DNA of 64,000 nt, taken from the IMG/VR virus record IMGVR_UViG_3300045988_135095. One strand, given 5' to 3'. Of the stretch, positions 1 through 64,000 are shown one piece after another (position 1 is the stretch's first letter; each line of letters opens with the position of its first letter). The notes under the pieces are model-generated. The model did no database searches. It had not been told where the DNA came from and saw only the letters and a program-made list of their open reading frames with translations. The position numbers and the translations under genes are program-made. The DNA comes from a virus.

Positions 1-219
1 TGCATCCTTGCCTATCTTGCAGGCTACCCGATAAGCACGTAGCTTTTCTTCGCCCGATAGCTGCATATCTTGGCGGTCTATCACTTCGAAGAGTACCTTG
101 CCTACAATATCACCAATAATCTGAGGCTTGTAGGTTTCCTCTCCATTCTCATTCTTAACTGGTGATACTATCACCTCACCCTTCCAATTTTTGAAGGGAA
201 CATTGAAATTCTTTTTCAT
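1..219 (-). CDS. hypothetical protein, first 73 codons only (runs off window start)
   Basis: Manual translation: ATG at 219, MKKNFNVPFKNWKGEVIVSP..., open to base 1. Co-oriented with the tail genes. Confidence 0.35.
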   Translation of the reverse strand, partial: MKKNFNVPFKNWKGEVIVSPVKNENGEETYKPQIIGDIVGKVLFEVIDRQDMQLSGEEKLRAYRVACKIGKDA

Positions 220-246
220 ATTTCTTACCTTTTAATAATTATATTG

Positions 247-2970
247 CTATTTCCCTATAAACCAATTTACGTTCCAATTACTACCATCATATATTAATTC
301 TGTTGTCTGGTTTAATGCACCCGAAGTGAAGCTATTTTTACCAACTCCGTACCAAAACATATTATTAAGTGATGATTTAATAACAAAGTTGTCACCAGTT
401 TGTAAAAACTTATAATATTGACCTCTCTGAGGTTTCGCTGGAAGTGTAATAGTTACGCCTTTTGTTACTATAACGAAACAATCCATATCCGTTAACTCCA
501 TACTTCTATTTATTGTCCTGGTCATCGGTCTAAATCCGGCATACATGCCATGTTCTGCATATATCGCAAAGTTTCCATATACTTTACTCTGAAAGACTCC
601 GTTATACTTGTTATCTTCGTACTGATACTTATCATTGCACCCTGTTACAGAAATACGTATACCTGACTTCAGAGTATCATCATCTGCGGAAAAGCTATCA
701 TCTATTAAAAGGTTACTCAATAATGCTGGTAATTGGTAAGTAGTTCGATACTCTCCAAGCCAAACCGTCCTTTTTCTTTCCGATTTCCATGTATGCGTAT
801 TTGGATTTAAAGTTCTGCTATATTCACGAAACAACATATAGTTATTGTATAAGGCGAAACCAGGCTCTTCATCATCGTATCCAGATATATATCTGAGACT
901 CGTTTTATCCAACAAGAAACAGCCAAGTGTAGCGCTTGTAGATACCATGTGCCCTTCATTGGTAACATAGAATGGAGATTTAGCTGCCGTATCAGCACCA
1001 ACAAACAACGGAGCATTGGCATTATTCACTTTGCACGCGTCAATCTCGTAGTTGCCGAAATATCCCACCTTGGTAATTCCATCCTCAGACTTCGCCCAAA
1101 GGTGCTTAACCTCAATTTTATCAGCATCAATCAGGCTAGCATTAAGCTTGCCTCCAATGAACATGGCGGCAGTTTGCCCGTTATTATCAACACGGATTCT
1201 ATCTCCATACAGCAGCACCTCATCGCTCTTTACCTCGATTCCTGCCTTTTTCAGACTCGCCTTATCAACAAGGTCACTCTTACGCTCGGTGTATTCAGTA
1301 ACGACTGCACCCACTTCGATTTTCGGCTTTGTGATGGTCACATTCCAGCTCGTTACGTCAGTCTGCTTGGCATTTTTCGGGAACTGGAAGTAGAGTTCTT
1401 CAGGAAGTCTATCCTTGAATCGGAAATGCCCCCATACCCTCTGCTGCTTAGACAGCTCTTTGACTTCAACCAAAGCAACATAACCAACTGTCTTTCCGTC
1501 ACCATCCGCTTCAGTCATCATACCATTCTGCTGTTCTGTGTAGCAAGTGAACTTGGTGTTTGTTACAGGATAAACGACATACACGCCCATACATTTCGCA
1601 TCGCCTCTTACCTCGAAACTGATAGTATAATCTGTGTAGAGCTTGAAGGCGCTGCCTTTTATCCGATAGAATGTATTGTAATCATCGCTACCGCTCGCTG
1701 TCAGTTCATAAGCATCACCCACAAGAGTCTTCTGACCCTTCGCAGCATAAACATTACCACCTACATCAAGCGTCCTTGAATTATCAATCAAGTTAGCACC
1801 GACATAATCATAGTCTTTATCTGATAATGTCCAACCGTTGTAAGTATTACCTTCTTCAACCATTGGTCTGCAAATATAGGCTACAATCCTTCCAACTTTA
1901 TTATTGCAGTATTCCCAAAAATTGAATGCAATATAATCAGATTTTGCATCTTTTGTATCAATTACGGTAGTACATAACTGCCATTCGTTGACCTTTTTCG
2001 GTTTAAAATTCATAGGGGTAATGTTGGTGGCTCTGACTAAACGCTTTGCATTTGTCTGCTTGTCTGTATAGATTGCTTCAAGATATAAATTAGCGTTGAT
2101 GTCATTTGACTTATAATAGCAGGATATTATGTATTTTTTCCCCTTTTCAATCCTGATGCTTCTTCCACCTTGTGAACCATCCCAATATACACCAATGTAG
2201 TGTGAAGTACCATCCGTATCATCAATGACTTTGATGCAGTTAGTTCCGTTATATCCACTGGTCATTTCAATCCTTGCGGTATTAGATATGATGAAGTCAT
2301 TGATTTTTCTTTTGAAATCACTGCCCGCAAGCAGATTGCGCCTTGCTATTGACTTTTCGCTTACAGACAGGGAGATTTCTCTTGCTGTTTGTTCGATTTC
2401 AGACTTTGCCTGAGTCAGTTCGTCTTTTGTTGCAGCACCATCAAGCCTGTTTGATACCTCTTTAAACTTCGACTTGTAGCTTTTGTTGTCGAATGCTACA
2501 ATGCCAGTAAATTTTGCCACATTAATCGAAAAAGGAACCTGTGCAAAATAGGTAACCCCGTCATAAGCAGCCTGCGCAACCGCATATCCTGACGTCGCGG
2601 AAACCACATGATTCACGCCATCAACAACCACGTCATCCTTTGCGATGATATTGCCTGATACAGATACCGTGATATATCCGTCCTCCTGCGTTACATAACA
2701 TTTGCAATTTACGCACATATCATCTCTCGACGAAACGCCAATGCATTGATTTGAGACATTCTGGTTTCCCTTCATTACCTTTACTTTCGCTGTCTTTGAT
2801 GTACCAGGAGATACAATTCCGTTATCGTCTGTATCAAAGACAAGCGGAGCGTCTTCAACAATAATAGAAACGGCATCCTTGCCAGGCTTGCCAGGCTTGC
2901 CTTGCGGGCCTGGCGCACCATCCCTTATCGCCGCTATCGTTATCTGACCCCTCGCCAATAATGTTGCCAT
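247..2970 (-). CDS. tail fibre / receptor-binding protein with collagen-like G-X-Y stretch
   Basis: 907 aa with GAPGPQGKPGKPGK near the N-terminus. It is the last large gene of the tail module. Its N-terminus MATLLARGQITI is shared with the product of 3016..4059. Confidence 0.6.
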   Translation of the reverse strand: MATLLARGQITIAAIRDGAPGPQGKPGKPGKDAVSIIVEDAPLVFDTDDNGIVSPGTSKTAKVKVMKGNQNVSNQCIGVSSRDDMCVNCKCYVTQEDGYITVSVSGNIIAKDDVVVDGVNHVVSATSGYAVAQAAYDGVTYFAQVPFSINVAKFTGIVAFDNKSYKSKFKEVSNRLDGAATKDELTQAKSEIEQTAREISLSVSEKSIARRNLLAGSDFKRKINDFIISNTARIEMTSGYNGTNCIKVIDDTDGTSHYIGVYWDGSQGGRSIRIEKGKKYIISCYYKSNDINANLYLEAIYTDKQTNAKRLVRATNITPMNFKPKKVNEWQLCTTVIDTKDAKSDYIAFNFWEYCNNKVGRIVAYICRPMVEEGNTYNGWTLSDKDYDYVGANLIDNSRTLDVGGNVYAAKGQKTLVGDAYELTASGSDDYNTFYRIKGSAFKLYTDYTISFEVRGDAKCMGVYVVYPVTNTKFTCYTEQQNGMMTEADGDGKTVGYVALVEVKELSKQQRVWGHFRFKDRLPEELYFQFPKNAKQTDVTSWNVTITKPKIEVGAVVTEYTERKSDLVDKASLKKAGIEVKSDEVLLYGDRIRVDNNGQTAAMFIGGKLNASLIDADKIEVKHLWAKSEDGITKVGYFGNYEIDACKVNNANAPLFVGADTAAKSPFYVTNEGHMVSTSATLGCFLLDKTSLRYISGYDDEEPGFALYNNYMLFREYSRTLNPNTHTWKSERKRTVWLGEYRTTYQLPALLSNLLIDDSFSADDDTLKSGIRISVTGCNDKYQYEDNKYNGVFQSKVYGNFAIYAEHGMYAGFRPMTRTINRSMELTDMDCFVIVTKGVTITLPAKPQRGQYYKFLQTGDNFVIKSSLNNMFWYGVGKNSFTSGALNQTTELIYDGSNWNVNWFIGK

Positions 2971-2991
2971 ACACTTTCATCTTTTTAATTA

Positions 2992-3018
2992 ATAAAAAAT
3001 AAGGGTGAGGTGCCCTTA
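2992..3018 (-). terminator. intrinsic terminator-like hairpin after the 3016..4059 gene
   Basis: Minus strand reads TAAGGG-cacctca-CCCTTA followed by TTTTTTATT. The stem includes the stop codon. Confidence 0.45.
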
Positions 3019-4059
3019 TTTTGACACCTCACAAGTAAATGTACCTCTGCCGCTCACGTCAGTAGCAGCCACCGTGACGTAAGGCTTGGTCGAAGCGTTT
3101 ACCGCACTTGACGTACCGTTCCAGTTGGTAGCCACACCGCTGGCATTGTACTTCGTCCATTTGTAGATGTAGTTCGAGGCATGGGTGCTGTCTGCCTTCA
3201 CCGCTGCACCATCCTCCACTACCTTGCCGTCCTTCCACACACGAGCGAAAAGCTCGGTCGACTGGGCACCGTTCACGATCTTGTCGCCCGTCAGCGAGTA
3301 CACCTCCACTACATACGGGTCGCTCGCATCGAAGAACGTGATGATGGCACTTGCAATATCAGTACCGTCCTTCACCGTACAGCGGAACGTCTGAAAGTTA
3401 AGCACGTCATTGGCACGCACATTCAGAGTGCTCACGCCGCCCGAAGTGCTCACGTTGCCCGATGCCACAGCGCTCCAGGTTCCTGCACTGATATTCAGCA
3501 CCTCCCAAGTCATAGAAGTCAGAGAAGTGTCCTGCACGTTGCCACGGAAGAACTTCGCCACGGCACGCAGCGTCTTGCTGTTGTTGGTCGAGTCGAACGT
3601 GTTGCCGTCGGGAGTTTCTATCTGCACCGTCTGTAGCGCACCGCCGCTCTTCGCCAGCGAAATGGTCTTGTAGCCGATACACGTAGTCGTAGCCTTTGTC
3701 TCCGGGTCTGTGTATTTGCACGACCACTCGATGTTCTTCACGCTGCCGTTCTTGGCGATGTTGCTTGTGAGGTTAAGCTGATACGGCTTACCGCTCGCTG
3801 GGGTAGCAGCCGCACCATCCACCTTCCACGACCATCCCGTACAAGCCGAGGTCGGAGCCTGGTCTGAAGCATTGCCAGTCACGTAGACATGAGCTGCGAT
3901 GACGTTAGGCGCACTTGCCGAATAGTTCGGAGTGTATACACCCGTGTCGGGAGTGTAAATCTGAGTCTCGCCCTTAGAGCACTGAGTGAAACACTGCACG
4001 GCCTTACCGTCATTGAGGTCAACGATAGTAATCTGACCATTAGCTAATACTTTTGCCAT
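3016..4059 (-). CDS. tail fibre-associated protein with three Ig-like repeats
   Basis: 347 aa. Repeat ends IEWSCKYTD, TFRCTVKDG and TFTCEVSK recur. N-terminus MAKVLANGQITI. GC-rich relative to its neighbours by eye. Confidence 0.5.
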   Translation of the reverse strand: MAKVLANGQITIVDLNDGKAVQCFTQCSKGETQIYTPDTGVYTPNYSASAPNVIAAHVYVTGNASDQAPTSACTGWSWKVDGAAATPASGKPYQLNLTSNIAKNGSVKNIEWSCKYTDPETKATTTCIGYKTISLAKSGGALQTVQIETPDGNTFDSTNNSKTLRAVAKFFRGNVQDTSLTSMTWEVLNISAGTWSAVASGNVSTSGGVSTLNVRANDVLNFQTFRCTVKDGTDIASAIITFFDASDPYVVEVYSLTGDKIVNGAQSTELFARVWKDGKVVEDGAAVKADSTHASNYIYKWTKYNASGVATNWNGTSSAVNASTKPYVTVAATDVSGRGTFTCEVSK

Positions 4060-4083
4060 AATCGTTTGTTTGTTTAAATATTA

Positions 4084-7000
4084 TTATATGTTACTATTAA
4101 TAGTCTTTGAGTCTGATATGTACACACGACACCCGAATTGAGCCTGCCTGCTCACATCGTCACGTGTGATAAGACACGAGCGCCCCACGCCCTCATGTAG
4201 CCTATTCCACACAGCATCGTCTTCAGCGTCAGCCGACTGTCGCCACCACGACCATGAGCCGTTGCTCACGGTGTCGCTTATGTCCTCGCCATTGCGCAGC
4301 AGCGTTGCCTTGAGCGTCATTTCGCCCGAGCCGTTTATCATCACCGTGCCCGTATCGCTCGTTATCATTATCTGATAAGCCACGCCGTCCTCGCCCTTGT
4401 CTCCCTTCTCGCCTTTGCTTCCAGATAGAACTTTTTTCCATTGTGTCGAGCCGTCAGAAGGCTCACCTGTTACGTCCTCCTCTGAATTGGCAACACACAC
4501 CCAAACGGCATTGTTGTGATTTACTTGGTCGTTCTTATGATAGGTATTTCCTTCTACCCAGTCACCTCTATAATTGATGATATTAATAGTACTGCCGTCA
4601 TCCGAAATCAATTCAAAGTGTGAGGAATTGATTTTCGTTCCACCCTTCGGTGAAGTCTCGAATACCGACAGAGATACTTCTTTGTTCTCGCCATTTACGC
4701 TTTTTGTGATAGTATGCTTGTACTCAGAGATATTAGCATAGCAAACGATACGAGGAGCATAGTCGCCAGTTGTCTCAAGGATAATCACGTTCTGCCTGTC
4801 CGTCTTGTCGTACTCAAGATTGCTATTACGATGTCTGTTGCCGTCCAGCACGATTGTGTCGCCCTCAGCAGGGTCTCCCTTTATCTCAACAGGCGCATTC
4901 TTCTCTGTATATCCGTCTAAGCCTTCGGAATGCTTGCCAACGACAATCCAAGCAAACGCCTGACCATCGTACAATTCAACCTGTACTTCTCTCGTCTGCT
5001 CCTTACCAGCTTCGTCAAGATAAGTCTCCGTTTTAGTGCCGTATATCTTCTCATTTTGCGTAGATACGCCACCATCATGAATAGTACGCCAGTAACTCTT
5101 ATTACTTGTATCACTATATGCTCCACCAGCCACAATCTCGCCAATAGTCTGACAGCGCACTTGGTCGCCCTCCTGCCAGTAGTTCATCGTGGCAGTAGTT
5201 CCGTTGTCAGCTAAGAGATAGCATTTCCAGCCAGCGCATTCTGCATCATCCGCAGTTGTTTCTACCCAAGATATCACACCGTCAGCAGATACCGATTCCT
5301 TGACAGGCACAACTTTGATAAGCTTGCTACCAGCTCCAGATAAATAGATGTTGCCTCCCGAATAAGACAGCTTGCGTACATCTAATTCGTGGAATATCGC
5401 CTTGCCCCAGATGGTTAGGTTGTTCAAGAATGCATGATACTTGCCGTTCTTCTCCTTCTCAACAGAAAAGCCTTGTTCAGCCGCGTTGTCGTAATCGAAA
5501 GACTTGATGGTATTAAACACCGCATCGCCCAACTCCGTAATCATAGCATTGTTGCCAAACTTCGCTCCCATCATCAAATCAGCAAGACCTTTGGCAATAA
5601 GACCTTTCGCAAATGTGATTAATCCCTGCGCAGTGTCGTTGTGTAGCTTTGACAAGAAACTAAGGATAGTCTTTCTTGCTGATAGAACATTACTGTCTGT
5701 AGGAGGTGTTGAGTCGTTCGTGCCTATTACATAGACGCCACCACCACCATTGCCACCACTTATCTGAATGCCGTTTACCGTGATAGAGTCAACCTTATCT
5801 TCCAACTTACCCAACCGGCTAGTAGCTGCCTTCTCGCCAACCGTGTACTGAGGGTGGTCGTAAGGGATATCCAAAGGTATCTCCATTCCGATGATACGAG
5901 AGTTTCGGTAGTGCTTGCCATCCGCGTCCACCTGCGCAAACATATCATTAATCAGCTTTACCTGCTCACCGAGAGGATGGTAATCGTATGTTCCATCATT
6001 GTAGAACTTATCGCCATCCATCGTGCAGGTGAAGTTTGAGTTGCTGATCATGGTTTTCTGATAGTACTGCTTCGCTCTATCGAACAGAGATAACTGAGCA
6101 GTAGGGATGAGGTCCGTATCTGTAATTTTGGTTGCGTCCCAGTTGAACAGAAAGTACTTATCACCAACCTTTGGGCACATAACGCCATCGGGAAGAGTTC
6201 TTCCGTAGGTATCGTTTGCCACAATCTCAAAGTAGTTAACCTTGTCGATAACCTTGAAGCTGACATCGAACTCCATACCCATGAGAGCACCGCTAGTGAA
6301 CTTGATGCCTAAGGTGAGGTTACTCTTTATCCAACTCTCCTTGAAGTTATTAGTGAAAGAGTCTGTAGAAGTGACCTGCCAAAATGTCTGTGTAGTCTTC
6401 GTTCCGTCTTCGTTATCAACGGTGCTATCATAGGTCTTGATACTGCTGACTACACTTTCCACCTTTGGATATTCCTCCTCAAACATCACGACACCTTCGA
6501 TAGCCTGCTTGTCGTTCTTCACGACATTCACATTCTCCAGGTAACCATTCTTGGCATAGAACCCATCACTATCTACTTCCTTGTTAGGGAGCATGAGGTA
6601 ATCAGTAGCAACACCATCGGTGGTGACGTCCGCATCGGCACCAGTGAAATATCCTTTCGGAATATTCCTATCTGAGCCGAATGCGTACAGTCTCGTAATA
6701 TAAGTTGACTTAGATTCCGAATAGGACATAGACAGAACATTAACATCCTGCTCGAATGTTGTCTGTCCTTCCATTTCGCAATATCCAAGGTATATAATGG
6801 AGCCATCTATCCACCACTCGCAGTTGAGTGCGTCTTCGGAACAGATGGCGTTGAGAGCATCAAGAATACTGATGGAGCCGTACTCGATCAAGAATCTCTT
6901 CTGAACATCGAAAGCCTTGTTGTTGTAAGTAGTGTAGTCAACAGAGAACTCCTTGCCATTGTACGTAAGACCTAGCGCCTTTAGGTTGCCGAGTATAACG

Positions 7001-7350
7001 TTCATGTGTACGCCTACCGTAGTGGTGAGCTTGAATGAAGTTTCGTTTACTCCGTGCTGAGGGCGATACTTGCAAAGCTTATTCTTCCAAGACATATAGT
7101 AGGCATCCATCTGCATTTCGTAGTCGTAGCCATCACTATCATTGTGCTTAGGGAAGTATGATGATGTAAGCTCAAAGTAGCCGAAGTCGGGAATCTCTAC
7201 GGAGTCCCCAATCTCGAAATAGATAGGAGTAGCCGTAGTGAACTTCAATATGACGTAATGATGGTCCATAAGCTGATATGACAGCTTAGAACCCTCGCCG
7301 AAGTCCTCTAATGTGAAGAATACCTTGTTATTTCTCTTAATCTGAATCAT
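4084..7350 (-). CDS. tail tip / baseplate hub protein (Tal-like)
   Basis: 1088 aa. The start overlaps the stop of the Dit-like gene. It lies downstream of the tape measure. The C-terminus has GEKGDKGEDG plus an Ig-like repeat ending QFGCRVYISD. Confidence 0.55.
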   Translation of the reverse strand: MIQIKRNNKVFFTLEDFGEGSKLSYQLMDHHYVILKFTTATPIYFEIGDSVEIPDFGYFELTSSYFPKHNDSDGYDYEMQMDAYYMSWKNKLCKYRPQHGVNETSFKLTTTVGVHMNVILGNLKALGLTYNGKEFSVDYTTYNNKAFDVQKRFLIEYGSISILDALNAICSEDALNCEWWIDGSIIYLGYCEMEGQTTFEQDVNVLSMSYSESKSTYITRLYAFGSDRNIPKGYFTGADADVTTDGVATDYLMLPNKEVDSDGFYAKNGYLENVNVVKNDKQAIEGVVMFEEEYPKVESVVSSIKTYDSTVDNEDGTKTTQTFWQVTSTDSFTNNFKESWIKSNLTLGIKFTSGALMGMEFDVSFKVIDKVNYFEIVANDTYGRTLPDGVMCPKVGDKYFLFNWDATKITDTDLIPTAQLSLFDRAKQYYQKTMISNSNFTCTMDGDKFYNDGTYDYHPLGEQVKLINDMFAQVDADGKHYRNSRIIGMEIPLDIPYDHPQYTVGEKAATSRLGKLEDKVDSITVNGIQISGGNGGGGVYVIGTNDSTPPTDSNVLSARKTILSFLSKLHNDTAQGLITFAKGLIAKGLADLMMGAKFGNNAMITELGDAVFNTIKSFDYDNAAEQGFSVEKEKNGKYHAFLNNLTIWGKAIFHELDVRKLSYSGGNIYLSGAGSKLIKVVPVKESVSADGVISWVETTADDAECAGWKCYLLADNGTTATMNYWQEGDQVRCQTIGEIVAGGAYSDTSNKSYWRTIHDGGVSTQNEKIYGTKTETYLDEAGKEQTREVQVELYDGQAFAWIVVGKHSEGLDGYTEKNAPVEIKGDPAEGDTIVLDGNRHRNSNLEYDKTDRQNVIILETTGDYAPRIVCYANISEYKHTITKSVNGENKEVSLSVFETSPKGGTKINSSHFELISDDGSTINIINYRGDWVEGNTYHKNDQVNHNNAVWVCVANSEEDVTGEPSDGSTQWKKVLSGSKGEKGDKGEDGVAYQIMITSDTGTVMINGSGEMTLKATLLRNGEDISDTVSNGSWSWWRQSADAEDDAVWNRLHEGVGRSCLITRDDVSRQAQFGCRVYISDSKTINSNI

Positions 7351-7790
7351 TAGCTTGTATATTTACTTGTTTCACTTCTGTCACTAGGGTCTGGCTCGTT
7401 GAGCTTTAGGCTGAACTTTGCCATTTCCCGAATGCACTGACTAAACTGAGTGCAGGAAAGATAGATGCACCGATACCACACATTAGGCTGGAATCGGGTG
7501 CGGATAACCAACTCTCCCTTGGCAAGAACCTCCTCGCAGAACCTAGCATAGTTCGTCAAGAACGTATCTGAGTCCTTGGCGGTCATATTGAATGGCAGCG
7601 TTATCTCCCTCTCGTCCAACCTTGGATTGTGCTTGATAACCGACTTTCCGTCCTTTGAGCGATACTTATTGCTGATGAACTCCTTGTTCGGTGCAGGAGT
7701 CATGAGCGCACTGAGGGCGGTTTCGTCTAGGAAAATACCCCATGTAAGGTAGGCATCCATGCCATTGATATAAAGTTGTCCCTTTAGCAT
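7350..7790 (-). CDS. distal tail protein (Dit)-like, positional call
   Basis: 146 aa gene immediately after the tape measure and before the Tal-like gene. Confidence 0.4.
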   Translation of the reverse strand: MLKGQLYINGMDAYLTWGIFLDETALSALMTPAPNKEFISNKYRSKDGKSVIKHNPRLDEREITLPFNMTAKDSDTFLTNYARFCEEVLAKGELVIRTRFQPNVWYRCIYLSCTQFSQCIREMAKFSLKLNEPDPSDRSETSKYTS

Positions 7791-7793
7791 AGC

Positions 7794-7810
7794 TATTTAA
7801 TCATTAAATA
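7794..7810. promoter_or_regulatory. 17-bp palindrome TATTTAAT-C-ATTAAATA (copy 1 of 3)
   Basis: Perfect palindrome 4 nt upstream of the ATG at 7790. Related copies lie at 18305..18321 and 47297..47313. Confidence 0.35.
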
Positions 7811-7891
7811 ACCTCATAGGCTTCGCTGTGAGCCGCTTTTACCATTGTTGAGTATAGTTGTAAGGGCTGACTAGCGAAAAGCCTGTAGAGG

Positions 7892-10800
7892 CTAAATATC
7901 CTTTAATCTTCTGTTCATATCATCCAGCTTGGTTCCGAAGTCATTATAGGTGAGCTTTGAATACTTCACGATGTCTTCGAGGTAGCTGTTTGTCATAATC
8001 ATCATGTTTCTAATCTCCAATACCGCGCCATTGGTTGAAATTCCGAGTGTAACGATGCTCTCCATCTGTGATATGGTGGTAGTCATGTTCTGAGCGATGG
8101 ACTCTCCTGCAATCTGCAGGGCGGTGAAGCGACCATTCAGCTCGTCTGCGGTATCTTGCCCCATAGATGCCCATCCTCCGCTTGTTGCTGTCTGTGATGA
8201 GGATGATGAACCGGTGTAGCCAGTTACCTTTGCCCACTCGTCACGTCTCTTCAAGCCTTCCTGGACTATATCATCGTAACGCTTGTAGAATGCATCTACA
8301 TCTTCTTTGGTTAGCTTTCCGTTTTTATCCTTCATAGCCTTTGCCCAATCATCGTAGAGTTTCTTCAAGTCTCCATTGATAAGGTCTTCCATACTGAAAG
8401 AGAGAAGGGACTTCTGCATCTTTTCTGCGAAATCATCTGCCATTTCGCTAGCAAAGTCGCTACCATCCTTCTTCATGTCCATGAGGTCCGTCAAAAAGCT
8501 ATCTCTCATTCCACTGAAGGAAATCTGAGTAAGGTTCTCCTTGAACTGCTCTGACAACTCTTCCAGCTTGCCCGCTTGGTCTATGTAGTCATTCAACTTC
8601 TCTGTCAGACGTCCACCATAGTTACCCTTTCCAGTGTTCTCGATATGCTCCCAGATGGCAACGTTGCCACGGAGGAGCTTCATTTCCTCTGGACTGAGGG
8701 AGAAGAGGTCGCCATTGAAGTCTGATTTGACGTTCTTCTTGATCCAATCAATCTCCTCACTACCGAAACCGCTCCAATAACGATTCCATGAGTGGTGCGA
8801 ACCGTGATAGCTTGCCTGTGCCTTGGCGATGTCGAGGTAGTTCTGATTAGTCTCCTGCTGATTCTTGTAGGCTTGCTCGTAGTATGAGGTTGCCTTGGAG
8901 CCAAAGGAGTTTTCCATTGCATCAGTCAAATCCTCGATGGATTGCTGCAAGAGGGTATTTCTGTCTGTCAGTCTTTCGATGGTGTCATTGACTTTCTTTG
9001 CATTTCCATCTCCACCGAACAGACTATTGAAACCACCGAATGAAAGCGTGTTGAGGATATGAGAAACATTGTTCCCGATGCTCTTCAATGGCTTCATAAC
9101 AATGTCACCCGACAAAGCATCATCAAGGATGCCCGTTACTGCGCCAAAGACCGTATCCATGAGGTTGCTTATGAGTGTTCCGAAGCCATCTTTCAGAATA
9201 TCAAGGATGCCGAGTATTGCGGAGATTATTTCTCCTGCCATACCGCTATCCCCTAAAGCTTTCGTCAGAGCCTTGGCTGCGTCGCTGTCTTTACCGAGTA
9301 ACCCTTGGATTCCCTTTGCAAGCGTGTTGGCAACGTCCTTCTGCATGTTACCTCCGAAAAGCTTGTCAAGTCCTAGAATGGAGTTTCCTATGCCTTTGAG
9401 TGACCCCGATGTGAGACCCTGCAAACCATTTTCAAGCTGCTGGAACTGAGAAACTGCCTTCTGTGCAGATGTCTGTAAGTCTGATGATGCCTTCTGAACT
9501 GATGAACCGAACTCCAAAACGTTGTTAGATGCGGTAGCAAGTACGCCCTGCGCTCTAGAGAGGTTGCTTTCAGCCTTGCTGATACTTGTCTTGTCACCGC
9601 TCTTCTTAGCCTTGGCGAGGTCTTCCTGCGCCTTGGTAACGGCTTTCGTGGCTTCAATCTCTCGCTCTTGTGCGTCAATATAGCCCTGCATGGCTGACTG
9701 ATAGGAGTTGATATCGTCAGAGACCTTCTTGAAAATGTCACTATCCCAGACGGTGGCAGAGCCTTGTAACTTGGAGATAAGTTCCTGTATGGTCTTCTGC
9801 TCATTAACATCTGTTGTGCTCTTGGAGAGTTCTTGCAGCTTCTCAATGGTAGGCTCCAGTTGGTCCTTGAACATAGCTCCGAAGTCTCCGAAGATGCTTC
9901 CCCAATCGATGTTCTGTCTGATGGCATTTATCTCGATGGTTTGGAGGTCCTTCTTTCTCTGCTGCTGAAGAGAGAGCTTTTCGCCTTTCGTCTGAGCCTT
10001 GGCAATCTTCTCTTCGTACTCCTCGGCAATGGCTTGCTTCTGCTGATAGAGAGAACCATACTCCTTCAAGTAGTCACGCATAGAGGTGAGGGCTTCCCTG
10101 TTGACCTCATCAAGCTTCTTGTTATACTCTTGGGTAGCGAGGTCTCTAGCCTTGGAGAGAGCATTGGACTGAGCAGAGGTAAGGGTTACTTTCTTGCCAG
10201 CTTCCTTGTTCTTCTTCTTGAACTCTGCTTCCTGCTTGTCAATCTCGGCATTGCGCTTAGCATAGTCGTTCTTGATTTGAGCAAGCTTCTTCTCCGTGCC
10301 TTCCTGCATCTGAGATATATCGGTGTCGATATTTTCCTGCTGCAGCTGCTTCAAATCCTCGTTCAGTTCCTCCTGGGCCTTCTTGCGGTCTTCTGCTAGT
10401 TTCTTGGCATCGGCGGCTGCTTTCTTGGCTTTGGAAGCGTTCTTCTTTGCGTTTGCTTCTGCCTCTTCCTTTTCGCGACGCTTCTGCTTAGCATCGTCTT
10501 CTGCCTTGGTCTGCTTGGTGTTGGCTGCATTGGTATAATCCCATCCTCGCTGGGCAATATCGTTGGTTGACATCCATTTGCCATTGACTAGCGCACCTGA
10601 CTTCTTGTTGTTTGCAAGGTCGCGTGCCAAAGCAGAGAAGTACTTACCTAAGCGTCCCAGTTCCGGAATATTCATATTCTGCATCCACGATGGTATCTTG
10701 GCATCGAAGTTGACGTGGAAGTTGATGTTGTTCTCGGAATAGTTCTGCATGAACTCCTTGACACGGTTGTAGAGAACGTGTACATCCTCACCGGCACCCT

Positions 10801-12640
10801 GGAGTTGTTTCTGCAAAGCGTTTATCCTTCCCTTGGTAGAATCGACCTTGTTGCCGAAATCCTCGGTAGCATCTGCCGCCTGATTGATATTATCTGCCTC
10901 TTCACTATGCAGTTTTTTTGCAGCTCGAAGCTCATAGAGATAACCAATCAATGCCTTCCTGGCATCGCTTGTTTTGTCTCCTGTAAAACCGAAAGTATTA
11001 GCAAGCTTTTCAGATTCGGATATCAAAGAAGCTTCCAGCTGATTGTATTGTTTCAGATATTTCTGATACTCCTTTGAGTGCTCATTCAAGCCAGCCATCT
11101 TCTGTGTTAGGTCATCAAACTGCTTGATAACCGAGTCAGATACGATGTTCTGTATGCCGACGGCTATACCGCTGCTAGAGGTTCCATAATCCTTCAACTT
11201 ACCCAAAAGGGCTTGCTGAGCGCTATCAACACGGTTGTTGTATTCTTCATTAGCCTTGGAGATTGCATTGGCTCTGTTGCGCTCTGTAGCCTCCAGCTTG
11301 ATTTGCTCGACGAGTTCTTTAGATTTATCTATCTCCTGCTGCTTAACATCCACAAGGTTGCTCTCGTCTTCCTTGATCTTGTCAATAGCAATCCCGTAGT
11401 TGTCATAGATGTTTGACAGCTCCTTGATGGTGTCCTTGTAAACCTTGGAGCCTTCCTTTGCAGTCTTCAGAATGGAGATTAGCGACTCGACCTTGCTTGA
11501 TGCTTCATTTGCACTCTCGGTAAACTTGGAAGTCTTGGTAGCGGCATCCTCAGCGCTATTGCCGAATAGATTGAACATCGTGACTCCAGCTGCTACTGCA
11601 CCAAGAACCAGACCGAGAACATTTGAAGAAGAGACCAAATTGAACAGAGCCATGGCATCCTTGGCGGTTGTGATAGACTTCGCTAAAGACAAGAATGCTT
11701 TCGCACTCTCCCAAGCTACCTGTGCCTTAGATATTGCTATCATCGTTATCACTGCAGCCTTGTATGCTCCATACGCTGCAACAACAGTCATGAGTACCTT
11801 GCCTACCGTCTCCCAATTCTCAACAAGGGTGGAAACGACTCCCAATCCGGTATTGATAACACCCTCCTGGGATTTGCCGAGGTCATTGAACATCTGCTCG
11901 ATGGCATCCTCAATGTTGCTTATCTGACCGGTAATAGTCTTGGACTGGGCTTCCATCAAGCCACCGAACTTGCTACCCTCGGCGGTCATACTCTGCATTG
12001 CCTGGATGAAGATGTCACTGGTAACCTTGCCTGCCTTGATTTGCTTCTGTACCTCCTTGATGGCGTTGGTAACGTCAAGCCCCATAACCTTGGCTATCTC
12101 ATCTGCGATAGGAATACCTCGGTTGAGGAACTGATACAGGTCCATCGTGTCCATCTTACCCTTGGCGATGGTAGTGCCGTAAAGCATCACAAGGTCTTTA
12201 AGGTTCAGACCCATACCTGCTGCAACGTCTCCCAATCCGATAAGCGTCTTGTTGACATCCTCGGCTGCTACGTTGAACGCAAGAAGCTGCTTGGCTCCCT
12301 CTGTAACGTCTTCAACCCCGAAAGGTGTGACGGCTGCCGTGCGGATCAACTGCTTCATGAGAGCATCAGCTTTCTCCTCAGACTGCAACATCGTCTTGAA
12401 TGCCATTTCTGTCTGCTGGAACTGACCGCGGACCTGCATCATCTGATTGACGAACTTGCCGATGCTCCAACCGCCAATGGCAATGTTCATGCTGTTCTGT
12501 ATATTCGAGATTACATCGTCAATAGACTTTCCGTCCTTCTCAACCCTCTCGGCAGTCTGATGAACTGCGTTCTGAATGTCTCGAAAACCGGAAACGACCT
12601 TGGCTGTCTCGACTATTGTATCGAATTTAATGCTTGGCAT
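7892..12640 (-). CDS. tape measure protein
   Basis: 1582 aa with long charged coiled-coil tracts (KKAAADAKKLAEDRKKAQEE) and Gly/Ala-rich hydrophobic segments. Canonical position between the chaperone and Dit genes. Confidence 0.85.
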   Translation of the reverse strand: MPSIKFDTIVETAKVVSGFRDIQNAVHQTAERVEKDGKSIDDVISNIQNSMNIAIGGWSIGKFVNQMMQVRGQFQQTEMAFKTMLQSEEKADALMKQLIRTAAVTPFGVEDVTEGAKQLLAFNVAAEDVNKTLIGLGDVAAGMGLNLKDLVMLYGTTIAKGKMDTMDLYQFLNRGIPIADEIAKVMGLDVTNAIKEVQKQIKAGKVTSDIFIQAMQSMTAEGSKFGGLMEAQSKTITGQISNIEDAIEQMFNDLGKSQEGVINTGLGVVSTLVENWETVGKVLMTVVAAYGAYKAAVITMIAISKAQVAWESAKAFLSLAKSITTAKDAMALFNLVSSSNVLGLVLGAVAAGVTMFNLFGNSAEDAATKTSKFTESANEASSKVESLISILKTAKEGSKVYKDTIKELSNIYDNYGIAIDKIKEDESNLVDVKQQEIDKSKELVEQIKLEATERNRANAISKANEEYNNRVDSAQQALLGKLKDYGTSSSGIAVGIQNIVSDSVIKQFDDLTQKMAGLNEHSKEYQKYLKQYNQLEASLISESEKLANTFGFTGDKTSDARKALIGYLYELRAAKKLHSEEADNINQAADATEDFGNKVDSTKGRINALQKQLQGAGEDVHVLYNRVKEFMQNYSENNINFHVNFDAKIPSWMQNMNIPELGRLGKYFSALARDLANNKKSGALVNGKWMSTNDIAQRGWDYTNAANTKQTKAEDDAKQKRREKEEAEANAKKNASKAKKAAADAKKLAEDRKKAQEELNEDLKQLQQENIDTDISQMQEGTEKKLAQIKNDYAKRNAEIDKQEAEFKKKNKEAGKKVTLTSAQSNALSKARDLATQEYNKKLDEVNREALTSMRDYLKEYGSLYQQKQAIAEEYEEKIAKAQTKGEKLSLQQQRKKDLQTIEINAIRQNIDWGSIFGDFGAMFKDQLEPTIEKLQELSKSTTDVNEQKTIQELISKLQGSATVWDSDIFKKVSDDINSYQSAMQGYIDAQEREIEATKAVTKAQEDLAKAKKSGDKTSISKAESNLSRAQGVLATASNNVLEFGSSVQKASSDLQTSAQKAVSQFQQLENGLQGLTSGSLKGIGNSILGLDKLFGGNMQKDVANTLAKGIQGLLGKDSDAAKALTKALGDSGMAGEIISAILGILDILKDGFGTLISNLMDTVFGAVTGILDDALSGDIVMKPLKSIGNNVSHILNTLSFGGFNSLFGGDGNAKKVNDTIERLTDRNTLLQQSIEDLTDAMENSFGSKATSYYEQAYKNQQETNQNYLDIAKAQASYHGSHHSWNRYWSGFGSEEIDWIKKNVKSDFNGDLFSLSPEEMKLLRGNVAIWEHIENTGKGNYGGRLTEKLNDYIDQAGKLEELSEQFKENLTQISFSGMRDSFLTDLMDMKKDGSDFASEMADDFAEKMQKSLLSFSMEDLINGDLKKLYDDWAKAMKDKNGKLTKEDVDAFYKRYDDIVQEGLKRRDEWAKVTGYTGSSSSSQTATSGGWASMGQDTADELNGRFTALQIAGESIAQNMTTTISQMESIVTLGISTNGAVLEIRNMMIMTNSYLEDIVKYSKLTYNDFGTKLDDMNRRLKDI

Positions 12641-12751
12641 AATGTTCTATTTTTCCTTGAATTTATACTCTGTTATAAAGAATCGCCGGGGAAACACCAA
12701 ATGTGAGTGTTCGATATGGGAACTTTACGTGCGTGCGCAGGAAGACTTCGG

Positions 12752-13462
12752 TTAAATCTCGGTCTCTGACTCTATCACCGCCTTCATGACCGCCTCCTTG
12801 TTGTTGCCATCGATGACCTCTTCCCCTGCTGCCGGTATATGTGCTTTCTTCCTCTCCTCGTCAGACAGATAGATTGAAGTAATCTTGTCTTTGAGCATGA
12901 GAGTCAGGTTGTTATACGATATTCCCCATACCACGTAATCGAAAGTCCATCCGTATCTTTCGCAAGCGGCATCTATGAGAGTTCCCCATATTGTCTTGCC
13001 TCCGAAGATAAAGCTATTCTCCGACTTCTTTGCCGCGTTGACTTTTGCCATACGCTTCGCTTCTTCTTCCATTCCTGTCTCTTTGGCTATTGTCTGGTAT
13101 GAGTTAGCCTTAAGGATGATGATGAGGAGAGTGGCTATATCCTCGTTGGAACATTCTTTGAAGATTAACTCCGTCTGCCTGCTTACGCATTTGGAGTCTA
13201 GTATTTCATTCTTTGTGTTGAGTGAGTGATATGCAATCAATCTGCAGCATGTCTCCCTTTTGGTGTTTGCAACTCGCAATGCTTCCAAGAATGGATCAGC
13301 TTGAAGTAACTCTTTGTCTAGCTCCAAGCTATCTACTAACTGCGACGTTAGGTACATCATGCCCAGTGTAGTAGGGTAGATGTTAACGTGAGCGTGCTCA
13401 GTATCAAAGCCTATCGGCATATCTGTGAGCGTATTCGATATAATGATTCCTAACTCTTCCAT
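12752..13462 (-). CDS. tail assembly chaperone-position protein
   Basis: 236 aa from the ATG at 13462 (MEELGIIISN). The track start at 13519 is a TTG that reads through the tRNA-like element. Lies between the major tail and tape measure genes. Confidence 0.4.
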   Translation of the reverse strand: MEELGIIISNTLTDMPIGFDTEHAHVNIYPTTLGMMYLTSQLVDSLELDKELLQADPFLEALRVANTKRETCCRLIAYHSLNTKNEILDSKCVSRQTELIFKECSNEDIATLLIIILKANSYQTIAKETGMEEEAKRMAKVNAAKKSENSFIFGGKTIWGTLIDAACERYGWTFDYVVWGISYNNLTLMLKDKITSIYLSDEERKKAHIPAAGEEVIDGNNKEAVMKAVIESETEI

Positions 13463-13482
13463 ATCACTCGAATTTAAATTGT

Positions 13483-13595
13483 TGGCACCCAAGGCAGGAC
13501 TCGAACCTGCGACTTTCAACCAGCTTTTGAAGACCCTGGATTTTTTTGCATGCGACGGACTATTTGGTCTCGCTCTGCCCCTGAGCTACTTGGGT
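13483..13595 (-). tRNA. tRNA-like element, 113 nt with encoded CCA, anticodon not assignable
   Basis: Perfect 7-bp acceptor stem (ACCCAAG/CTTGGGT), D-arm GCTC-AGGGGCA-GAGC, T-arm GCAGG-TTCGAGT-CCTGC, discriminator G and CCA. However, the 5-bp AGACC/GGTCT stem encloses a 30-nt loop. Confidence 0.55.
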
Positions 13596-13600
13596 AGGTT

Positions 13601-13624
13601 GCCGGCTGATAACCCTCAGTCGGC
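13601..13624 (-). other. 9-bp hairpin between the major tail gene stop and the tRNA-like element
   Basis: gccggctga-taaccc-tcagtcggc (one G-U pair). There is no U-tract, so it could be a processing or stability signal rather than a terminator. Confidence 0.3.
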
Positions 13625-13645
13625 AGAAGGGATATTAGGATATGC

Positions 13646-14227
13646 CTATGTCTCTGCGTATGTTTCCGTGATTTCAGCAGGAGGGGTCTCACCATCCTGC
13701 GGCTTCTTGAAAGTCAAGGAATACTTTCCACCTGTTCCCTTTGTGGCAGTAATGACACGCCAGCGGTAAGCACAATAGACTTCCTCACCCTTTGCGTTTG
13801 TAGTCTTAGCCACCACGTCACCCTCCGGAATGAGAGCTGCGTGGGTATAAGTGATGGAAGCACCTTCTTCTGTTGTATAGCCCTCCTCGGCACCGATGGT
13901 GGTATTACCCATGTAAACGCCAGGAAGCTCGGCGTCTTCTGGCTGGATAGCCAAACGGTAGTTACCCTCAATGATACCATCAATAGTCTTGAATGGCTGC
14001 GACTGGTTCTTCTTGATGAAGAGCTGATATACAGCCTCGTAGGTGGACTTCTTTGTCTTGCGGTCAACAATTCCGCCACCTTCCTCAACCTGAGTCATAG
14101 TATCGCCTTTCGTTGGAGTAACAGTAGTAGTGCCATCCTTTGGAGTTGGGAGCTTAGTCCACTCATTCTTTTTGCTACCTACCTCTTGAACGTAGATAGT
14201 GCATTTGCCCCATGATGTTACTGACAT
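13646..14227 (-). CDS. major tail protein (positional)
   Basis: 193 aa. First gene of the tail block, upstream of the chaperone and tape measure genes. Confidence 0.5.
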   Translation of the reverse strand: MSVTSWGKCTIYVQEVGSKKNEWTKLPTPKDGTTTVTPTKGDTMTQVEEGGGIVDRKTKKSTYEAVYQLFIKKNQSQPFKTIDGIIEGNYRLAIQPEDAELPGVYMGNTTIGAEEGYTTEEGASITYTHAALIPEGDVVAKTTNAKGEEVYCAYRWRVITATKGTGGKYSLTFKKPQDGETPPAEITETYAET

Positions 14228-14230
14228 AAT

Positions 14231-14623
14231 TTAATCGTTTATGAGTTTATATTCAACTTGATTATTTATTACATGTTCTCCCGTGCTTGCTGCATATACC
14301 CTCTGCTCAATAGCGTGGGCAACATATTCGCTCGTTCTGAACATTTCCAAGAGATTCCAAGCCAGTTTGCAGATTTCGTCAACTCTGATAGTGTTCTCCT
14401 CGAACTGCCCATCTACATCCTGGTCTTGTATATATATATTTACATTTATAATCGCCGTTTGAAGCTGCGTTCCCTCATTAGCCAAGATGGAGATAACGAC
14501 ATCTTCCTTATGAGAATTATGCGGTCTCATCGTCTTTGACAGCTTGCCATTGACGTTGTTCATGAAACCGCTTTCGTTGATGTACCGGTAAACATCTGTC
14601 TTAATTGCTCCGTCTGATTTCAT
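14231..14623 (-). CDS. neck / tail-completion structural protein (positional)
   Basis: The ATG at 14623 forms an ATGA overlap with the upstream stop. The track start at 14632 is a GTG. Confidence 0.4.
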   Translation of the reverse strand: MKSDGAIKTDVYRYINESGFMNNVNGKLSKTMRPHNSHKEDVVISILANEGTQLQTAIINVNIYIQDQDVDGQFEENTIRVDEICKLAWNLLEMFRTSEYVAHAIEQRVYAASTGEHVINNQVEYKLIND

Positions 14624-15102
14624 ATCTTCCACTTGTTTATTTCATTAACTGCTGAGTCTATTGCTGTCTTCACACGCTGCTCTACAATGGATGTGGCCCA
14701 TATCTTCGTTGAAGCGAGGACATCCTTGCTTTCCAAGGCTTCCACCTCTCCTGCGTATTCCATTCCGGCAACGACAACCAAAGCATAAACCCTGGAATAT
14801 TCCTTAGCAAGGTCATTGATCATCTTCTTGCCCTTTACAGAGCCGTCTGTGCCACTGAGAACCTGCGAAAAGGCTGATTCCATATATTTACTTCCCTGCT
14901 CGTACACGGCGAAACCTATGGAGCTTCTTAGGTTGCCCGTATGGTCTATCCAGCTTTCCTTGGCAGACCTGTTACGGATTCTAACCACAGATTCGTCTCC
15001 TAGCTTGCTCAATGCCTTAAGCACATTCTCCTGTATCTTCCTAGCGGCTCTCTGTAGGAAGGCATCGAGAGCGGAAGCGCTGGTTGTCATTCTTATGCCC
15101 AT
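14620..15102 (-). CDS. HK97 gp10-like head-tail joining protein
   Basis: 160 aa. ...HTGNLRSSIGFAVY... resembles the gp10-family signature (from memory). Located in the neck gene block. Confidence 0.5.
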   Translation of the reverse strand: MGIRMTTSASALDAFLQRAARKIQENVLKALSKLGDESVVRIRNRSAKESWIDHTGNLRSSIGFAVYEQGSKYMESAFSQVLSGTDGSVKGKKMINDLAKEYSRVYALVVVAGMEYAGEVEALESKDVLASTKIWATSIVEQRVKTAIDSAVNEINKWKI

Positions 15103-15422
15103 ATCTTACACTGGAGTTGATAACGATGAAATCCCTTGACCTTGATAATTACATCCTCAGCCCCTAAAATTTCTAGCTTGATAAAATCCCCATAAGAGAA
15201 CTTTTCAATTCCTACGGGCAAGTTATGCACTTCGTAGGAGTAGTAATCAATAGAACCGTCAGATGTAACTAACTTGTTGGCCTCGCCAGCAGGAACTACA
15301 TCGCAAGTGCAGCAGAACTTCCACTCGGTCTTGCCCTGGTGATAATTTCCATCATCATCTGTATAGCCAGCTACCTTCTGCTGCCGGTATAGCTTTGAGG
15401 CATGAAAACTCAATAGACTCAT
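15093..15422 (-). CDS. head closure / neck protein (positional)
   Basis: The ATG at 15422 overlaps the upstream stop by 1 nt (TGATG). The track start at 15428 is a TTG. Confidence 0.4.
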   Translation of the reverse strand: MSLLSFHASKLYRQQKVAGYTDDDGNYHQGKTEWKFCCTCDVVPAGEANKLVTSDGSIDYYSYEVHNLPVGIEKFSYGDFIKLEILGAEDVIIKVKGFHRYQLQCKIWA

Positions 15423-15751
15423 CAGCAATTAATGTAAACTGTCGGCTTTGGAGTAAGTGAAACCTCCTCCTCGCCGATAGAGTTATATAAACGATTGACT
15501 TGAACTAATATAGCCTTTCGCTGGTCTTCCGAGAGAGAACCTATTGATTTGTCCGCTTCGGAGAAGCTAACGGCTTGTATGAGAGAAAGCAGACAGTCGG
15601 CAAGCGTTCCTTTGTAGGCGTCACTTCTGGAAACGTCACCAGTGAACTCTGATTCGATATCGAGGTCACGCTTGATGCAGGCGTTTTCCACGAAACCATA
15701 GGGGATAGGTATGTGTACCTCATCCACCAAAGCTTGTCCGACCGTCTTCAT
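15422..15751 (-). CDS. head-tail connector / adaptor (positional)
   Basis: 109 aa gene directly after the capsid gene. Confidence 0.4.
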   Translation of the reverse strand: MKTVGQALVDEVHIPIPYGFVENACIKRDLDIESEFTGDVSRSDAYKGTLADCLLSLIQAVSFSEADKSIGSLSEDQRKAILVQVNRLYNSIGEEEVSLTPKPTVYINC

Positions 15752-15753
15752 GA

Positions 15754-17061
15754 TTACTCCTCAGCTTTAGCTGCGTTATCCTTGAACTCCTTCTTCTTTG
15801 TAGGAGGCAGCTCATTGTAGGCGTCAATAACCTCCTTGTCGCTGGCGTCACTAGGAAGTGTAGCACCAAGAGCGTTGAGAGTTGTGATAGCCTCCGGCTT
15901 CTTGTAGGTCACATCAGAGATTGTTACCTTAGCGTCCTCTGTATCTGCTTTCTCCTTTTCGGTATCAACCGAAACGTCTGGGTCTGCCAGCTTAGTATTA
16001 ATCTGATAGATTGTATCAACGTCCTCGATGACAGGCAAGCAGTATGCCTGCACCGCAGTAGTCTCACGCAATGGATCAGTTGTTGAATACTGAGAGATAA
16101 GCTTGTAATCAATTTGCTGATAGGTTACACCTGCCACTCTGTTGGTTGCCTCTGCTACCTGACCGTAAACGAGGGCACCAATCATCTGTGAGCAGACACC
16201 GATAATCATATCGTTGTTCCAAGGCTTAACGCTCTTCTTCACACCATCATGCTCCAAGCGGACAGTACGGTTGATGATGCGGAATGATACACCGGTCTCG
16301 TCCAAGAATGCCTCCTGGAATACGTTGGCAGTAGGAACCGGCAGCTTTGTGTTGGAGTCATAAGTCTGACCCTTATAGTTGGCAACAAGCTCACGAGCGT
16401 CCTGTGCCTTCTTCAGTTCGTCAAACTTAGCCTTACCAATCCAGAAGATCAAGATGGTGTTGCCATCATTCGATGCTCGCTCGATACATTCCTTCAAGTC
16501 AGCAACGGTAACACCATTATTGACGTTGTTGATACCAAGCTGATTTTCTGGTAAGTACTGATACGTGATGCGAAGCATCTCATTTGGCTTGTCATCGTCA
16601 CGAACAGCTACGTAGCCGTTAGAAAGACCATACAGAAGGGCGTACTCATTACGCTCATCAACACCGACATTACAAGCTACCGGGTCCTGCGCCAACTTAC
16701 GGCGAATCTCTGCTGTCTGACCGCCCTGTGCTTCCATGAGTCTGAGAGTGAGAATATCTGACTCCTTCAAGAATTTCTTCATACCGACTTTTGGCAGTTT
16801 GCCGTTGGCGGTTGAAATCTTGTCACGTGACTTCAAAGGAACCGGAGAATCCACTGCCACGTAGTCAGCAGCTACGTAAGAGGTATCAACTGTGTCGGCT
16901 TCCCATTTGTTGTCGGTAGAATAAACGCGGCGGAGAATGGATGTATCTTTGTGGAGATACGTCATCTCGTTCTTGCGCTTACCGTTAATCTTCTCAATCA
17001 ATGTCTTCAGGATTGGGAAGAAACTCAAGATATACTTAAGAAATAAAGAACTCTGTTGCAT
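15754..17061 (-). CDS. major capsid protein
   Basis: 435 aa. Follows the scaffold and a small decoration-like gene. AAGGAGGTGA lies 3 nt upstream of the ATG at 17061. Confidence 0.6.
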   Translation of the reverse strand: MQQSSLFLKYILSFFPILKTLIEKINGKRKNEMTYLHKDTSILRRVYSTDNKWEADTVDTSYVAADYVAVDSPVPLKSRDKISTANGKLPKVGMKKFLKESDILTLRLMEAQGGQTAEIRRKLAQDPVACNVGVDERNEYALLYGLSNGYVAVRDDDKPNEMLRITYQYLPENQLGINNVNNGVTVADLKECIERASNDGNTILIFWIGKAKFDELKKAQDARELVANYKGQTYDSNTKLPVPTANVFQEAFLDETGVSFRIINRTVRLEHDGVKKSVKPWNNDMIIGVCSQMIGALVYGQVAEATNRVAGVTYQQIDYKLISQYSTTDPLRETTAVQAYCLPVIEDVDTIYQINTKLADPDVSVDTEKEKADTEDAKVTISDVTYKKPEAITTLNALGATLPSDASDKEVIDAYNELPPTKKKEFKDNAAKAEE

Positions 17062-17072
17062 AAATCACCTCC

Positions 17073-17465
17073 TTAACCGATTGCATCGTGTCCCCACTGA
17101 AGAGTAGGAACGGCTGTTTTCAAAGCTGCCTTAATCGTATCGACAGGATAAGGGACAGCCTTATCATTAGCCTCACCTGCCGTCATAACACCTACATGAG
17201 GGGTATCTGCCGGAGCTGTTGTCATACAGATGCCAACATACTCGTGGCTCGCTGGCAAAGAAGCATAAGCCCCACCTGTTACAGGCATTGGCTTGTACTC
17301 GCCAGACGTAGTGTCACGAATGATAATGTGTCCGCACTGGATGAACTCTCCAGAGAAACCTGTCAAGTCAAGAACGACACCACCCATGATGCCATTCACG
17401 TAATTTCTGATGATTACAGACTCCTTGCCTGAATCATACGTTTCTGTCTTGCTTACGCCATACAT
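17073..17465 (-). CDS. small head protein (decoration / cement-like, positional)
   Basis: 130 aa gene between the scaffold and capsid genes. Confidence 0.35.
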   Translation of the reverse strand: MYGVSKTETYDSGKESVIIRNYVNGIMGGVVLDLTGFSGEFIQCGHIIIRDTTSGEYKPMPVTGGAYASLPASHEYVGICMTTAPADTPHVGVMTAGEANDKAVPYPVDTIKAALKTAVPTLQWGHDAIG

Positions 17466-17484
17466 AACTTTTAAAATTTAAAGA

Positions 17485-18180
17485 TTACATTGTTTCGGCA
17501 AGCTCATCAATCTCATTGTCCTTGATAACCTCAACCTCATCCTTCTTAGGCTTTCTCTGAGCCGCAGGAGCACCAAGTTTTCCGAGACCTTCGTTAGCAC
17601 GCTCTTGATCGATAGCTGCCAAGTCCTCCACAACACCATCGTAGAAATCATCGAACTCAGATTCGTTCTCGAACTTCATCTTGTCGAAATTCTTCAAGAT
17701 AGTCTTTCCGAACGTACCTTTGTCCTTAAGGAGTGCCTTCAGCTTAGAACGGCGGCCATCATTCTCACGCTCTGACTTCAAACCGAGGATTTCGGTCTGC
17801 AAGGCTTTGTTCTGAGTAATGAGTGCCTGCGCCCATGCTGGGACCTGCTCATCTTTCTCTCTCTTCTGTTTGCGGATTGGTTTCTTGTTGCCGGCAGGGT
17901 CATCATCATCGTCATCGACCTCGTCGTCATCCAAGTCTTGACTATCCTTAAAACTCTGGATAGTACGCTGCGCAGTCTTTTGCGCAATCTTAAGATAAGG
18001 AAGAACCGCATTGACCTGCTTTTCAATCTCTGCGTTTACATCCTCGTCTGAGGCTTCTTCATCGAGTTCTAAGTTATTGGCAACATCGGCAGCAATACCC
18101 TCTAACTCCTCTCTACTGAACCCCAACGCCTTTGATTTGGGTTTCAGAATAACTAAAACTTGCTTCGTTCTTTTTTTCAT
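17485..18180 (-). CDS. scaffolding protein
   Basis: Starts at the ATG at 18180 (MKKRTKQV). Acidic and helical, with DDDEVDDDDDD. Lies upstream of the capsid gene. The track start at 18258 is a TTG inside the promoter. Confidence 0.55.
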   Translation of the reverse strand: MKKRTKQVLVILKPKSKALGFSREELEGIAADVANNLELDEEASDEDVNAEIEKQVNAVLPYLKIAQKTAQRTIQSFKDSQDLDDDEVDDDDDDPAGNKKPIRKQKREKDEQVPAWAQALITQNKALQTEILGLKSERENDGRRSKLKALLKDKGTFGKTILKNFDKMKFENESEFDDFYDGVVEDLAAIDQERANEGLGKLGAPAAQRKPKKDEVEVIKDNEIDELAETM

Positions 18181-18255
18181 TCTAACTAAATATTTAATTG
18201 AACAATAAAATTCAAGAAATATCCCAGTACGAAGCGATAGCAATAAGTAATGCTG

Positions 18256-18287
18256 CAAAATTATAAAAAAAGTATTTAGTCACCAAA
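18256..18287 (-). promoter_or_regulatory. late structural-operon promoter TTTG-N20-TAATTTTG
   Basis: Minus strand has TATATTTG, then 20 nt, then TAATTTTGCAGC, about 70 nt upstream of the scaffold ATG. Confidence 0.5.
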
Positions 18288-18304
18288 TATATTGCAAGGA
18301 AATA

Positions 18305-18321
18305 TACTTAATGATTAAATA
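18305..18321. promoter_or_regulatory. 17-bp palindrome copy 2 (1 mismatch)
   Basis: tacttaatgattaaata, 18-34 nt upstream of the -33 element of the structural promoter. Confidence 0.3.
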
Positions 18322-18342
18322 CTTTATGGTTACATATAAATA

Positions 18343-18807
18343 TTAATCTGGATAATTGAGCTTATCCGGTCCAGCTGTGGATAGATATACGGAGAACATA
18401 TCACATAGCTCTTTTGCTCCTTTTAAGTCGTTGAGCTTGTAATTACCGCATTCCACTTCCGATGCACCTGGAATCGTCTTTGATAGCGAACAAGCCTTGA
18501 AGGCTTCTACTATCATTTCCTTTATGAGCTTTGAAGTCCACGTACCTTTAAGGATAAGATAGAAACCTGTAAGACATCCCATTGGTCCAAAATACAGAAC
18601 GGAATTGCTAAGAGGACTATCATTTCGTAGGTAGTCCGCCATCAAATGCTCTATTGTGTGCGCGACAGCAGGTGACATCATATCTTTGTTTGGCTTGCAC
18701 ACGCGAATATCGAATGTGGTAGCAGTCTCCATGCCCCATTTATCTACTCTCGAAACATAAAGACCTGGCTTCAGTTTCGTATGATCAACTTTAAAACTTG
18801 GTATCAT
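18343..18807 (-). CDS. luxS: S-ribosylhomocysteine lyase LuxS
   Basis: 154 aa. All LuxS hallmarks are present: HTIEH metal site, GPMGCLTGFY and ECGNY. Confidence 0.85.
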   Translation of the reverse strand: MIPSFKVDHTKLKPGLYVSRVDKWGMETATTFDIRVCKPNKDMMSPAVAHTIEHLMADYLRNDSPLSNSVLYFGPMGCLTGFYLILKGTWTSKLIKEMIVEAFKACSLSKTIPGASEVECGNYKLNDLKGAKELCDMFSVYLSTAGPDKLNYPD

Positions 18808-19450
18808 TCTCTAATAATTTACAAACAACACTAAATGCCTTTTCGGCAAGACTATCCCAAAAACCTGCATACTGCTCGGTCTGGTTCGGCTCCAGGGAAT
18901 TATCGCTAATAACTCGGATGGACGTAAAACCGATACCCTTCTTGTAGCATACCTGCGCGAGAGCAGCAGACTCCATGTCAATAGCACATACGTTATAAGA
19001 ATTAGGAAGAAAATCCTTAATCGCCAATACCTGCTCTCTCGTGGTGACAAACTTATCTCCCGTAGCTATAGTTCCTAGTCTGAATCTTTCATCCATATCA
19101 ATCCAGGAGAAATCAGAAGGAAAGACTGCCGGCATACCTTGAACTTGTCCATTGGCATTCGGTTCGCCGCAATATACATCGTGGTAACAGTACGAATTAC
19201 CTATTACGACATTACCTGGCTTTAAACCAGCAACGGCAGCACCTGCGCATCCTACCGAGATAACTCTTGTAACTTTGCTGGACGTATTCGACGAAAGAAA
19301 TTCTGTCAAGCAAGATGCCGCATTAACCTTGCCAATACCAGACTTGATTAAAGCTATGTTTTGAACATTTTTGTAGTCAAGCCAATTCTTTGCAATCCAT
19401 TCGCTGATAAGGTCATATTCCTTATCCATAGCGGTAACTATGACAATCAT
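18791..19450 (-). CDS. mtnN: 5-methylthioadenosine/S-adenosylhomocysteine nucleosidase
   Basis: 219 aa with VTAMDKE, SGIGKVNAA, VGCAGA, IDMESAA and RVISDN motifs. AGGAGG SD upstream. Overlaps luxS by 17 nt. Confidence 0.85.
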   Translation of the reverse strand: MIVIVTAMDKEYDLISEWIAKNWLDYKNVQNIALIKSGIGKVNAASCLTEFLSSNTSSKVTRVISVGCAGAAVAGLKPGNVVIGNSYCYHDVYCGEPNANGQVQGMPAVFPSDFSWIDMDERFRLGTIATGDKFVTTREQVLAIKDFLPNSYNVCAIDMESAALAQVCYKKGIGFTSIRVISDNSLEPNQTEQYAGFWDSLAEKAFSVVCKLLENDTKF

Positions 19451-19746
19451 TGCGCACCTCCTTTCGTTAGCTTAAGCTTCTTACAACGATTGTAAATAGC
19501 GTTTTCGTCCACTCCAATCTTGGTAGCAATGGCTTTTACCGGGTACTTGCCATACATTCTGCGAATGATGAAATCCTCATCAGCTGTAAACACGTGGCTC
19601 TTGCTGATACCCATTTCCTTCATCTTTCGATGGATGGCCCAATAATTACGATTGAGCTTCTTTGCAATCTCCGTTGTCGTCATCACCAAAGCATTAACCT
19701 TGATGAACTCAATCTCTTCTGCACTAAAATGTTTTCCTCTACTCAT
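19447..19746 (-). CDS. DNA-binding protein with two HTH-like repeats
   Basis: 99 aa with a duplicated F(S/T)AEE/DED-FI...T-EIA-K motif, which is Myb/sigma-r4-like by eye. Confidence 0.4.
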   Translation of the reverse strand: MSRGKHFSAEEIEFIKVNALVMTTTEIAKKLNRNYWAIHRKMKEMGISKSHVFTADEDFIIRRMYGKYPVKAIATKIGVDENAIYNRCKKLKLTKGGAQ

Positions 19747-19931
19747 TATTTAATATTTGGGTTCATTAAGCCGCCCAAGGCTTTCCTTCTCTTTCTGTTA
19801 TATCTTCTGTTTGCAGCAATCCTTTCAGCGTTCTCTTTACGATAGACTTCCATTCTTGCCAATAAATGTTCCTTATGCTCCTGGTAGTACCTTCTATGGT
19901 ATTCCCGGATATCCTCCTCACTTCTCGCCAT
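19746..19931 (-). CDS. hypothetical basic protein
   Basis: Track ORF with ATG start. 1-nt overlap with the next gene. Confidence 0.35.
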   Translation of the reverse strand: MARSEEDIREYHRRYYQEHKEHLLARMEVYRKENAERIAANRRYNRKRRKALGGLMNPNIK

Positions 19932-20160
19932 GTACCTTGTCTTTTATTAGCTCGTACAACGATGGACTAAGTGTACTCCAACGACCATTCTCATCTTTTA
20001 CAAGATAGAATCCATCAGGAACATAGAACTCTCGATTTCTCAATCTAACTATCAATGTTTGTTTAGTGCAGTCTCCGCTGACAGTCTTTACTAACTCTGA
20101 AACGTCCGGGCATTTCCATAATTCTTGGATGTTCTCGGAAGATACTTTAATTGCAATCAT
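19918..20160 (-). CDS. hypothetical protein
   Basis: The ATG at 20160 lies 1 nt after the ASCH-like gene stop. The longer track version (to 20289) would overlap that gene by 128 nt. Confidence 0.3.
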   Translation of the reverse strand: MIAIKVSSENIQELWKCPDVSELVKTVSGDCTKQTLIVRLRNREFYVPDGFYLVKDENGRWSTLSPSLYELIKDKVHGEK

Positions 20161-20161
20161 A

Positions 20162-20512
20162 TCACTTAAACTTAATGATGAAAAACTCATGATCCAACCA
20201 CTTGCCTGGGCAAAGACCTTTCTTCGGTTTACCGATGGTGATACTCTCAATCTCCTTCTCAATTCGTGGACTATACTTGCGGTAGCCATTGATGAAGAGG
20301 ACGTGAGTATAAGGTTTATATTCCAGCTTGCCTATCACGCGACAATAACCGCCAAACTCATCGAAAAGCACCTCACCGCTTTCTGCTTGTTGGTTTACCA
20401 GTCTGGAAGCCCAATATGATTTTATTTTCCGATATTCCTCAGTCTTCTCGCCAGTCACAATCTTATCAAACCATTCCTTGCTGACGGTGAGCACCAATAC
20501 TTTCTTTTCCAT
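20162..20512 (-). CDS. ASCH-domain-like protein
   Basis: 116 aa. ...WFDKIVTGEKTEEYR... resembles the ASCH fold signature (from memory). Confidence 0.45.
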   Translation of the reverse strand: MEKKVLVLTVSKEWFDKIVTGEKTEEYRKIKSYWASRLVNQQAESGEVLFDEFGGYCRVIGKLEYKPYTHVLFINGYRKYSPRIEKEIESITIGKPKKGLCPGKWLDHEFFIIKFK

Positions 20513-20518
20513 ACGCTG

Positions 20519-20752
20519 CTACTTCTTTTTATTACAAGGACAACTACTAGCGTGAATAATAACGCAAGCTCCATGTTCCCTGCCCACAAACAGGTAGTCA
20601 TGCCCTTTCTTGGTGAATATTTTTATATTAAACTCTTCTTTTTCGTGTGGAGTTCCTAAGCTGAAAGAAACTCTAAAACCTATTACGCCTATAATGAAAA
20701 TCAAAACGAGCAAACCGTATGACTTGGCTAAGTCTAAAATCTTTTTCTTCAT
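20519..20752 (-). CDS. small membrane-anchored protein
   Basis: 77 aa with an N-terminal hydrophobic helix YGLLVLIFIIGVIGF. Confidence 0.4.
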   Translation of the reverse strand: MKKKILDLAKSYGLLVLIFIIGVIGFRVSFSLGTPHEKEEFNIKIFTKKGHDYLFVGREHGACVIIHASSCPCNKKK

Positions 20753-20755
20753 ACG

Positions 20756-21139
20756 CTACTTCTCATCGAATTTGTTGCCAACGACTATGAATTTACCTAA
20801 TGAAAGATAATAACCTAACGGTTTTTCATAAATCTTTCCATTAGCATGTGTGAGGTAATACCCACTTAACTCTTCCGACCATACAATTTCTGATGGAATA
20901 AAAGGATAATTCTTGATAACATCATGTTCGTACAATTCATTGCCCTTACCGTCTGCCAGTTCACAGGACTGGCAGACGGTAGAAGGGTCAACTTCATAAG
21001 TGATATTTCTGTTCAACATACTTTCTTCCTGACGATTTTCGATGATGTAGGTGTTACCACATTCGGCATAAAAGTAACCTTCTACCCACTTACCATTGTC
21101 AAGACGTTTTGCTTTAAACTTGATATTTCCTACTTTCAT
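20756..21139 (-). CDS. YopX-like phage protein
   Basis: N-terminus IKFKAKRLDNGKWVEGYF resembles YopX-family proteins (from memory). Confidence 0.45.
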   Translation of the reverse strand: MKVGNIKFKAKRLDNGKWVEGYFYAECGNTYIIENRQEESMLNRNITYEVDPSTVCQSCELADGKGNELYEHDVIKNYPFIPSEIVWSEELSGYYLTHANGKIYEKPLGYYLSLGKFIVVGNKFDEK

Positions 21140-21142
21140 AAG

Positions 21143-21397
21143 CTATTCATATAAAATTGTTATTCTTTTACTTTTATCTACCTTCAATATAGATTCTTTT
21201 GCTTTATCGATAGAAGAAAACAAATACTCCGGGCGAAGGTTATATGCACCATAATCCCAATAATGGATAAGTCCAAATAACAACGAATGTCTCTTATCTA
21301 CACGATAAGCATATATTGGTTCATCCCAAGAATCGTAATGTATGCCTTTAACAGCCTTGCTTTTACGATACATATCTACTATTCTATAGGTTGCCAT
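21143..21397 (-). CDS. hypothetical protein
   Basis: Track ORF with ATG start, tightly packed in the early operon. Confidence 0.4.
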   Translation of the reverse strand: MATYRIVDMYRKSKAVKGIHYDSWDEPIYAYRVDKRHSLLFGLIHYWDYGAYNLRPEYLFSSIDKAKESILKVDKSKRITILYE

Positions 21398-21399
21398 AA

Positions 21400-21609
21400 C
21401 TATTTTGCTTTAACATTATATACTCCATCAATGACCTCCACCTCATAACAATCGGGACAATAGTGTTTGCCATCTATCATTTCCCAATCAGAGTAGTCAC
21501 CAATATCAACTTCTTTGTTACTGAATAGTGCAGAGCAAGTATCTGTACCGCCAAATACTCCTCCGCATCTATCGCAAACAATCTGATACATTGTAATCGG
21601 TCTATACAT
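21400..21609 (-). CDS. small zinc-ribbon protein
   Basis: 69 aa with CDRCG...CPDC. Confidence 0.4.
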   Translation of the reverse strand: MYRPITMYQIVCDRCGGVFGGTDTCSALFSNKEVDIGDYSDWEMIDGKHYCPDCYEVEVIDGVYNVKAK

Positions 21610-21612
21610 AAG

Positions 21613-21972
21613 CTATTCAACTTTTACACCGAAGGGAGTTCCGTCGGCAAATGTGAACTTTTTAAAAAGAGCTTCTAAATCACAACCATTGCCTATCACT
21701 GTTAAGTTTATTTTTTGATTGATTCCAATAGGAATCATCCATCCAAACGGCTGGTGCTTTTGCATCTCCTGCCAGCACTCTTCTTCATCCTTAAATGGGC
21801 GGTATTTTTGTTCTGGCTTGATGCGGTAATCATTATAATAAGTTACTAAATGGTCTAAACTAGCTACGTTAGTATCATACCATTCTCTATTAATTGTTTT
21901 ATGTTGTATAGTTTTGCCATCTACAATAGCCTGCAGAATAGGCATAATTTTTTTAAGATTCTTTATATCCAT
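21613..21972 (-). CDS. hypothetical protein
   Basis: Track ORF with ATG start, tightly packed. Confidence 0.4.
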   Translation of the reverse strand: MDIKNLKKIMPILQAIVDGKTIQHKTINREWYDTNVASLDHLVTYYNDYRIKPEQKYRPFKDEEECWQEMQKHQPFGWMIPIGINQKINLTVIGNGCDLEALFKKFTFADGTPFGVKVE

Positions 21973-21975
21973 AAT

Positions 21976-22113
21976 TCAATCCTCCAATTCTTTAAGCATT
22001 TCATTCAAATTCTTTTTAACTCTCATTAGTGCAGGATAACCTCTATCAGCATCAATATCTGGAATTTCTAATAAAGAGTCTTTAATTAACTCAATAGCTT
22101 TTTCTTTACTCAT
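21976..22113 (-). CDS. small hypothetical protein (45 aa)
   Basis: Manual translation MSKEKAIELIKDSLLEIPDID... GGAGGG SD upstream. ATGA overlap with the upstream ORF. Confidence 0.3.
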   Translation of the reverse strand: MSKEKAIELIKDSLLEIPDIDADRGYPALMRVKKNLNEMLKELED

Positions 22114-22286
22114 TGCTTACCCTCCTTTGCCTTTAAGTATCTTCGTTCAAAACTTTTGAACTGTCTGTTTATAGAATGAGCTTCTTCTTCAAATCCTTCA
22201 TCTAAAGTACCAGACATAGCCATAAGGGATTCTGTTGCTTGAAAGAAAGCTTCAAAGTCCTTTTCTGTTACATTCATTTTTGCCAT
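22110..22286 (-). CDS. small hypothetical protein (58 aa)
   Basis: Manual translation MAKMNVTEKDFEAFFQ..., checked codon by codon. The stop overlaps the next ATG. Confidence 0.3.
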   Translation of the reverse strand: MAKMNVTEKDFEAFFQATESLMAMSGTLDEGFEEEAHSINRQFKSFERRYLKAKEGKQ

Positions 22287-22310
22287 ATTACTATCTGATT
22301 AGTTAATCTT

Positions 22311-22439
22311 CTACAATAACCCATTTTCAGTGCAAGTGTCAATAGCTCTAATTGCTATCCAAATCGCTTGCTTCTGTTCATCGTCTGTAAGATTGCTTCT
22401 AATCTCACACAACTTTCTTTTTACTTCTGCAGCTTTCAT
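22311..22439 (-). CDS. small hypothetical protein (42 aa)
   Basis: Manual translation MKAAEVKRKLCEIRSNL... ATGA overlap with the stop of 22436..22867. Confidence 0.3.
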   Translation of the reverse strand: MKAAEVKRKLCEIRSNLTDDEQKQAIWIAIRAIDTCTENGLL

Positions 22440-22867
22440 ATTCTCTTCTTTTTACCACCTGCGAATGCTTGTGTCATGTTTATCGCAGATTTAATATCTT
22501 TGTACCTGACACCGCAAACTGTTGCCACATTTTTAATTGCCTCATCCATTTTGAATTGCCTTGCCAAAAACTGATTATTCTTTATCAAGTTGACGATTTC
22601 TTCTTTCGTGTGAATTCCTTTCCAAAATAGTTCGGTATGACTACCAACTCTGTCTTCATCTACAGAGAACGGAACACCATAATTTGTATAAAACTCTCCG
22701 TGATGCTTGATGAGATGGCGACCAGGATTCTTTCGGATATTATTTATCCAAGTTTCATTATCGCATTCGCACCACATTCCATATTCTGCCGAGGTCAGCA
22801 CTTTGTCGATGCCGATAGGATAATGACCAGAACACCCATTCGTTCCAAAATAAATAATCTCTGCCAT
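22436..22867 (-). CDS. hypothetical protein
   Basis: Track ORF, 143 aa, ATG start. Confidence 0.45.
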   Translation of the reverse strand: MAEIIYFGTNGCSGHYPIGIDKVLTSAEYGMWCECDNETWINNIRKNPGRHLIKHHGEFYTNYGVPFSVDEDRVGSHTELFWKGIHTKEEIVNLIKNNQFLARQFKMDEAIKNVATVCGVRYKDIKSAINMTQAFAGGKKKRI

Positions 22868-22920
22868 ATTCTCTCTTCTTTTTACCCTCTCCCTTTTACA
22901 GGAGAGGGTGGTTAGTTACT

Positions 22921-23184
22921 CTATCTCCAAGCGTAAATTGCTGTATAATTACCTTTGCACCCAGTATCAAGGTTATGGGAATAATAATACTTAACAGCAG
23001 CGCAATCAAATCTCCAATTGTGCTTTGCAATTAATGTGTAAACTTCACTATCTCTTGTAGCGCGCCCCTTTTCATCGAATAATGCCAAATAGAGAGGGTC
23101 ATTATCATCACATCTATATGGGTCAAACGGCTTAATGAAGTTACCATCTTTATCAAAGCAGTCTTTAATTTTCATTTTCTTCAT
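22921..23184 (-). CDS. hypothetical protein
   Basis: Track ORF with ATG start. Preceded by the conserved ATAAATAGATAGTAATATG context. Confidence 0.4.
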   Translation of the reverse strand: MKKMKIKDCFDKDGNFIKPFDPYRCDDNDPLYLALFDEKGRATRDSEVYTLIAKHNWRFDCAAVKYYYSHNLDTGCKGNYTAIYAWR

Positions 23185-23221
23185 ATTACTATCTATTTAT
23201 ATCCTCATAGAGGATAATTAG

Positions 23222-23710
23222 TTAATCTTTTTTCGGCTTAATACCCCATGCAAGGCATCCAAATCTAACATCAGTACTAATGTTTGAGCCATCAAAAACT
23301 CTCTCTTCTCCTCCAATAGACGTTAGGGTAATACCTATAGGCAATGAAGGGTAGAGATATAGCGGAATCAAACGAAGTCCAAGAGTATTTTTCTCTTTGG
23401 AAACCTTCTTATCAAATTCCTCCTTTGTAAGGTGTCCCTTGTCTAATTCAGATTGTAAACAAGAAATTTCTTCCTCAATATCTTCTTCGGATTGCCAACT
23501 TCCAAAATGTAAAGCCTTACACTGACTTTCCGTAAGAGCATTCCAATCAATGTCTTTCTTAAATTGTTCTTGAACTTTTTGCCAAGCATTATTGAGACTT
23601 TCCTTTTTAAATTCTTCGTCCCACTTTTTATATACTTGGATACACGCAATTTGATTTGCGAGCCATTTCAAAGTATTACTAACTTTGTCTTCTAATGAAA
23701 TTTGTTCCAT
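23222..23710 (-). CDS. hypothetical protein
   Basis: Track ORF, 162 aa, ATG start. Confidence 0.45.
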   Translation of the reverse strand: MEQISLEDKVSNTLKWLANQIACIQVYKKWDEEFKKESLNNAWQKVQEQFKKDIDWNALTESQCKALHFGSWQSEEDIEEEISCLQSELDKGHLTKEEFDKKVSKEKNTLGLRLIPLYLYPSLPIGITLTSIGGEERVFDGSNISTDVRFGCLAWGIKPKKD

Positions 23711-23748
23711 ATTACTTTATATTATAATCCTATAAGGATGTTTAGTTA

Positions 23749-23964
23749 CTAAAGCTCATCAAACTCTTTCTGAAGTCTCTGTTTTGTTTCATTCAGAAGC
23801 TGCTTGAATTTGGTTTTAAACTCTTCATCACACTCTGAAAGCTCATAAATAGCATCAGCAAGACTACTACGCATTGATTTTGGAGACATATTTAAGAGTT
23901 CATTTACTTTAGGAATTAAACTCTTTGCTAAGATATTTGCTCTTTCTAATTTTTCTGTATTCAT
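23749..23964 (-). CDS. hypothetical protein
   Basis: Track ORF, 71 aa, helical. Confidence 0.4.
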   Translation of the reverse strand: MNTEKLERANILAKSLIPKVNELLNMSPKSMRSSLADAIYELSECDEEFKTKFKQLLNETKQRLQKEFDEL

Positions 23965-23996
23965 ATTACTATCTATTTATATCCTTTGCAGGATGG

Positions 23997-24335
23997 TTAA
24001 TCAATCTTCTTGATACTATCAATTTCCATACTCCATAGTACAAGCTCTCTATTGGAGCGAGTGCCATCTTTTTTAGCAGGGTTGATTCTTACATCAATCT
24101 CGCCATTATAGCCACCGTAACCTCGGTCTGGAACAATGCTTTTAATCCAACAAACATCACATCTGGAACAGCTAACTTTGTCGCCAACCTTGTATGGAAG
24201 ACTTTCGATGTAATCATTTACGTAAGAACAAATCTCATCGTTAGCATCATTGATAATGCTTCGTTGTTTGTCAACCTTTACTTTTAATTCTTCTTTTGTC
24301 ATATCTTTAAAATTATGTCCGAAGACGTTAAACAT
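23997..24335 (-). CDS. hypothetical protein
   Basis: Track ORF, 112 aa. Confidence 0.4.
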   Translation of the reverse strand: MFNVFGHNFKDMTKEELKVKVDKQRSIINDANDEICSYVNDYIESLPYKVGDKVSCSRCDVCWIKSIVPDRGYGGYNGEIDVRINPAKKDGTRSNRELVLWSMEIDSIKKID

Positions 24336-24504
24336 TTAACAATACTCTTTTGAGCTTTATTCGCAAATTCTCTTTTAACTCTTTAGCTTCACTCCAAGGT
24401 GTATATGTTGTGGTATAAAAATTATAACTACGTTCATCTACACAATGTAAGCCTGTTATGAGTAATTCTAACTCTTCGTTTGATAATACAACATTTTTAT
24501 CCAT
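24328..24504 (-). CDS. small hypothetical protein (58 aa)
   Basis: Manual translation MDKNVVLSNEELELLITGLHC..., checked codon by codon. 8-nt overlap with the next gene. Confidence 0.3.
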   Translation of the reverse strand: MDKNVVLSNEELELLITGLHCVDERSYNFYTTTYTPWSEAKELKENLRIKLKRVLLNV

Positions 24505-24532
24505 ACTTCTATTATTTATGCCCCGAAGGCAA

Positions 24533-25033
24533 TTAATAATTGCGTATTATCTCAACTTTCCACTCCTTAGAAGAGAACTTCTTTTTGAGGTTTTTAATTA
24601 AACTCTCGATCTCTTGAAGAGATTCAAAGGCATTAACTAAATCACCTACTTGATACCAATAGTCCCATCTGTCTGGTTGTTCGTCTTTCTCCTTTTGAGT
24701 GAGAGGTCTGACAAACTCCCCTTTGATGGATTTATACTCATTCGGAATTTCAATCCCTCCCAAATATCCTCCTACAGAACTATTACCACACACATTGCTT
24801 ACATTAATATACAATTTTGCGTAATAATGTATTGCTCCACCACAAAGACCACAAAAAGAACTAATTTCGATATTCATGAGTCTTTTTTTGTCTTTAGTAT
24901 AGCTACCCATAGTTGTATATGTTTTACCAGAGAGATTAAACTGAAATCCTTCTCCAATATTCTGAGGAATAGCCCCAGTTATCTTAGATATATCAAATCC
25001 ATTTTCTATTCGTAAATAGCTGTTTGTATTCAT
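24533..25033 (-). CDS. hypothetical protein
   Basis: Track ORF, 166 aa. Confidence 0.45.
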   Translation of the reverse strand: MNTNSYLRIENGFDISKITGAIPQNIGEGFQFNLSGKTYTTMGSYTKDKKRLMNIEISSFCGLCGGAIHYYAKLYINVSNVCGNSSVGGYLGGIEIPNEYKSIKGEFVRPLTQKEKDEQPDRWDYWYQVGDLVNAFESLQEIESLIKNLKKKFSSKEWKVEIIRNY

Positions 25034-25067
25034 ACGCTTTGCTTCTTATGCCCGAAGGCGTTATAAA

Positions 25068-25334
25068 CTAATGTGAAAAAATATTTTTATCACCTAAATC
25101 TTTTAATGCTATATCCTTACACTTTTGGCAAAGAAATTTGTTTCCCATGCCTTTGTCAAAACACGCTAAAGAAATAAAATCTTCTGGTTGGAATTTGTGC
25201 CCACAGCAAAAGCAAGTCTTTTGTACTGACAAATTAGAACTCTCACGCAACTCTTTAAAATGTGCAAACGTCCCAAAGTAGTGTCCTTTTTCACACCCTA
25301 CAGCTTTGTAGACTTTCTTAATTATTACTTCCAT
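25068..25334 (-). CDS. small Cys-rich (zinc-finger-like) protein
   Basis: 88 aa with CFCCGH...CQKC. Confidence 0.4.
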   Translation of the reverse strand: MEVIIKKVYKAVGCEKGHYFGTFAHFKELRESSNLSVQKTCFCCGHKFQPEDFISLACFDKGMGNKFLCQKCKDIALKDLGDKNIFSH

Positions 25335-25336
25335 AC

Positions 25337-25732
25337 CTACACCTCCATTTCGTGATTAATACATAGACCAAAGAGAAGGTGCTGGAGTTCGTGGATATAA
25401 TGTATCTCCATTATAAAGATTCTGTTAATAGCAACGTATATATTTTCGCTAAGCTCTATTGTTAAGCGAATATTGTTAACGTTTTTCTCAAAGAATTTCT
25501 CATATAATTTCTCCCATCCATTCTTCTTTAAAATCTCAGGAGTGAGAGGAATCGGACGAATAGCATTATTACTAATAGAGTATGTTGTACTACTATCGTT
25601 TAACATGACTACCTTAAGAAAGCCACCACTCAATGAAGATATTACTTTGAATATTTTATCTTTAGCAAATTGAAGTGCTGACTCCTTTACCATCACCAAA
25701 TCACCTGGTATATATTCTAATTTATTATCCAT
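25337..25732 (-). CDS. hypothetical protein
   Basis: Track ORF, 131 aa. Confidence 0.45.
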   Translation of the reverse strand: MDNKLEYIPGDLVMVKESALQFAKDKIFKVISSLSGGFLKVVMLNDSSTTYSISNNAIRPIPLTPEILKKNGWEKLYEKFFEKNVNNIRLTIELSENIYVAINRIFIMEIHYIHELQHLLFGLCINHEMEV

Positions 25733-25737
25733 ACGCT

Positions 25738-25902
25738 TTACTTTTCAAATAACACGAATTTCCCATTTTCAATACCGATTGATTTAATACCTTTCGTACA
25801 ATATTCAGTATCTCCGTGAGGGTTAATAACATATTCTCTTTTTATACAAACATCGCTTTCTGGCTTTGTTAGCAATATTTCTGTTAATTCTTTTGCTTTC
25901 AT
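25738..25902 (-). CDS. small hypothetical protein (54 aa)
   Basis: Manual translation MKAKELTEILLTKPESDVC..., checked codon by codon. Confidence 0.3.
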   Translation of the reverse strand: MKAKELTEILLTKPESDVCIKREYVINPHGDTEYCTKGIKSIGIENGKFVLFEK

Positions 25903-25933
25903 ATTATTATCTATTTATGCCCGATGTCGTTAA

Positions 25934-26101
25934 TCAATATCGTTTAAAGAAACCTTTTCCGTATCTCTTGGAATTCTTACTAACTTTCTTTTTCCATTTT
26001 ATACAGATAGGGCACTCATTTGGATTTCTATCGATATCACAATGACTATGCACTTCTCCTTTTCCTGGTATTTTATGAATACATGTACTATGTGGACACA
26101 T
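25934..26101 (-). CDS. small Cys/His-rich protein (55 aa)
   Basis: Manual translation MCPHSTCIHKIPGKGEVHSHCDIDRNPNECPIC... Confidence 0.3.
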   Translation of the reverse strand: MCPHSTCIHKIPGKGEVHSHCDIDRNPNECPICIKWKKKVSKNSKRYGKGFFKRY

Positions 26102-26106
26102 ACGCT

Positions 26107-26337
26107 TTACTTTTTACGATGATTAAACTTTTTTATGGCGTCCCTCTTAGAAGCAGCCATAATCTTAACACCCTTGATTGTAAACTCATGCTGTGCCTTT
26201 GGCTGACACTTCTGTTTGTCAGAAGGAATGTTGCCTTTCGGAACATTGAATCTAATACGTGGAAGACCAAAAGGAAAATCACTCATTTGGTATTCCATTT
26301 CAGTTTTCATACCAATTATTGATAGTAGTCCATTCAT
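26107..26337 (-). CDS. hypothetical protein
   Basis: Track ORF. ATGA overlap with the upstream stop. Confidence 0.35.
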   Translation of the reverse strand: MNGLLSIIGMKTEMEYQMSDFPFGLPRIRFNVPKGNIPSDKQKCQPKAQHEFTIKGVKIMAASKRDAIKKFNHRKK

Positions 26338-26552
26338 AATCTACCCTTTCTTTTTCTAAGTTCTAACATTCTCCTAGTTCTACGGCTTTCCTTGCCACTA
26401 GGAGGAATGCCACCAAGCTTTACTTCTGGGATTTCATAATTCATATAGTTGGAAGCTTCTTCATTGAGCGCCTTAACTACTTCTTTAATCAAGGCTTCTT
26501 TAAGTGATACACCAGTTGGTGTTACAATTATCTTTGCATCGTCTCTAATCAT
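26334..26552 (-). CDS. hypothetical protein
   Basis: Track ORF. AAGGAGGTGA SD upstream. Confidence 0.4.
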   Translation of the reverse strand: MIRDDAKIIVTPTGVSLKEALIKEVVKALNEEASNYMNYEIPEVKLGGIPPSGKESRRTRRMLELRKRKGRL

Positions 26553-27541
26553 TGCTCACCTCCTTCCCAATCATCAGTCGTTCCTAGTAGATGTGCTGTC
26601 TCTTCGTTGTAAGGGATACAATACATCCATAAATCTCCTACACATAAATACTTACCACTCTGCGTGTAATCAATTTCTTTTCGTGTAAGACGAGCAAAGA
26701 AATCAGCTTCCCAAGTATCATCCTTAGAATTTCGACAAAGCACCTTATCAAAAGGTTTAAACTCGACCTTTGGCTTCAAGTCCACAATCATTTTATGCTC
26801 ACTATCCCAGCGTTTGCCTTCCTTTGCGAGAGCATCAAAGAGTTGCTGCTTTTCCGAGTCCGTGGCAAATCTTTTAATACGACTTATACGACTAAAAAAT
26901 TCGCCTTCTACTTGGTTGATATATATATACTCATTACGCATATAAGCATGATAATATATCTTTCTAGTTAAACTAATTCCTCTGACAAGAACTATTGTAC
27001 CCGAATCAGATATTACTATATCTCCCTCCTTGAACTCAGGCTGAGTCTTCTCAACCTTCAAACTCTCACGGTTCAACTTTCCGCCCAAACGTTCCTCGAT
27101 GGTGTTGATGTAGGTCTGAGCTTCTTCTTTGTTTGCTTTGTAGAACTCGGATGTTAGCATGTAGTCTTCATTCTCTTCAAAGTTCACTATACTACCCCCT
27201 TCTTCCCATAGATAATTCTTACCATGGAAAGTTTTGTAGGTATCATTTTCAAACCCTTCGAAGATAATATGTACATTTCCATCTTTGTTAACTAGAATGT
27301 CTCCTTTCTTCCATGCGAACTTAGACCAGTATCGCATTTCTTTAGATGGGAACAATAGAGGTTCTGCTTCTGCATGATTAAAGTACTTGCCATCATTATA
27401 GAAAGAAGATGATTCAGCATGGTGATTTACACTACTATTATAGTATCTTCGCTGCATATGCTTGAAGTATATACATCTCCAAATAAGGGAGACCACAACT
27501 TCGTATTTTAAGATTTTCGCTAAATTAATATTCTTTTCCAT
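26549..27541 (-). CDS. hypothetical protein with three K-x-GD-I/V-type repeats
   Basis: 330 aa with repeats WKKGDILVNKDG, FKEGDIVISDSG and FKPFDKVLCRNS. Confidence 0.5.
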   Translation of the reverse strand: MEKNINLAKILKYEVVVSLIWRCIYFKHMQRRYYNSSVNHHAESSSFYNDGKYFNHAEAEPLLFPSKEMRYWSKFAWKKGDILVNKDGNVHIIFEGFENDTYKTFHGKNYLWEEGGSIVNFEENEDYMLTSEFYKANKEEAQTYINTIEERLGGKLNRESLKVEKTQPEFKEGDIVISDSGTIVLVRGISLTRKIYYHAYMRNEYIYINQVEGEFFSRISRIKRFATDSEKQQLFDALAKEGKRWDSEHKMIVDLKPKVEFKPFDKVLCRNSKDDTWEADFFARLTRKEIDYTQSGKYLCVGDLWMYCIPYNEETAHLLGTTDDWEGGEQ

Positions 27542-27545
27542 ATCA

Positions 27546-27747
27546 TTAATTTCTCATTATGTGACACTTAATAACCTTATGAACCGCATTTGGCTGAGAT
27601 TCATTAAAACTATTAATGAACTGACGTTCCATTTCCTTTGGGAAGATGGGCTTTGTCGGCTTCCTCATAGTGAGGACGGCTTGAATCTTTGCCCCCCCCA
27701 TCCAAAGTAAGCAGACATCTGCGAGTAATCATTTCTCCAAACATCAT
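27546..27747 (-). pseudogene. small ORF interrupted at a G8 (plus-strand C8) homopolymer
   Basis: The ATG at 27747 gives 44 aa as sequenced. One G fewer at 27692..27699 gives a 66-aa ORF ending 5 nt before the next ATG (27541). Confidence 0.35.
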
Positions 27748-27751
27748 ATCC

Positions 27752-27991
27752 TTATCCGTTTACATAGTTGATAACGTGCTCCTGGGCTTGCTCATGCAAG
27801 TTGTCGAAAGCGTTTTCTATAACTTTTGCTACCTGCTGTCCGTTCAGATTGTTTAGCATTTCGCCAACAACTTTTACCTGATGTTCTATAGGTAAAGAAC
27901 AGAACTCTTCAACAAGGAAGCTTTTCTGATGGTTTTCAGACATATCGTGAAATAAGTCTGATAAATCTACGTTTGCTTTATATACTGACAT
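27752..27991 (-). CDS. hypothetical protein
   Basis: Track ORF, 79 aa. Confidence 0.4.
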   Translation of the reverse strand: MSVYKANVDLSDLFHDMSENHQKSFLVEEFCSLPIEHQVKVVGEMLNNLNGQQVAKVIENAFDNLHEQAQEHVINYVNG

Positions 27992-27995
27992 ACTC

Positions 27996-28502
27996 TTAAT
28001 CGAAAATATGATGGTTCAACTTTCTCTTTCTGAGGTTTCTCTTAATCACTTCCATATCCTTGTGGTCGTTAGTGTGGTCCGCAAGAAGCTTGATGATTTC
28101 ATAGATGTCATTTGCGTTATCCTCCAGGTTGGCGCAAATGCTCTCGTCACCGAAGAAACTCTTATTAAAGGGTTTCAAATGGAAGTAGTACTTTTTGGCT
28201 GCATCCTGCATCTGAGTGTAGTGCATCTTCTGCTCTTGCTTGTACTGAACGCTTAACAGCCTAAACATGCCCTGTTCATCTTTGATGAGCTGATCCAATA
28301 CATCTGTTACCATTGCAATCAAGCAGCCATTGACCTGCAGGCGTTGAATAATCTTTTCCTGCTTCAAGCCAGATGTTACACCAAGCTCTGAGAGTGTAAC
28401 CTTCAAATCGTTTACTGTAACTTTCTCTTTTCCCATTGTCTTACATTTAATTGTCAAACCATAAACCTGCATATCTCCATTCCCAATGAAGGCAAGTGTC
28501 AT
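27996..28502 (-). CDS. hypothetical protein
   Basis: Track ORF with ATG start. Alternative ATG at 28436 (MGKEKVTV). Confidence 0.4.
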   Translation of the reverse strand: MTLAFIGNGDMQVYGLTIKCKTMGKEKVTVNDLKVTLSELGVTSGLKQEKIIQRLQVNGCLIAMVTDVLDQLIKDEQGMFRLLSVQYKQEQKMHYTQMQDAAKKYYFHLKPFNKSFFGDESICANLEDNANDIYEIIKLLADHTNDHKDMEVIKRNLRKRKLNHHIFD

Positions 28503-28568
28503 TAGGCTTCTTGCCTTTACTATAGCATATCTCGGAAGCTATACAATTACTACATATATGCTTCATAA

Positions 28569-28949
28569 TCATGGAAGTTTTGATATCATATAATCTAACT
28601 CCTTATCTGTAATATCCAGATTGTTCTTACGCTTGAACTTGATGATAGCATCAATTCCGACCTCGCCTTCAACCAACTGGTAGATGGCATCCTTATCAAA
28701 TCCCTTGTCTAGAACCTTGATAAGCTCCATTCCCAAATCATGGATTTTCTGCTGAAACTCCTTTTTGAGGTCTGCGTTAATTCGCTCTAAAGCTTCTGCT
28801 TTCTGACTAAATCCGCATCCTCCCTCAATGGCGAAGTCGTTATTGATGTTCTGACACATCTGGTCAATGTCCTTGCTACCGAAGAACTGAGCGAAATAGG
28901 TATCGCCCTTCAAGGACTGTAGAATATCGATTTCTTCTTGCTTTGTCAT
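28569..28949 (-). CDS. hypothetical protein
   Basis: Track ORF, 126 aa. AGGAGG SD upstream. Confidence 0.45.
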   Translation of the reverse strand: MTKQEEIDILQSLKGDTYFAQFFGSKDIDQMCQNINNDFAIEGGCGFSQKAEALERINADLKKEFQQKIHDLGMELIKVLDKGFDKDAIYQLVEGEVGIDAIIKFKRKNNLDITDKELDYMISKLP

Positions 28950-28966
28950 AACTAATCCTCCTTTCT

Positions 28967-29383
28967 TTATTTATCAAATTCTTCACGCAACTCAATAAGT
29001 TTGTTTGTGAAATAAACCATAGTTTCTTTCAAAAGTGAAACCATGTCTTTGTGATTGAGTATGTCGCCAACCGCTGTGTAGTACTTAAGATTATCGTTCG
29101 CCTCAATAAGGTCAAATTCTCCACAGCTTGCCACATTGGTGTTGAAAGACTCTTCCTGGAAGAAGCCATTTTTTTTCTGGTAACGAATCACCAGGCTTCT
29201 GTTTCTTTCGACTCCTTTTAAATTCAAACAAACGTTAAGTGACTTAAAACCAAAATCGATATATTCTACCTCCCAATCAGGACAAACTGAAATTACATTA
29301 ATAATCTTAATCTTGGCTGACTCAAGTGTATTCTTGATGTTCTTTCTAACCTCTTCCTTCTTTGTTTCAACTGAATTGTTCAT
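28967..29383 (-). CDS. hypothetical protein, first gene behind promoter cassette A
   Basis: Track ORF, 138 aa. The conserved leader GTTGAACCAATTAAAATTATAAAAGATT precedes the ATG. Confidence 0.45.
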   Translation of the reverse strand: MNNSVETKKEEVRKNIKNTLESAKIKIINVISVCPDWEVEYIDFGFKSLNVCLNLKGVERNRSLVIRYQKKNGFFQEESFNTNVASCGEFDLIEANDNLKYYTAVGDILNHKDMVSLLKETMVYFTNKLIELREEFDK

Positions 29384-29525
29384 AATCTTTTATAATTTTA
29401 ATTGGTTCAACTTATAAGGTAGGCTCTGAATAGTCAAAAGTACTACCTTTATCTATATGCAAAGGTACGAAAATTTTCTGATATATGCAAATATACCAAT
29501 GATTATTTTAGTTAAAAATACTAAA
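29384..29525 (-). repeat. 142-bp promoter/leader cassette, copy A
   Basis: Near-identical to 38778..38919 and 53058..53199. Partial copies lie at about 47340..47462 and 33541..33610. Confidence 0.8.
29460..29491 (-). promoter_or_regulatory. promoter TTTG-N20-TACCTTTG (cassette A)
   Basis: Minus strand reads TATATTTGCATATATCAGAAAATTTTCGTACCTTTG. Confidence 0.6.
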
Positions 29526-29552
29526 ACCATTAAATATATGCGAATATATCCG

Positions 29553-29560
29553 TAATTTTG
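29553..29560 (+). promoter_or_regulatory. -7-like box TAATTTTG upstream of the portal gene
   Basis: 23 nt upstream of the ATG at 29583. No -33 TTTG at the canonical spacing. Confidence 0.3.
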
Positions 29561-29582
29561 CCAAATCAAAACTTCGAAGATT

Positions 29583-30998
29583 ATGATAGATTTTAATGAA
29601 CTTTTTAAAAGAAATGACGTTGGCAGCATCATAGGAGAGCTGAAACAACGCGTGTTGGATATTCCACTTTGGAGTACCCTGTTATCTGAGTATGAGCCTA
29701 TGCTACATGAAATCGTAAACGACCACGTTGGCAGACAGGACAGAACTCTTGATGACGGAATTGTAGAAAAGGCAGCTAGATTGCCTGTCGGATTGGAGAA
29801 GCTTCTTACACGAAGAATCTCTGAGTTCACAATGGCTATACCGGTCAAGCGTGTATATACGTATGATCAGGCTGACGAGGAACTGAAGACGATTGTGCGT
29901 GCCATCGAGAAAATCTACACCTGTGCACACATTGATGCCGTGAACATGCACAGAGCAAAGTGCTATTACGCCTCTTGTCAGATGTTTACACTTTGGTACA
30001 CGCAGAAGAAGCCTAACAAGCTCTACGGGTTCAACAGTCAGTACAAACTGAAATGCAAGACATTCTCTCCAATGGACGGAGTTGACATCTATCCTTACTT
30101 TGATGAGTATGACGACTTGCTTGCTCTGTCATTCGAGTATAAGCGTAAGGTTACTGACACAGAGCACACCTTCTTCGAGACCTATACCGCAGACCATCAT
30201 TACAAGTGGGACCTGTCTTCAGACGACGAAGAGTCCGGATGGAATTTGGTGGATGATAATGAGATTTCTATCGACAAGATTCCAGCCGTGTTCTGGTACC
30301 GGCACAAGCCATGCTGGGAAGGATTGAAACCTATCCGTGAGAATATCGAGTACACCATTTCCCGAAACAGCGATGTTGTGGCATACAATTCCGCTCCTGT
30401 CTTGAAGATTGCCGGTGCCATCGTTGGAATGGAGCGAAAGGGAGAGAGCAAGAGGGTGTATAGAGTCAGCGAAGACGGCGATGTTAGCTACGTGTCTTGG
30501 CAGCAGGCTATCGAGGCTCTTAAGTATCACGTTGACACTCTCGTCAAGCTTTTCTTCATGCAGTCTCAGATGCCGGACATCAGTTTCGAGAATATGAAGA
30601 GCCTTGGCAATATCGGCTATGATTCAAGAAAGACACTCCTCATGGATGCCCATCTTAAGATAGGAGAGGAGACTGGTGCCTGGATTGAAGGCTTCGAGAG
30701 AGAGGCCAACGTCATAAAGGCGTTCCTTTCCAAGATGAACACGAAATGGGCAGCTAGAATGGATGAGATTACTGTAGAGCACATTATCACTCCATTCATC
30801 CAGGAGGATGAGAATACCCAGATTGACAAATGGCTTAAGGCTAACGGCAACAAGCCTCTCGTCAGCCAGAAGGAATCTATTCAGCGTGCCGGTCTTTCCG
30901 ATGATCCTGACAAGACTTTCAACGAGATTCAAGGAGAAGAGGAAGTAGAGGCCACAAGAACAGCAGCTTCTATGCCTAACTTATTCTCGGAGGAATAG
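29583..30998 (+). CDS. portal protein
   Basis: 471 aa. Followed by a head-morphogenesis gene. The N-terminal region resembles SPP1-type portals by eye. Confidence 0.75.
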   Translation: MIDFNELFKRNDVGSIIGELKQRVLDIPLWSTLLSEYEPMLHEIVNDHVGRQDRTLDDGIVEKAARLPVGLEKLLTRRISEFTMAIPVKRVYTYDQADEELKTIVRAIEKIYTCAHIDAVNMHRAKCYYASCQMFTLWYTQKKPNKLYGFNSQYKLKCKTFSPMDGVDIYPYFDEYDDLLALSFEYKRKVTDTEHTFFETYTADHHYKWDLSSDDEESGWNLVDDNEISIDKIPAVFWYRHKPCWEGLKPIRENIEYTISRNSDVVAYNSAPVLKIAGAIVGMERKGESKRVYRVSEDGDVSYVSWQQAIEALKYHVDTLVKLFFMQSQMPDISFENMKSLGNIGYDSRKTLLMDAHLKIGEETGAWIEGFEREANVIKAFLSKMNTKWAARMDEITVEHIITPFIQEDENTQIDKWLKANGNKPLVSQKESIQRAGLSDDPDKTFNEIQGEEEVEATRTAASMPNLFSEE

Positions 30999-31000
30999 CC

Positions 31001-31195
31001 ATGAGAAAGAAGAAGGAAGAAGAGAAACTGCACTTTTGCCGTGAATGTGCTCATGCTACTGACTTTCATAGTATGAGCCTTAAAGGTCAGCCTATCCTAG
31101 CCAAATGCCCATATCAAGAATGGAGCGTTCTTCTCAACTGGGATTGCTGCCAACACTTTAAAATGAAATTGTATGAAAAAGCCAAAACTGCCTAA
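31001..31195 (+). CDS. small Cys-rich protein
   Basis: 64 aa with CRECAH...CPYQ...CCQHF. GGAGGAA SD upstream. Confidence 0.35.
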   Translation: MRKKKEEEKLHFCRECAHATDFHSMSLKGQPILAKCPYQEWSVLLNWDCCQHFKMKLYEKAKTA

Positions 31196-32555
31196 TCAGA
31201 AAAAGGCATATAAAGACCTTGGCAAGAGACTGAACGCTTATACCCGGAAAATCATTTCCATATATGAGACTCTTGCCAAGGAGTCCGCTAAAATCGCCAC
31301 CTCCACCGACTTCGATGGGGATGGCGAGTTCTCTTTTGATGATTACCCTAGAACAGAAAGGAAGGTAAACGCCTTGTTGGATTACTATTCAAACAATATG
31401 CAGGCCTTGGTCTATAATGGCATATCGGACGAATGGAAGAATAGTAACACCCTGCAGGACCTACTTGCCAAAAGGGTAATCGGCACCTTTACTAGGAAGA
31501 TAGCGGACGCAAAGCAGAAAGCTTACTTTGAGCACAACAACGCGGCAAAGAAGGCTTTCATGGAGAGAAAGATTAAAGGTCTAGGTCTTTCAGAAAGAAT
31601 ATGGAACCAGAGAGCTGATGTAAAGGAGGCTCTGGAGAAATCTCTGTCTGTCGGCATAGAGAAGGGTATGAGTGCTGTTAAACTCAGCAAGAAGGTCAGC
31701 AAGTACCTTAATGATTATCCATCACTTGCCAAAGACTATAAGAAGAAATACGGCAAAGCCATAACTATTCAGAACTGCGAGTACAGAAGCGTTCGCCTGG
31801 CACGTAACGAGATAAACATGGCCTACCGTTCTGCCGAGCAAGAAAGATGGGCAAGGATGGACTACATTAAAGGCAAGGAAATAAAGACTACCAACAACCC
31901 AAGTCATAAGCACGATATGTGTGATTTGCTTGCAGGTGTCTATCCGAGTTATTTTCCTTGGGTTGGTTGGCACGTAAATTGTATGTGCTATGCCATCCCG
32001 GTAATAATGAGCGAGAAAGAGTATTGGAGTGGGAAACAGCCAAGCAATGCTATGCCTAAGAACTTCACAAATTGGGTGAATGACAATAAAGACAAGGTGA
32101 AGCAATCATCCTATATCACCCAATACGCTCGCTCTGAAAGGTCACAAAGGCAAGTTCGAATAGCTGCACAGAACTCACCAGAGGTGAGGGAAAGACTTCG
32201 AGAATTCATTAATGAGACAATGCAAACAAAATTTAAAGAGGTAGAGCTACCAGACGGTCAAACGGCTAGAAGGCTTTATCTCAATAATAATAATGAGGAA
32301 TTTGTGGTAGGACGAAATTTCTTTTCTGAAACGATGGCAAAGAATATTAGAAATAGAAGACTTAGCGAAACAATACAAATTGCAGCCGATGTAAACGAAT
32401 GGTTTCCTACAGCAACATTTGACAGGATTGAGGAAGGTAACCATCATGATTTTCAGTTCAAAGTATTCCATGCTACTTATCAAGGAAAACGAATAGAATG
32501 TAAGGCTAAACTTACAAGTGAAAATATCCTTTATACTATGAGATTACTAAACTAA
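31173..32555 (+). CDS. head morphogenesis protein (SPP1 gp7 / Mu F-like)
   Basis: 460 aa. VRLARNEINMAYRSAEQ resembles the Mu-F/gp7 core. Adjacent to the portal gene. Confidence 0.7.
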   Translation: MKKPKLPNQKKAYKDLGKRLNAYTRKIISIYETLAKESAKIATSTDFDGDGEFSFDDYPRTERKVNALLDYYSNNMQALVYNGISDEWKNSNTLQDLLAKRVIGTFTRKIADAKQKAYFEHNNAAKKAFMERKIKGLGLSERIWNQRADVKEALEKSLSVGIEKGMSAVKLSKKVSKYLNDYPSLAKDYKKKYGKAITIQNCEYRSVRLARNEINMAYRSAEQERWARMDYIKGKEIKTTNNPSHKHDMCDLLAGVYPSYFPWVGWHVNCMCYAIPVIMSEKEYWSGKQPSNAMPKNFTNWVNDNKDKVKQSSYITQYARSERSQRQVRIAAQNSPEVRERLREFINETMQTKFKEVELPDGQTARRLYLNNNNEEFVVGRNFFSETMAKNIRNRRLSETIQIAADVNEWFPTATFDRIEEGNHHDFQFKVFHATYQGKRIECKAKLTSENILYTMRLLN

Positions 32556-32646
32556 AAAAACAAGGGATTGGAAACCCTCCCGAAGTCTGCATCCGAAGAC
32601 CGACGTGTGAGAGGTCTATCCAATCCCTATTTATCTTTTTCCTTCA
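32554..32646 (-). ncRNA. candidate ~93-nt structured RNA; its outer hairpin could also act as a bidirectional terminator
   Basis: Own promoter (32653..32684). 10-bp outer stem AGGGATTGGA/TCCAATCCCT (32563..32628), two UUCG loops, then TGTTTTTTT. No ORF longer than about 18 codons. Confidence 0.35.
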
Positions 32647-32652
32647 CCGCTG

Positions 32653-32684
32653 CAAAGGTAATATTTTATTTTGGAAAATCCAAA
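32653..32684 (-). promoter_or_regulatory. promoter TTTG-N20-TACCTTTG with no ORF downstream
   Basis: Minus strand reads GATTTGGATTTTCCAAAATAAAATATTACCTTTG. Confidence 0.45.
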
Positions 32685-32708
32685 TCTTTTCTTGGAATTT
32701 TAATTGGT

Positions 32709-33413
32709 TCAAGCCCTCGTTGGTGCATTTAATGTCTTATAAGCATCAAAAGCTAATGTGCTCACGTGCTCACTGATGGTGGTGGAGATTGTCATAATGT
32801 CTCCCATAAGGAGCATCGTCTCGCCCTTTCCGACCTCTGTAATGAGATTCAAAAGGCAGTTGATTTCATCCTTAAGCGTCTCGGCTTTCTTCATCAGCGG
32901 TGTTGGCGGCTCGACCTTGACCTCTTTCTTCTTCTCGCCAGATTGAGAAGCAATACACTTCTCAACAGCCTTCGGCACTCTCGGCTTCGGGAGGTTGCAG
33001 ATGATGTTCTTCTCCTTCAATGCGAGAAGCCAGCGTCTGCCTCGCTCCGTCCAAAGAGGTCTTCTTGTGTACTTGCCCTTGATGACGTGTGTAGTCACCT
33101 CAGTTAGCTGATAGGTGGAGTAGGGACTTGTCAGCATCCACTCATAACCCTGGTTGAACGCAAGGCCAACCTCCTTCAGCTCTTCGTACAGCTTCTGTGC
33201 GCTGCTCATGCCCAACTCCTTCGCCATCTGCGTAGTGGAATAGACACCCTTTGTCATGTCGCACTTCTGCACTCTCTTGAAGCACTCATCGATTCTCTCC
33301 TGGAGATCACCGGTGATTTCCTTCTGTCTTGTTAACCACTCCTGGTCCTTTTTAAATTCGACCAGCATTTCCTTTGCGAACTCTTTCAAGCTCATATCTG
33401 CATTTGTTGCCAT
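32709..33413 (-). CDS. antirepressor-like protein (KilAC/ANT-type C-domain)
   Basis: Starts at the ATG at 33413. YSTTQMAKELGMSSAQKLYEELKEVGL...WMLT...WTERGRRWL resembles the KilAC domain (from memory). Has its own promoter. Confidence 0.5.
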   Translation of the reverse strand: MATNADMSLKEFAKEMLVEFKKDQEWLTRQKEITGDLQERIDECFKRVQKCDMTKGVYSTTQMAKELGMSSAQKLYEELKEVGLAFNQGYEWMLTSPYSTYQLTEVTTHVIKGKYTRRPLWTERGRRWLLALKEKNIICNLPKPRVPKAVEKCIASQSGEKKKEVKVEPPTPLMKKAETLKDEINCLLNLITEVGKGETMLLMGDIMTISTTISEHVSTLAFDAYKTLNAPTRA

Positions 33414-33445
33414 AAGAATCTGTTTAAGCAACCATCGAGCTCATT

Positions 33446-33534
33446 TAATAAAGAAGGGCAGCCGCTCATTACGCCCTCAGATTCACCTCTGCTAGCGTCC
33501 CAGCTTCGGCAGGTCGTAACAATGCAGTTGCCCT
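33446..33534 (-). promoter_or_regulatory. GC-rich structured element with terminator-like end inside the ~160-nt antirepressor leader
   Basis: 11-bp long-range stem AGGGCAACTGC/GCGGCTGCCCT (1 mismatch) followed by TCTTTATT. Inner hairpin CCTGC-CGAA-GCTGG. Confidence 0.35.
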
Positions 33535-33578
33535 ATTTAGTAGGCTCTTAGACAAAATTACTACCTTTATCCTATATG

Positions 33579-33610
33579 CAAAGGTACGAAAATTTTGTCA
33601 GATTACCAAA
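33579..33610 (-). promoter_or_regulatory. promoter TTTG-N20-TACCTTTG (cassette E)
   Basis: Core promoter spacing matches the other cassettes. Confidence 0.55.
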
Positions 33611-33624
33611 TCTTTTAACCTAAA

Positions 33625-35373
33625 TTACGAATTTAATTTGTTGGAAATCAGAGAGTTAGATTTGAGGTAAGCGATAAACTTATCAAGCATTCTTGACGTT
33701 CGCTCTCTAATATCCGTTTCTGTAAAATCTGTCAACGTCTGTGACAGCATTCGTAATTCGTGTATCTTAGTTCCAATCCTCTCGCCTGTGGATTTGAACT
33801 CACCATTATAATACTTAATCTTGTCAGCAAATCTGTAATCGGATGCCCGAATATTAACTCTTCGCTCCAATACCGATTTGTTTCCCAACATTTCAAGAAC
33901 CTCGTCACTCGACAATCCACCTTCCTTGACTTGTCTGTTCCTTGGGAAGATGTGCTCAATGTCATATGTTGCGTCAAGAGGAAGCAATTCCTGGCTATCG
34001 AAAGAGAATGCCCACCACACAATCATCGACTTCGTAATCGCACGAGTGTTTGAAAAACTGAAGTTGGTAAATTGCGAACGGAACAATTCCTCTTGGAATA
34101 GATAGTTCTCGAAAGCAATCTCTTTGTTCTCTATGATATTCACCATCTCATTGAATACCGGTGCTCGCAAGGCTGTTATTCCTGGGTTGCTGATAGCATA
34201 TGCCCAAATAAAGCCTATCAAACGATTCAAGAACAAATAGAACTTCTCGTTGTCTAGCATATTCTCAGCATTCTTATAGTGCATGAAATATACTGATACG
34301 ATATATGTCCATAAACTGTTAGGCGCATAATTCAATACAAACAAGCGCTTTAGTACATCCACGGAAAAACGATCTTCGTTCTGAGAATATACATCTTTCC
34401 AGAAGTCCGCAAGCAAGACTAGATTCTCTAAAGTCTGCTCTCGTCGAAGTAGAACATATCCATCTTTCTCATAGAACTTACGAAGTCCTTCTGTCATAGA
34501 ACTACGATTAGTCAGCAATGCCCTCTCGTAGTACATATAGCGTGTAAACAACTCATCCAAAGGTGTTCCACGATATGGGTGGAATATTTTTGTAACGAGT
34601 TCGTCAAGCTCTTTCCATGTAGTGATAAACTCTTCCTTCTTTCCGATGGATGAGTAGAACTTATAGAGCTGTGCCTTGAAGATGTCTGAGTCAGACAATG
34701 GCTTACCTCTATCATTAAGCGTCGAGAATATCCTAAGAGCAGTATCTTGCGATTCTGCCTCTATTGGAAGTAGCACACAGTTATTGAGTATGCGAGCTGG
34801 ATATAATGCAAAGAAAGAAGGATATTCTTCAATGAATTTTCCTATCTTGTCTTGAAAGTATCTGAAGTTGGCAGCATACCGGCTTTTCCCTTCTGATGTT
34901 CCTTTCCGGAGTATATCCATAAACTCTTCCTTGTCGTTATCAGTTGCAACCTCCGAATTTATCTTCAAGTCGTTTGGATCATACTCTCCGAACTCATTTG
35001 CTCTCCAAATGCACTTTTCTATGTCCTCTCGCATCTTGATAGAACGATTGTCTTTCATGTGCTCCAGGCGATTGTAGAAAGCTCGCAGTAAGAGAAGCAA
35101 GGTCGTAAGACGCTGCTGACCGTCAATGATTTCAAGTTTCCCTTCGTCATTACGGAATGTTACTATAGGACCGAGAAAGTAACTCTCTGAAGAATCGAAG
35201 CTGTCGCAGTTGTTATTCGGGAATGAAAAGGAAAATAAGTCTTCCCATAAGACCTTACATTCGTCTTCTCCCCAAGCATACGGACGCTGATAATCAGGAA
35301 TCAAGAACGTAGCTTTTTTATCTTGAAAAAGATACTTTACGTTCTTTTGATCTACTATAAGCTTTGATGACAT
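33625..35373 (-). CDS. GmrSD-family DUF262/DUF1524 nuclease (type IV restriction-like)
   Basis: 582 aa. N-terminal IPDYQRPYAW and IIDGQQRLTTL (DUF262). C-terminal DIEHIFPRN...N His-Me finger (DUF1524). Confidence 0.8.
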   Translation of the reverse strand: MSSKLIVDQKNVKYLFQDKKATFLIPDYQRPYAWGEDECKVLWEDLFSFSFPNNNCDSFDSSESYFLGPIVTFRNDEGKLEIIDGQQRLTTLLLLLRAFYNRLEHMKDNRSIKMREDIEKCIWRANEFGEYDPNDLKINSEVATDNDKEEFMDILRKGTSEGKSRYAANFRYFQDKIGKFIEEYPSFFALYPARILNNCVLLPIEAESQDTALRIFSTLNDRGKPLSDSDIFKAQLYKFYSSIGKKEEFITTWKELDELVTKIFHPYRGTPLDELFTRYMYYERALLTNRSSMTEGLRKFYEKDGYVLLRREQTLENLVLLADFWKDVYSQNEDRFSVDVLKRLFVLNYAPNSLWTYIVSVYFMHYKNAENMLDNEKFYLFLNRLIGFIWAYAISNPGITALRAPVFNEMVNIIENKEIAFENYLFQEELFRSQFTNFSFSNTRAITKSMIVWWAFSFDSQELLPLDATYDIEHIFPRNRQVKEGGLSSDEVLEMLGNKSVLERRVNIRASDYRFADKIKYYNGEFKSTGERIGTKIHELRMLSQTLTDFTETDIRERTSRMLDKFIAYLKSNSLISNKLNS

Positions 35374-35385
35374 AGCAATTACATT

Positions 35386-35682
35386 CTACTTTTCATCAAA
35401 CTCACCTTTCTCATCAAGATAGCGTACAGCTGCTTTCACGATAAACGAGAATCCTCTGAGTACAAAAGAACCTACCAGGCAAAGCAATGAGTCAATAACG
35501 TAGCCAAATGCCTGTACGCCACTAATACTTGAACTTTCATATCCATAACCGCCAGAAGTATTCAAGGCGTTTATCCAAGTTATAATTGAAACTATTATGG
35601 CTATAAATGAAACAACAGCTAAAATGTTCGAGATAGTTCCAAGATGGTTTCCTACCTGTGGAACAAATTTTCTATTTCCCAT
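35386..35682 (-). CDS. small two-helix membrane protein
   Basis: 98 aa with hydrophobic segments ILAVVSFIAIIVSIITWI and VIDSLLCLVGSFVL. Confidence 0.5.
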   Translation of the reverse strand: MGNRKFVPQVGNHLGTISNILAVVSFIAIIVSIITWINALNTSGGYGYESSSISGVQAFGYVIDSLLCLVGSFVLRGFSFIVKAAVRYLDEKGEFDEK

Positions 35683-35783
35683 ATGATGCGCCCGTCATGC
35701 CGGTAGCTAAGCTTTAGTTAATAATCCGTCTGTCAGATTAATAACGCATCATATGGTACTTTATTGTGTTGAACCAAAAAAAT

Positions 35784-36347
35784 CTAAATTTTTTTGAGTG
35801 CCTTTTCTCGCCCTGCATTCAGCTGGCGGTACTCATAGAAGTCTTTGTAGTGCTCGACCTTACCGTAAAGCTTCGGGTGGTCCATCATATCGTTCAGCAT
35901 TTCTTTACTAAACTCGGTGAATCCAAAATTATAGCCACTCTCACCACCTTGTATAGCACCACTTCCATGTGTTCGAGATGGCACGTATTGATATGTGAGA
36001 CTTATTCCTCCCTCAGATGTATATTTTGCAAGCTGATAGGATAGAAACTTTCCATCCTTTCTTACTATGTAGCCATGTAACTGATTTATAGCAATAACAC
36101 GATAGCCTAGTTTCTTAATTTCCTCCAGTCTGTTTTTCATAAGCAAAGAACTCCATTCCGACACATATAAAGGCTTTCTAACGTTCACGTCGTGAAAGTT
36201 CTGAATGAACACATCAAGCTTTTCACAATCCCAATCTCTTGGATAAGTTATGTTGACACATCTTCGCAAGTCTCTTTTGTAATTAATCAGGACGAAAGTT
36301 TCTGTCTTAGACTCATACTTTCTTTTTAGCTTAACCTCTAACTCCAT
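35784..36347 (-). CDS. hypothetical protein
   Basis: Track ORF, 187 aa. Confidence 0.45.
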   Translation of the reverse strand: MELEVKLKRKYESKTETFVLINYKRDLRRCVNITYPRDWDCEKLDVFIQNFHDVNVRKPLYVSEWSSLLMKNRLEEIKKLGYRVIAINQLHGYIVRKDGKFLSYQLAKYTSEGGISLTYQYVPSRTHGSGAIQGGESGYNFGFTEFSKEMLNDMMDHPKLYGKVEHYKDFYEYRQLNAGREKALKKI

Positions 36348-36349
36348 AG

Positions 36350-36505
36350 TTATTTCTTCTTGAATTTATAGTTTGGGCAGCTTCTCTTGTTTCCCATCAC
36401 AAGCAGTACCGGGAACAGCAGACCGTGCCTGCAACCATTTCCGTGCTCGTCAGCAGCCTCGCAAGAGAAGCAGCCGTAATACTCGTTAATATTTAATGCT
36501 GCCAT
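36350..36505 (-). CDS. small Cys-rich protein (51 aa)
   Basis: Manual translation MAALNINEYYGCFSCEAADEHGNGCRH... TAATG overlap with the ligase stop. Confidence 0.3.
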   Translation of the reverse strand: MAALNINEYYGCFSCEAADEHGNGCRHGLLFPVLLVMGNKRSCPNYKFKKK

Positions 36506-37299
36506 TATTCGTAATCCCTAATGTTCAACAATACTGGAAATCTCGGTACTCCAGCGTCAGAATACCCTTGATGCTGAACAGTCGCCGCCATACCTATCAA
36601 CTCGTCCTTATCGGCTAAGTATTGAGCTCTGAGTGACCTTGAACCTACCGGGCGGGCACAGAACTCGTACTCTCCACACTTCAGTTTGAATATAGCGGTA
36701 CCTGCATCATTGCCCTCCGCTTCCAAAACATCGACCACCTTGAACTCTGTCGTGTCGAACGATTTCAGCTTCATAAGGTCATTGCTTCTGCCCTCGGTAT
36801 ATGTTCCATCTGCATTTCTGATAATGGCACCCTCGTAACCGGTAGAAACGAATATCTTGTGCCATCGCTTGATGTCCTTCTCTGAATGGGCAACGAAAGT
36901 CTGCGTAAGGTACACCGGTCCGTTTGGATCAATGGAAGCAAACTCCTCCTGCAGAACTTTCCATCTGGCAGAAAAGCTTCCCGGAATCTGTGCATCGTAG
37001 ATAACCATGCGTAGCTTGTCGGTCATAGAAGAACGGCACTTGACGGCAGAGCATATCTGTTGGAAGGTCAATTCCTGATGGTTGTATATCTCCCCATCCA
37101 GAGGAAGCATACCGCGGTGTTTCTCTCCCCAAGCCTTAATCTGAGGAACATCATATTCCTTGCCACCTCTCGATGTGAGGTGAATCTCTCCGTCTTCTCC
37201 TTCATGAAGGATGCAACGAACTCCATCGTACTTAGGCTGGACGAAGCAAGGAAATTTCGTCTGTGACGGATAATATCTTGTTGCAAGCATTGGTTTCAT
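36505..37299 (-). CDS. ATP-dependent DNA ligase (minimal phage type)
   Basis: 264 aa with motif I VQPKYDGVR, EGAIIR and LMKLK. Confidence 0.85.
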   Translation of the reverse strand: MKPMLATRYYPSQTKFPCFVQPKYDGVRCILHEGEDGEIHLTSRGGKEYDVPQIKAWGEKHRGMLPLDGEIYNHQELTFQQICSAVKCRSSMTDKLRMVIYDAQIPGSFSARWKVLQEEFASIDPNGPVYLTQTFVAHSEKDIKRWHKIFVSTGYEGAIIRNADGTYTEGRSNDLMKLKSFDTTEFKVVDVLEAEGNDAGTAIFKLKCGEYEFCARPVGSRSLRAQYLADKDELIGMAATVQHQGYSDAGVPRFPVLLNIRDYE

Positions 37300-37302
37300 A
37301 CG

Positions 37303-37443
37303 CTACTTAATATCTGAGGTTATTTTAATTCTCAATGGAGTACCATTCACTCTGTGCGTGACGAAAGACTCCAGGTCCGTATAGAAGCTACTATAGCACT
37401 CTACACTAGAGCTTTCTACTTCAATGGTGATAATCTTTTTCAT
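37303..37443 (-). CDS. small hypothetical protein (46 aa)
   Basis: Manual translation MKKIITIEVESSSVECY... ATGA overlap with the upstream stop. Confidence 0.3.
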   Translation of the reverse strand: MKKIITIEVESSSVECYSSFYTDLESFVTHRVNGTPLRIKITSDIK

Positions 37444-37658
37444 AGCCATTTCCCGTATCTTCTATGAATCTCATCGTAAATGTAGGCTCCGCTCGTATGC
37501 GAAGCACTGAACATTAAGATGATGTCGTTATCTACCTTAATCTGATTTGTCCTGACAACCTTATCGTTCTTGACGTGGTCGCAATAGACCGTGTTACAGG
37601 AGTGATATAGGCGCATTGTGCGCCCATATCTGTCTGTTCCTATATTCTCTTTGTACAT
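37440..37658 (-). CDS. hypothetical protein
   Basis: Track ORF, 72 aa. Confidence 0.4.
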   Translation of the reverse strand: MYKENIGTDRYGRTMRLYHSCNTVYCDHVKNDKVVRTNQIKVDNDIILMFSASHTSGAYIYDEIHRRYGKWL

Positions 37659-37660
37659 GG

Positions 37661-37843
37661 CTAGTCCTCCAAATCTACATCAAAAGCAGCTTCAATAACA
37701 TCCTTGATGTCCTCTGTGTAACCGCAAATTCCGTTGTACTCCAGCCAATGATCCAGCAACTCCGTGTTAGTCATTTCGGCTACTTCACTCTCACTATACT
37801 CTGCCTCTTCTACGAGGTACTTCATCAAATCATTCTTATCCAT
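37661..37843 (-). CDS. small acidic hypothetical protein
   Basis: The ATG at 37843 lies 1 nt after the upstream stop. The track start at 37867 is a GTG. Confidence 0.4.
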   Translation of the reverse strand: MDKNDLMKYLVEEAEYSESEVAEMTNTELLDHWLEYNGICGYTEDIKDVIEAAFDVDLED

Positions 37844-37844
37844 A

Positions 37845-38117
37845 TTACTTGATTTTATTGATGTCACAAACTAATACATTACCTACTATAACGTCTCTGA
37901 TACCTGCAATATTCACAAGCATCGTGGCGTTCTCGTTCTGAGGAAGGTCGTAAACCTTGCCTTCCTCATTAACTACCATTACCTGCGACTTGCTGAGTCG
38001 GACCAACTCAATGTGTCCACCAACAAATCCTCTCAACTCCTCCAATGAGAAATCCGTTCCGTTGGATGGCTCCACATTCTTCTGGGCACCATCCGTGAAT
38101 ATTACTGTTGACAACAT
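37845..38117 (-). CDS. DUF3846-like protein
   Basis: LEELRGFVGGHIELVRL...VVNEEGKVYDLPQNENA resembles DUF3846 (from memory). Confidence 0.45.
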   Translation of the reverse strand: MLSTVIFTDGAQKNVEPSNGTDFSLEELRGFVGGHIELVRLSKSQVMVVNEEGKVYDLPQNENATMLVNIAGIRDVIVGNVLVCDINKIK

Positions 38118-38263
38118 AGGCTAATCATTCTCTTTGCGTTGTTAATAGAATAAGTCGGTGTCTTGCCGTCGATATAGACGTATCTCTGACCGAACATATC
38201 CTCAAAAACCTGTATAATGTGCTTCTTGTATTTAAGAAGCTTTGTTTCAAAAAGACCACTCAT
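38102..38263 (-). CDS. small hypothetical protein (53 aa)
   Basis: Manual translation MSGLFETKLLKYKKHIIQVF... AGGAGGAA SD upstream. Confidence 0.3.
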   Translation of the reverse strand: MSGLFETKLLKYKKHIIQVFEDMFGQRYVYIDGKTPTYSINNAKRMISLCCQQ

Positions 38264-38281
38264 GACAGTTCCTCCTATATA

Positions 38282-38485
38282 TTAAGCGATTTCAAACTTC
38301 TGTGTAGGATTGTTCTTCTGCAAGCGAGCAAGAACATCGTCCTGTGACTTCTCGTTTCCGAAAGCCATATACTCTGTAGGTTTTGTATCTCTCTCACCAT
38401 TTTTCTTGAATGAATAGATGAGAGCAAATTTAGAAATGTAAACTCTTCCGTTTTTTACATTCTCTTTTTCAAGTAACTGTTTCAT
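38282..38485 (-). CDS. hypothetical protein
   Basis: ATG at 38485 preceded by the TTGAACCAATTAAAAATAAAGATT leader. The track start at 38509 is a TTG inside that leader. Confidence 0.4.
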   Translation of the reverse strand: MKQLLEKENVKNGRVYISKFALIYSFKKNGERDTKPTEYMAFGNEKSQDDVLARLQKNNPTQKFEIA

Positions 38486-38525
38486 AATCTTTATTTTTAA
38501 TTGGTTCAACGTCTGTTTTTGCTAT

Positions 38526-38777
38526 TTAAGCGATGGTGGTCTCGTACAACTTCTTGGTTGCCTCGAACACCTTTTCTCCCTGGAACATTCCGCAGTCTGC
38601 ACTCTCGAAGCCCCAGTCCTCTGCGTCTCCGTCAAATATACCATATGCTGAAACTCGGAACAATGTAGGTGCAACTGAAACTACATTGATTGCCATCTTG
38701 CCAGATGCTATTCTCATAAGCTCTGAAACCTCATTAACTGTCATTTCATCAAAGCGAGCATAAACTAAATTCTTCAT
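38526..38777 (-). CDS. hypothetical protein, first gene behind cassette B
   Basis: ATG at 38777. The track start at 38810 is a TTG that translates the conserved leader. Confidence 0.4.
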   Translation of the reverse strand: MKNLVYARFDEMTVNEVSELMRIASGKMAINVVSVAPTLFRVSAYGIFDGDAEDWGFESADCGMFQGEKVFEATKKLYETTIA

Positions 38778-38919
38778 AATCTTTATAATTTTAATTGGTT
38801 CAACTTGCAAGGTAGCTCCTGTATATCCAAAAGTACTACCTTTTATCTATATGCAAAGGTACGAAAATTTTCTGATATATGCAAATATACTAACGATTAT
38901 TTTAGTTAAAAATACTAAA
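38778..38919 (-). repeat. 142-bp promoter/leader cassette, copy B
   Basis: Aligns end to end with copies A and C. Confidence 0.8.
38854..38885 (-). promoter_or_regulatory. promoter TTTG-N20-TACCTTTG (cassette B)
   Basis: Core identical to cassette A. Confidence 0.6.
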
Positions 38920-38999
38920 TTATAATGCGCTGGTAATCAAATAGTTAAGGCGCCTACTCTCACGAGCAAACGCCTAGCTAACATGGTTTTAAAAAGAAA

Positions 39000-40478
39000 T
39001 TACAAGAAACCGCCACGTCGGAGCTGTGCATCGGTAGCATTGTTAAGCCACTCCTCGCACTTCTCTATGATGCCCGTACAAGCGTCCGGCGCATCATCGT
39101 GGGCGTTATATCCTTCCTTTCTGTAGGATTTCATATCGTGGGCGAACTCCGGCCACAACTGTTCCCAATTAGAAGGGAAGACTAGTTTATTGTTTACCTC
39201 GCTGGAGCGAGTGAATATTCTAATCTGTTTGTTCTTCGATTGCGTGAACGTTACGAACTGGGTAATTCTGTTTCCGTGTTCCCTTGTTATGCGCTCGACA
39301 TTGCGGGCGTAAGAGCGTCCACCATTGTTACTTTCAACGAAACACACGTCTGTCTGATTGCGCTTAACCATATTGGCTTGCGCTGGTTCCGTGTATTCCA
39401 TCGGTCGCTTAGTGTATAGAACATCGGTAACATAGTAGCCGTCATCGTGTGCATCGAAGCATATAGAGCAAAGGAAGTCGAAACCGGTATCTGCCGAGTC
39501 TGTGTAGTTGCCAATCATTCTTGCATACCTTCTGTCCGGCAGCTCATCGTATGTTCTGAAGGCATGGTACATAAGACCTTCCATAGGGGTAGGGTTCTGC
39601 ATGTACTGTGTCTCAAATACGAACTCGCTGGCATGCTTGATTTTATACAGCTCCTCCAGCGTATGCTTCCACGGCCACAAGGCTCGCTCCTTTCCGTCCT
39701 CGTCTGTCTGTATTACCGGGAGGGAAACAACCTTCCACTCATTCGGCTCAATCTCTTGAAGGTAACCGCACAAGTCGTGCTCGTGCAACCTCTGCATGAC
39801 GATGATAATTGGCGTATGACGTGAGTTTACACGGTTACGGATGGTTGTCTCGAAACGTCTGTTGATAGACTCTCTGACGTTATCGGACAAAGCATCGTCC
39901 GGTCGTAAAGGGTCATCGATAACTATGGCTCCCGAAAAGTGACCGGGGTTGAACGTAGCCATGAACTTATCCATGTTCTTTATGTCTTCTTCGGTCCAGT
40001 CTGGCTGACCTGCACCAAAACCTGTGATCTGACCCAAGGTAGATGTAGCATACTCACCACCACCTGCCGTTGTGCTCCATTTTGATCTTGTGTTATCGTT
40101 CTTTCTGATTTTGACATTCGGAAATAGTGTTTGAAAATATGTAGAAGTTATCGTGTCCTTGACTGCCATTGAGTTGTCCTGGACGAGACTTCCGGAATAA
40201 GATATATGAAGAAACTTTGAAGCAGGGTTCAGCGCAAGACCATATGCGATAAACATCTGTGAACACAAGAGTGTCTTTCCATAACGAGGGCTGATGTTGA
40301 TAATCAGCTTGTTAGTCTTTCCCCTTATCACATCCATGAGCGCATCACATATAATCCTGTGATGTTCGCCTATTACATACTCACGTCGAGCAGTATAGGC
40401 GAACATCTTAGTAGTGAATTGCAGCAGGGACGATGCCACTAACTGCTTATGAAGAAAACGTTGTTTCTCAAAGTCCAT
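39000..40478 (-). CDS. terL: terminase large subunit
   Basis: 492 aa with Walker A ISPRYGKT, Walker B AIVIDDP and a C-terminal nuclease-like acidic motif. Preceded by a small-subunit gene. Confidence 0.85.
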   Translation of the reverse strand: MDFEKQRFLHKQLVASSLLQFTTKMFAYTARREYVIGEHHRIICDALMDVIRGKTNKLIINISPRYGKTLLCSQMFIAYGLALNPASKFLHISYSGSLVQDNSMAVKDTITSTYFQTLFPNVKIRKNDNTRSKWSTTAGGGEYATSTLGQITGFGAGQPDWTEEDIKNMDKFMATFNPGHFSGAIVIDDPLRPDDALSDNVRESINRRFETTIRNRVNSRHTPIIIVMQRLHEHDLCGYLQEIEPNEWKVVSLPVIQTDEDGKERALWPWKHTLEELYKIKHASEFVFETQYMQNPTPMEGLMYHAFRTYDELPDRRYARMIGNYTDSADTGFDFLCSICFDAHDDGYYVTDVLYTKRPMEYTEPAQANMVKRNQTDVCFVESNNGGRSYARNVERITREHGNRITQFVTFTQSKNKQIRIFTRSSEVNNKLVFPSNWEQLWPEFAHDMKSYRKEGYNAHDDAPDACTGIIEKCEEWLNNATDAQLRRGGFL

Positions 40479-41004
40479 TTATCTTCTGTAATTCTTTAAT
40501 ATCATCCAAGGACAGCTTAGGGAACTTGAAGTCCTCGCCATCCTTGCCGGTTACTTCTTGAATATGCTTATCTGCCAATCCGTTGAGCCTTGCAACAATA
40601 CTGGAATCAAACTGATGAAGCATGGCGCCATCAATTTGCTGAGCCATCACGACATTCTCAATCTGTGTTATCACCTGCTCAAAGCCTGGTCTCTTAAGAT
40701 TACCTCTCTTGAAATCCGCCCATTTCTGAACGATGCCACAGAAAGCACAAAATCCGACAAGGGTATAGGCTCTTCTGAAAACCCTTACCTCTTGTCTCAT
40801 GGAATTTGTGGATTTGCCGCTGCCGCCTGCAATGGAGTTGCTACCAGTCTTTTGCTGCCAAGGGTCATTTTCAACATCATCACAGTAAGCTACAAACTTA
40901 TCCCATAATTCCTGAGAAGACTTAATCTTGTATGGTCTTCCAACAGGATTGGGGATTCTATGTACGAAAGACTTTACTTTCGGCTGTGATGATTCATCTG
41001 TCAT
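40468..41004 (-). CDS. terS: terminase small subunit
   Basis: 178 aa. GRPYKIKSSQELWDKFVAYCD is typical of small terminase N-termini (from memory). 11-nt overlap with terL. Confidence 0.5.
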   Translation of the reverse strand: MTDESSQPKVKSFVHRIPNPVGRPYKIKSSQELWDKFVAYCDDVENDPWQQKTGSNSIAGGSGKSTNSMRQEVRVFRRAYTLVGFCAFCGIVQKWADFKRGNLKRPGFEQVITQIENVVMAQQIDGAMLHQFDSSIVARLNGLADKHIQEVTGKDGEDFKFPKLSLDDIKELQKINGL

Positions 41005-41618
41005 GGTTTCTTAACTTTTACTAGTTTACCGCAAGCGGAACAATTATACTCATAATACTCTGAAGGCTTGACCTGGATATTCTCCTCAACGCCCTTCATT
41101 TCCTCCTTGAACTTCTGGTCCTTCTGGGCTTCCGTTACGACCTTCTTAGCCGTATGGTTAGTCTCAGCCTTGGAAGGTGCGGCCGCAGGTTTCTGTTCCT
41201 TTGGCTTAGCGTTGAGTCCAAGCATACCGGCAATGCTCTCATCGAAAGCAAACTGAATGCTGTTAGGATCACCGAGATAGGAGAGCTCCTTGCGAAGCTT
41301 CTTCTCGTTCCAAGTGGCAAACTCGGACGTCTTGTCATCAGCGATTCTATACTGCTTAATCTGCTCATCAGTCAGATAGTCAACACGGATGCATGGAACC
41401 TTATCCATTCCCAATGCCTTAGCAGCCTTATACACACCGTTACCGGTTACAATCACGTTGTTCTTATCAACGGAAATAGGCTGAGTGATGCCGAAATCCT
41501 TGATGGACTGCATGATTGCCTGTACTGCCGTCTCGTCGGTCTTGTGCGAACCGTCATGAGGCACGATACTGTCAATAGGTAACTCAATTACCTTGTCATT
41601 AATCTTAATCTCTTCCAT
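41001..41618 (-). CDS. ParB N-terminal-domain protein with C-terminal CxxC tail
   Basis: 205 aa. LPIDSIVPH...ITQPISVDKNNVIVTGNGVYKAA has ParB/Srx-fold character. Ends with YNCSACGKLVKV. ATGA overlap with terS. Confidence 0.6.
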   Translation of the reverse strand: MEEIKINDKVIELPIDSIVPHDGSHKTDETAVQAIMQSIKDFGITQPISVDKNNVIVTGNGVYKAAKALGMDKVPCIRVDYLTDEQIKQYRIADDKTSEFATWNEKKLRKELSYLGDPNSIQFAFDESIAGMLGLNAKPKEQKPAAAPSKAETNHTAKKVVTEAQKDQKFKEEMKGVEENIQVKPSEYYEYNCSACGKLVKVKKP

Positions 41619-41623
41619 ACCTG

Positions 41624-42259
41624 TTAATCCTCAATTTCTATTGTTTCCATATTTCCGCAATATGGGCAAACGACCTTCATATAATGTGAACCGTCCTCGC
41701 GCTCTTTGAGAACGAACAAATCCTTGGCAGGGTCCTCCTCCTCATCATCTGAAGAAGCTTCCTCGCTTTCGCCAGCCTCTTCATTGGATGGAGCCTCGAA
41801 GTTCTCCTCATCAACCTGAGAATAGTCATCCTGGAAGCCACCATACTCTTCTGCCTGCTGATTGATGCTGTCGAGGGAGAAGTTGAGCATCTGGTTGATA
41901 TCCTCAAAGAAGAATGCCTGCATATCGGTAGGAACCTCCATGTTGCGCAATTCCTCCAAAAGCTGGTCTTCATCAAAGGAAGATTTCTCTGCCAGCTTGT
42001 TATCGAGGATGCGGTACTTCTTTGCCATTTCGTCGTCCATATCCGAGTAAACGACAGGAACGAACTCCATACCCAACTGGTAAGCGGCCACGTATCTTGT
42101 GTGACCGGCAATGATTACACCTGCCTTATCAACGAGGATAGGCTTAACGAATCCAAAACGCTTGATACTCTCCTTCGTAGGCTCAACCGCATTCGTGTTG
42201 TCACGAGGGTTGTCATAGTAAGGAAAGATTTCACTGAGCTTAACTGACTTTACTTTCAT
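41624..42259 (-). CDS. ParB N-terminal-domain protein with acidic linker and C-terminal CxxC tail
   Basis: 211 aa with FVKPILVDKAGVIIAGHTRYVAA and a SEEASSDDEEED linker. Ends with VVCPYCGNMETIEI. Confidence 0.65.
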   Translation of the reverse strand: MKVKSVKLSEIFPYYDNPRDNTNAVEPTKESIKRFGFVKPILVDKAGVIIAGHTRYVAAYQLGMEFVPVVYSDMDDEMAKKYRILDNKLAEKSSFDEDQLLEELRNMEVPTDMQAFFFEDINQMLNFSLDSINQQAEEYGGFQDDYSQVDEENFEAPSNEEAGESEEASSDDEEEDPAKDLFVLKEREDGSHYMKVVCPYCGNMETIEIED

Positions 42260-42918
42260 TTCTTATCCTCCTTCTTCTTGGCTGTCTCTCTTGCTACGCG
42301 TCTCTCGTCGACAACCTTTTCGATAGCCGCATTATACTTATAGCTCTTGAAAATCTTGGCGAAACCGGTAACATACTTAAGTTTTACAAGCTCTTTCTGC
42401 TCCAGACCTACCTTTTCGCAAATCTCACGCTCAGATACACCATCTCTGAGCATATTGAAGACGATGTTTACCATTCCATCTACAGAGTGACTTCCACGGG
42501 CACGATTATGTCTTACGGTTGATGCCATACGCTGGTCGATGTCCTTGTCTAGAACTACGATAGGCAGCTTTCCGCCACATCGCTCATTGATGTCCGCAAA
42601 CTTGCGAATAACGAGGTTTCTGTGGAAACCGTCGATGATTACATACTTCTGCAGCTTCTCGTCCCAAATGGTAACGATAGGCATAGTGTAACCGTCTTCC
42701 CTCACGGATGTATAGAGAAGACGCATTTCCTTATCTGCCACATGGTTAGGGTTGTAGTTGTTGGCTACAACCATATCCTTGTCAACCCAAAGCACGCAAT
42801 CTACAGGGTTGACTTTCTCTGGAGATAAGGAACTGATATACTTTCTGAGGTCGTTCAAAAACTGCACCTTATCCTTGGCAGCATCAAACTCCTTCTTGAT
42901 GTTCTCTTGAAGATTCAT
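42256..42918 (-). CDS. IbrB-like ParB/sulfiredoxin-fold protein
   Basis: 220 aa with NYNPNHV, IIDGFHR and RHNRARG motifs. ATGA overlap downstream and a 35-nt overlap with the PP-loop gene. Confidence 0.65.
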   Translation of the reverse strand: MNLQENIKKEFDAAKDKVQFLNDLRKYISSLSPEKVNPVDCVLWVDKDMVVANNYNPNHVADKEMRLLYTSVREDGYTMPIVTIWDEKLQKYVIIDGFHRNLVIRKFADINERCGGKLPIVVLDKDIDQRMASTVRHNRARGSHSVDGMVNIVFNMLRDGVSEREICEKVGLEQKELVKLKYVTGFAKIFKSYKYNAAIEKVVDERRVARETAKKKEDKK

Positions 42919-44077
42919 ATTCCTTATTAGCTTTTTCTATTTTAACATAATTGTCGCTCAAATACTGACGCAAAGAACGCTCTACGCTCTGAATGCGCTT
43001 CATTCCGAAATCTTCCGCAATGACGCAGACAGCGCTGGTATAACCAATCTGATGTATTACGTAATCAATACACTCCTGGCAATGCCCGGCTTTAGCTACA
43101 TTCCTCTTCTTGGCAGAACGGTAGCCTTTCTTGATAGTCTCCGCATTCTTCTTGTCTTCACAAAGATTGTCTGCGAGATAATCAACGTATTCATCCCAAT
43201 CCTTGAAATAAGGTGGCAAATTGTAGCAGTATGTTGCTATTTCGTTAAATACGTGTACAGACGTATTGACGTTTGCAACTCTTCGTACCAACTTGTCGTA
43301 GAACCATGGATCCACTTCCTTAATGAAACCTAAGTCGTGGATAGCCTGCTCATGGATGAGGGAACTTACTCGGCACGCTCTGAGTGGCTTCTGCGTGAAC
43401 TGATAGTTATAAAGCTTACAGTACGGAAGCTTGTTGCTGAAGATGTAATACCATACATCATAAACCTTCCAATCCCAAATAGGGTAGAGCACCAGACTTC
43501 TCGGTGTGCCGTCTTTATAATATCCGCCACCACCTCCCCACGTAATACCTGGAAGGCACTCACCTCTAGTAAGACCCGACAATCGTGCCGGCGACTCCTC
43601 GATACGGACACCACCTAAAGTTAGGTAGTCTTTGCCGAAGAGCATTCTGTGTACCTGATCAAGGGTCTTGGAGAAATACTGATTGTGCGGAATCTCCAAA
43701 TCACCATATGAATCTGGTTCCTTCTCACGAATCCACTTTTCTCCTGGCCCCCATACATTGAACCATTCTCCCTTTGAGGCATTCCATTCCTGGAAGTATG
43801 ACTGAATCCAATACGGCTCAACCCACGGCAAGTGCATGATGTATCGTATGTACTCGATAGTCATTGGAGTCTCTGCCTCTTGGTCTAGGAAGAGGACGGG
43901 AATCTTTTCAATTCCCATCTCCTTCATAACCTCGTGCGCAAGGTTGAGAACCACGGTAGAGTCCTTTCCTCCCGACATCGTCACGACAATCTTACGCTTA
44001 CCATAAAACTCCCGAAAGATGTATCTGAATCTTTCAAGAGCTGCCTCATAAACGTTTTTGTCACTGTAAAATATCAT
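42884..44077 (-). CDS. PAPS-reductase-type PP-loop ATPase (IbrA/DndC-like)
   Basis: 397 aa with PP-loop VVTMSGGKDSTVVL and a long C-terminal extension, as in IbrA-size proteins. Confidence 0.75.
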   Translation of the reverse strand: MIFYSDKNVYEAALERFRYIFREFYGKRKIVVTMSGGKDSTVVLNLAHEVMKEMGIEKIPVLFLDQEAETPMTIEYIRYIMHLPWVEPYWIQSYFQEWNASKGEWFNVWGPGEKWIREKEPDSYGDLEIPHNQYFSKTLDQVHRMLFGKDYLTLGGVRIEESPARLSGLTRGECLPGITWGGGGGYYKDGTPRSLVLYPIWDWKVYDVWYYIFSNKLPYCKLYNYQFTQKPLRACRVSSLIHEQAIHDLGFIKEVDPWFYDKLVRRVANVNTSVHVFNEIATYCYNLPPYFKDWDEYVDYLADNLCEDKKNAETIKKGYRSAKKRNVAKAGHCQECIDYVIHQIGYTSAVCVIAEDFGMKRIQSVERSLRQYLSDNYVKIEKANKEYESSREHQEGV

Positions 44078-44529
44078 TTCTTTCTATTGTTTAATAATAC
44101 CTTGTCGCTGGAATTACTGAAATGGGTGTCAAGGTAATTCTTAAGCCTACCCATCATTTCATTATTGTTGTGGCCGCGAGCGGCATTGTGCATGATTGTT
44201 GCATATCTCAACTTCTCTTCGTCGAAGTCAACGAAGCATACAGGAACCATCTCATATCCGATGACGCAGGCGGCGCGGTATCTGTTCTCTCCGTCAACAA
44301 TCTGCATCGTCGAGCGGTTGACAACGATAGGCTGAGTAAATCCGAAATAGAGCAACGATTTGATGAGAAGGTCGAAGCTGTCTGCATCATGCGTGTTAGG
44401 GTTATAGTCATTCGGATAAATGTCATCAACCTTGACGTATTCAATATGCAACGGCTTCACCTGCTCAACCTCGATATTGTCCTTTGCCAATTTCAAGGCT
44501 AGATTTTCCTTAGAGTTTTTTGTATTCAT
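44074..44529 (-). CDS. short IbrB-like ParB/sulfiredoxin-fold protein
   Basis: 151 aa with DYNPNTH, IVDGENRY and HNAARG motifs. ATGA overlap with the PP-loop gene. Confidence 0.6.
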   Translation of the reverse strand: MNTKNSKENLALKLAKDNIEVEQVKPLHIEYVKVDDIYPNDYNPNTHDADSFDLLIKSLLYFGFTQPIVVNRSTMQIVDGENRYRAACVIGYEMVPVCFVDFDEEKLRYATIMHNAARGHNNNEMMGRLKNYLDTHFSNSSDKVLLNNRKK

Positions 44530-45244
44530 CGAGAAATTCCTTGTTTACGATTTCCTTAACCCAATCCTTGCTTGACTTAGCCAAATAAGGATTCTTGAAC
44601 TCACTCTCCCAATCTACAGACTCAACATCAAACTGGTTGTCGTAGGTCTTACTGTTTCTAGGAATGCCACCTACGGCGCCTGGATTGTTGAACGTGCTTC
44701 TGTATGCACCGAAATGCTGAACCAGACCGGGAACGATAGCGTAAAGGTCGATACCCTTTGCTTGAAGGTATGCCTTAAGGCGCGAATCATCATAACGTGT
44801 CTGATCATCCGTCATCTTGTTTGAAGTTTCAACAAAGTCCTTGGCTAGGTCATTTGGATATACGCTAGCCTGCAGCCAGAAATTAGTCTTTGTAGAAATA
44901 ACGTGCTTGCCCTTTGCGTAACAATCAGTATAGTCACCATTTGTTGGATTGTAGAAACTGATAACGTTGTTTTCGGGAGCAAAAGAGAGAATATGTAAAA
45001 TCTTGGCAAGAATGTTGCGGTCAAAGGTAATGTCATCGTGAATAACCATGCGATGGGTTCCTTCCGCTACCTCTTGCGTCAACGCTTGGGAATAATTGTC
45101 CCAAAGACCCTTACCTCGGTCCATAGAGATACTGACAGGAATGCCATAAGGCTTCGTGCTAGTCTCTATCAACTTCTTAAGGTATTTGCCCTCACGTTCT
45201 CGCTTCGGAACGTTGAGGATGATAATCTGAGAGAGTTTAATCAT
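44510..45244 (-). CDS. GT-A-like glycosyltransferase candidate
   Basis: 244 aa. The N-terminus IIILNVPKREREGKYL and VIHDD (DxD-like) resemble GT25/GT2-type transferases. Weak call. Confidence 0.35.
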   Translation of the reverse strand: MIKLSQIIILNVPKREREGKYLKKLIETSTKPYGIPVSISMDRGKGLWDNYSQALTQEVAEGTHRMVIHDDITFDRNILAKILHILSFAPENNVISFYNPTNGDYTDCYAKGKHVISTKTNFWLQASVYPNDLAKDFVETSNKMTDDQTRYDDSRLKAYLQAKGIDLYAIVPGLVQHFGAYRSTFNNPGAVGGIPRNSKTYDNQFDVESVDWESEFKNPYLAKSSKDWVKEIVNKEFLDEYKKL

Positions 45245-45252
45245 ATGCGTAA

Positions 45253-45912
45253 TTATTTAGTTACTGTCCATTCTCCACCTCGCTTGGCAATCTTGCTGAT
45301 GGCTACTGCCAAACGGTTTCTGTTCATATCGCTACCATAGAAAACCTTACCTGCGTCATAGGCTGCTTGGGCAACAAGTCCTTGACCCATGAAGAAGTCT
45401 GTGATAGAACTGAACGGAACATCCTTACAAATCTTGAACACCGCATCCCATTCATCCATACCCTGGAGCCCCCAGTCTTCTGCCTGCTTGGTGCCTTGGA
45501 TAATCCAGCACTTGCAATCTGGCTTATGATAATAGGTGTTCTCGTAGATTTTTACATGAGGAAACAGCGATTCTACCATAGGAACCAATTGGTTCTTGTT
45601 TCGATAGAAGCACTCGACGAATAGTCTGTCCGGGTTAATCTGCTCGATGCACCTCTTGATGTGGGCAACGAACTCGTCAAAATTATCAACCGGGCATTGC
45701 TTCTCCGCCTTAGTATAATACGCTTTGAGGACGCCTTTACTTCCTGCCGGGTCGATGAATACGCAATCGGCATTCTTCGAAAACTCCGGAAGCCCCAAAG
45801 TAATATCGGCAATGGTAATCTTGCTACCATTGCCTAAACTGTAAATCTCGCCTTCTGTGATGGGGTATTTATCAATACTGCCATCATAACGCAAACCTTT
45901 CTGTGATGTCAT
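45253..45912 (-). CDS. beta-class (permuted) DNA methyltransferase-like protein with DPAG in place of DPPY
   Basis: The ATG at 45912 forms an ATGA overlap. Motif-IV position reads VFIDPAGSKG. C-terminal motif-I-like FFMGQGLVAQAA...YGSDMNRNRLAVA. Confidence 0.5.
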   Translation of the reverse strand: MTSQKGLRYDGSIDKYPITEGEIYSLGNGSKITIADITLGLPEFSKNADCVFIDPAGSKGVLKAYYTKAEKQCPVDNFDEFVAHIKRCIEQINPDRLFVECFYRNKNQLVPMVESLFPHVKIYENTYYHKPDCKCWIIQGTKQAEDWGLQGMDEWDAVFKICKDVPFSSITDFFMGQGLVAQAAYDAGKVFYGSDMNRNRLAVAISKIAKRGGEWTVTK

Positions 45913-46451
45913 ACGCAATTTACTATTAAATAATTGTGATACTCTGATACGTTTTCTTCACCAAAAAGACTGCACAAGACCTTCTTTGAATAGAAAAAAT
46001 GTCTGAACTCCACATCACACTTCTCATAAGTGACCGGATGATATTTCTCCTTGTAGAACATCAAGAACTTGCGAGCCTTGCACTGCGATATTGCCAGAAC
46101 GGCATAACGGGAAAGATAAGATGGGGAACCGAACAATGCTACGATATTCTCGAAATTCCTGCAATCTAAACTCTTTCCGTCGAAAGGCTCACATACAACC
46201 CTATCCTTATAGGCTGGGTATTTGTTAGTGAACTGCTCCAACATTCCTTTACTAGGATCAATTCCTAGATATTCCTGTGGGTCGATTTTTGCAATCTCTG
46301 TCAGCAAGCCGGTACCACATCCGATGTCTAGGATTGAACCGCTGAGAGGTGGGAGCATTTGCCCCACCTCACGGTTCTCAACGAGACTCATTTCATCACG
46401 AAACAAAGTGTCGTACTTACTTGCTATTTTATCATACTGGGAATAATTCAT
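45909..46451 (-). CDS. class I SAM-dependent methyltransferase
   Basis: 180 aa with motif I ILDIGCGTGLLT. Confidence 0.7.
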   Translation of the reverse strand: MNYSQYDKIASKYDTLFRDEMSLVENREVGQMLPPLSGSILDIGCGTGLLTEIAKIDPQEYLGIDPSKGMLEQFTNKYPAYKDRVVCEPFDGKSLDCRNFENIVALFGSPSYLSRYAVLAISQCKARKFLMFYKEKYHPVTYEKCDVEFRHFFYSKKVLCSLFGEENVSEYHNYLIVNCV

Positions 46452-47277
46452 TTTCTACTGTTGCCTGTTGCCAGGTGATTTTTTTACTTGAAATGGTTAC
46501 GAAATTCTTGTGATTGTATATGTTACAATTCGGGAACATCGATTTCAACTGCATTCTGTCATAGGTGAAATGGTGCATTTCCTCGAACTCTGCAGGGGTG
46601 TAGTCATCCTTGTAGAACATAAGGCAATAATCCAAACCACTCTCGCCCAGTTTGCGGAGATACTGAGGCATGAAGTAGGAAGCGGTACCGAAAAGAGCAA
46701 CCACAACGCTGTCTGCCGACATCCATTTCTTTATCGCCTCCTCAAAAGAAATAGTAGAACATCTTCGGAAAAAACCAGAGGTCTTCTCCCTGAACTGCTT
46801 GATTGCTTTCTTGCTAGGATCAACTCCATAATACATTTCCGGCTTTATCTTGGTGAAAGCGACGAAGTCTCCGTTTCCGATGCCTGCCTCGAAAAATCTT
46901 CTGTCCTTGAACGTGAACATGATAGATTTTGCCATCACGTCCATTTCCTGATTCGAATAGATTCGCGGTACCGGCCACTCCAGGAAGTCGAACTCGTTGA
47001 AAACCTTCTGTCTGTTCAAAATCCAAGTAGTCTCGAATGGGTCACCCATCGTCCAATACTTGTAACCATCAATGTAAAGGTAAGGGAAATTATACTTCCC
47101 CCATCTTTCATGGACTCCATTGTCTCGCTGTGCGCTGACGAAGTAATAGAACTCGTCGTTTGTCAATGCGCACTTGTCTCTGTGAATGTACTCATGAGGA
47201 ACGTCTATCATTGAAGTGGCCCATTGCCACTTACAACGCTTGATGAACTCTCTGAGCTTACTGTAATCGTATTCCAT
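46432..47277 (-). CDS. methyltransferase paralog with extra N-terminal domain
   Basis: The C-terminal half (EAGIGNGDF...VVALFGTASYF...LMFYKDDY) parallels the product of 45909..46451. The N-terminal ~120 aa (WATSMIDVPHEYIHR) is unassigned. Confidence 0.5.
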   Translation of the reverse strand: MEYDYSKLREFIKRCKWQWATSMIDVPHEYIHRDKCALTNDEFYYFVSAQRDNGVHERWGKYNFPYLYIDGYKYWTMGDPFETTWILNRQKVFNEFDFLEWPVPRIYSNQEMDVMAKSIMFTFKDRRFFEAGIGNGDFVAFTKIKPEMYYGVDPSKKAIKQFREKTSGFFRRCSTISFEEAIKKWMSADSVVVALFGTASYFMPQYLRKLGESGLDYCLMFYKDDYTPAEFEEMHHFTYDRMQLKSMFPNCNIYNHKNFVTISSKKITWQQATVENELFPV

Positions 47278-47296
47278 CGCTGCAAATTTAATAAAA

Positions 47297-47313
47297 TATT
47301 TAATGATTAAATA
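47297..47313. promoter_or_regulatory. 17-bp palindrome TATTTAAT-G-ATTAAATA (copy 3)
   Basis: Perfect palindrome 20 nt upstream of the ATG at 47277, next to a TAAATTTGCAGC -7-like box (47283..47290). Confidence 0.35.
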
Positions 47314-47408
47314 TCTAAAATCTAAAATTAACTATATTTTAACATAAAATTGTGCATATATGCGGCTTGGATAGTCAAAAACACCGCAAAATAGGCTCTT
47401 CTCATACG

Positions 47409-47440
47409 CAAAGGTACGAAAAAATCTCGATATATGCAAA
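47409..47440 (-). promoter_or_regulatory. promoter TTTG-N20-TACCTTTG (cassette D)
   Basis: Minus strand reads TATATTTGCATATATCGAGATTTTTTCGTACCTTTG. Confidence 0.55.
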
Positions 47441-47477
47441 TATATCAAACGGAAATTTTAGCCAAAAATACTAAAAA

Positions 47478-48749
47478 TTACGCCGTTCTACTAGCCCTGT
47501 TTGGGAGCCTGGATTCTATCTGCCACAGATTATCTTTGATAAGCTTCAGAATGGTATCGTGAAAAGCGGAATTGATGTTTCCGTGGCCCTGGCATTGAAC
47601 AACGGTAACATCGGCTAAGTTTACCTCGATTGTCTCCATACGCTGCCCGTTTACCTTGGCAGAAAGTATGAGGCAGTTCGGCTTTCTGTTCACATCGTAA
47701 TAACGATTCCTAAATACACAGTGCCCCATTTCCTTGCCCTCTTCAAAGAACTCCTGGACGGACTTAAGAACCTGTATGTCTATGGCGCCATCCTTTATGT
47801 CAATGTCAAAGAACTGCTTTCTTCTGTCAACATATACATTAGCCATTGCTTCTGCCTTTTTCTTATTCTCCTCTTCGGCTTTAGCAGCTTGCTCCAGATA
47901 TCTGAGTTGCATTTTCTCTTCCGCAATCAGACGCAGCTTAGTCATTCTGTCCTCCATTTTCTTTTTCTTGTTGTCTGCTGCCTTTAGCCACTTGTCGTGC
48001 GCCTCACGAAGATTCTCCGGGCAAACTATAGAAGGGTTACGTACATCTTTCTTAAGATACATAATACTGTCGAGCATATCCCACCACAAGCTATCGTAAA
48101 TATAAGAAGCCTTTCCGTGTCTGACAACAATCTTGACGGCAGACATTTTTTCTCTGTCGAAGACAGCTTCATGGTACTTACACACCTTCCACATATCAAT
48201 ATCACGTCTCATGAGAGTTTCATTGTATGGGTTAGCATTGACGGAACGGAAGATTTCGTCACACAGAATCTTTTCCCCGAAGTCTCTGAGAGCATATTTA
48301 TACTTGCCTTGGACTGAAGCGTAATATACTCCATCGAATCCAATATCACGAGGATCACCCAAGAAACTCCATACAGTATGCGTTCTTACTTCCAACTTTC
48401 CGAAAGCAGAAAAAGCATCTTCTATATATCCGCTGGTTCGCTGCCTGGCAAGGAAAACATATTCCCCATCTTTCAACCATTGCTGCATACACTCCTTGAA
48501 GTAAATCTTCTCCTTAATCATCTTGTGGAACCGGAACTTCGCTCTTACCTGAAAGTATCTGAGGACCTGCCATCCCTTGAATGTGCATACTAGATAGAAA
48601 CACCCTCTTGAAAATCTGTCACCATACTTGTAGGCATCATCTTCAGAGATGCAAGTCTTGATGGCCCACTCACGCTGTTTGTCTGATAACTCCGGAATTC
48701 TGTCCGAGAGTTTTACAACTTTACGTTCTGTCTTATTTCTTGGCTTCAT
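47478..48749 (-). CDS. PcfJ-like protein
   Basis: 423 aa. The C-terminal EEGKEMGHCV and the overall size resemble PcfJ-like proteins (from memory). Confidence 0.55.
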   Translation of the reverse strand: MKPRNKTERKVVKLSDRIPELSDKQREWAIKTCISEDDAYKYGDRFSRGCFYLVCTFKGWQVLRYFQVRAKFRFHKMIKEKIYFKECMQQWLKDGEYVFLARQRTSGYIEDAFSAFGKLEVRTHTVWSFLGDPRDIGFDGVYYASVQGKYKYALRDFGEKILCDEIFRSVNANPYNETLMRRDIDMWKVCKYHEAVFDREKMSAVKIVVRHGKASYIYDSLWWDMLDSIMYLKKDVRNPSIVCPENLREAHDKWLKAADNKKKKMEDRMTKLRLIAEEKMQLRYLEQAAKAEEENKKKAEAMANVYVDRRKQFFDIDIKDGAIDIQVLKSVQEFFEEGKEMGHCVFRNRYYDVNRKPNCLILSAKVNGQRMETIEVNLADVTVVQCQGHGNINSAFHDTILKLIKDNLWQIESRLPNRASRTA

Positions 48750-48759
48750 AACTCACATA

Positions 48760-49194
48760 TTAAAAATCAAACAAACTCAACTGACCAATCTCAGCATCTT
48801 TCTTTCTCTGAGCCTCGGCTTTCTTCTTCAAGCGCTCCTTCTCAGCGGACTCCTTCTTCTGGAGTTCGATGATTTTGGCTTGCTTGAATTCCTCCTCAGC
48901 CTTCTTCTCCAGATTCTCCTTGGTCTGGTCTGAGAGATTTGTAACAATGGTGCAATTCTGATTCTTGGTGAATGAAACTTCTTCTTCATTATAATAGTGA
49001 ATTGCAATTCCATAAATCTCATCATCGTCAAACCCCTGTCTTCCGGATTTCTTGACCTCTGAGATAATAAAGTCGCAGCAGTCATCGATATTCTTGCCAG
49101 GCTTGGCGTAATCCTTTGCGAACAATTCATCCTCTGCTGCACGCTTGTCAAGATATGCCTTGATTATCTTCTTGAATGTTTCTGATCCTTTCAT
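48760..49194 (-). CDS. PcfK-like protein
   Basis: 144 aa. FKKIIKAYLDKRAAEDELF... plus a Lys/Glu-rich tail. Directly upstream of the PcfJ-like gene. Confidence 0.5.
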   Translation of the reverse strand: MKGSETFKKIIKAYLDKRAAEDELFAKDYAKPGKNIDDCCDFIISEVKKSGRQGFDDDEIYGIAIHYYNEEEVSFTKNQNCTIVTNLSDQTKENLEKKAEEEFKQAKIIELQKKESAEKERLKKKAEAQRKKDAEIGQLSLFDF

Positions 49195-49393
49195 AACCTT
49201 TCCATTTTTTGAAACCTATAGGCTTGTCTCTAAAACCCTTACGGAATGCTTCTCTCATAGAGATGCAAATGAAATCTACGCTGCATTGTGCCAAGCCCGT
49301 ACAAAACGCACAATCCTCGCAATCATCCATTGGTTCCGCTACGTACACGATGCCGTTAATGACTATCGCCGCTTTCTCCTTGAAGACTGCCAT
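49148..49393 (-). CDS. small Cys-rich protein
   Basis: VINGIVYVAEPMDDCEDCAFCTGLAQC. Similar layout to the product of 49930..50172. 47-nt overlap with the next gene. Confidence 0.35.
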   Translation of the reverse strand: MAVFKEKAAIVINGIVYVAEPMDDCEDCAFCTGLAQCSVDFICISMREAFRKGFRDKPIGFKKWKGYERIRNIQEDNQGIS

Positions 49394-49544
49394 TCCTTTT
49401 CGCCAGCAAAGCCTTTGACCTTATTAATCTTCTAGCCAAATCAAAGTCTTTGGGCCTTGTGGATTTTTCATTAATAAAAGCTGCTGCTTTTTCTAGAACA
49501 CTAAGCAGTTCTCTGAACTCAGTCTTCGTTGTCTTCACTTCCAT
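49356..49544 (-). CDS. hypothetical protein
   Basis: Track ORF with ATG start. Overlaps both neighbours. Confidence 0.3.
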   Translation of the reverse strand: MEVKTTKTEFRELLSVLEKAAAFINEKSTRPKDFDLARRLIRSKALLAKRNGSLQGESGDSH

Positions 49545-49713
49545 ACGCTTTCTGTGCCGTTATAATTCTACAACCGGTGTAATCGTCGGCAGAAAGGACA
49601 ATCTCACCATTCTTAACCTTTTCTCTAATCATGGAGCAAGCATCCGTATTTGATTCTGCCTCTACGGTTATTGTCTTACTCAAAGTTTCTTGAATGCAAA
49701 CGTCATATTTCAT
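49519..49713 (-). CDS. hypothetical protein
   Basis: Track ORF, 64 aa. Confidence 0.35.
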   Translation of the reverse strand: MKYDVCIQETLSKTITVEAESNTDACSMIREKVKNGEIVLSADDYTGCRIITAQKAYGSEDNED

Positions 49714-49714
49714 A

Positions 49715-49927
49715 TTATGTTACCTCCCATGTTTCAATGTTAAACTCGTAGCTTTTACCACTACATTGGCTCTGCCCGATATTGCGCAAATCTTTAAGTT
49801 GCTCTTCCGAAGCTCCATTAGCCTCGGCTGTTGCGTAGCATTTCTGAAGGCTGTCGGCTACTCTAAGCAATTCGCCGCTTCCCTTTGTATGCCAGGCATC
49901 TTCTTTATAAATCAGATATACCTTCAT
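49715..49927 (-). CDS. hypothetical protein
   Basis: Track ORF, 70 aa. Confidence 0.4.
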   Translation of the reverse strand: MKVYLIYKEDAWHTKGSGELLRVADSLQKCYATAEANGASEEQLKDLRNIGQSQCSGKSYEFNIETWEVT

Positions 49928-49929
49928 AA

Positions 49930-50172
49930 TTAAATCTCTTTAAAATGAACACTAGTTCTATCTTTACGTTCACTTGCAAGGCAAGCTAAATCTTCGCAAG
50001 TTATCTCGACGTCATCGCGATGAACGTTTGGAATACATACAATACAATTTGGACAACTCCCTCGTTTTGCCACAACACAATTAATGCCATTGATAGAAAG
50101 CTTTTGACCGATAGGGAAGTCTGCTTCTATACTAGACTTTTTTACATTGATGATATCTTTGTTCTCATCCAT
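49930..50172 (-). CDS. small Cys-rich protein
   Basis: ATG at 50172 (MDENKD) behind an AGGAGGA SD. SINGINCVVAKRGSCPNCIVC. The track start at 50226 is a TTG. Confidence 0.4.
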   Translation of the reverse strand: MDENKDIINVKKSSIEADFPIGQKLSINGINCVVAKRGSCPNCIVCIPNVHRDDVEITCEDLACLASERKDRTSVHFKEI

Positions 50173-50174
50173 GA

Positions 50175-50288
50175 TTAATCCTCCTTTTCTTTTAAGTAAC
50201 GAAGGTATAACTGACAGTTGTCGCAATCAGAATTGCATCTATAACTGTACTCGTTGGCGCAAGCCATAAATAATTCACTTCTTTTCAT
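50175..50288 (-). CDS. very small Cys-rich ORF (37 aa)
   Basis: Manual translation MKRSELFMACANEYSYRCNSDCDNCQLY... Confidence 0.25.
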   Translation of the reverse strand: MKRSELFMACANEYSYRCNSDCDNCQLYLRYLKEKED

Positions 50289-50436
50289 AATGGTGTAAAA
50301 TTAAAGGTCGGGTGCCGTCTTTCCGAGCTGTCGCAAAATAAAGAATATCAAACATTGTTTTGTTATTTAATCCCGACCATTGATTAACGATGATTTTTAC
50401 TTAATTCTACATGTTTCACCTCCAATCTTATTAAGT

Positions 50437-50838
50437 TTAACTTCCATATCCTGTAAATCTGCCAACAGCGGAACTTCTTGTCTCGTTGCACACCGAGCCT
50501 GGCTTAAGATAGTACTTGTAATGCGTACTTCTCTCCAACCTCTTACTCCAGCAGAAACCGAAAGCATCGAACTCCTTGCCGCACCATTCATGTGCGTAGT
50601 AATATTCGTTAGCATGTACCTTTTGCTCCTTGCTGAGCTGAAAGAACAATGCACGATACTTGTTGGCCTCTGTTGGATTCTCCTTAAAATCCTTCTCAAT
50701 CTGCTTACGCTCCTCGGTATATTCAGCCAATTTCTGCTGGTATTCCTCCTCGCTATCGCACAGATAATAATCTGTGTCTGTCCAATGACTATCCCAATAG
50801 GAATTGGAAGACTGATGTATATGATAAATATTTTTCAT
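50437..50838 (-). CDS. hypothetical protein
   Basis: Track ORF. ATGA overlap with the upstream gene. Preferred over the antisense 50380..50859. Confidence 0.45.
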   Translation of the reverse strand: MKNIYHIHQSSNSYWDSHWTDTDYYLCDSEEEYQQKLAEYTEERKQIEKDFKENPTEANKYRALFFQLSKEQKVHANEYYYAHEWCGKEFDAFGFCWSKRLERSTHYKYYLKPGSVCNETRSSAVGRFTGYGS

Positions 50839-51140
50839 TTCTTTTTATCCTTTCTATAAAGGAAGAATGCGTCACCTTGCCAGCCGAAGTTCCTGGACTC
50901 ACATTTTGCAAGTATATGTGTATCTGTCTCGATGAGCACATCTTCATATTTGTCTAACTCAGTTTGTGTATCTGATGTATCTTCTCCATAATCCCATTGA
51001 AGCATAAATTCCAATATTTCATTATGGTCACCGACACAATCCAGTCTGCAAACATACTCGTAATCCCTAATATCTCCAGAACAGCTCTGATGCTGCGGGG
51101 AAATCTCTACGATAAGAGATAAGTAATCGTAATCTTTCAT
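50835..51140 (-). CDS. hypothetical acidic protein
   Basis: Track ORF, 101 aa. Confidence 0.45.
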   Translation of the reverse strand: MKDYDYLSLIVEISPQHQSCSGDIRDYEYVCRLDCVGDHNEILEFMLQWDYGEDTSDTQTELDKYEDVLIETDTHILAKCESRNFGWQGDAFFLYRKDKKK

Positions 51141-51240
51141 ATTATTTATATCTTAAAAGGTAGGCTGCCGTCTTTCCGGCTGCCAGATAAGAATAAGGTA
51201 TCTAACTTGTGGGTGTCCTTAATACCCAAATCGTTAAACC

Positions 51241-51579
51241 TTACTTTTGCCTACCTTTATAATAAGTATATAAATCCATCATACTATTGTAGAACCACTG
51301 CCATGCGACAATCTCCTTCTGCTCTTTAGTAATATCCAGGGCATCAGTAATCATCTTTCTGCGCCAGTTTATCAGTCTGTCACATGACTGGATGATTCTT
51401 GCAATCATCACATGGGCGACATTCTCCATCATTACCGCCTCGCCATTTACCATCTTCAGGGCGTACTTTTCTGCAGCATCGTGCCAAAGGTTGTAGGCTA
51501 CAGAATCATTATTGAGCATCAGATAGAGTTCTTCCATGTCTGCCGTTCTCGTGTATTGTACCATTTCCTTTACCAACAT
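51241..51579 (-). CDS. hypothetical protein
   Basis: Track ORF. GGAGGG SD upstream. Confidence 0.45.
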   Translation of the reverse strand: MLVKEMVQYTRTADMEELYLMLNNDSVAYNLWHDAAEKYALKMVNGEAVMMENVAHVMIARIIQSCDRLINWRRKMITDALDITKEQKEIVAWQWFYNSMMDLYTYYKGRQK

Positions 51580-51581
51580 AG

Positions 51582-52007
51582 CTAGCCCTCCAATTTGTCT
51601 ATATACTCTTTTCTTGCCTCTGTGAACACCTTGGCTTTGCGCTCGTCCGAAAGAAACTCTTTGATAGAGAATCCCAATGCGATAATACCATTCTCAAATT
51701 CCCATGTATATCCGCATTCATGGTTGCCAAACTCATAGATGAGAGCATCCTTTAAATTCTCATCATTTGAATAGAACTCCTCGTCCTCCTTTACTGAACG
51801 CTCGGAAAACTCGATGAACAAATGCTCATCCTCTTTTAGGCAATAGACTCCACAGCCTAAGGAAGAAATCTTCTTTAAGTCTTCCTCGCTGGTTGAGAGT
51901 CCCCACTCAGCCATCATTTCCTCAAACTGTTTGTCTCCAAAGGCAGCTTTCATCGGGAGCTTGTTGAACTCCTTTTGTTGCTTGGCTTTATAATCTACGT
52001 ATTTCAT
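51582..52007 (-). CDS. hypothetical protein
   Basis: Track ORF, 141 aa. Confidence 0.45.
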   Translation of the reverse strand: MKYVDYKAKQQKEFNKLPMKAAFGDKQFEEMMAEWGLSTSEEDLKKISSLGCGVYCLKEDEHLFIEFSERSVKEDEEFYSNDENLKDALIYEFGNHECGYTWEFENGIIALGFSIKEFLSDERKAKVFTEARKEYIDKLEG

Positions 52008-52147
52008 AACTCGTTTAATTTATACGCTTGGCAAGCATTGTCCCCACAATGAGGGTTCTCGGAAAAATCACAAGATCCATATCCATAAATGTCCTCGTGA
52101 AGGAACAATGCACAGTTGCCACAACACTTGTTTATATTCTTACACAT
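52004..52147 (-). CDS. small Cys-rich protein (47 aa)
   Basis: Manual translation MCKNINKCCGNCALFLHEDIYGYGSCDF... ATGA overlap downstream. Confidence 0.3.
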   Translation of the reverse strand: MCKNINKCCGNCALFLHEDIYGYGSCDFSENPHCGDNACQAYKLNEL

Positions 52148-52437
52148 ATTCCCTGGTCAACACCTCCTCTGTTATAATAGCGGCTACACTTAAAGCCAAG
52201 GCTGGTCAGCCAATCCGTAATAGCTGGATGGAGTTTGTATGGAGCATAACAGTCTCTCCACCAATCCTTGCTATCTGGGTCTGGAATTTTCCAATCATAT
52301 GAAAAGTGTGCTGCGCCACCGATTAAAGCGTGATCATATCGCATCAAGTACTTCTTGATATAAGCAAGAAGCTTTTCCTTGTTTTCCTCTGTGAGTTGAG
52401 AAACTCTAGCTGCTCTGATTTCTTCAATTAACCCCAT
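52132..52437 (-). CDS. hypothetical protein
   Basis: Track ORF. AGGAGG SD upstream. Confidence 0.45.
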   Translation of the reverse strand: MGLIEEIRAARVSQLTEENKEKLLAYIKKYLMRYDHALIGGAAHFSYDWKIPDPDSKDWWRDCYAPYKLHPAITDWLTSLGFKCSRYYNRGGVDQGICVRI

Positions 52438-52450
52438 GACCGTACCTCCT

Positions 52451-52630
52451 TTACATAATGCCCTCCTTCATCAAGAGCTTATACTCTTCCATGCTGTCCC
52501 CAACGTGGCCATACAAGCAACCGTCCTCGACGTTCTTCCAATACTCTTGTTGGGTGGAATATGCCGCCATACTGGCGACTACGACCACGTAGCCCAATGA
52601 TTTAATAAGATTGAAATTTGAATTTCTCAT
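52451..52630 (-). CDS. small hypothetical protein (59 aa)
   Basis: Manual translation MRNSNFNLIKSLGYVVVVASMAAY... A variant AACCAATTAAAA leader lies upstream. Confidence 0.3.
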   Translation of the reverse strand: MRNSNFNLIKSLGYVVVVASMAAYSTQQEYWKNVEDGCLYGHVGDSMEEYKLLMKEGIM

Positions 52631-52661
52631 AATTATTCCCTTTCTATGAATTTTAATTGGT

Positions 52662-53057
52662 TTATATTTTACTAATCTGAAGCGACATTCTGGTTAAAAT
52701 CATCTTGTCGATTTCTTCGAGGCAACTGTGCTCATCGAGCGTCCTCAAATCATCTATTGAATCGAGATATTCTTTCACGGTCTCGAAAGAACAATAGCTG
52801 CTCCCGTACTTACGGAAGTACTCTTCCTCTATGAATCTGACCAGCATATACTGCTTGCGAAGCATGTCGAAATATGGATTATCTCTGTAATTGCCCAAAT
52901 TGTGGTCTGGTCTAAGATTTTCCTCAATCTCTCCAAAAGCCCTGAAAACTTTATCCGTCGAAAGGCATACGACCGCACACTCTCTGAAATGTTTCTGCAA
53001 CTGTTCCTTTTTAGAGGAGGTCAAACTGCTAGTTTCAATATATCCTAACTTCTTCAT
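52662..53057 (-). CDS. hypothetical protein, first gene behind cassette C
   Basis: Track ORF with ATG start and the conserved leader. Confidence 0.45.
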   Translation of the reverse strand: MKKLGYIETSSLTSSKKEQLQKHFRECAVVCLSTDKVFRAFGEIEENLRPDHNLGNYRDNPYFDMLRKQYMLVRFIEEEYFRKYGSSYCSFETVKEYLDSIDDLRTLDEHSCLEEIDKMILTRMSLQISKI

Positions 53058-53199
53058 AATCTTTATAAATTTAATTGGTTCAACTTGTAAGATAGGCTCT
53101 GAATAGTCAAAAGTACTACCTTTTATCTATATGCAAAGGTACTAAAATTTTCTGATATATGCAAATTTACCAACGATTATTTTAGTTAAAAATACTAAA
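53058..53199 (-). repeat. 142-bp promoter/leader cassette, copy C
   Basis: Aligns end to end with copies A and B. Confidence 0.8.
53134..53165 (-). promoter_or_regulatory. promoter TTTG-N20-TACCTTTG (cassette C)
   Basis: Core spacing matches cassettes A and B. Confidence 0.6.
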
Positions 53200-53226
53200 T
53201 CATAGTACTTTATAACTATCTGATTA

Positions 53227-54630
53227 TCAGAATGGTGCATCTGCTTCTTCTGGTTTTTCGAAAGGCACCTGTACATCTTCGTTGATTAAATTCGTCTTGA
53301 AAAAATTTGTCGTATTTTTGTTGAATCCCATAAAAAATTTGAATGTTCCGATATTACGTCCCTTGGCAACGTCTATCATAGCCGTTCCGTCAGTAGGATA
53401 ATCGTCCTTGTTATCAAATGGGGCAGGGTACGCTCTGTTGTAATACTCTGCTCGATATACTAGTATGACAACATCGGCAGCTTCTCCTATCTGTCCACTA
53501 TCGCGCAGTCGGTTCAGATTCGGCTCCGGGCAGTTACTATCTCTAGACAACTGACTTAGGGCGATGATCCATATGTTCAGTTCCTTTGCGAGGTTCTTGA
53601 ATCTTCGTGCGGCATCACCCATAGCCTGCTCCCTGCTGAAACTCGTACTCCTGGAGTTTACGTTAAGAATCTGCAAGTAATCAACTACGGCTCCGTCTAT
53701 GTCCTTCTGCATCTTAAGCATTCGGATGGAAAGAAGGATAGAATCTATATTTGACGTGCTCTTGTCATCAAAGAATAAATTCTCTCCGGGTAACTTGCCT
53801 CTAGCATCATCAATCATCCTTATCTCGCTTGGCGCCAGACTGCCCGAATAGAGGATATTGTTGGCCGGGATGTTCGTCTTGGCAGAAAGCAGACGTGCCG
53901 TAAGCTGCTCCTTCGTCATTTCCATAGAGTAGAAAGCAACCTTTGCTCCGTTCTCGATGGCGTGTCTTGTCATGCAAAGTGCGAGGCTCGTCTTTCCCTG
54001 AGAAGTTTCGCCGGCAACGATAATCAAGTCAGACTTCTGCAGACCTCCCTTTTCATCGAATCTCTCCATACCGGTCTTGGTTCCTGTCGTGACACCTCCA
54101 ACGGTGGCATTCTTAACCATTATCTCGTTTAGACTATTCATTGCATCATCGAGCGTGAACACTCCATCTGCTTTCTCAAATACTCCTCCGATACTCTCTA
54201 TAGCCTCTTGGTGGGCGTCTGCGGTCAGAATCTCTTCCGATAATCCAACCTTGGAAAGCTGCTGCCCGACAACCCAGAGTTTTCTTCTTCTACCAAGGTC
54301 CTGCAATCTGATGGCATGATATTCTACATGTGCAGATGATGCAATCTGTGCCGAAATGTTCATCAAGTCCAATGCTGTTACATTCGACTTCTGCTTACTG
54401 AGCTCGGCAGAAACTGATATGACATCTATCGGCATACCTTGCTTTCCCATATTATCAACAGCCTTCCATATATCCCTACACATGGGATCGTAAAAACAGT
54501 CTTCATCTAGATACTGGCTTACTAGAGTGTATGCGGTAGGATCAACAAGAAGACTTCCGATAACATACTGCTCAGCCTTTGGGTCATTCACTAATGGCTG
54601 ATTCTGATATGGTGATTGTTCTAAACTCAT
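53227..54630 (-). CDS. dnaB: replicative DNA helicase DnaB
   Basis: 467 aa with N-terminal AEQYVIGSLL and Walker A AGETSQGKTSLAL. RecA-like C-domain. Confidence 0.9.
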   Translation of the reverse strand: MSLEQSPYQNQPLVNDPKAEQYVIGSLLVDPTAYTLVSQYLDEDCFYDPMCRDIWKAVDNMGKQGMPIDVISVSAELSKQKSNVTALDLMNISAQIASSAHVEYHAIRLQDLGRRRKLWVVGQQLSKVGLSEEILTADAHQEAIESIGGVFEKADGVFTLDDAMNSLNEIMVKNATVGGVTTGTKTGMERFDEKGGLQKSDLIIVAGETSQGKTSLALCMTRHAIENGAKVAFYSMEMTKEQLTARLLSAKTNIPANNILYSGSLAPSEIRMIDDARGKLPGENLFFDDKSTSNIDSILLSIRMLKMQKDIDGAVVDYLQILNVNSRSTSFSREQAMGDAARRFKNLAKELNIWIIALSQLSRDSNCPEPNLNRLRDSGQIGEAADVVILVYRAEYYNRAYPAPFDNKDDYPTDGTAMIDVAKGRNIGTFKFFMGFNKNTTNFFKTNLINEDVQVPFEKPEEADAPF

Positions 54631-55289
54631 CTGAACGATACCTCCTCAAAACTTAAAATATCAAACATTTCGTGCATTCTATCTACAATTCTTGGGTCAT
54701 CGTACTTCTGTCCGATGTCAATGGCCGTTAGGTTTGAACTGATAATCGTGGGCAGCATCTGCTCATAGCGATAGTCCAACAACTCGTCAAACGGCTTGTA
54801 GTGCATTCCGTAAGTGACTATCTCCGTTGGCTCAGCACCCAAATCGTCAATCAAGAGAAACTTAGTGTTCATGATTGCTCTGAACTCGTTTATGTCTTCG
54901 TGAATCATGTAAGCCATATCTCTAGCCTTGACGAATCGCGGATATTTGTCACCCTCGCAATAGCTAATCTTGTTTGAGTCCACAAGATGAACTAGCAAAT
55001 CTCGAATAGCCTTTAGCATTGTAGTCTTGCCGTTTCCAATACTGCCGGGCATAAACAGCCCGTAAAAGTTTGTCTCTGTAGTAAGAAAATCCCCGACTTT
55101 CGATATTGCTTCCTTTAGCTCGTCAGTGAAGACGAACGTTCTTTTTCTTTTCTCTACCTCTCGTTTGTAGGCATAGTAAAGAAAGTTCTTGACTTCTCTA
55201 TTTTCCAACGGCAACTCCAAACCCCGACCTATACGCTGATGTGTCTTTGTGGTCTGGAGCTTTCCATCCTGTCTTTGTGTTGTTTCCAT
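54627..55289 (-). CDS. DnaC/IstB-like helicase loader ATPase
   Basis: 220 aa with Walker A PGSIGNGKTT and Walker B LLIDDLG. ATGA overlap with dnaB. Confidence 0.75.
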   Translation of the reverse strand: METTQRQDGKLQTTKTHQRIGRGLELPLENREVKNFLYYAYKREVEKRKRTFVFTDELKEAISKVGDFLTTETNFYGLFMPGSIGNGKTTMLKAIRDLLVHLVDSNKISYCEGDKYPRFVKARDMAYMIHEDINEFRAIMNTKFLLIDDLGAEPTEIVTYGMHYKPFDELLDYRYEQMLPTIISSNLTAIDIGQKYDDPRIVDRMHEMFDILSFEEVSFR

Positions 55290-56223
55290 TGTCTGTTACG
55301 TTTTGTCTATGATTTTTCATTTCTGATACTATCTCGTTGTATTGAGAATCAATTTTGTTAACCGAAAAATTGTTCATTATCCAAGTCTTGTCGATACGAC
55401 GCAGAAACTCTTCCAATGCCTTAAGCAAGCTCTCGTCATCTATCGGAAGCGGCACTGTTTTGTGACTTCTAGCAAAAGAAATCTTCTTTAGGATAGAGTT
55501 CATAGCCTTTGCATCCTTGGGTTGCCAATAATAGGCAGAGTCATAGAGTTCTTGGTAATACTTCTCGAATATTTGCCGTCCCTTGTGGCAGATGGTAAAC
55601 TCTTTCGGTTTCGATTTCCTCGTGCGTGCGCTAGAAGGAGAAGATAATTTTATATTATCTTCCCGTTCCGTAGGAACGGAATATATATTCTTTGAAGGGT
55701 TTGGGGAACTTTCTTTGGACTCTGGCATTTGCTTAGCATTTGCTAGAGATTCGCTAGCATTTGCTAGAATATCTGTAGCATTTGCCAGAGAATTTGTAGC
55801 ATTTGCTAGAGAATTTGTAGCATTTGCTAGAGATTCGCTAGCATTTGCTTGGCATTTGCTAGAAGATTCCTTAGCATTTGCTACGAAATTTCTAGCCTTT
55901 GCTGCACCACCTGCACGACCGGCTCTAGCTCTAGCTTCGCTGACTTTTCTTGCCTGCTCGATGGTGTCTGAAAGTTCCTTAGAATAGAAATATTCTTCCT
56001 CAACCTCGAATAAATCAAAATCCTCAACTACAGATTGCACCACGGAAACATCAACACGCATCTCATAAGCTATCATAGAATAATCCTTTGACAGCTTATG
56101 ATCCTCGTCTTCCTCCAATATTTGCATAAGAGCAACGTAGATGCCGTAGGCAGCTATGCCGTGCTTCACCCTTGCTCTCATTACTTCTGGAGAATCACTA
56201 TTTCTGATGCAATTATATTTCAT
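55198..56223 (-). CDS. replication initiator (DnaD/DUF4373-like N-domain) containing heptad repeats
   Basis: 341 aa. N-terminal domain ...GIAAYGIYVALMQIL..., then the repeat LANATNSLANATNSLANATDILANASESLANA. Lies upstream of the loader and helicase genes. Confidence 0.55.
   Translation of the reverse strand: MKYNCIRNSDSPEVMRARVKHGIAAYGIYVALMQILEEDEDHKLSKDYSMIAYEMRVDVSVVQSVVEDFDLFEVEEEYFYSKELSDTIEQARKVSEARARAGRAGGAAKARNFVANAKESSSKCQANASESLANATNSLANATNSLANATDILANASESLANAKQMPESKESSPNPSKNIYSVPTEREDNIKLSSPSSARTRKSKPKEFTICHKGRQIFEKYYQELYDSAYYWQPKDAKAMNSILKKISFARSHKTVPLPIDDESLLKALEEFLRRIDKTWIMNNFSVNKIDSQYNEIVSEMKNHRQNVTDNGNNTKTGWKAPDHKDTSAYRSGFGVAVGK
55725..55901. repeat. iteron-like array: 10 copies of GCATTTGC at 21-bp (and 11-bp) phasing
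   Basis: Copies start at 55725, 55736, 55757, 55778, 55799, 55820, 55841, 55852, 55874 and (GCCTTTGC) 55894. Flanking AT-rich palindromes lie at about 55642..55690. Confidence 0.55.
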
Positions 56224-56227
56224 AATC

Positions 56228-56515
56228 TTATTGGTTCAAGTCCTCGTTCTTAATGAAGCATATCTTACCTCGCTTTATACTATTTGCCAGGGAGTCAACT
56301 TCTGTCTGCAACTTACTGTAAACAGCACTTTGCTGCTTAGAGATAAAATTGTGGATAGAAGGGCTAATCTTTAAAGCGATAAAAGCCATCCCCTCTAAAA
56401 TTTTAAACTCACGATACAACACACCTGCCGACTTGAACTGTTTGTCCAAGCCTACCAAGAACGTTCTGTAGTCCTTGATTCCTTCAAAATCTCTAAGAAA
56501 TTCTGTCTCTTCCAT
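56228..56515 (-). CDS. hypothetical protein
   Basis: ATG at 56515 (MEETEFLRDF). The track start at 56590 is a TTG inside the promoter. Confidence 0.4.
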   Translation of the reverse strand: MEETEFLRDFEGIKDYRTFLVGLDKQFKSAGVLYREFKILEGMAFIALKISPSIHNFISKQQSAVYSKLQTEVDSLANSIKRGKICFIKNEDLNQ

Positions 56516-56559
56516 ATTGTGTAATATTTTATTTATAACTATATTGTTTCTCCTTAATG

Positions 56560-56591
56560 CAAAATTACGAATTTTATCTGATATATGCAAA
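56560..56591 (-). promoter_or_regulatory. promoter TTTG-N20-TAATTTTG of the replication operon
   Basis: Minus strand reads CTTTTGCATATATCAGATAAAATTCGTAATTTTG. Confidence 0.55.
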
Positions 56592-56639
56592 AGAATTAAC
56601 TTAAATATTCAAAAATACCGAAATATATTTAGATATATA

Positions 56640-56671
56640 TTTGGCTATCTCAATTTTTTTTAGTACTTTTG
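56640..56671 (+). promoter_or_regulatory. plus-strand promoter TTTG-N20-TACTTTTG
   Basis: Exact canonical spacing. Divergent from the replication-operon promoter. Confidence 0.45.
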
Positions 56672-56677
56672 CAGTAA

Positions 56678-56752
56678 GTTTTTTCCATTATATTCTGTAA
56701 AAGAATATTGTATGGGTTTCTCTTTAGCCTGCTGGCGAGCAGGCTTTTTTTA
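56678..56752 (+). ncRNA. candidate ~75-nt plus-strand RNA ending in an intrinsic terminator
   Basis: Terminator AGCCTGCT-ggcg-AGCAGGCT (56726..56745) plus TTTTTTT. The only ORF (56712..56912) reads through the terminator. Confidence 0.4.
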
Positions 56753-56762
56753 TTGGGATTTA

Positions 56763-56794
56763 TTTGGCAATTTGAAAATAATTCATTACCTTTG
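56763..56794 (+). promoter_or_regulatory. second plus-strand promoter TTTG-N20-TACCTTTG
   Basis: Exact canonical spacing. Confidence 0.45.
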
Positions 56795-56800
56795 CAAACA

Positions 56801-56884
56801 AATCCCTTTAAAGTATAATCTTTATAGGATTTTAATTGGTTCAAGTCCTCGGTGTTGTGAAACACTGGGGACTTATACTTTTTA
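56801..56884 (+). ncRNA. candidate ~85-nt plus-strand RNA antisense to the conserved operon-leader motif
   Basis: No ATG. Contains TATAATCTTTATAGGATTTTAATTGGTTCAAGTCCTCGG. 13-bp stem (56844..56873, GTGA loop) followed by TATACTTTTTA. Confidence 0.4.
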
Positions 56885-57373
56885 CAGATTAACGGTGATA
56901 CCTTTCTCATAACTCAGTCTCTTTACTTCATTAGTATAATACTTAATCATTTTCTCCAACTCATCGTCATCCCATTTCTTGATGGAGTGAGCACGCTCTC
57001 GCAGGGTGGAAAATCGGGAAACACCAATCTTCTTTATCAGATTCTCCTGGTAGTATATAAGATGGTCTGACTTCACTCTGTTGCACCCGATACATTCTGC
57101 ATTGCAGTTATCTTCATCAAATCGGGTGGCCATGTTGGAACGTCCGAAGAAATGACCGCAATCAAGCTCTCTGTACGGCTTTATCTTTCCGCAGCTGATA
57201 CATTGTCCCATGCCGCTTGGCATGCAGTCTCTCAGACGTATATACAATGCAAACACCTTGTCTAGTCTCTTGACCAAATCAGGCTTACTCTTCTTTCTCT
57301 TTTTGGGAGCAGAAGGAGATTTCTTCTTTTTCTTATAAAATGGAAACATTTCTTTTGAATTTACATGTAACAT
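56882..57373 (-). CDS. NinG/Rap-like recombination protein
   Basis: 163 aa. CISCGK...DCGHFFGRS...CIGCN resembles lambda NinG (from memory). Confidence 0.6.
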   Translation of the reverse strand: MLHVNSKEMFPFYKKKKKSPSAPKKRKKSKPDLVKRLDKVFALYIRLRDCMPSGMGQCISCGKIKPYRELDCGHFFGRSNMATRFDEDNCNAECIGCNRVKSDHLIYYQENLIKKIGVSRFSTLRERAHSIKKWDDDELEKMIKYYTNEVKRLSYEKGITVNL

Positions 57374-57545
57374 ATTTGTCCGTCATGTTCGCAAAATCAA
57401 CACATAAACGGCAAGCTAAACTTCCTACATAAATTGGTTCTTGTGTAAATACTCCCTTTCTGCAATGCGGACAGAGAGTTAAATACTCAGTTCCTAATGC
57501 GGAATCTCTTTGCTTATATTCAATAAGCTCATTTAGAACGCTCAT
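57333..57545 (-). CDS. small zinc-ribbon protein
   Basis: 70 aa with CPHCRKG...CRLC. Confidence 0.35.
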   Translation of the reverse strand: MSVLNELIEYKQRDSALGTEYLTLCPHCRKGVFTQEPIYVGSLACRLCVDFANMTDKYVTCKFKRNVSIL

Positions 57546-58717
57546 CTTAGTACGACATTAGTTAATTGTGTTCCTCTGGAATACACCGCCCATTTCGTGG
57601 TTCCTGGAGGTCTGCTAATAAAGAGGTCTGCGACATTTCCGAATCGGCTATAGTTTCCCGACAAGTCAACTATCCACCCGTCCTTTCCTTCAAAAGGTCT
57701 GATAGCTCGGCCTACCATCTGATAGTAGAGCCCGAGAGATTTCGTCGGGCGTGCCAAAACAACGGTGTCTAGGGCAGGGTAGTCGAATCCCGTAGTCAGC
57801 ACACCTACGTTGGCAACAACCTTTATTTCTCTCCTCTTGAATCCTTCGAGAATGGCTTCACGCTCCTTTTTTGGTGTCTCTCCTGTCACGATGGCGGCAT
57901 TGACTCCGAGTGATTGAAGCTTATCAACCAACTGCCTAGCCTCCTTTGTGAAAGCGGTAAATACAAGTACCCCCTTTCTGGGAATGCCGCTTTTAGGCTG
58001 CAGGACCTTGACTACTGTATTTGATAGCTTATCATAGAATCCGCAACGCTCGTACTCTGCGAGGAGACTTCTTTCATCATAATCTGCACCGGTGGAATTG
58101 CTTCTGACTCTCCTTAAATCCAATTCTGTCAAATCATAATAATGCAAGTCTGCAAGATAACCTTTGGAAAGCAGCTCTCCAATCTGGCAACAATAGATGA
58201 CCTTTGAAAATATTCTAGGTCTTACTCTCGTGAGGAACTTCAATATGGAACCTCCTTCGGCACGATCAAGGCGGTATGGTGTGGCTGTTAATCCAACAAC
58301 CTGTCTGTTCTTCGCTTCTATGAACTGCTTGTATTGCCCTGACTTCGAGTTTACATAATGACATTCGTCAATTATGATGTTCTTGAAACAATCGAAGTCT
58401 GACATATGGTTCATCACGCTCCCGATGGTGGCAAAGGTTATTCTGTTTATATCCTTACATCCTACAGAAGCACTATAGCAACCACAATCGAAGATACCAT
58501 AGCTTTGCAGCTTGGCAAAGTTCTGCTGAAGAATTTCCTTACTGGGCTGAAAGACTAACAGCGGTCCTTCCAGGCGAGAGGCAATATCTGCTATCACCAA
58601 GCTCTTTCCTGCACCCGTAGGAAGGATAACCAATCCGTTCTTGTCAGCCTTGCTAGTGAACAGCCTTACGGCTGCATCACTAGCTTGCTTTTGATAATTT
58701 CTAAGAGTGTACTTCAT
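57542..58717 (-). CDS. SF2 DEAD/DEAH-box helicase
   Basis: 391 aa with motifs PTGAGKS, IIDECH, TATP and QMVGRAIR. Confidence 0.85.
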   Translation of the reverse strand: MKYTLRNYQKQASDAAVRLFTSKADKNGLVILPTGAGKSLVIADIASRLEGPLLVFQPSKEILQQNFAKLQSYGIFDCGCYSASVGCKDINRITFATIGSVMNHMSDFDCFKNIIIDECHYVNSKSGQYKQFIEAKNRQVVGLTATPYRLDRAEGGSILKFLTRVRPRIFSKVIYCCQIGELLSKGYLADLHYYDLTELDLRRVRSNSTGADYDERSLLAEYERCGFYDKLSNTVVKVLQPKSGIPRKGVLVFTAFTKEARQLVDKLQSLGVNAAIVTGETPKKEREAILEGFKRREIKVVANVGVLTTGFDYPALDTVVLARPTKSLGLYYQMVGRAIRPFEGKDGWIVDLSGNYSRFGNVADLFISRPPGTTKWAVYSRGTQLTNVVLR

Positions 58718-59400
58718 TACTCGCCGAATGGTAATTCATCATCGTCATCATCTGAAGACTGCTCTGGCTGAGCTTCTTCTTTTGGCTGCTCCTCTTCTGG
58801 GAACTCCAATCCGAAGACCTCTTTCATGCTCTCACGATTCTTGACCTCATTTGCCCAAATCTCAGAACGGTCCGGGATAGCATAAGCCTTTGCAAGTAAG
58901 AACTTCTCGGTATTTGCATCCCAATTATATACGAGATAGTAACCTGCCAATGCAATACAGAACACGTTCTTCGACTTAAGACGCATATCAACAGTTCCCT
59001 GGCGCACCTCAGCGGCGTACTTGGCTACTTCCATAAGGACAGAAGCATAAGCCTCTTCTGCATCCTTCTTCATCTTCTTGGCTTTTTCCAAAGCCTCCTC
59101 CAACTCCAGCTTGCGAGCTGGCACCACGTTCTCTTCGAGTGTGCAATACTCCTCTCTGATGTTCTTCTTCTCGAACTCATCGAGGAAACGTGTAACCAAC
59201 TCATTGTCAGGGAAGGTCGCCGTGAAGTGCTTTCCGACAAACTTAAGGATGTCTGCCTTATTCTTCAAAGGCTTCTCTCCGCAAAGGTTCTCCTCGGTCA
59301 AAGCAAGGAAGTCCAACTCCATTGGGAACATGTCTTTTACACCTTCCTCCAATACAAACTCAATGTTCTCAGGAACATAATTTTTCAAATCTGATTTCAT
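58717..59400 (-). CDS. hypothetical protein with SSB-like acidic C-terminal tip
   Basis: 227 aa. Ends with SSDDDDDELPFGE. Confidence 0.45.
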   Translation of the reverse strand: MKSDLKNYVPENIEFVLEEGVKDMFPMELDFLALTEENLCGEKPLKNKADILKFVGKHFTATFPDNELVTRFLDEFEKKNIREEYCTLEENVVPARKLELEEALEKAKKMKKDAEEAYASVLMEVAKYAAEVRQGTVDMRLKSKNVFCIALAGYYLVYNWDANTEKFLLAKAYAIPDRSEIWANEVKNRESMKEVFGLEFPEEEQPKEEAQPEQSSDDDDDELPFGE

Positions 59401-59402
59401 AA

Positions 59403-59858
59403 TTATAAATACTTTTCATATAATGCTATCTGTTTCTGAGCTTCAAGCAAGGCTGCTTCTTCATTAGGCTCGGGTATATACAACCCTGCAACCATACTTG
59501 AATAGTTCCGAAACTTCTCAATAGCGTCTGTTAATTCTTTTGTGTCAAGGTCAGCCGTGCTTCTCCAATAAGTTACAGGCTGTCCTCTTCTGTTTGTTCT
59601 CTGCTTCGCAAAGATTTCTCTGTTCACTATCTGCTTGAAAATGTTATACTTCACATATTCTTCATCGTAGCCGAACTCTGATGCGAAATACTGAAGGCAC
59701 ACATGCAGATAGCTGTTTTGGGCGAGGGAACGTGGACGGTGCTTTTTCTTCACCTCCACGATAAAACCCTTTCCGCTTTTCAGGGCATCCATGTAAAGGC
59801 CATTGCAATAGTCCTTGTAGTCTGCCCTGTCCTTGTCATTGTTGAGATTGAAAATCAT
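59403..59858 (-). CDS. NinB/Orf-like recombination mediator
   Basis: RSLAQNSYLHVCLQYF parallels lambda Orf RSLDQNRKLWACLGDV (from memory). Confidence 0.55.
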   Translation of the reverse strand: MIFNLNNDKDRADYKDYCNGLYMDALKSGKGFIVEVKKKHRPRSLAQNSYLHVCLQYFASEFGYDEEYVKYNIFKQIVNREIFAKQRTNRRGQPVTYWRSTADLDTKELTDAIEKFRNYSSMVAGLYIPEPNEEAALLEAQKQIALYEKYL

Positions 59859-59860
59859 AA

Positions 59861-60274
59861 CTAGAATGGCAAATCATCATCTTTGCCCGGCTGCGGTGCC
59901 GGTGACTGAACTCCTTGCGGCTGCGGTGGTGGAGGTGCTTGCTGCTGCGTCTGGCCACCTCTCTGATACTTTTCTATCTTATAACCCGAAATGGTATTGA
60001 AATACTTTACCGGGTCATTTGCACTCTTCTGATACTTGGTACCTTGAAGAGCAAAAGATATAGTAACAATCTCGCCAACTGCAAAATCAGCAGGATCATC
60101 CACGTGCTTTCCGCTGAACTCAAAACTTGGGTAGTTCTCGTACACATCTCCGTAATTCGAGTGTGTACAGTTAAGAACCACAACTCTCTTTTTGAACGGC
60201 TCTCCACCGCTCTTACTTGGTATTTCCTCGACATTGCCGATGAGCAATACCCTTCCTGTCATTGTATTAGCCAT
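59861..60274 (-). CDS. ssb: single-stranded DNA-binding protein
   Basis: 137 aa with an OB-fold N-domain, a Gln/Pro-rich linker and the canonical DDDLPF tail. Confidence 0.85.
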   Translation of the reverse strand: MANTMTGRVLLIGNVEEIPSKSGGEPFKKRVVVLNCTHSNYGDVYENYPSFEFSGKHVDDPADFAVGEIVTISFALQGTKYQKSANDPVKYFNTISGYKIEKYQRGGQTQQQAPPPPQPQGVQSPAPQPGKDDDLPF

Positions 60275-61004
60275 CTGATTCTGTTAATGGTAAATATGGT
60301 AATAATTCTCTCATTTCTACCCATTTGAGGAAGTCACGCAATAGAGCGTGGTTCTTATCTTCCATTCCCGGGTATCTGTAACAAGTGATTGCTGGCTCAT
60401 AAGGAGTAAGCTTGAGACCTCTCACGTCTCCCTTGTGCTTATCCTTATTGTAGCCCTCAAAGACAAACAAGTCAAAATGGAACACATCAGCTTCAAACAA
60501 CTCTAGGTAAAGCTGCCATTGGCAACTATCTATATAGTCTTTGTCTGATACCGGTCCGTACTTAGTCTTGATGTCTCTTATCTCTAGTCCGTCAATCATA
60601 TCGGCACATCCCGTGATAACGGCATTGCCGAAATCCTTGTATTCACGAACCTCATGAAAGGCGCCAGGATGCTCATTTCTGTATTTCAAAGCAACCTTGC
60701 ATTGTGGAATGTCGAGAATCGCTTCACCTTCATCAAAGACGAATCTTCTTCCTTTTGGAACGGGTTCTGTCTTATCTTTCTTATAATAGGTGAAATGACG
60801 AACACCTTCCGGCTCCTTGAAACAATGGGGACTGCCAGTCTCCACGATGGAGTGAAAGGCAGTTCCTATTCTTGTGTAATCGTTGCCCTCAAACTTCTTA
60901 GTGATATTGTCTATAACGTCCTGCTCTGTAACATAAGCATATTCGTCAGACATATACCGTCTGAAGCTCTCTAGCTGGGTAACTCTAACCAAAGGCTTCA
61001 TCAT
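60267..61004 (-). CDS. PD-(D/E)XK-type nuclease
   Basis: 245 aa with GCADMIDG...EIRDIKT (D...D/E-x-K). Located in the recombination module. Confidence 0.55.
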   Translation of the reverse strand: MMKPLVRVTQLESFRRYMSDEYAYVTEQDVIDNITKKFEGNDYTRIGTAFHSIVETGSPHCFKEPEGVRHFTYYKKDKTEPVPKGRRFVFDEGEAILDIPQCKVALKYRNEHPGAFHEVREYKDFGNAVITGCADMIDGLEIRDIKTKYGPVSDKDYIDSCQWQLYLELFEADVFHFDLFVFEGYNKDKHKGDVRGLKLTPYEPAITCYRYPGMEDKNHALLRDFLKWVEMRELLPYLPLTESDG

Positions 61005-61951
61005 GCTGCATCCTCATGCTTGACGAACTTCTTGCCCTTCTTGTCAAAGTCAATGCCTTTGACAGCAAGTTCCTTGATCATCTGATTCATGAATGCCTTC
61101 TGATGAATCTTGTTCAATCCGCGGGCAACCTCGATGAGAGCATTTGCATCATCTACAGTCTCCACGGCTGCAAGCTTCTTTCGAGCATCATCAACGGCTT
61201 TCTGTGCCTTAGCCTGAGCATCTGACTTATTCACGATGGCTTTCTTCACCTTCTTGATGATGTCTGCCATGCAAGTATCAAACTCCTCTGTTCCGTAAAC
61301 AGGAATCCAAGTGTCCTGCAGGTCTGCAACATTCTTACCAACACGATTATCCTGTGGCTCGAACTTGATGACGCGATTGCCGTTCTCCTTGCAGATATAA
61401 CCTACCTGGTCCGCAATACGGATGAGCAAGTCCTTGCTCTGTCCTGTACAGTCTGGAGAATGCTTGATGTTGTCTCCCTCCTGTGTCTCTTTGTCGTGAC
61501 AGATGAAGATGATATCGGAGTTGTTTGAACGGAGAATGCCGACAAACTGCTTGAACAATTCTCCCATCACGCCATATCGCTTCAACGAGTTAGTTCCCAG
61601 CTTATGGTCTTGCTGAATAGCAAAAGCGTTGAGATAGTCATCGAGCATAGCCTTGGCAGTATCTACTACGATGGTCTTACACTCACTGATCAAACCTGGC
61701 TTCCAAACCTGCTTGCCATCCTCAACAACATAAGAACCGATAACCTCAGCATTATAGATGTCTTCCCAGCGTGAAGCCGTGACAACAATGTCTGGACGCT
61801 GAACGGCACGGTCAAAGCCTCGGTCGGTGTCGATGAGTAAAGGACTGTTGGCTGTAGTAGCCAAAGATGTCTTACCGGTACCTGGAGTACCATAAAGTAC
61901 AATAATCACTGGACGCTCTGTAACGACGTCATTCTTTCTAATAATTGGCAT
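61001..61951 (-). CDS. Sak4-like RecA-fold ATPase (AAA_24-type)
   Basis: 316 aa with Walker A YGTPGTGKTS and LLIDTD. Confidence 0.7.
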   Translation of the reverse strand: MPIIRKNDVVTERPVIIVLYGTPGTGKTSLATTANSPLLIDTDRGFDRAVQRPDIVVTASRWEDIYNAEVIGSYVVEDGKQVWKPGLISECKTIVVDTAKAMLDDYLNAFAIQQDHKLGTNSLKRYGVMGELFKQFVGILRSNNSDIIFICHDKETQEGDNIKHSPDCTGQSKDLLIRIADQVGYICKENGNRVIKFEPQDNRVGKNVADLQDTWIPVYGTEEFDTCMADIIKKVKKAIVNKSDAQAKAQKAVDDARKKLAAVETVDDANALIEVARGLNKIHQKAFMNQMIKELAVKGIDFDKKGKKFVKHEDAA

Positions 61952-61961
61952 AAACTAATAT

Positions 61962-62525
61962 TTAATTGTTAAACAAATTGTTCTTATTTGCATAGGTGAT
62001 AAACTCAGAGAGCTTATGTATTCCTAGTTTCACATACACAGACTTTACGTGCTGATGTATCGTGTTCGGGGAGTTGAATAGCTCGGCTGCAGCCTCCTGC
62101 TCGCTTCGTCCCTCATAAAGCAGTTTCATCACGCGCAACTCCGCAGTAGAAAGATTAGCATTAAACCTTGGCATACAGACGATGCTATCATAAGGGCATT
62201 CACCACGCATTGGGCATTCGACCTTCTCGAAGTTGAACCTTCCATCCTTGTCAACATCGACGACATCAAAAGCCGTAGTGTCGAGTCGACAAAAGTTGCA
62301 TTTGCAAAATCGACGCATCATGAGATACTGATAATAACTCTCGTTAGGTGCGCTCTTGGAGTAAATCTTCTCCAACGCCTTGTATGCTTCCGGATAGCAA
62401 GCGCGAACCTTTTCCAGGATGTATTTCACCAGCTCTGTATGTGTCTCATCGACCATGAAGTTCTTTCCGTCTGACGTCTTACACCATAGCTCATCCTCGA
62501 ACATATAGAACTCTAATCCTTCCAT
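61962..62525 (-). CDS. LuxR/GerE-type HTH regulator with Cys-rich N-domain
   Basis: C-terminal LSTAELRVMKLLYEGRSEQEAAAELFNSPNTIHQHVKSVYVKLG. N-terminal CKCNFC...ECPMRGECP...VC. Confidence 0.6.
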   Translation of the reverse strand: MEGLEFYMFEDELWCKTSDGKNFMVDETHTELVKYILEKVRACYPEAYKALEKIYSKSAPNESYYQYLMMRRFCKCNFCRLDTTAFDVVDVDKDGRFNFEKVECPMRGECPYDSIVCMPRFNANLSTAELRVMKLLYEGRSEQEAAAELFNSPNTIHQHVKSVYVKLGIHKLSEFITYANKNNLFNN

Positions 62526-62767
62526 AAGTCCTCCTCGCTAATGCCTGTTAGCTCACACAATACTTCTACATGGATGTGCTGCTGTGGCTTCATGCCATAT
62601 AGAACCCAATTCCTAACTGTCTGCTCGGTAACCTTGCAGCGTTTAGCGACTTCCGTGATGAAGTCGTATCGCGGGGCACTTCTCATCGGTAACCCCTGAT
62701 AATAACCTTTTAAGGTCATTTTTTGAGATTTTTCCTCAAAAGTGTTTGATGTTTGAATATTTTCCAT
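62513..62767 (-). CDS. Cro-like HTH protein
   Basis: ATG at 62767 (MENIQTS). HTH ITEVAKRCKVTEQTVRNWV. The track start at 62905 is a GTG running through the promoters. Confidence 0.55.
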   Translation of the reverse strand: MENIQTSNTFEEKSQKMTLKGYYQGLPMRSAPRYDFITEVAKRCKVTEQTVRNWVLYGMKPQQHIHVEVLCELTGISEEDLWKD

Positions 62768-62775
62768 TATCTTTG
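62744..62775 (+). promoter_or_regulatory. plus-strand promoter TTTG-N20-TATCTTTG for the repressor gene
   Basis: Canonical spacing. Overlaps the cro-like start codon. Confidence 0.45.
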
Positions 62776-62805
62776 CACTATGTTTTATATCTTTATGCAA
62801 AGATA
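62768..62805. promoter_or_regulatory. 38-bp inverted unit TATCTTTGCA-N18-TGCAAAGATA (two face-to-face -7 boxes / operator candidate)
   Basis: A copy with the same spacing lies at 63737..63774. Confidence 0.45.
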
Positions 62806-62829
62806 CAAATATATTCTGATATATGCAAA
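62798..62829 (-). promoter_or_regulatory. minus-strand early promoter TTTG-N20-TATCTTTG
   Basis: Minus strand reads TATATTTGCATATATCAGAATATATTTGTATCTTTG. About 30 nt upstream of the cro-like ATG. Confidence 0.55.
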
Positions 62830-62872
62830 TATATCGAAAAGATTTAGTCAAAATTAACAAATTTATACAGAT

Positions 62873-63250
62873 ATGTTCAAATATAAAGAATTTAGAAGAG
62901 CTCACGGACTATTTCAGTCTAAGCTTGCAGAAATTATGGGAATTTCCCAATCTAACATTTCGAGATACGAAACAGAGGGTATAGATCCTACACCTGCGCA
63001 GTTTCAGAAACTATACGATGAGTATGGAGAAGAAAATGTCAAGGCTTTCGAGGTAGAACCTTCTCAATTCGTTAATGCAGAGAATAATGTAAACAGTGGC
63101 TCTGGAAATCAGAACAACGGAATCCAAAGTAATGCTGATTTAGTAGAAATTATAAAGAGGCAGACTGAGATGATAGCAAAGCATATCGAAAAACAAGATG
63201 ATATAAATGTACGTCTCATGAATCTTCTTGAAAAATTAACTTTGAAATGA
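62873..63250 (+). CDS. XRE-family HTH repressor (CI-like, no peptidase domain)
   Basis: 125 aa with RRAHGLFQSKLAEIMGISQSNISRYETEG. On the opposite strand to the cro-like gene and pointing away from it. Confidence 0.7.
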   Translation: MFKYKEFRRAHGLFQSKLAEIMGISQSNISRYETEGIDPTPAQFQKLYDEYGEENVKAFEVEPSQFVNAENNVNSGSGNQNNGIQSNADLVEIIKRQTEMIAKHIEKQDDINVRLMNLLEKLTLK

Positions 63251-63543
63251 AACTGAATATTCCCGATTGTGCCCTGGATATTAGCGACAGGTTCTTCAAA
63301 GCACTTGATGTTCTCAAAGAACAGAGAAAAATTAAAGGCTTACAGACTTTTACAAAAGAGTTTGGTTTGAACTATGGTAACATGAATACTCTAAAGCATA
63401 ACAGAGATAAGCGTACTTTTCGTATAGAGTATCTTGCTTACCTCGCCGAAGGGTATGGTGTATCATGCGAGTGGCTACTGCTTGGAACCGGTCCCATGTT
63501 TACACAAACATGTTCCAAAAGCGAAGAATCTCAGAACCTTTGA
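63247..63543 (+). CDS. second HTH protein
   Basis: 98 aa. ...YLAEGYGVSCEWLLLGTGPMF is typical of the end of phage-repressor HTH domains. ATGA overlap with the repressor gene. Confidence 0.5.
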   Translation: MKLNIPDCALDISDRFFKALDVLKEQRKIKGLQTFTKEFGLNYGNMNTLKHNRDKRTFRIEYLAYLAEGYGVSCEWLLLGTGPMFTQTCSKSEESQNL

Positions 63544-63694
63544 AACGCTGTCCGTGAACTTTTTGCATAGACTTTATATATCCTGCGTTCACATAGGAGC
63601 GCAGGGTGTTGCGATGTATACCCAACAGTTTGCAGGTTTCCGATATGGTATATCGCGAAGTTGGACTTATGTTTGGCTGAACTGATGTTACCAT
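63500..63694 (-). CDS. excisionase-type HTH protein
   Basis: 64 aa. YTISETCKLLGIHRNTLRSYVNAG is excisionase/MerR-like. Confidence 0.5.
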   Translation of the reverse strand: MVTSVQPNISPTSRYTISETCKLLGIHRNTLRSYVNAGYIKSMQKVHGQRFKGSEILRFWNMFV

Positions 63695-63736
63695 GTTAAA
63701 TAGTTTAAATGCGTGCTAGAATAAAGGATTTCTTTA

Positions 63737-63774
63737 TATCTTTGCACTAAGTTATAAATTCAAATGCAAAGATA
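63737..63774. promoter_or_regulatory. second copy of the 38-bp TATCTTTGCA-N18-TGCAAAGATA unit
   Basis: Shares TATCTTTGCACTA and ATGCAAAGATA with 62768..62805. Confidence 0.4.
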
Positions 63775-63797
63775 AATGAAAAAAATGATATATCAAA
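63767..63797 (-). promoter_or_regulatory. promoter TTTG-N19-TATCTTTG for the excisionase-like gene
   Basis: About 75 nt upstream of the ATG at 63694. Confidence 0.4.
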
Positions 63798-63940
63798 ATA
63801 TATGTGGATATATTTAAATATAATTAATATTTCTGCATATTGTGTAACTCGAGAAAATGGCATGCTTGCAAATAGCTTGCAAATAAAAAAAACGGGTCTC
63901 TGTAATTAATTGAGGCTAAGATAGTTATATCGAAAAGCTT

Positions 63941-64000
63941 CACATCTGGAAAGCGTGTAACCGGCAAAACCGGTTCGGGGGTTCGAATCCCCCTCTTTCC
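63941..64000 (+). tRNA. 3-prime part of a class II tRNA (Ser-GGA-like), truncated by the window and lacking a 5-prime half
   Basis: Anticodon arm cacat-CTGGAAA-gcgtg (one A-C mismatch), long variable arm ACCGG-caaa-aCCGGT, T-arm GGGGG-TTCGAAT-CCCCC and acceptor TCTTTCC. No matching GGAAAGA, D-arm or other 5-prime half upstream. Confidence 0.5.

Follow-up and report, generated by a model that had tools for sequence, protein, structure and literature searches.

Kieft et al. (2021; bioRxiv 10.1101/2021.01.05.425418) drew up a catalogue of viral genes of cysteine and methionine metabolism from IMG/VR, in which metK, mtnN, luxS, dcm and ahcY are listed as auxiliary metabolic genes (AMGs). In that work mtnN and luxS are named among the main human-associated viral AMGs, 'luxS and mtnN' are noted together on some viral genomes, and purifying selection on both genes is reported. 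The locus described here shares its gene families and its human-gut source with the catalogue, which is framed around sulfide production. It had been supposed in an earlier note on this DNA that carriage of both genes by a phage is not a described feature, and this has to be withdrawn, since Kieft et al. record both on single viral genomes. As viral metK, mtnN and luxS were already catalogued, no new category is opened by the locus; in the literature searched, no description was found of the phage family, of the fixed slot ahead of its capsid genes, or of a MetK/MtnN/LuxS cassette of varying content. Regarding the catalogue, some of its contigs, such as one of 340 kb from the rumen, may not be viral.

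The closest cellular system is the chromosomal mtnN(pfs)-luxS pair of Bacteroidales (Bacteroides, Phocaeicola, Prevotella, Muribaculaceae), in which the same enzymes are encoded in the same order and orientation and in tight adjacency. As to phage genes able to feed bacterial cell-cell signalling, vibriophage VP882 carries the quorum-sensing gene VqmA. A further case is given by the agr quorum-sensing genes of the C. difficile phage phiCDHM1 (PMC3901668). The LuxS considered here resembles both in this capacity, but those are dedicated signalling parts in temperate phages, whereas this one is primarily metabolic, is accompanied by methyl-cycle enzymes and comes with no sign of lysogeny. SAM lyase, for its part, destroys SAM, and host methylation and restriction are thereby disabled. 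Phage enzymes of this kind (T3 SAMase type) are cited in PMC10600005. Both such a lyase and the cassette would manipulate the host SAM pool, in opposite directions, as the cassette would sustain SAM turnover.

In the window, that is, the whole stretch of 64,000 nt that was analysed, the two genes lie in the following surroundings:

15754..18258, minus strand: scaffold-like protein, 130-aa protein and major capsid protein (MCP), directly downstream of LuxS (phrog_5824, phrog_38330, Phage_cap_E, phrog_29)
18256..18287, minus strand: Bacteroidetes-type promoter (TTTG-N20-TAATTTTG), matching the consensus exactly; it lies within the 162 bp that separate LuxS from the scaffold gene and presumably opens the structural (late) operon
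18343..18807, minus strand: LuxS, S-ribosylhomocysteinase (EC 4.4.1.21), 154 aa (Pfam PF02664 and NCBIfam NF002604)
18791..19450, minus strand: MtnN/Pfs, 5'-methylthioadenosine/S-adenosylhomocysteine nucleosidase (EC 3.2.2.9), 219 aa (TIGR01704 and PNP_UDP_1)
19447..19746, minus strand: small HTH protein, 99 aa (phrog_323 'transcriptional regulator, D5-like', E=3.4e-21)

Both reading frames lie precisely where the earlier note placed them and carry in translation all the motifs that it had pointed out (AMDKE, IDMESAA and RVISDN in MtnN; HTIEH, GPMGCLTGFY and ECGNY in LuxS), and the 17-nt overlap that it reported is found at 18791..18807. The HTH gene in turn overlaps MtnN by 4 nt.

LuxS exceeds, over its full length, the cut-offs of PF02664 (163.6 bits against 27; E=3.6e-48) and NF002604 (165.8 bits against 158). 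Residues S6, H11, H54, E57, H58, R65, C84 and C126 (B. subtilis numbering) are conserved, without any variation across an alignment of 48 sequences; among them are the metal ligands His54, His58 and Cys126, which correspond to H50, H54 and C120 in the phage protein, and the catalytic Glu57 and Cys84, which correspond to E53 and C78. The AF2 model (pLDDT 97.3) has a TM of 0.87 to PDB 2fqo, and its top 18 PDB matches are all LuxS (TM up to 0.87). With the cut-offs passed, the catalytic residues kept and a confident model matching solved structures, LuxS is intact.

The same holds for MtnN, which passes a curated cut-off, keeps its catalytic residues and has a confident model matching solved structures. 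It scores 81.7 bits against TIGR01704 (cut-off 73.8) and 109 bits against Pfam PNP_UDP_1 (E=2.4e-31), and falls short of the stricter NF004079 cut-off (115 vs 169); the models for futalosine hydrolase, PNP and AMP nucleosidase score far under their cut-offs. The equivalents of E. coli M9, E12, I50, F151, M173, E174, R193, S196 and D197 are conserved, each of these catalytic and binding residues being either invariant among 60 sequences or conserved in at least 90% of them. Ser76 of the E. coli enzyme, which belongs to the water-activating network, is replaced by Cys, and Phe105, Tyr107 and Pro113 of the 5'-alkylthio pocket are replaced by Glu, Asn and Gln. Taking into account that the same substitutions are found in Bacteroidales chromosomal MtnN, they are a lineage trait and not decay. 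About 10 residues, forming a hairpin after helix 1, are absent relative to bacterial homologues, and the AF2 model (pLDDT 91.7; TM 0.83 to PDB 4qez) is of low confidence only at residues 21-30, the site of this deletion. Every one of its best PDB matches is an MTA/SAH nucleosidase (TM up to 0.83).

Bacterial MtnN (EC 3.2.2.9) accepts MTA, SAH and 5'-deoxyadenosine. Together with a 5'-substituent pocket that is unlike that of the E. coli enzyme, this range of substrates could suggest that the phage protein mainly clears MTA or 5'-deoxyadenosine arising from polyamine synthesis or radical-SAM enzymes, salvaging adenine for DNA synthesis. We consider such a role very improbable, because the pocket residues are those of the Bacteroidales chromosomal enzyme, the window yielded neither radical-SAM nor polyamine genes, and LuxS always adjoins MtnN. 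To our knowledge, the only substrate of LuxS is SAH-derived S-ribosylhomocysteine.

Profile searches against Pfam and PHROGs identified terminase, portal, capsid, tape measure and replication genes in the window, and the pair is flanked by phage genes on both sides, with the HTH gene upstream and the scaffold and capsid genes downstream. PHROGs contains no family for MtnN or LuxS and gives no phage-family evidence on the two. The scaffold-like gene has its probable true start near 18180. The phage is of siphovirus type and probably lytic, with both genes sitting inside its genome, and the host of this uncultured, common gut phage is probably a member of the Bacteroidales. No tRNA was detected in the window, and no SAM/SAH riboswitch or other Rfam family was detected in the window or in MetK-bearing relatives.

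The order HTH-MtnN-LuxS-scaffold-MCP is kept in all of the 80 IMG/VR loci retrieved, and LuxS-scaffold-130aa-MCP in all family loci; the HTH gene is present in nearly all family loci looked at, placed in relatives between MetK and MtnN/LuxS. Phylogenies place both proteins in phage-specific clades excluding all sampled chromosomal copies (bootstraps of 100/100 for MtnN and 83-98/100 for LuxS). Values of dN/dS (0.035-0.10 for MtnN and 0.03-0.11 for LuxS) are similar to that of the capsid gene, the GC content of the pair equals the phage mean, and 86 of the 87 close loci have an intact LuxS. Taking into account these clades and a dN/dS of 0.03-0.11, MtnN and LuxS are considered long-term phage genes. 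Judged by their sequences they are viral AMGs: cellular-type genes, with viral hallmarks on both sides, under purifying selection yet outside the core genes for replication and structure.

As regards their source, the phage MtnN clade nests within Bacteroidales-type sequences, and the phage protein shares with Bacteroidales chromosomal MtnN the motifs YHDV-xCGExN and DMES, the QYxxFW tail and Cys/Val at the E. coli Ser76 position. The phage gene order is identical to that of mtnN-luxS on Bacteroidales-type chromosomes, where 50 of 80 loci show the arrangement. The LuxS tree does not resolve the donor bacterial group, identity to Bacteroidales and Clostridia being alike (47-50%). Compared with the Bacteroidales chromosomal copies, identity is only 33-42% for MtnN and 43-50% for LuxS, and the phage sequences form their own clades; the phage pair also differs in its shorter MtnN, in the 17-nt overlap seen in the window, in its phage flanks and in having no dedicated promoter.

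It could still be argued that the pair is host DNA, present through misassembly or contamination, or a recent passenger without function, and the records MT835691 and MT835487 show that bacterial contamination does occur in virome data. These GenBank/INPHARED entries ('Bacteriophage sp.') were considered as independent phages with both genes and were rejected as bacterial chromosome fragments, since their neighbouring genes encode pyruvate kinase, FtsX, an outer-membrane barrel, PTS, GH1, a histidine kinase and MatE. In the present case, identical synteny recurs across independent IMG/VR contigs, at least 80 in number, as well as several assemblies from ENA, Logan and NCBI, the clades are phage-specific, purifying selection is strong, and no LuxS closer than 55% exists in 185,579 GTDB species-representative genomes. 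An artefactual origin is by these observations already refuted and has next to no probability left; as phage genes lie on either side and synteny is conserved across those contigs, the pair is phage-borne, and not host DNA flanking the phage. Short 'phage' records from Staphylococcus, Listeria and Enterococcus hold LuxS at 31-35% identity.

For the analysis of transcription, the Bacteroidetes promoter consensus was used in place of that of sigma-70, scans for sigma-70 promoters and intrinsic terminators being uninformative (at shuffle level). The window contains 21 copies of the TTTG-N20-TAATTTTG pattern where 2.1 would be expected (about 10-fold), and 0 of 100 shuffles reach 21. The site at 18256..18287, which gives no match as a sigma-70 promoter, is matched by a promoter of its type at the equivalent place in 8 of 11 diverged relatives, and its sequence class is unlike that of the repeated early/middle promoter. 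MtnN and LuxS are, as the earlier note had it, the last genes ahead of the promoter presumed to head the structural operon. The nearest promoter upstream on their coding strand is much further away:

29435..29491, minus strand: tandem double promoter of the repeated early/middle class

From 29.46 kb down to 18.29 kb the minus strand has no other consensus promoter, and the double promoter, being the nearest, is presumed to drive a unit of about 11 kb ending with MtnN-LuxS, with which the pair would thus be co-transcribed. The earlier description of the pair as a moron, with a comparison of lysogen and cured strain in mind, is not supported for this phage. No integrase appears among the scanned ORFs of the window, and neither prophage copies nor any relative of the capsid protein were found in the 185,579 representative genomes. 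Nor does the pair form an autonomous unit, as no Bacteroidetes-type promoter of its own lies between 29.46 kb and the pair, and no terminator-like site flanks it.

The earlier note credited the phage with at least three SAM-dependent methyltransferases as sources of SAH. Two candidate SAM consumers and SAH producers can be retained:

45909..46451, minus strand: class-I SAM-dependent methyltransferase-like gene, with Methyltransf_25/12/11 matches above cut-off (Pfam)
46432..47277, minus strand: paralogue of the former (BLASTP E=3e-18)

The third, at 45253..45918, shows motif resemblance only, with no Pfam match and no meaningful PDB match. Four proteins encoded at 41001..44529 were rejected as methyltransferases, since their matches to phrog_498 ('DNA methyltransferase') span only a ParB-like N-terminal domain. 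Both paralogues are found alongside the LuxS cassette on single IMG/VR contigs, as judged by an exact-peptide search that reaches close relatives only.

In sister phages, the same slot holds MetK-HTH-MtnN-LuxS, MetK-HTH-LuxS or HTH-LuxS, so that LuxS is the invariant member of the cassette across the family, while MtnN and MetK come and go. Taking this together with the intact active sites, it is proposed that the two are functional, phage-owned genes of the activated methyl cycle which support SAM/SAH turnover in lytic growth, with the AI-2 precursor as a by-product, a reading to which we assign a probability of roughly 0.55. As for expression timing, substrate preference and benefit to the phage, we infer the following course. 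The pair, at the 3' end of a long early/middle unit and immediately ahead of the capsid/tail operon promoter, would be expressed in infection. MtnN would then split SAH, the inhibitory by-product of every SAM-dependent methylation, into adenine and S-ribosylhomocysteine, which LuxS would convert into homocysteine and DPD. In this manner SAH could be kept low, and adenine and homocysteine (the latter leading to methionine and then SAM) would return to the pools, sustaining methylation by the phage methyltransferases and supplying precursors, with DPD, the AI-2 precursor, released as a stoichiometric by-product. Hosts that already possess mtnN-luxS would gain only extra flux.

Relief of SAH inhibition had been one of two options put forward in the earlier note, the other being manipulation of AI-2 signalling. 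What makes the former fit better than deliberate signalling is a single observation, the co-occurrence of MetK, which sister phages add to the same cassette. The two class-I methyltransferase paralogues of the window and a Dam-type methyltransferase in one relative also count for methyl-cycle support. Against it count the distance of 26 kb to the one methyltransferase backed by Pfam, and the fact that LuxS, not MtnN, is invariant. As MtnN alone would suffice for SAH detoxification, any benefit must arise at or after the LuxS step, through homocysteine recycling or DPD. Frameshifts in LuxS, present in two sublineages, count against methyl-cycle support as well and indicate that the enzyme is dispensable in some backgrounds.

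The presence of LuxS in every family member, with MtnN and MetK variable, is also what would be expected if the DPD/AI-2 output were itself selected, infected Bacteroidales, mostly devoid of LuxS, being turned into AI-2 producers and so altering how neighbouring bacteria or other phages behave. LuxS is encoded by only about 17% of sequenced Bacteroidetes genomes, against 83% of those of Firmicutes, and a rise in AI-2 shifts the Bacteroidetes/Firmicutes balance in mice (PMC4856461). Moreover, 30 of the 80 chromosomal mtnN loci lack an adjacent luxS. We nevertheless regard selected signalling as unlikely: MetK in the cassette indicates SAM supply, the window shows no recognisable receptor or kinase for AI-2 and no regulator responsive to it, AI-2 yield is bound one-to-one to methylation flux, the producer cell is about to lyse, and the LuxS frameshifts again speak against it. 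Since LuxS is the fixed core of the cassette in a phylum where most genomes are without it, a related and slightly less likely proposal is that the phage installs a LuxS branch in LuxS-negative Bacteroidales, the infected cells becoming transient AI-2 sources that would couple infection to interspecies signalling and to the gut Bacteroidetes/Firmicutes balance.

The neighbourhood of the cassette in relatives brings in host defence. A variable block in the same inferred transcription unit, upstream of the cassette, encodes Tad2-like and Sequestin proteins (anti-defence-type), a dUTPase and the Dam-type methyltransferase mentioned above, and the phage encodes a GmrSD-type nuclease (Pfam). Furthermore, B. 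fragilis type III CRISPR makes the messenger SAM-AMP from SAM (PMC10600005). It could be thought, then, that the cassette tunes SAM/SAH so that phage DNA is rapidly methylated and thereby protected, or so that SAM-dependent immunity is disturbed, be it SAM-requiring restriction or the SAM-AMP signal of Bacteroides type III-B CRISPR. This is quite improbable, however, as the evidence is entirely circumstantial, the effect of MtnN, LuxS and MetK would be to raise SAM, the opposite of what phage SAM lyases do, nothing suggests an action of MtnN on SAM-AMP, and the active sites are canonical.

The phage lineage is widespread: a cluster of 98%-identical MtnN comprises 2,491 member sequences, and LuxS is found at 94-100% identity in at least 130 IMG/VR contigs. 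Should the cassette be active, a common gut phage would reprogram SAM/SAH turnover of Bacteroidales in infection, releasing the AI-2 precursor. The natural variation of the cassette, with MetK present or absent, MtnN present or absent and LuxS intact or frameshifted, offers a ready comparative series for finding the methyl-cycle step that limits phage growth.

Profile searches identify the window as the genome of a siphovirus-type phage; nearly all of its genes lie on the minus strand, in the following layout.

63 to 53 kb: replication and recombination genes
47 to 41 kb: two methyltransferase-like genes, four ParB-like proteins and a PAPS-reductase/DUF3440 protein
41 to 39 kb: small and large terminase subunits
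Following the terminase genes: ligase and GmrSD-like nuclease
29.6-32.6 kb, plus: portal and MuF-like genes
29 to 19.5 kb: low-GC block of small genes
Between that block and the scaffold gene: HTH gene, then MtnN, then LuxS
18791..19450, minus: MtnN, 219 aa; PNP_UDP_1 and TIGR01704 matches
18343..18807, minus: LuxS, 154 aa; Pfam LuxS and NCBIfam equivalog matches
18.2 to 0.2 kb: scaffold, major capsid, head-tail, tape-measure and tail genes

No integrase was found in the scanned ORFs and no tRNA in the window; a MetK-bearing relative has a tRNA gene between its head-tail genes and tape-measure region (L194 7670-7769). The portal and MuF-like head-morphogenesis genes (29583-32555, plus) lie on the strand opposite to the rest of the genome, about 11 kb from the capsid genes, with small accessory genes between, and the MuF-like protein also matches a PHROG annotated as ADP-ribosyltransferase (Bxa). 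At 33625-35373 (minus) the phage encodes a GmrSD-type restriction endonuclease (type IV, modification-dependent) of full length, with both N- and C-terminal domains, which could target rival phages whose DNA is modified. Directly upstream of the terminase, four paralogous ParB-like nuclease-domain proteins surround the PAPS-reductase/DUF3440 protein (41001-44529, minus), an arrangement that resembles IbrA/IbrB-type pairs and may serve in DNA modification or anti-defence.

The host most likely belongs to the Bacteroidales, judging from the promoter consensus, the nearest cultured relatives of TerL (Bacteroides fragilis phages, at 49% identity) and of the capsid protein (Cellulophaga and Porphyromonas phages), and the nesting of the MtnN clade within Bacteroidales-type sequences.

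An ORF check found the positions assigned to MtnN and LuxS in an earlier, sequence-only note to be exact, with both genes on the minus strand and overlapping by 17 nt. The LuxS product matches Pfam LuxS (E=3.6e-48) and passes the curated cut-off of the NCBIfam S-ribosylhomocysteine lyase equivalog (165.8 bits against 158). The MtnN product matches the PNP_UDP_1 superfamily (E=2.4e-31); at 81.7 bits it exceeds the cut-off of the MTA/SAH-nucleosidase model TIGR01704 (73.8), without reaching the stricter one of NF004079; futalosine hydrolase, purine nucleoside phosphorylase and AMP nucleosidase were rejected, with scores far under the model thresholds. Alignment to B. subtilis LuxS structures shows that Ser6, His11, the metal/catalytic HxxEH motif (His54, Glu57, His58), Arg65, Cys84 and Cys126 are retained, all invariant across 48 sequences. 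Compared with the authentic E. coli sequence, MtnN keeps Met9, Glu12, Ile50, Phe151, Met173, Glu174, Arg193, Ser196 and Asp197, which are invariant or at least 90% conserved among 60 sequences. It differs in Ser76 (Cys) and in the pocket residues Phe105/Tyr107/Pro113 (Glu/Asn/Gln), departures shared by Bacteroidales chromosomal MtnN and thus lineage traits rather than decay, and it lacks about 10 residues forming the hairpin after helix 1. Confident AlphaFold2 models (pLDDT 97.3 for LuxS, 91.7 for MtnN) superpose solely on LuxS (TM up to 0.87) and MTAN structures (TM up to 0.83), respectively.

The proposal that the pair is phage-borne is upheld. At least 130 IMG/VR contigs carry a 94-100% identical LuxS; the order HTH-MtnN-LuxS-scaffold-capsid is present in all 80 contigs fetched, and the same arrangement recurs in independent ENA, Logan and NCBI assemblies. 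The MtnN cluster at 98% identity has 2,491 member sequences, so the lineage is widespread. A search of 185,579 species-representative genomes gave no LuxS closer than 55% identity and no capsid relative. Phylogenies against chromosomal copies, a check suggested in the earlier note, gave phage-specific clades devoid of any sampled chromosomal copy for both MtnN (bootstrap 100/100) and LuxS (83/100; core clade 98/100). Pairwise dN/dS values are low (LuxS 0.03-0.11, MtnN 0.035-0.10, capsid gene 0.06-0.15), the 154-aa LuxS ORF is intact in 86 of 87 close loci, and the pair has the same GC content as the window on average (0.42). These observations together exclude the alternative that the region is host DNA flanked by two separate elements.

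The pair is not a new kind of feature. The earlier note took it to be undescribed; Kieft et al. (bioRxiv 10.1101/2021.01.05.425418) had already reported viral mtnN and luxS under purifying selection, some viral genomes with connected genes such as 'luxS and mtnN', and, in a table, both genes adjacent on one contig, and phage LuxS also appears in a 2026 anaerobic-digester study (PMC13644194). In the literature searched, no description was found of this phage family, of the fixed MtnN/LuxS position before the capsid module, or of a variable MetK/MtnN/LuxS cassette with phage-specific clades. PHROGs holds no family for MtnN or LuxS. Nor was LuxS shown in an isolated GenBank phage: the two records checked, MT835691.1 and MT835487.1 ('UNVERIFIED: Bacteriophage sp.', human faeces), are bacterial chromosome fragments in which mtnN/luxS are host genes, neighboured by pyruvate kinase, FtsX, an outer-membrane barrel, PTS, GH1, a histidine kinase and MatE.

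The phage gene order copies a standard host pair: MtnN as query retrieved 80 chromosomal loci, chiefly from Bacteroides, Phocaeicola, Prevotella and Muribaculaceae, and in 50 of them luxS comes directly after mtnN on the same strand. Identity to chromosomal copies is low (MtnN at most 42%, LuxS at most 50%), and the LuxS tree did not resolve the donor group. Within the phage family the cassette recombines: sublineages with capsids 95-97% identical can have LuxS at 85% and MtnN as low as 57%, the two alleles being shuffled independently.

Matches to the Bacteroidetes promoter consensus TTTG-N17-23-TAnnTTTG number 21 in the window, with 2.1 expected, and nearly all lie in intergenic gaps on the coding strand. 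The late promoter placed at 18256..18287 by the earlier note is an exact match in the 162-bp gap after LuxS, with predicted promoter function, and 8 of 11 relatives have one at the equivalent place. Each early/middle gene block is headed by a nearly identical repeated element of about 57 nt comprising two overlapping promoters of this type (TATATTTGCATATATCAGAAAATTTTCGTACCTTTGCATATAGATAAAAGGTAGTACTTTTG). This element appears to represent a promoter class peculiar to the phage and separate from the pre-capsid one.

Tandem double promoter, Bacteroidetes consensus, minus: 29435-29491, 33553-33610, 38828-38885, 47409-47466, 53108-53165
Single promoter copies, minus: 56560-56591, 62798-62829

From 29.46 kb down to the pair, the coding strand has no consensus promoter, and scans found neither a terminator-like site flanking the pair nor a riboswitch. 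Thus, MtnN and LuxS would be the last genes of a unit of about 11 kb driven from 29.4 kb, which, from its layout, looks to be expressed ahead of the structural genes. This arrangement does not fit a moron that a prophage would express from a promoter of its own.

The most informative result is the variation in cassette content. The same structural module recurs in more distantly related members of this clade of phage LuxS, with a different cassette.

MetK-HTH-MtnN-LuxS: L194, L198, L383
MetK-HTH-LuxS: L192, L193, L200, L203
HTH-LuxS alone: L196 and others

In a census of 98 unique loci, with sampling skewed towards near relatives of the queries, HTH-MtnN-LuxS accounted for 77, HTH-LuxS for about 10, MetK-HTH-LuxS for 4 and MetK-HTH-MtnN-LuxS for 2. 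LuxS is therefore the constant gene in the loci sampled, MtnN and MetK being variable, and these contents make the slot before the scaffold gene an activated-methyl-cycle island (SAM synthesis, SAH hydrolysis, SRH cleavage). Two sublineages have independently acquired a frameshifted LuxS: L007/P0034 (L007 5819-6214) through a 1-nt deletion changing HLMADY to HLMG, its truncated-product cluster having 7 member sequences, and L380-L382 (L380 10650-11290) through an indel in an A7 run common to three NCBI assemblies. Genuine pseudogenes, slippage-prone sites and sequencing errors are all candidate explanations; barring the last, LuxS would be dispensable in some settings.

Distant putative viral contigs (L202, the 102-kb IMGVR_UViG_3300012016_000699, and L294-L297) carry LuxS in other arrangements, either MtnN-LuxS-MetK (43% identity) or a lone LuxS (37%). 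Upstream of the cassette, the low-GC (0.32-0.40) small-gene block at 20500-29400, compared with L002, L003, L192, L193, L196 and L380, differs strongly between otherwise near-identical phages; matching blocks in relatives encode Tad2-like and Sequestin proteins (both of anti-defence type), a Dam-type methyltransferase, a dUTPase, PNK3P and YopX. The block thus seems to be hypervariable, with accessory and counter-defence functions.

The best-supported reading of the pair, to which we give a probability of roughly 0.55, is that it augments the methyl cycle while the phage grows lytically. MtnN would remove SAH, a product inhibitor of methyltransferases, LuxS would regenerate homocysteine, and MetK, where present, would remake SAM; adenine would be salvaged and DPD/AI-2 released as a by-product. 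As for SAM consumers, the 'three or more' methyltransferases claimed earlier reduce to one class-I enzyme with Pfam support (45909..46451) and a neighbouring 281-aa paralogue (E=3e-18), the third showing motif resemblance alone; PHROG 'DNA methyltransferase' matches on four other proteins covered only a ParB-like domain, and scans of the window found no radical-SAM enzyme. In the window's sublineage, methyltransferase and cassette share the same contigs, and one relative has a Dam-type methyltransferase in its variable block. Counter-defence through SAM/SAH pools is speculative and improbable; it is hinted at by the anti-defence-type neighbours in relatives and by the use of SAM-AMP as a signal in B. 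fragilis CRISPR (PMC10600005).

A role in AI-2 signalling is unlikely, yet stays alive: LuxS is encoded in only about 17% of Bacteroidetes genomes (PMC4856461) and 30 of the 80 chromosomal mtnN loci have no adjacent luxS, so the phage may supply a step that many hosts lack. What sits least easily with methyl-cycle augmentation is that the constant gene is LuxS rather than MtnN. This places the selected step at SRH cleavage or beyond it, with the benefit coming either from recycled homocysteine or from DPD.

Follow-up and report, generated by a model that had tools for sequence, protein, structure and literature searches.

What does an IbrA/IbrB gene pair do in a phage, where it is placed in front of the terminase genes together with methyltransferase-like and glycosyltransferase-like genes? 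IbrA and IbrB have long been unexplained, and in the literature a biochemical function is established for neither the enterobacterial nor the phage proteins; the phage layout adds to the pair swappable sugar- and methyl-transferases and a coupling to the terminase. The locus treated here lies in a 64-kb window (i.e., the whole stretch of 64,000 nt that was analysed), and the source phage is of the gut Bacteroidota type. A first-pass annotation, made from the sequence alone, had proposed that nine genes form one pathway for DNA modification or anti-restriction.

Layout of the gene cluster

First of all, the ORF list of the window contains nine co-oriented minus-strand ORFs (47277..41001, g1 to g9 below), which run into terS and terL as had been claimed. 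The terS gene (40468..41004, minus strand) encodes a P22 gp3-type small terminase (GP3_package, 8e-14) and belongs to the same transcription unit as g1–g9, and terL (39000..40478, minus strand), encoding the large terminase, is the final gene of this unit. The genes had been described as overlapping by 4–35 nt, with four ATGA overlaps among them. All four are present, and most junctions from g1 to terL do overlap (by 20, 4, 20, 4, 35, 4, 4 and 11 nt), but the remaining two are small gaps, of 8 nt at g3/g4 and 5 nt at g8/g9. For g3, the start listed by the tool is TTG 45918, while ATG 45912 yields the ATGA overlap. The sole promoter-like element separating g1 from the PcfJ gene upstream of it is a Bacteroidota-type cassette (47404..47442, minus strand; −33 TTTG, −7 TAccTTTG, element at 47408–47440). 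This 39-nt cassette occurs four times in the window in nearly identical form, here as copy 2, against 0 expected from 100 shuffles. Copy 3 (38849..38887, minus strand) is located just after terL and begins the next transcription unit, so that g1 to terL form one promoter-bracketed unit, in agreement with the single upstream cassette reported before.

In the comparison of the window with its relatives L062, L069 and L072, dN was 0.03–0.30 with dS saturated, and dN/dS was 0.01–0.03 where computable. All of g1–g9 are real genes under strong purifying selection, and the constraint on g6 and g7 is stronger than that on terL.

The IbrA/IbrB pair and its ParB_N neighbours

Profile and structure searches bear out the domain assignments given earlier to the nine products. 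The IbrA-type PP-loop ATP pyrophosphatase is encoded by g6 (42884..44077, minus strand), with the motif SGGKDST and matches to PAPS_reduct (9e-17), DUF3440 and phrog_2302 (4e-67), and its nearest solved relatives are small-molecule adenylyltransferases, namely the FMN adenylyltransferase domain of FAD synthase and CysD. The adjoining g7 (42256..42918, minus strand) encodes an IbrB-type protein of ParB/Srx fold (NYNPN, DGFHR, RHNRARG; phrog_2159, 1e-62) with a C-terminal HTH-like segment, and its profile matches the N-domains of ParB, Noc and Spo0J. IbrB adjoins IbrA in 99 of 102 dereplicated IbrA loci, that is to say, the two are an obligate pair. Enterobacterial IbrA/IbrB belong to the same families (PAPS_reduct plus DUF3440 beside a ParB-like protein with NPN, DGFHR and RHNRARG), and the IbrA profile recovered enterobacterial chromosomal loci with IbrB adjacent in each. 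However, the enterobacterial loci consist of the pair only, whereas the phage has, beyond the pair, three ParB_N paralogues, a GT-A protein, three methyltransferase-like proteins and the coupling to terS/terL.

A ParB/Srx protein together with a DNA-acting PAPS-reductase-family PP-loop ATP pyrophosphatase is also the arrangement of DndB/DndC (compare SspD, and BrxP of type-4 BREX), and the cluster could be read as a Dnd/Ssp-like phosphorothioation system in which IbrB corresponds to DndB, IbrA to DndC, and host IscS is the sulfur donor. The analogy with DndB/DndC, drawn already in the first-pass annotation, holds for the architecture, in that a ParB/Srx protein with DGxHR adjoins a PAPS-reductase-family PP-loop ATPase, and g6 does match DndC, SspD and BrxP models; these matches, however, are weak and limited to the N-terminal PP-loop (residues ~26–81). 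The analogy breaks down at the cysteines: DndC requires a three-cysteine Fe-S site and a cysteine dyad (PMC10853773), while IbrA lacks both sets of residues and no invariant cysteine was found among 31 diverse IbrA sequences, which argues against Dnd-type phosphorothioation. In addition, DndA, DndD and DndE are absent from the window ORFs scanned, and the phage partners are a glycosyltransferase (GT) and methyltransferases, not sulfur-mobilising enzymes. We therefore consider this reading very improbable.

Still less credible is the usual annotation, according to which IbrA would be an ordinary AMG (a PAPS reductase of sulfur assimilation) and the ParB proteins would serve partition in prophage/plasmid maintenance. 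It draws on the database names of such genes, and phage PAPS reductases are routinely labelled sulfur-metabolism AMGs (10.1101/2021.07.29.453957, PMC12323421, PMC10434257). But IbrA is without the CysH catalytic cysteine, contains DUF3440 and is locked to IbrB; no ParA turned up among the domains identified; the ParB_N proteins, whose genes belong to a late operon, are truncated forms; and the IbrA/IbrB module is present in apparently lytic phages.

Three further genes encode ParB_N proteins. The short g5 product (44074..44529, minus strand) has ParB_N only (GENRYRAA, HNAARG; phrog_498, 7.6e-24); the gene is always positioned after g4-type genes, and its closest relative is the ParB domain of ParB-methyltransferase fusions. 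In g8 (41624..42259, minus strand; phrog_620, 6e-42), ParB_N is followed by an acidic linker and a C-terminal CxxC, and its ParB_N paralogue g9 (41001..41618, minus strand; phrog_620, 1e-39) also has the C-terminal CxxC and has lost the Box-II arginine (TGNGVYKAA). Phage ParB-DNA methyltransferase fusion genes typically sit beside the terminase, and g5, g8 and g9 match the ParB_N part of such fusions (phrog_498; PADLOC MTase_II PDLC03229). Unlike in the fusions, the methyltransferase here is separate and has DPAG, and g8 and g9 bear the acidic tail and CxxC instead.

Transferases, conserved core and variable accessories

Upstream of the pair, g1 (46432..47277, minus strand) encodes an N-domain of ~95 aa (nd) and a class-I SAM methyltransferase domain paralogous to g2 (residues 91–263 of g1 vs g2: 27% identity, E=3e-18). 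The nd domain has the motif W.WA.(T/S)M..PHEY...YLYIDGYKYWTMG...NR and no match in Pfam, PHROG or PDB. The g2 product (45909..46451, minus strand) is a class-I SAM-dependent methyltransferase (ILDIGCGTG; Methyltransf_25, E=1e-7, as well as Methyltransf_12 and Methyltransf_11), and both g1 and g2 are closest to small-molecule/O-methyl class-I methyltransferases. The third gene, g3 (45253..45912, minus strand), is a homologue of small beta-class N6/N4 DNA amino-methyltransferases, with a family profile that matches DpnA, CcrM, MboIIA and RsrI. Its motif I is kept (DFFMGQGL) and its motif IV is degenerate (DPAG, compared with DPPW in the family), and DPAG is conserved in all 76 of 76 g3 orthologues; judged from its sequence, g3 is a beta-class DNA-methyltransferase homologue without the canonical catalytic DPPY/W motif. 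The g4 product (44510..45244, minus strand) is a GT-A-fold (GT25-like) glycosyltransferase-like protein, the fold being assigned by AlphaFold (pLDDT 89.7) and Foldseek, and HxxxxxDD is invariant at residues 64–71. The g4 family is small and was seen solely in the IbrA/IbrB cluster context (6/6 distinct contexts examined), in each of which it is paired with a ParB_N gene.

The gene-neighbourhood conservation that had been proposed as a check was examined across phages. Phages of Bacteroidota (divergent Bacteroidota-type phages among them), Actinomycetota and Bacillota share the order IbrA-IbrB-ParB-ParB-terS-terL; it forms a core to which g1–g5 are variable accessories, that is, the cluster is composite. 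The core order is found in Mycobacterium phage Gadjet, with an IbrB-like ParB exactly at the expected terS position, in Arthrobacter phage Laroye together with a methyltransferase, and in Bacillus phage 031MP003, again with a methyltransferase and spanning the genome ends. In Microbacterium phage Hendrix, the right end carries a g4-like GT, a second GT, an nd-methyltransferase, a GNAT and IbrA, and the left end carries the IbrB-like gp1 (7.6e-72), two ParB proteins and terL. In S. thermophilus phages, IbrA/IbrB are located away from the terminase. Carriers available in culture include Hendrix, Gadjet, Laroye, Bacillus phage 031MP003 and Flavobacterium phage FCL-2.

The accessories follow the pair. 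Among the 102 dereplicated IbrA loci, nd recurs beside IbrA in 29, the g3-type methyltransferase in 27, the g4-type GT in 16 and the g1/g2-type methyltransferase in 15, and in the clade nearest to the window at least one accessory family is present in 45 of 54 loci. Fusions join nd to a g3-type methyltransferase (P0281), a g4-type GT-A to a g3-type methyltransferase (P0243), and a g3-type methyltransferase to GNAT (P0175); since the accessories co-occur across distant phages and are fused, a shared substrate is suggested, most simply DNA. Moreover, in locus L087 a g3-family methyltransferase comes directly after a short ParB gene, like a split fusion, and IbrA-IbrB-g3 triplets with no terminase detected nearby exist in L098, L213, L214, L220, L223 and L225. 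Near relatives exchange transferases in the position upstream of IbrA, where the accessories are reshuffled, as is typical of arms-race modules. In phages with an IbrA 44% identical, the accessory set is missing and neither a GT nor a methyltransferase accompanies the core, so the core has its own function. The idea of one nine-gene pathway is thus kept as far as its parts co-occur and are fused, but it has to be divided into a conserved core and variable g1–g5.

This division also allows for two functions in one late operon. The core would then serve packaging or late-gene control, e.g., as a ParB-type clamp that marks or condenses the concatemer near pac for the terminase or activates late transcription, and g1–g5 would be independent accessories that merely occupy a place before terS where insertions are tolerated. 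The core without transferases, the differing accessory content of close relatives, the fact that in three phyla the core immediately precedes terS or terL, and the placing of the Gadjet protein are all consistent with it. However, the PP-loop ATP pyrophosphatase is left without a role, nd and the g3 and g4 families accompany IbrA/IbrB also at loci with no terminase detected close by, the g4 family is found nowhere outside the cluster, and a bona fide terS is also present in this phage. On balance this reading is unlikely, though not remote.

Candidate function of the module

The transferases could also act on something other than DNA. Some mycobacteriophages, among them members of Cheoctovirus (Che8-like phages), glycosylate their virions (capsids, tails), and Che8-like mycobacteriophage cassettes hold GT and O-methyltransferase genes near the packaging end of the genome, which resembles the present arrangement. 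By analogy, g1–g4, possibly with an adenylylated donor made by IbrA, would put a methylated sugar on virion proteins or another non-DNA acceptor. The nearest structural neighbours of g4 include GT25 enzymes and, among the best in BFVD, gp87 of the Cheoctovirus Ardmore, a right-end GT; the small-molecule/O-methyl character of g1 and g2, the predicted expression of g1–g4 with morphogenesis genes and the small-molecule relatives of IbrA fit as well. On the other hand, the g4-type GT and nd are fused to DNA-methyltransferase homologues, a ParB_N gene accompanies g4 in every case, and four ParB/Srx proteins have no obvious part in protein glycosylation; the Che8-like cassettes are not known to be tied to IbrA/IbrB or ParB proteins. 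Virion glycosylation is accordingly rated as rather improbable.

The best explanation, put forward tentatively and with somewhat less than even confidence, is a late packaging-coupled DNA-modification module around IbrA/IbrB, probably for anti-restriction, to which no chemistry is assigned. IbrB (g7) would bind the DNA of the phage, perhaps being loaded close to the packaging genes, and IbrA (g6) would be recruited or licensed by IbrB; as a cysteine-less PP-loop ATP pyrophosphatase, it may activate the target group by adenylation. The lineage-variable transferases (here g3, g4, g1 with its nd domain, and g2) would next install or tailor the adduct, and g5, g8 and g9 might be adaptors or regulators. 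Under a single promoter with terS/terL, the DNA would be marked just before or during packaging. We infer DNA as the substrate, the adenylation, the order of steps, the IbrB loading and the anti-restriction role.

The proposal of DNA modification or anti-restriction made in the first-pass annotation is favoured by the co-transcription with terS/terL, by the shared substrate suggested for the accessories and by families that are DNA-directed: the g3 family has genuine DNA adenine/cytosine methyltransferases among its homologues, and g5, g8 and g9 are similar to the ParB domain in fusions of ParB with a DNA methyltransferase. It is weakened by the degenerate catalytic motif of g3, and the small-molecule relatives of IbrA, the small-molecule/O-methyl type of g1 and g2 and the GT25-like nature of g4 also run against it, as do the cores that lack transferases and the placement of IbrA/IbrB in S. 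thermophilus phages. In both Dnd (DndB/DndC) and Dpd (DpdB/DpdA), an enzyme that modifies DNA works with a ParB-like partner (PMC10853773, PMC12839542). In the latter, which puts 7-deazaguanine into DNA, a ParB-like ATPase helps the modifying enzyme (PMC12839542), but here the partner is a PP-loop enzyme, and TGT/DpdA or preQ0 synthesis genes are absent from the ORFs scanned. Domain scans of the 20 other larger window ORFs gave no Dnd, TGT/DpdA or hydroxymethylase domains, as had been stated, and membership tests for Dnd, Dpd and hmC-glucosylation all fail, so the cluster still fits no described pathway.

Hendrix reproduces the architecture gene for gene: its gp154–158 and gp1–5, themselves uncharacterised, share with the present locus the g4-like GT, nd-methyltransferase, IbrA, IbrB-like protein, two ParB proteins, terL and a downstream DNA ligase. 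Hendrix differs in the second GT and GNAT, in being without g3- and g5-type genes, in its actinobacterial host and in an IbrA that is 36% identical. Since Hendrix is cultured, the system is open to testing there.

Organisation of the operon and its genomic setting

The cluster occupies 47277–41001 on the minus strand and consists of nine ORFs (g1–g9), which are present exactly as the first-pass annotation gave them and are followed by terS (40468–41004; a GP3_package match in the domain scan) and terL (39000–40478). The four ATGA overlaps quoted there are all real in the sequence, and the claim of overlapping genes stands for overlaps of 20, 4, 20, 4, 35, 4 and 4 nt but not for g3/g4 and g8/g9, which are separated by small gaps of 8 nt and 5 nt, respectively. 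g9 and terS overlap by 4 nt, and terS and terL by 11 nt. The promoter cassette proposed upstream of g1 was likewise recovered; it is of the Bacteroidota type (TTTG-N21-TACCTTTG) and lies inside a 200-nt gap. This 39-nt cassette (TTTGCATATATC...GTACCTTTGC) occurs in four near-identical copies, all on the minus strand, at 53129–53167, 47404–47442, 38849–38887 and 29455–29493, with none expected by chance in the shuffle comparison, and the four copies divide the minus-strand genes into four units. Since the third copy is placed directly past terL, g1 to terL form a single unit with a promoter copy at either end. A scan for sigma-70 promoters and terminators gave no enrichment over shuffles; the sigma-70 model does not suit Bacteroidota promoters.

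IbrA (the product of g6) is found at 94–100% identity in at least 80 viral contigs, and the cluster is kept in every such contig that reaches far enough, except the related locus L063. Between the window and the most divergent of these contigs, dN is 0.03–0.30 and synonymous sites are saturated; dN/dS, where computable, is 0.01–0.03, with terL less constrained than g6 and g7. The genes are real and under selection.

Judged by its sequence, the window is a phage genome: its terL is 49% identical to the terL of Bacteroides fragilis phages, and DnaB, a helicase loader, NinB and NinG are among the proteins of its replication module. Searched at the DNA level, the cluster had no near match in cultured phages. 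Upstream, the cluster is adjoined by PcfJ-like and PcfK-like genes (47478–49194, minus strand), families known from conjugative elements, which together with DpnD-PcfM are kept in the same place in relatives. In the unit downstream of terL there is a GmrSD-family type IV (i.e., modification-dependent) restriction endonuclease (33625–35373, minus strand; GmrSD_N 1e-41, GmrSD_C 4e-8), which would be notable if the phage modifies its own DNA. A plus-strand island at 29583–32555, made up of an SPP1-type portal (29583–30998) and a 460-aa ORF (31173–32555), is surrounded by genes on the opposite strand, and both GC and AT skew switch sign there; the island may have been inverted or may form a divergent unit. 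The segment 18000–28000 has 33–40% GC, compared with 44–49% at 2–18 kb, and many short ORFs; it may be accessory or recently acquired.

IbrA, IbrB and the ParB-like proteins

In g6, a PP-loop PAPS_reduct domain (PF01507, 9e-17) is followed in the same protein by DUF3440 (PF11922, 1.4e-5), the combination that marks the IbrA of an IbrA/IbrB pair, and the whole matches phrog_2302 (4e-67). Its partner IbrB is the adjoining, co-oriented ParB/Srx-like g7, with NPN, DGxHR and RHNRARG motifs (phrog_2159, 1e-62), whose profile matches the N-domains of ParB, Noc and Spo0J and, less strongly, two kinases of the ParB/Srx fold, SbnI and SerK. The name of the pair is two decades old and derives from a genetic phenotype, the activation of prophage genes. 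For this activation no mechanism, and for the pair no mechanistic study, was found in the literature searched; the papers there either leave the function of IbrA/IbrB unknown, assign it to virulence or regulation, or count the genes among sulfur-metabolism AMGs.

The 31 IbrA sequences compared (33–82% identity to g6) have SGGKDST, DQE, EES..R and P..DW in common, and no invariant cysteine was found across them. CysH is defined by a catalytic cysteine. A CysH-type PAPS reductase or sulfur AMG was rejected, since the conserved cysteine (ECGLH-type) is missing and the cysH models match g6 not over its full length but over about 35 residues, far below the cut-off. DndC, the PP-loop protein of DNA phosphorothioation, is defined by a three-cysteine 4Fe-4S site and a cysteine dyad in addition to the PP-loop (PMC10853773). 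Neither cysteine feature is present in IbrA, the DndC models cover g6 residues 26–81 far below the cut-off, without a full-length DndB/DndC match, and g7 gave no DndB or DGQHR match. The analogy with DndB/DndC drawn in the first-pass annotation therefore fails on the defining cysteines, and phosphorothioation is essentially excluded. That is to say, with DndC and CysH both defined by cysteines and the 31 IbrAs sharing none, IbrA is neither of them.

The absences it had reported, namely DndD (SMC-like ABC ATPase) and DndE, TGT/DpdA and hydroxymethylase, hold for the cluster proteins and the 20 other larger ORFs scanned. Two further known systems were rejected on this ground: the Dpd 7-deazaguanine system, for which no DpdA (TGT-like transglycosylase) or preQ0 genes occur in the ORFs scanned, and T-even-type glycosylation of hydroxymethyl bases, for which they contain no dNMP hydroxymethylase (thymidylate-synthase homologue). 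Among solved structures, IbrA is closest to CysD and to the FMN-adenylyltransferase domain of FAD synthase, from which we infer that its reaction is probably adenylyl transfer or ATP pyrophosphatase activity. Modules of ParB/Srx and PP-loop proteins tied to DNA modification are already a known kind.

The other three ParB_N proteins, g5, g8 and g9, are most similar to the ParB portion of proteins in which ParB is fused to a DNA methyltransferase. In the NTP-binding box of the GERRxRA type, the arginine is kept in g5 (GENRYRAA) and g8 (GHTRYVAA) and absent from g9 (TGNGVYKAA), that is, the Box-II arginine of g9 is lost; g7 has DGFHR at this position. As for the C-termini, which differ from the canonical ParB, g5 is merely 151 aa long, and g8 and g9 (41001–42259) each contain an acidic low-complexity linker and finish in an acidic tail with one terminal CxxC. 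A ParABS partition system was rejected because no ParA domain occurs among the cluster proteins or the other ORFs scanned, a search of 36–50 kb gave no repeated palindrome and no convincing parS-like one, and a C-terminal dimerisation domain is lacking. The usual annotation of such genes as AMGs or partition genes can likewise be regarded as essentially excluded.

Variable transferases upstream of IbrA

According to the domain scan, g2 is a class-I SAM methyltransferase, and residues 91–263 of g1 are paralogous to it (27% identity, E=3e-18). The remainder of g1 (residues 1–95) is a domain designated nd, with the motif W.WAKTM..PHEY...YLYIDGYKYWTMG...NR, which is also found alone as a protein of about 95 aa. 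The nd domain has no match in Pfam (sequences), in PHROGs or PDB sequences (profile) or in Foldseek, a homologue search with a 97-aa nd query returned fragments only, and no description of it was found in the literature searched. The predicted structure of g1 (mean pLDDT 57, confident in the N-domain only) gave no significant Foldseek match; sequence searches of g1, g3 and g4 against the PDB gave nothing useful, nor did tblastn of g4 and g1 match the cultured-phage collection.

The assignment of g3 as a beta-class DNA methyltransferase was upheld in part. Its family (211 representative clusters; consensus motif IV DPPW, motif I D.C.GRGL) has a Pfam N6_N4_Mtase match (PF01555) in 25 of 53 members, and its profile matches DpnA, CcrM, MboIIA and RsrI. 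Both the family homology and the SAM-binding motif I (DFFMGQGL) are present in g3, but in place of the catalytic motif IV (D/N/S)PP(Y/F/W) it has DPAG, which is kept in 76/76 orthologues, so g3 either has no amino-methyltransferase activity or has been repurposed.

The GT-A-like nature of g4 is confirmed by its AlphaFold model (pLDDT 89.7), in which a Rossmann-like fold has a beta-strand followed by an acidic motif of the DxD type (D70 and D71 invariant), and by Foldseek matches to GT-A/GT25 enzymes with E down to 5e-7 (PDB) and 2e-13 (BFVD), the nearest being GT25-like viral enzymes including gp154 of Microbacterium phage Hendrix. On this model, g4 is a predicted glycosyltransferase-like GT-A protein of a fold that also includes sugar-nucleotide pyrophosphorylases. 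The glucosyltransferases of phage T4 are GT-B enzymes and thus differ from g4 in fold. The g4 family is small (43 database clusters, 0 with Pfam domains), and its six distinct contexts examined (6/6) all lie within this cluster type, where the short ParB always follows g4.

Fusions join these accessory domains to one another: the g3-family proteins P0281 (nd + g3-type methyltransferase, DPPW), P0243 (g4-type GT-A + g3-type methyltransferase, DPPY) and P0175 (g3-type methyltransferase + GNAT), besides the tandem g3-like P0179 and the nd + class-I methyltransferase architecture of g1 and Hendrix gp156. Such fusions argue that nd, GT-A, the methyltransferase-like protein and GNAT share one substrate or one complex, and, the g3 family being homologous to DNA adenine/cytosine methyltransferases, a common substrate would most simply be DNA. 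Glycosylation of virion proteins by g1–g4 would agree with the GT25-like structural neighbours of g4, among them the right-end GT of Cheoctovirus Ardmore, and with the O-methyltransferase-like character of g1 and g2, yet it is quite improbable, given that these fusions involve homologues of DNA methyltransferases and that a ParB partner is obligatory. No description of the GT-A/nd/methyltransferase linkage and its fusions was found in the literature searched.

The accessory content also varies. In seven close relatives (L063 at 7411–8004, L043, L066, L067, L069, L070 and L080) an extra g3-like paralogue (197 aa, SEPAW) is located directly upstream of IbrA; in L063, g4 is lost and g5 persists as remnants only. 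L084 lacks g3 and has three additional GT-like paralogues, of which the g4 profile matches two and the third, of 185 aa, was recognised by motif only. In L087, a methyltransferase with the canonical DPPW motif separates the short ParB from IbrA. From this varied content, the slot upstream of IbrA is recognised as a transferase swap site, a pattern that genes pitted against host defences typically show.

Recurrence across phages and the proposed role

A total of 102 dereplicated loci with full-length IbrA were collected from viral contigs, GTDB genomes, metagenomes and annotated phages; in GTDB genomes, single-protein scan patterns were too specific and recovered none, and the profile search worked. 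A co-oriented IbrB-type gene is found within 5 kb of IbrA in 99/102 loci. An extra ParB_N protein is present in 48 of the 102, nd in 29, a g3-type methyltransferase in 27, a g4-type GT-A in 16 and a g1/g2-type methyltransferase in 15, and at least one accessory family occurs in 45 of the 54 loci of the clade nearest the window. Linkage to terL was seen in at least 17/102 loci, a lower bound because few terL seed families were used (iterated detection gave 28 terL ORFs). Enterobacterial chromosomal loci (ybdNM-type) have the IbrA/IbrB pair only.

The order IbrA-IbrB-ParB-ParB-terS-terL is kept even where IbrA is only 44% identical, in phages without GT or methyltransferase, and the IbrA-IbrB-ParB-terminase arrangement recurs beyond Bacteroidota phages, as the proposed check of neighbourhood conservation now establishes. 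In Mycobacterium phage Gadjet, gp1 is a ParB, gp4 IbrA, gp5 IbrB-like and gp6 terL; Arthrobacter phage Laroye has ParB, ParB, IbrA, ParB, methyltransferase, HTH and terL in order; Bacillus phage 031MP003 has ParB, IbrA, methyltransferase ... ParB at its right end and terS-terL at its left end. The most striking recurrence outside Bacteroidota is Hendrix, whose right end holds a g4-like GT, a second GT, an nd-methyltransferase, GNAT and IbrA, and whose left end holds an IbrB-like gp1 (7.6e-72), two g8/g9-like ParBs, terL and DNA ligase. No description of this cross-phylum architecture was found in the literature searched. The nine genes had been read as a single pathway; they do form one unit, but one composed of a conserved core (IbrA-IbrB-ParB-ParB-terS-terL) and a variable accessory set (g1–g5).

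The substrate, reaction and role of the module are inferred, only its anatomy, conservation, linkage and fusions being directly observed. The multi-step DNA-modification or anti-restriction pathway at packaging, as suggested in the first-pass annotation, is plausible and now better grounded, though unproven. The best explanation, held with confidence a little short of even, is a packaging-coupled IbrA/IbrB DNA-modification module with variable transferases: IbrB would bind phage DNA and act together with IbrA, IbrA would adenylate a target group, the variable transferases would put on or tailor the adduct, and co-transcription with terS/terL would set the timing to packaging. If, instead, the core served packaging or late-gene control and g1–g5 were unrelated accessory genes, neither the PP-loop enzyme nor the specific co-occurrence would be accounted for, and we consider this unlikely. 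A bolder form of the DNA-modification reading, to be entertained tentatively, is that IbrA/IbrB represent a widespread, cross-phylum, packaging-coupled hypermodification, in which a ParB-type DNA clamp would restrict a reaction dependent on adenylation to the genome of the phage itself, and swappable GT-A, nd-methyltransferase, methyltransferase-like and GNAT proteins would assemble a new adduct on the backbone or on canonical bases, with no need of a hydroxymethyl-nucleotide precursor. If this is true, the "prophage gene activation" phenotype of IbrAB, now 20 years old, would likewise be explained via DNA modification.

Genes of the IbrA/IbrB type are common in phages (223 of about 50,700 cultured-phage records), and annotations routinely take them, wrongly, for partition genes or AMGs of sulfur metabolism. 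Should they mark DNA, they would represent a new class of phage DNA-modification and anti-restriction chemistry, with a bearing on gut phage-host range, sequencing artefacts and enzyme tools. What was an unknown operon is now a defined system in which a core is distinguished from an accessory set, with evidence from fusions and with cultured carriers, and Hendrix, Gadjet, Laroye, Bacillus 031MP003 and FCL-2 make the old IbrA/IbrB question directly testable in cultured phages.

Several minor features accompany these loci. In Flavobacterium phage FCL-2, the IbrB/IbrA pair lies between terL and portal, preceded by gp07 (L002 4145–5356), an SNF2-related protein of about 400 aa; phage 1H has an uncharacterised protein of about 400 aa at the equivalent place. 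An ATP-dependent DNA ligase is encoded shortly downstream of terL in the window phage (36505–37299, minus strand), in a close relative (L088 14645–15430) and, at the equivalent place, in Hendrix (L254 5429–6466). In another related phage (L089 11576–15145), terL is 1189 aa long and carries intein and LAGLIDADG homing-endonuclease domains.

Follow-up and report, generated by a model that had tools for sequence, protein, structure and literature searches.

A conserved promoter-terminator unit of a Bacteroidota-type phage and its predicted antisense RNA complementary to several translation start regions

As judged from its sequence, the segment at positions 56763-56884 of the window (the whole analysed stretch of 64,000 nt, IMG/VR record IMGVR_UViG_3300045988_135095) is a conserved, structured plus-strand transcription unit without an open reading frame, and its predicted RNA has extended complementarity to several start regions of the same phage. 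The segment is very probably a genuine small-RNA gene. The balance of the evidence leans, by a smaller distance, towards this small RNA (sRNA) acting in trans as a repressor of a leader shared by several genes.

The analysed phage is of the Bacteroidota type and is found in the gut; the window covers most of its genome. Nearly all genes are carried on the minus strand. The genes and cassettes that bear on the present analysis are as follows.

28967-29383, minus strand, first gene behind a promoter-plus-leader cassette
29366-29530, 38760-38924 and 53040-53204, minus strand, promoter-plus-leader cassettes of 165 nt each
29583-30998, plus strand, portal gene
31173-32555, plus strand, head morphogenesis gene
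32709-33416, minus strand, KilAC/Ant-like (antirepressor-like) gene
39000-40478, minus strand, large terminase gene
55198-56223, minus strand, 341-aa Lin1244_N (replisome-organiser-like) gene with internal 21-nt iteron-like repeats
56228-56515, minus strand, orf95, the first gene of the replication block
56882-57373, minus strand, NinG gene, stop codon at 56882-56884
57542-58717, minus strand, helicase gene
61001-61951, minus strand, Sak4 gene
62873-63543, plus strand, two HTH repressor-like genes

Both repressor-like and antirepressor-like genes are present in the window. Downstream of NinG on the minus strand, the replication block consists of orf95, the 341-aa Lin1244_N gene, a DnaC-like gene and a DnaB-like gene. 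NinG and orf95 are 365 bp apart, and it is this gap that holds the sRNA unit. The 341-aa gene had been labeled a replication initiator in the preliminary description. Its Lin1244_N domain, the internal iteron-like repeats, and the DnaC- and DnaB-like genes downstream make that label a reasonable one for a predicted function. The first genes behind the three cassettes gave no Pfam or PHROG matches. The Bacteroides promoter pattern TTTG-N17-23-TAnnTTTG, based on a published consensus (PMC7366714), occurs 21 times in the window against 2.1 expected; only four of the 21 copies are on the plus strand, two of them in the NinG/orf95 gap.

The following elements were recognized in the unit, all on the plus strand.

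56763-56794, plus strand, promoter with a -33 element TTTG (56763-56766), a 20-nt spacer and a -7 element TACCTTTG (56787-56794), an exact match to the Bacteroides consensus
56800-56884, plus strand, predicted sRNA of about 85 nt, its 5' end placed about 5-8 nt past the -7 box and its 3' end in the T-run
56800-56832, plus strand, predicted 5' stem-loop (outer stem AAAUCC/GGAUUU, inner stem UAAAG/CUUUA); the loop and the 3' side are complementary to the AAAGAUUAUG start region
56814-56826, plus strand, antisense block 1 (UAUAAUCUUUAUA), complementary to the target sequence UAUAAAGAUUAUG and spanning the start codon
56830-56844, plus strand, antisense block 2 with the seed (UUUUAAUUGGUUCAA), predicted to be single-stranded and joining the two hairpins
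56843-56884, plus strand, intrinsic terminator, a 14-bp hairpin AAGTCCTCGGTGTT-GTGA-AACACTGGGGACTT (56843-56874) with a GUGA tetraloop, followed by AUACUUUUUA

The promoter and the ATG-free body that had been described for this segment both hold: the match to TTTG-N20-TACCTTTG is exact, and no ATG occurs on the plus strand between 56795 and 56884. The hairpin, earlier given as 13 bp (56844-56873) with a tail, is present and measures 14 bp. Its tail reads ATACTTTTTA, and the T-run overlaps the NinG stop codon; this run is short in the window and lies 5 nt away from the stem (AUACUUUUU), and most relatives have U6. The predicted fold of the sRNA has a free energy of -30.7 kcal/mol (z = -6.3 relative to shuffled sequences). 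In 9 of 12 lineages the seed UAAUUGGUU is predicted to be unpaired with a probability of 0.63-0.83, compared with 0.36-0.42 for the whole RNA; accessibility is moderate in the window's own fold (0.63) and poor in the other three lineages. The predicted order of elements in most lineages is a 5' stem-loop, the single-stranded UAAUUGGUU and the terminator. The 5' stem-loop keeps its position in most lineages according to fold prediction, and it is built from differing sequences.

It has been shown that canonical sRNAs of Bacteroides have their own transcription start site and an intrinsic terminator (PMC7366714). The features by which an sRNA is recognized in this genus were found here at the sequence level: a host-type promoter, an intrinsic terminator, a non-coding body, and an accessible, conserved seed directed at unlinked mRNAs.

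Several other identities were considered for the unit or its parts and were rejected. A small protein encoded on either strand is contradicted by the lack of a plus-strand ATG and of an open reading frame conserved across relatives. The hairpin does not qualify as a minus-strand terminator for NinG: it has no T-run on that strand (UUGAACC is found instead) and contains C·A mismatches there. An invertible promoter is not indicated, as colinearity holds throughout the 61 distinct relatives, a flipped variant is absent, and the segment is only about 40 bp long. The promoter region 56762-56796 does have an inverted likeness to 32651-32685, with flanks GGGATTT/AAATCCC; this likeness is largely that of the promoter consensus. 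A tRNA, tmRNA or attachment-site reading of GGTTCAAGTCC was discarded: ARAGORN finds neither RNA in the window, and the flanks ATTGG and CCTCG form no T-stem. No Rfam family reaches its gathering score in the window, and no C4 match is found in 56500-56950 even at E<=10; the weak rteR match (19 bits, where 72 would reach the gathering score) is noise.

For the comparative analysis, 80 related IMG/VR loci were collected by a NinG protein search, and more distant units were collected with a DNA pattern. The search pattern imposed UUAAUUGGUU and the loop on the DNA-pattern set only; the NinG-linked lineages were unconstrained, and they retain UUAAUUGGUU and the loop even so. A common layout was observed in 14 lineages, consisting of the -7 box, a short 5' part, UUAAUUGGUU, the GUGA-loop hairpin and a T-rich tail. 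This architecture, together with its place after a NinG-like gene, is kept in five diverged lineages (L064, L067/68, L069, L071 and L076). The same architecture was found in the pattern-scan lineages L111, L108, L127 and L099; the neighboring gene was read for the NinG-linked set only. The unit persists where NinG is only about 60-80% identical. No open reading frame is conserved on either strand among the relatives compared, and indels across lineages disrupt any reading frame in the unit. The only cultured relative found, Bacteroides phage BS-TP2 (68% identity over NinG/helicase), has another gene order and lacks the unit.

In the 14 diverged lineages the -7 box is nearly invariant and the tail is T-rich in every one. 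Compensatory changes were found in 9 of 13 hairpin pairs, and 97% of the hairpin cells of the alignment are paired, versus 71% after column shuffling and 36-49% when the partner is slid by one to three columns. G·U pairs occupy 25 of the hairpin cells on the plus strand; only one cell would be G·U on the minus strand, from which it follows that the helix under selection is one of plus-strand RNA. Per-segment diversity in 57 distinct close relatives was as follows.

Antisense block, 56816-56845: 2 of 30 positions variable, pi 0.0045
Promoter: 4 of 32 positions variable, pi 0.014
Hairpin: 3 of 29 positions variable, pi 0.012
Neighboring spacer: 28 of 48 positions variable, pi 0.089
Body of the adjacent unit, 56678-56725: 25 of 48 positions variable, pi 0.17
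Last 16 nt of NinG: 5 of 16 positions variable, pi 0.059

The antisense block is the least variable segment of the NinG/orf95 intergenic region and, by this measure of sequence diversity, is under very strong purifying selection; antisense block 1 falls within or next to it. An ORF-less plus-strand RNA antisense to a shared leader had been proposed in the preliminary description, and each computational test applied here speaks for it: the hairpin covariation, the plus-only G·U pairs, the conserved promoter and tail, the nearly invariant block, the seed predicted to be single-stranded and the co-variation with the leaders described below.

The leaders of the genes with ATGs at 53057, 38777, 38485 and 29383 have the form GTTGAACCAATTAAA(A/T)T-TATAAAGATT-ATG, or, as RNA, GUUGAACCAAUUAAA(A/U)U-UAUAAAGAUU-AUG. 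Pairing of the sRNA with these cassette leaders would involve 56830-56844 (14-15 nt) and 56814-56826 (12 nt, or 13 nt if the G of the AUG wobble-pairs with U56814) and would span about -26 to +3 of the targets. The 341-aa gene (ATG 56223) has the leader CGAGGACTTGAACCAAT-AAGATTATG, for which pairing of 17+8 nt results. The complementary blocks reported earlier (12+15 nt for the cassettes, 17+8 nt for the initiator-like gene) were reproduced, with the cassette values now 14-15 and 12 nt. The 10-mer partner of the seed, AACCAATTAA, has seven copies in the window, all on the minus strand, against 0.21 expected. The leader-side counterpart of the seed UAAUUGGUU is AACCAAUUA.

The sRNA was scanned for duplex formation against about 3200 minus-strand windows of 60 nt (mean -13.9, sd 3.9 kcal/mol). 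The start-region sites score from -28.7 to -35.3 kcal/mol and lie in the extreme tail of this distribution. The predicted target sites are listed below; the match at 32697-32719 and the leader copy before 52630 had not been named previously.

53055-53083, minus strand, leader and start codon of gene 52662-53057, first behind cassette 53040-53204, -29.7 kcal/mol, its 27-nt leader nearly invariant in relatives that have a different gene behind it
38775-38803, minus strand, leader and start codon of gene 38526-38777, first behind cassette 38760-38924, -30.7 kcal/mol
38483-38509, minus strand, leader and start codon of gene 38282-38485, second gene of the 38777 operon, -30.4 kcal/mol
29381-29410, minus strand, leader and start codon of gene 28967-29383, first behind cassette 29366-29530, -28.7 kcal/mol
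56221-56246, minus strand, CGAGGACUUGAACCAAU-AAGAUUAUG, the orf95 3' end and the start of the 341-aa gene, -35.3 kcal/mol, 17+8 nt
32697-32719, minus strand, CGAGGGCUUGAACCAAUUAAAAU, the strongest match in trans, 23 bp (one of them G·U) at -43.2 kcal/mol, lying over the KilAC/Ant-like stop codon
52628-52662, minus strand, an extra leader copy (AACCAAUUAAAAUUCAUAG..., at 52653-52662) ahead of a 59-aa ORF that starts at 52630

The gene starting at 29383 heads a minus-strand block that runs from 29383 to 247 and includes ORFs of 1582, 1088 and 907 aa. The predicted targets are 0.6-27 kb away from the unit, all on the opposite strand; apart from the untranslated read-through region, the RNA itself overlaps nothing but the 3-nt NinG stop codon.

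Co-variation between the RNA and the leaders was read wherever the unit and at least one leader were available for a lineage. The variants observed were as follows.

L069: UCGAACC in the unit and in the leader
L076: UAGAACC shared by the unit and four leaders
L111: unit with UUAACC, its two leaders with UAAACC and UUAACC
L099: UUUGAG replacing UUAAAG, unit and leader alike
The window: UAUAAAG in the unit and in the leader, with AUUAAAG in both in most other lineages

Lineage L071 is an exception, with UAUAACC in the unit and UUGAACC in its one sampled leader. The 3' site of the Ant-like gene is conserved in 68 related loci and co-varies partly with the RNA. In L067 the 5' arm of the hairpin is changed from GAGGAC to GAAGGC with a matching 3' arm, and GAAGGC is likewise found at the Ant 3' site of that contig (L215); L019 is an exception, with a mismatch between the unit and the Ant site. 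Predicted duplexes from eight lineages average -25.1 kcal/mol for cognate and -20.7 kcal/mol for non-cognate pairs, a cognate advantage of only about 4 kcal/mol, and 13 of 40320 permutations score as well as the cognate assignment.

In 65 relatives the slot downstream of DnaB holds at least ten different first genes behind a near-invariant 27-nt leader (column identity 0.93-0.96 in the leader, 0.53-0.65 in the first codons). A constant leader in front of exchanged genes implies that the leader is constrained apart from its gene and marks a recombination junction; a constant swap point of this kind explains how one RNA can address many genes. Because the leader is such a junction, recombination could help to keep the repeats alike, and the similarity of unit and leaders could stem from recombination or gene conversion among the repeats and not from selection for pairing.

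The alternative that survives best accepts the RNA as real and gives it an action in cis only. Convergent transcription from its promoter and from the neighboring one at 56640, or duplex formation followed by RNase III cleavage, would shield orf95 and the replication operon from transcripts running on from NinG, and the likeness of the RNA to the leaders would reflect only ancestry. No minus-strand terminator follows NinG, so NinG transcripts would read through into orf95 and the replication operon, and neither of the hairpins in the gap has a T-run on the minus strand. The read-through RNA of the NinG operon is a perfect cis complement (-70.6 kcal/mol in the duplex scan), and two tandem plus-strand promoter-terminator units lie exactly between two minus-strand operons. 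Insulation would not, however, constrain the interval between promoter and terminator, yet that block varies least, a single-stranded seed is kept, and its changes track distant leaders in several lineages. The adjacent unit (56640-56751) has the same geometry but a highly variable body. We regard an action in cis only as unlikely. A point against the reading in trans is that the read-through RNA could be the main partner of the sRNA or could titrate it. The adjacent plus-strand unit has its promoter at 56640, and a target scan with its RNA gave the orf95 start as the best match in trans, at -30.2 kcal/mol, which is within the background extremes.

It is more improbable still that the motif (C)GAGGACTTGAACCAATTAAAAT is a DNA-level or sense-RNA site, such as an operator, a recombination linker, or a translational enhancer or processing site, with 56829-56852 as one more copy and the plus-strand transcript incidental. 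All seven copies have the same orientation and lie at gene junctions, the leader is a swap point for different genes, and two copies overlap coding ends in different frames, so conservation acts on nucleotides there. Such a site leaves unexplained the promoter that faces the motif, the plus-only G·U pairs, the T-rich tail in every lineage and the lineage-specific 5' stem-loop; a sense-strand function of the leader could coexist with an antisense regulator and would not stand in for one.

That the unit is a functionless relic of a promoter-leader cassette after rearrangement is barely credible: it contains a leader-like sequence with ATG changed to ATA, and its promoter resembles 32651-32685 in inverted orientation, but the promoter faces the leader copy, whereas in the cassettes it lies upstream of the leader on the same strand, which excludes a simple inverted cassette, and the unit is more conserved than adjacent coding DNA, shows compensatory evolution and persists at about 60-80% NinG identity. 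The earlier idea of a decayed cassette copy captured by its own promoter is borne out in one respect, the ATA in place of ATG in the window. The decay is not, as the unit is old and conserved and an ATG is still present in the pseudo-leader of several lineages; the minus-strand pseudo-leader in lineages other than the window is associated with non-homologous short ORFs or with none.

The reading that we favor remains a trans-acting antisense RNA. Sequence and comparison suggest that the host RNA polymerase would start at about 56800 from the -33/-7 promoter and that transcription would end at the hairpin and T-run abutting the NinG stop codon. The product of about 85 nt would comprise the 5' stem-loop, the single-stranded UUAAUUGGUUCAA seed and the terminator hairpin. 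In the cell, the seed, the loop and the 3' side of the 5' stem-loop are predicted to pair with the leader GUUGAACCAAUUAAAAU-UAUAAAGAUUAUG from -26 to +3; the putative targets of this type are the first genes at 53057, 38777 and 29383, together with 38485 and 52630. The seed and the 5' arm of the terminator may pair with the 56223 start region and with the Ant-like 3' end at 32697-32719. Translation in Bacteroidota appears to start on open, A/U-rich leaders without a Shine-Dalgarno interaction; given such starts, a duplex over the leader should block 30S binding and lower translation of all targets, and it would probably also lower the stability of the target mRNAs. Repression is the direction of effect that we infer, and occlusion as its mechanism is suggested by two precedents: GibS of Bacteroides, whose long single-stranded seed pairs with translation initiation regions (PMC7366714), and the phage RNAs c4 and sar, which block ant translation (PMC12197685). 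A single RNA may serve in this way as a dosage or timing brake, or an immunity-like one, on replication and on the cassette-driven operons, and genes recombined in behind the constant leader would fall under the same control.

The c4 RNA is cut out of the transcript that also carries its icd-ant targets, and a single operon is under its control. The phage RNA described here, in contrast, has its own predicted promoter, lies on the opposite strand and is complementary to at least five dispersed start regions and one 3' end; the antirepressor-like gene is matched at its stop codon and not at its start. The likeness to c4 is one of predicted mechanism only, with two blocks (13 + 15 nt) over -26 to +3 of the targets, and the unit falls outside the C4 family: it has neither a sequence nor a structure match in Rfam, and the RNA is neither co-transcribed with nor processed from a target operon. 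The c4 RNA of P1/P7 is of comparable size (about 77-85 nt) and blocks translation by pairing short complementary blocks, exposed in loops or linkers, with phage mRNA around the ribosome-binding region; its specificity among related phages depends on sequence differences (heteroimmunity), and its targets include an antirepressor gene (PMC12197685). The unit resembles GibS and other trans-acting sRNAs of B. thetaiotaomicron in its own Bacteroides-type promoter, its intrinsic terminator, its AT-rich composition and a long single-stranded seed across the start codons of several mRNAs (PMC7366714). GibS differs in being chromosomal, with metabolic targets and a seed at the extreme 5' end, whereas the present RNA is encoded by a phage, carries its seed between two hairpins and has targets with a common repeated leader.

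The sar RNA of P22 and the OOP RNA of lambda are likewise small antisense RNAs of phages, each with a promoter and a terminator of its own; by pairing they reduce expression of ant or cII, and they lie between or within opposed genes (PMC12197685). They overlap and fully complement their target, however, whereas the proposed targets here are 0.6-27 kb off and pairing would be in two blocks; the arrangement does not look like that of a classical cis-antisense RNA of the sar or OOP kind, and the untranslated tail of the NinG operon is the only partner that overlaps. In CopA of R1 and the Inc RNA of ColIb-P9, a structured RNA pairs with the leader or start of the initiator mRNA and blocks its translation. 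Those RNAs are made from the complementary strand of the rep leader itself and control a single gene, whereas the initiator-like gene here is one of several partly complementary targets.

The preliminary description had placed the RNA in a lysogen and its induction. This framing finds no backing among 185,579 representative genomes, in which a search with the initiator protein detected no integrated copy. A DNA-pattern search of representative bacterial genomes gave 37 matches, compared with about 39 expected by chance (an estimate), and no convincing integrated copy; a real hairpin was present in only one of the 37 (Prevotella sp., L248).

A tentative extension, which we consider possible though doubtful, is that the system is modular: the 27-nt leader would be both the recombination junction and the address of one master antisense RNA, and the lineage variants (UUG, UCG, UAG; UUAAAG, UUUGAG) would be RNA-based immunity groups. 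If this is true, captured genes behind a cassette would automatically come under RNA control, and heteroimmunity would operate through the translation of many operons and not through a repressor protein.

Phages of Bacteroidota belong to the most abundant human gut viruses. Our literature searches found no report of a phage-encoded regulatory RNA in this group, and the present unit, with its comparative backing, is a clean candidate for one, predicted to act at the start regions of a replication gene and of several operons by way of a single common leader. If confirmed, the sRNA would show how such phages coordinate or brake expression without control based on Shine-Dalgarno sequences. The comparison of RNA seed and leader would provide a sequence rule for predicting cross-immunity among related gut phages, and the leader and RNA together would make a compact, portable repression module for Bacteroides genetics.

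A second promoter-terminator unit lies on the plus strand beside the predicted antisense RNA gene (main unit, 56763-56884).

Elements of the neighboring unit.
56640-56752, plus strand: second promoter-terminator unit, 45 nt upstream of the main unit
56640-56671, plus strand: its perfect promoter, TTTG-N20-TACTTTTG
56727-56752, plus strand: its textbook terminator, GCCTGCTGGCGAGCAGGC followed by T7

The RNA predicted from this unit would be about 75 nt long. Relatives keep both promoter and terminator, and the body between them shows the highest variability in the region (pi 0.17). The top trans match of the RNA was the start region of orf95 (-30.2 kcal/mol), a value within the background extremes. 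For the main RNA, a further complementarity links the 5' arm of its terminator hairpin to CGAGGAGGACUUAUG (62511-62540, minus strand), where a LuxR/GerE-family gene (61962-62525) starts; the predicted duplex energy is -31.0 kcal/mol, and the site may be an additional target or a chance match. NinG is preceded in Bacteroides phage BS-TP2 by a gap (L266, 5576-5728) that holds a sequence resembling a minus-strand tRNA gene; this putative gene has no annotation in the record table.

Unit-like elements were also observed in a different gene context, in a separate group of contigs (L081, L121, L146, and L149). The element consists of a promoter, UUUAAUUGGUU, a hairpin with a GUGA loop, and a U-run (region in L081, ~7970-9510); L149 carries two copies. 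A CRISPR-like array lies ~2.8 kb away from the element in L081; its 21 repeats (ATTTTGAAGCAATTCACAAC...) are spaced at 76-77 nt.

Another RNA element follows the KilAC/Ant-like gene.

Promoter behind the Ant-like gene.
32684..32653, minus strand: consensus promoter immediately 3' of the gene, within the element 32555-32684

Downstream of the promoter come a conserved A/G-rich leader and then a structured, GC-rich RNA of ~66 nt, the latter closed by GGGATTGGA/TCCAATCCC and a T-run. Compensatory variants of this RNA are present in relatives (loci L161-L228), and in some contigs this promoter precedes two very dissimilar structured RNAs of ~90 nt (the L223/L226 and L173 types). The window RNA and the one replacement type scanned, that of L223/L226, matched no Rfam family.

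Two plus-strand HTH repressor-like genes (62873-63543) are flanked by an inverted pair of promoter-bearing segments, and this arrangement looks like the phage's regulatory switch region.

Inverted promoter-bearing segments (73-nt pair).
62745-62829: first segment
63725-63803: second segment

The 341-aa Lin1244_N gene contains about nine 21-nt repeats in tandem (TAGCATTTGCTAGAGAATTTG; 55713-55934), which resemble an iteron-type origin lying within the initiator gene; other repeat sequences occupy this position in relatives.

Repeated promoter-plus-leader segments head several minus-strand operons.

Promoter-plus-leader cassettes (165 nt).
29366-29530, minus strand: cassette
38760-38924, minus strand: cassette
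53040-53204, minus strand: cassette

Among 65 relatives (loci L001-L080, near 8290), at least 10 different first genes occupy one slot behind a near-invariant 27-nt leader. The window genes starting at 29383 and 38777, each heading another cassette, fill the slot downstream of DnaB in other phages. The cassettes are module junctions.
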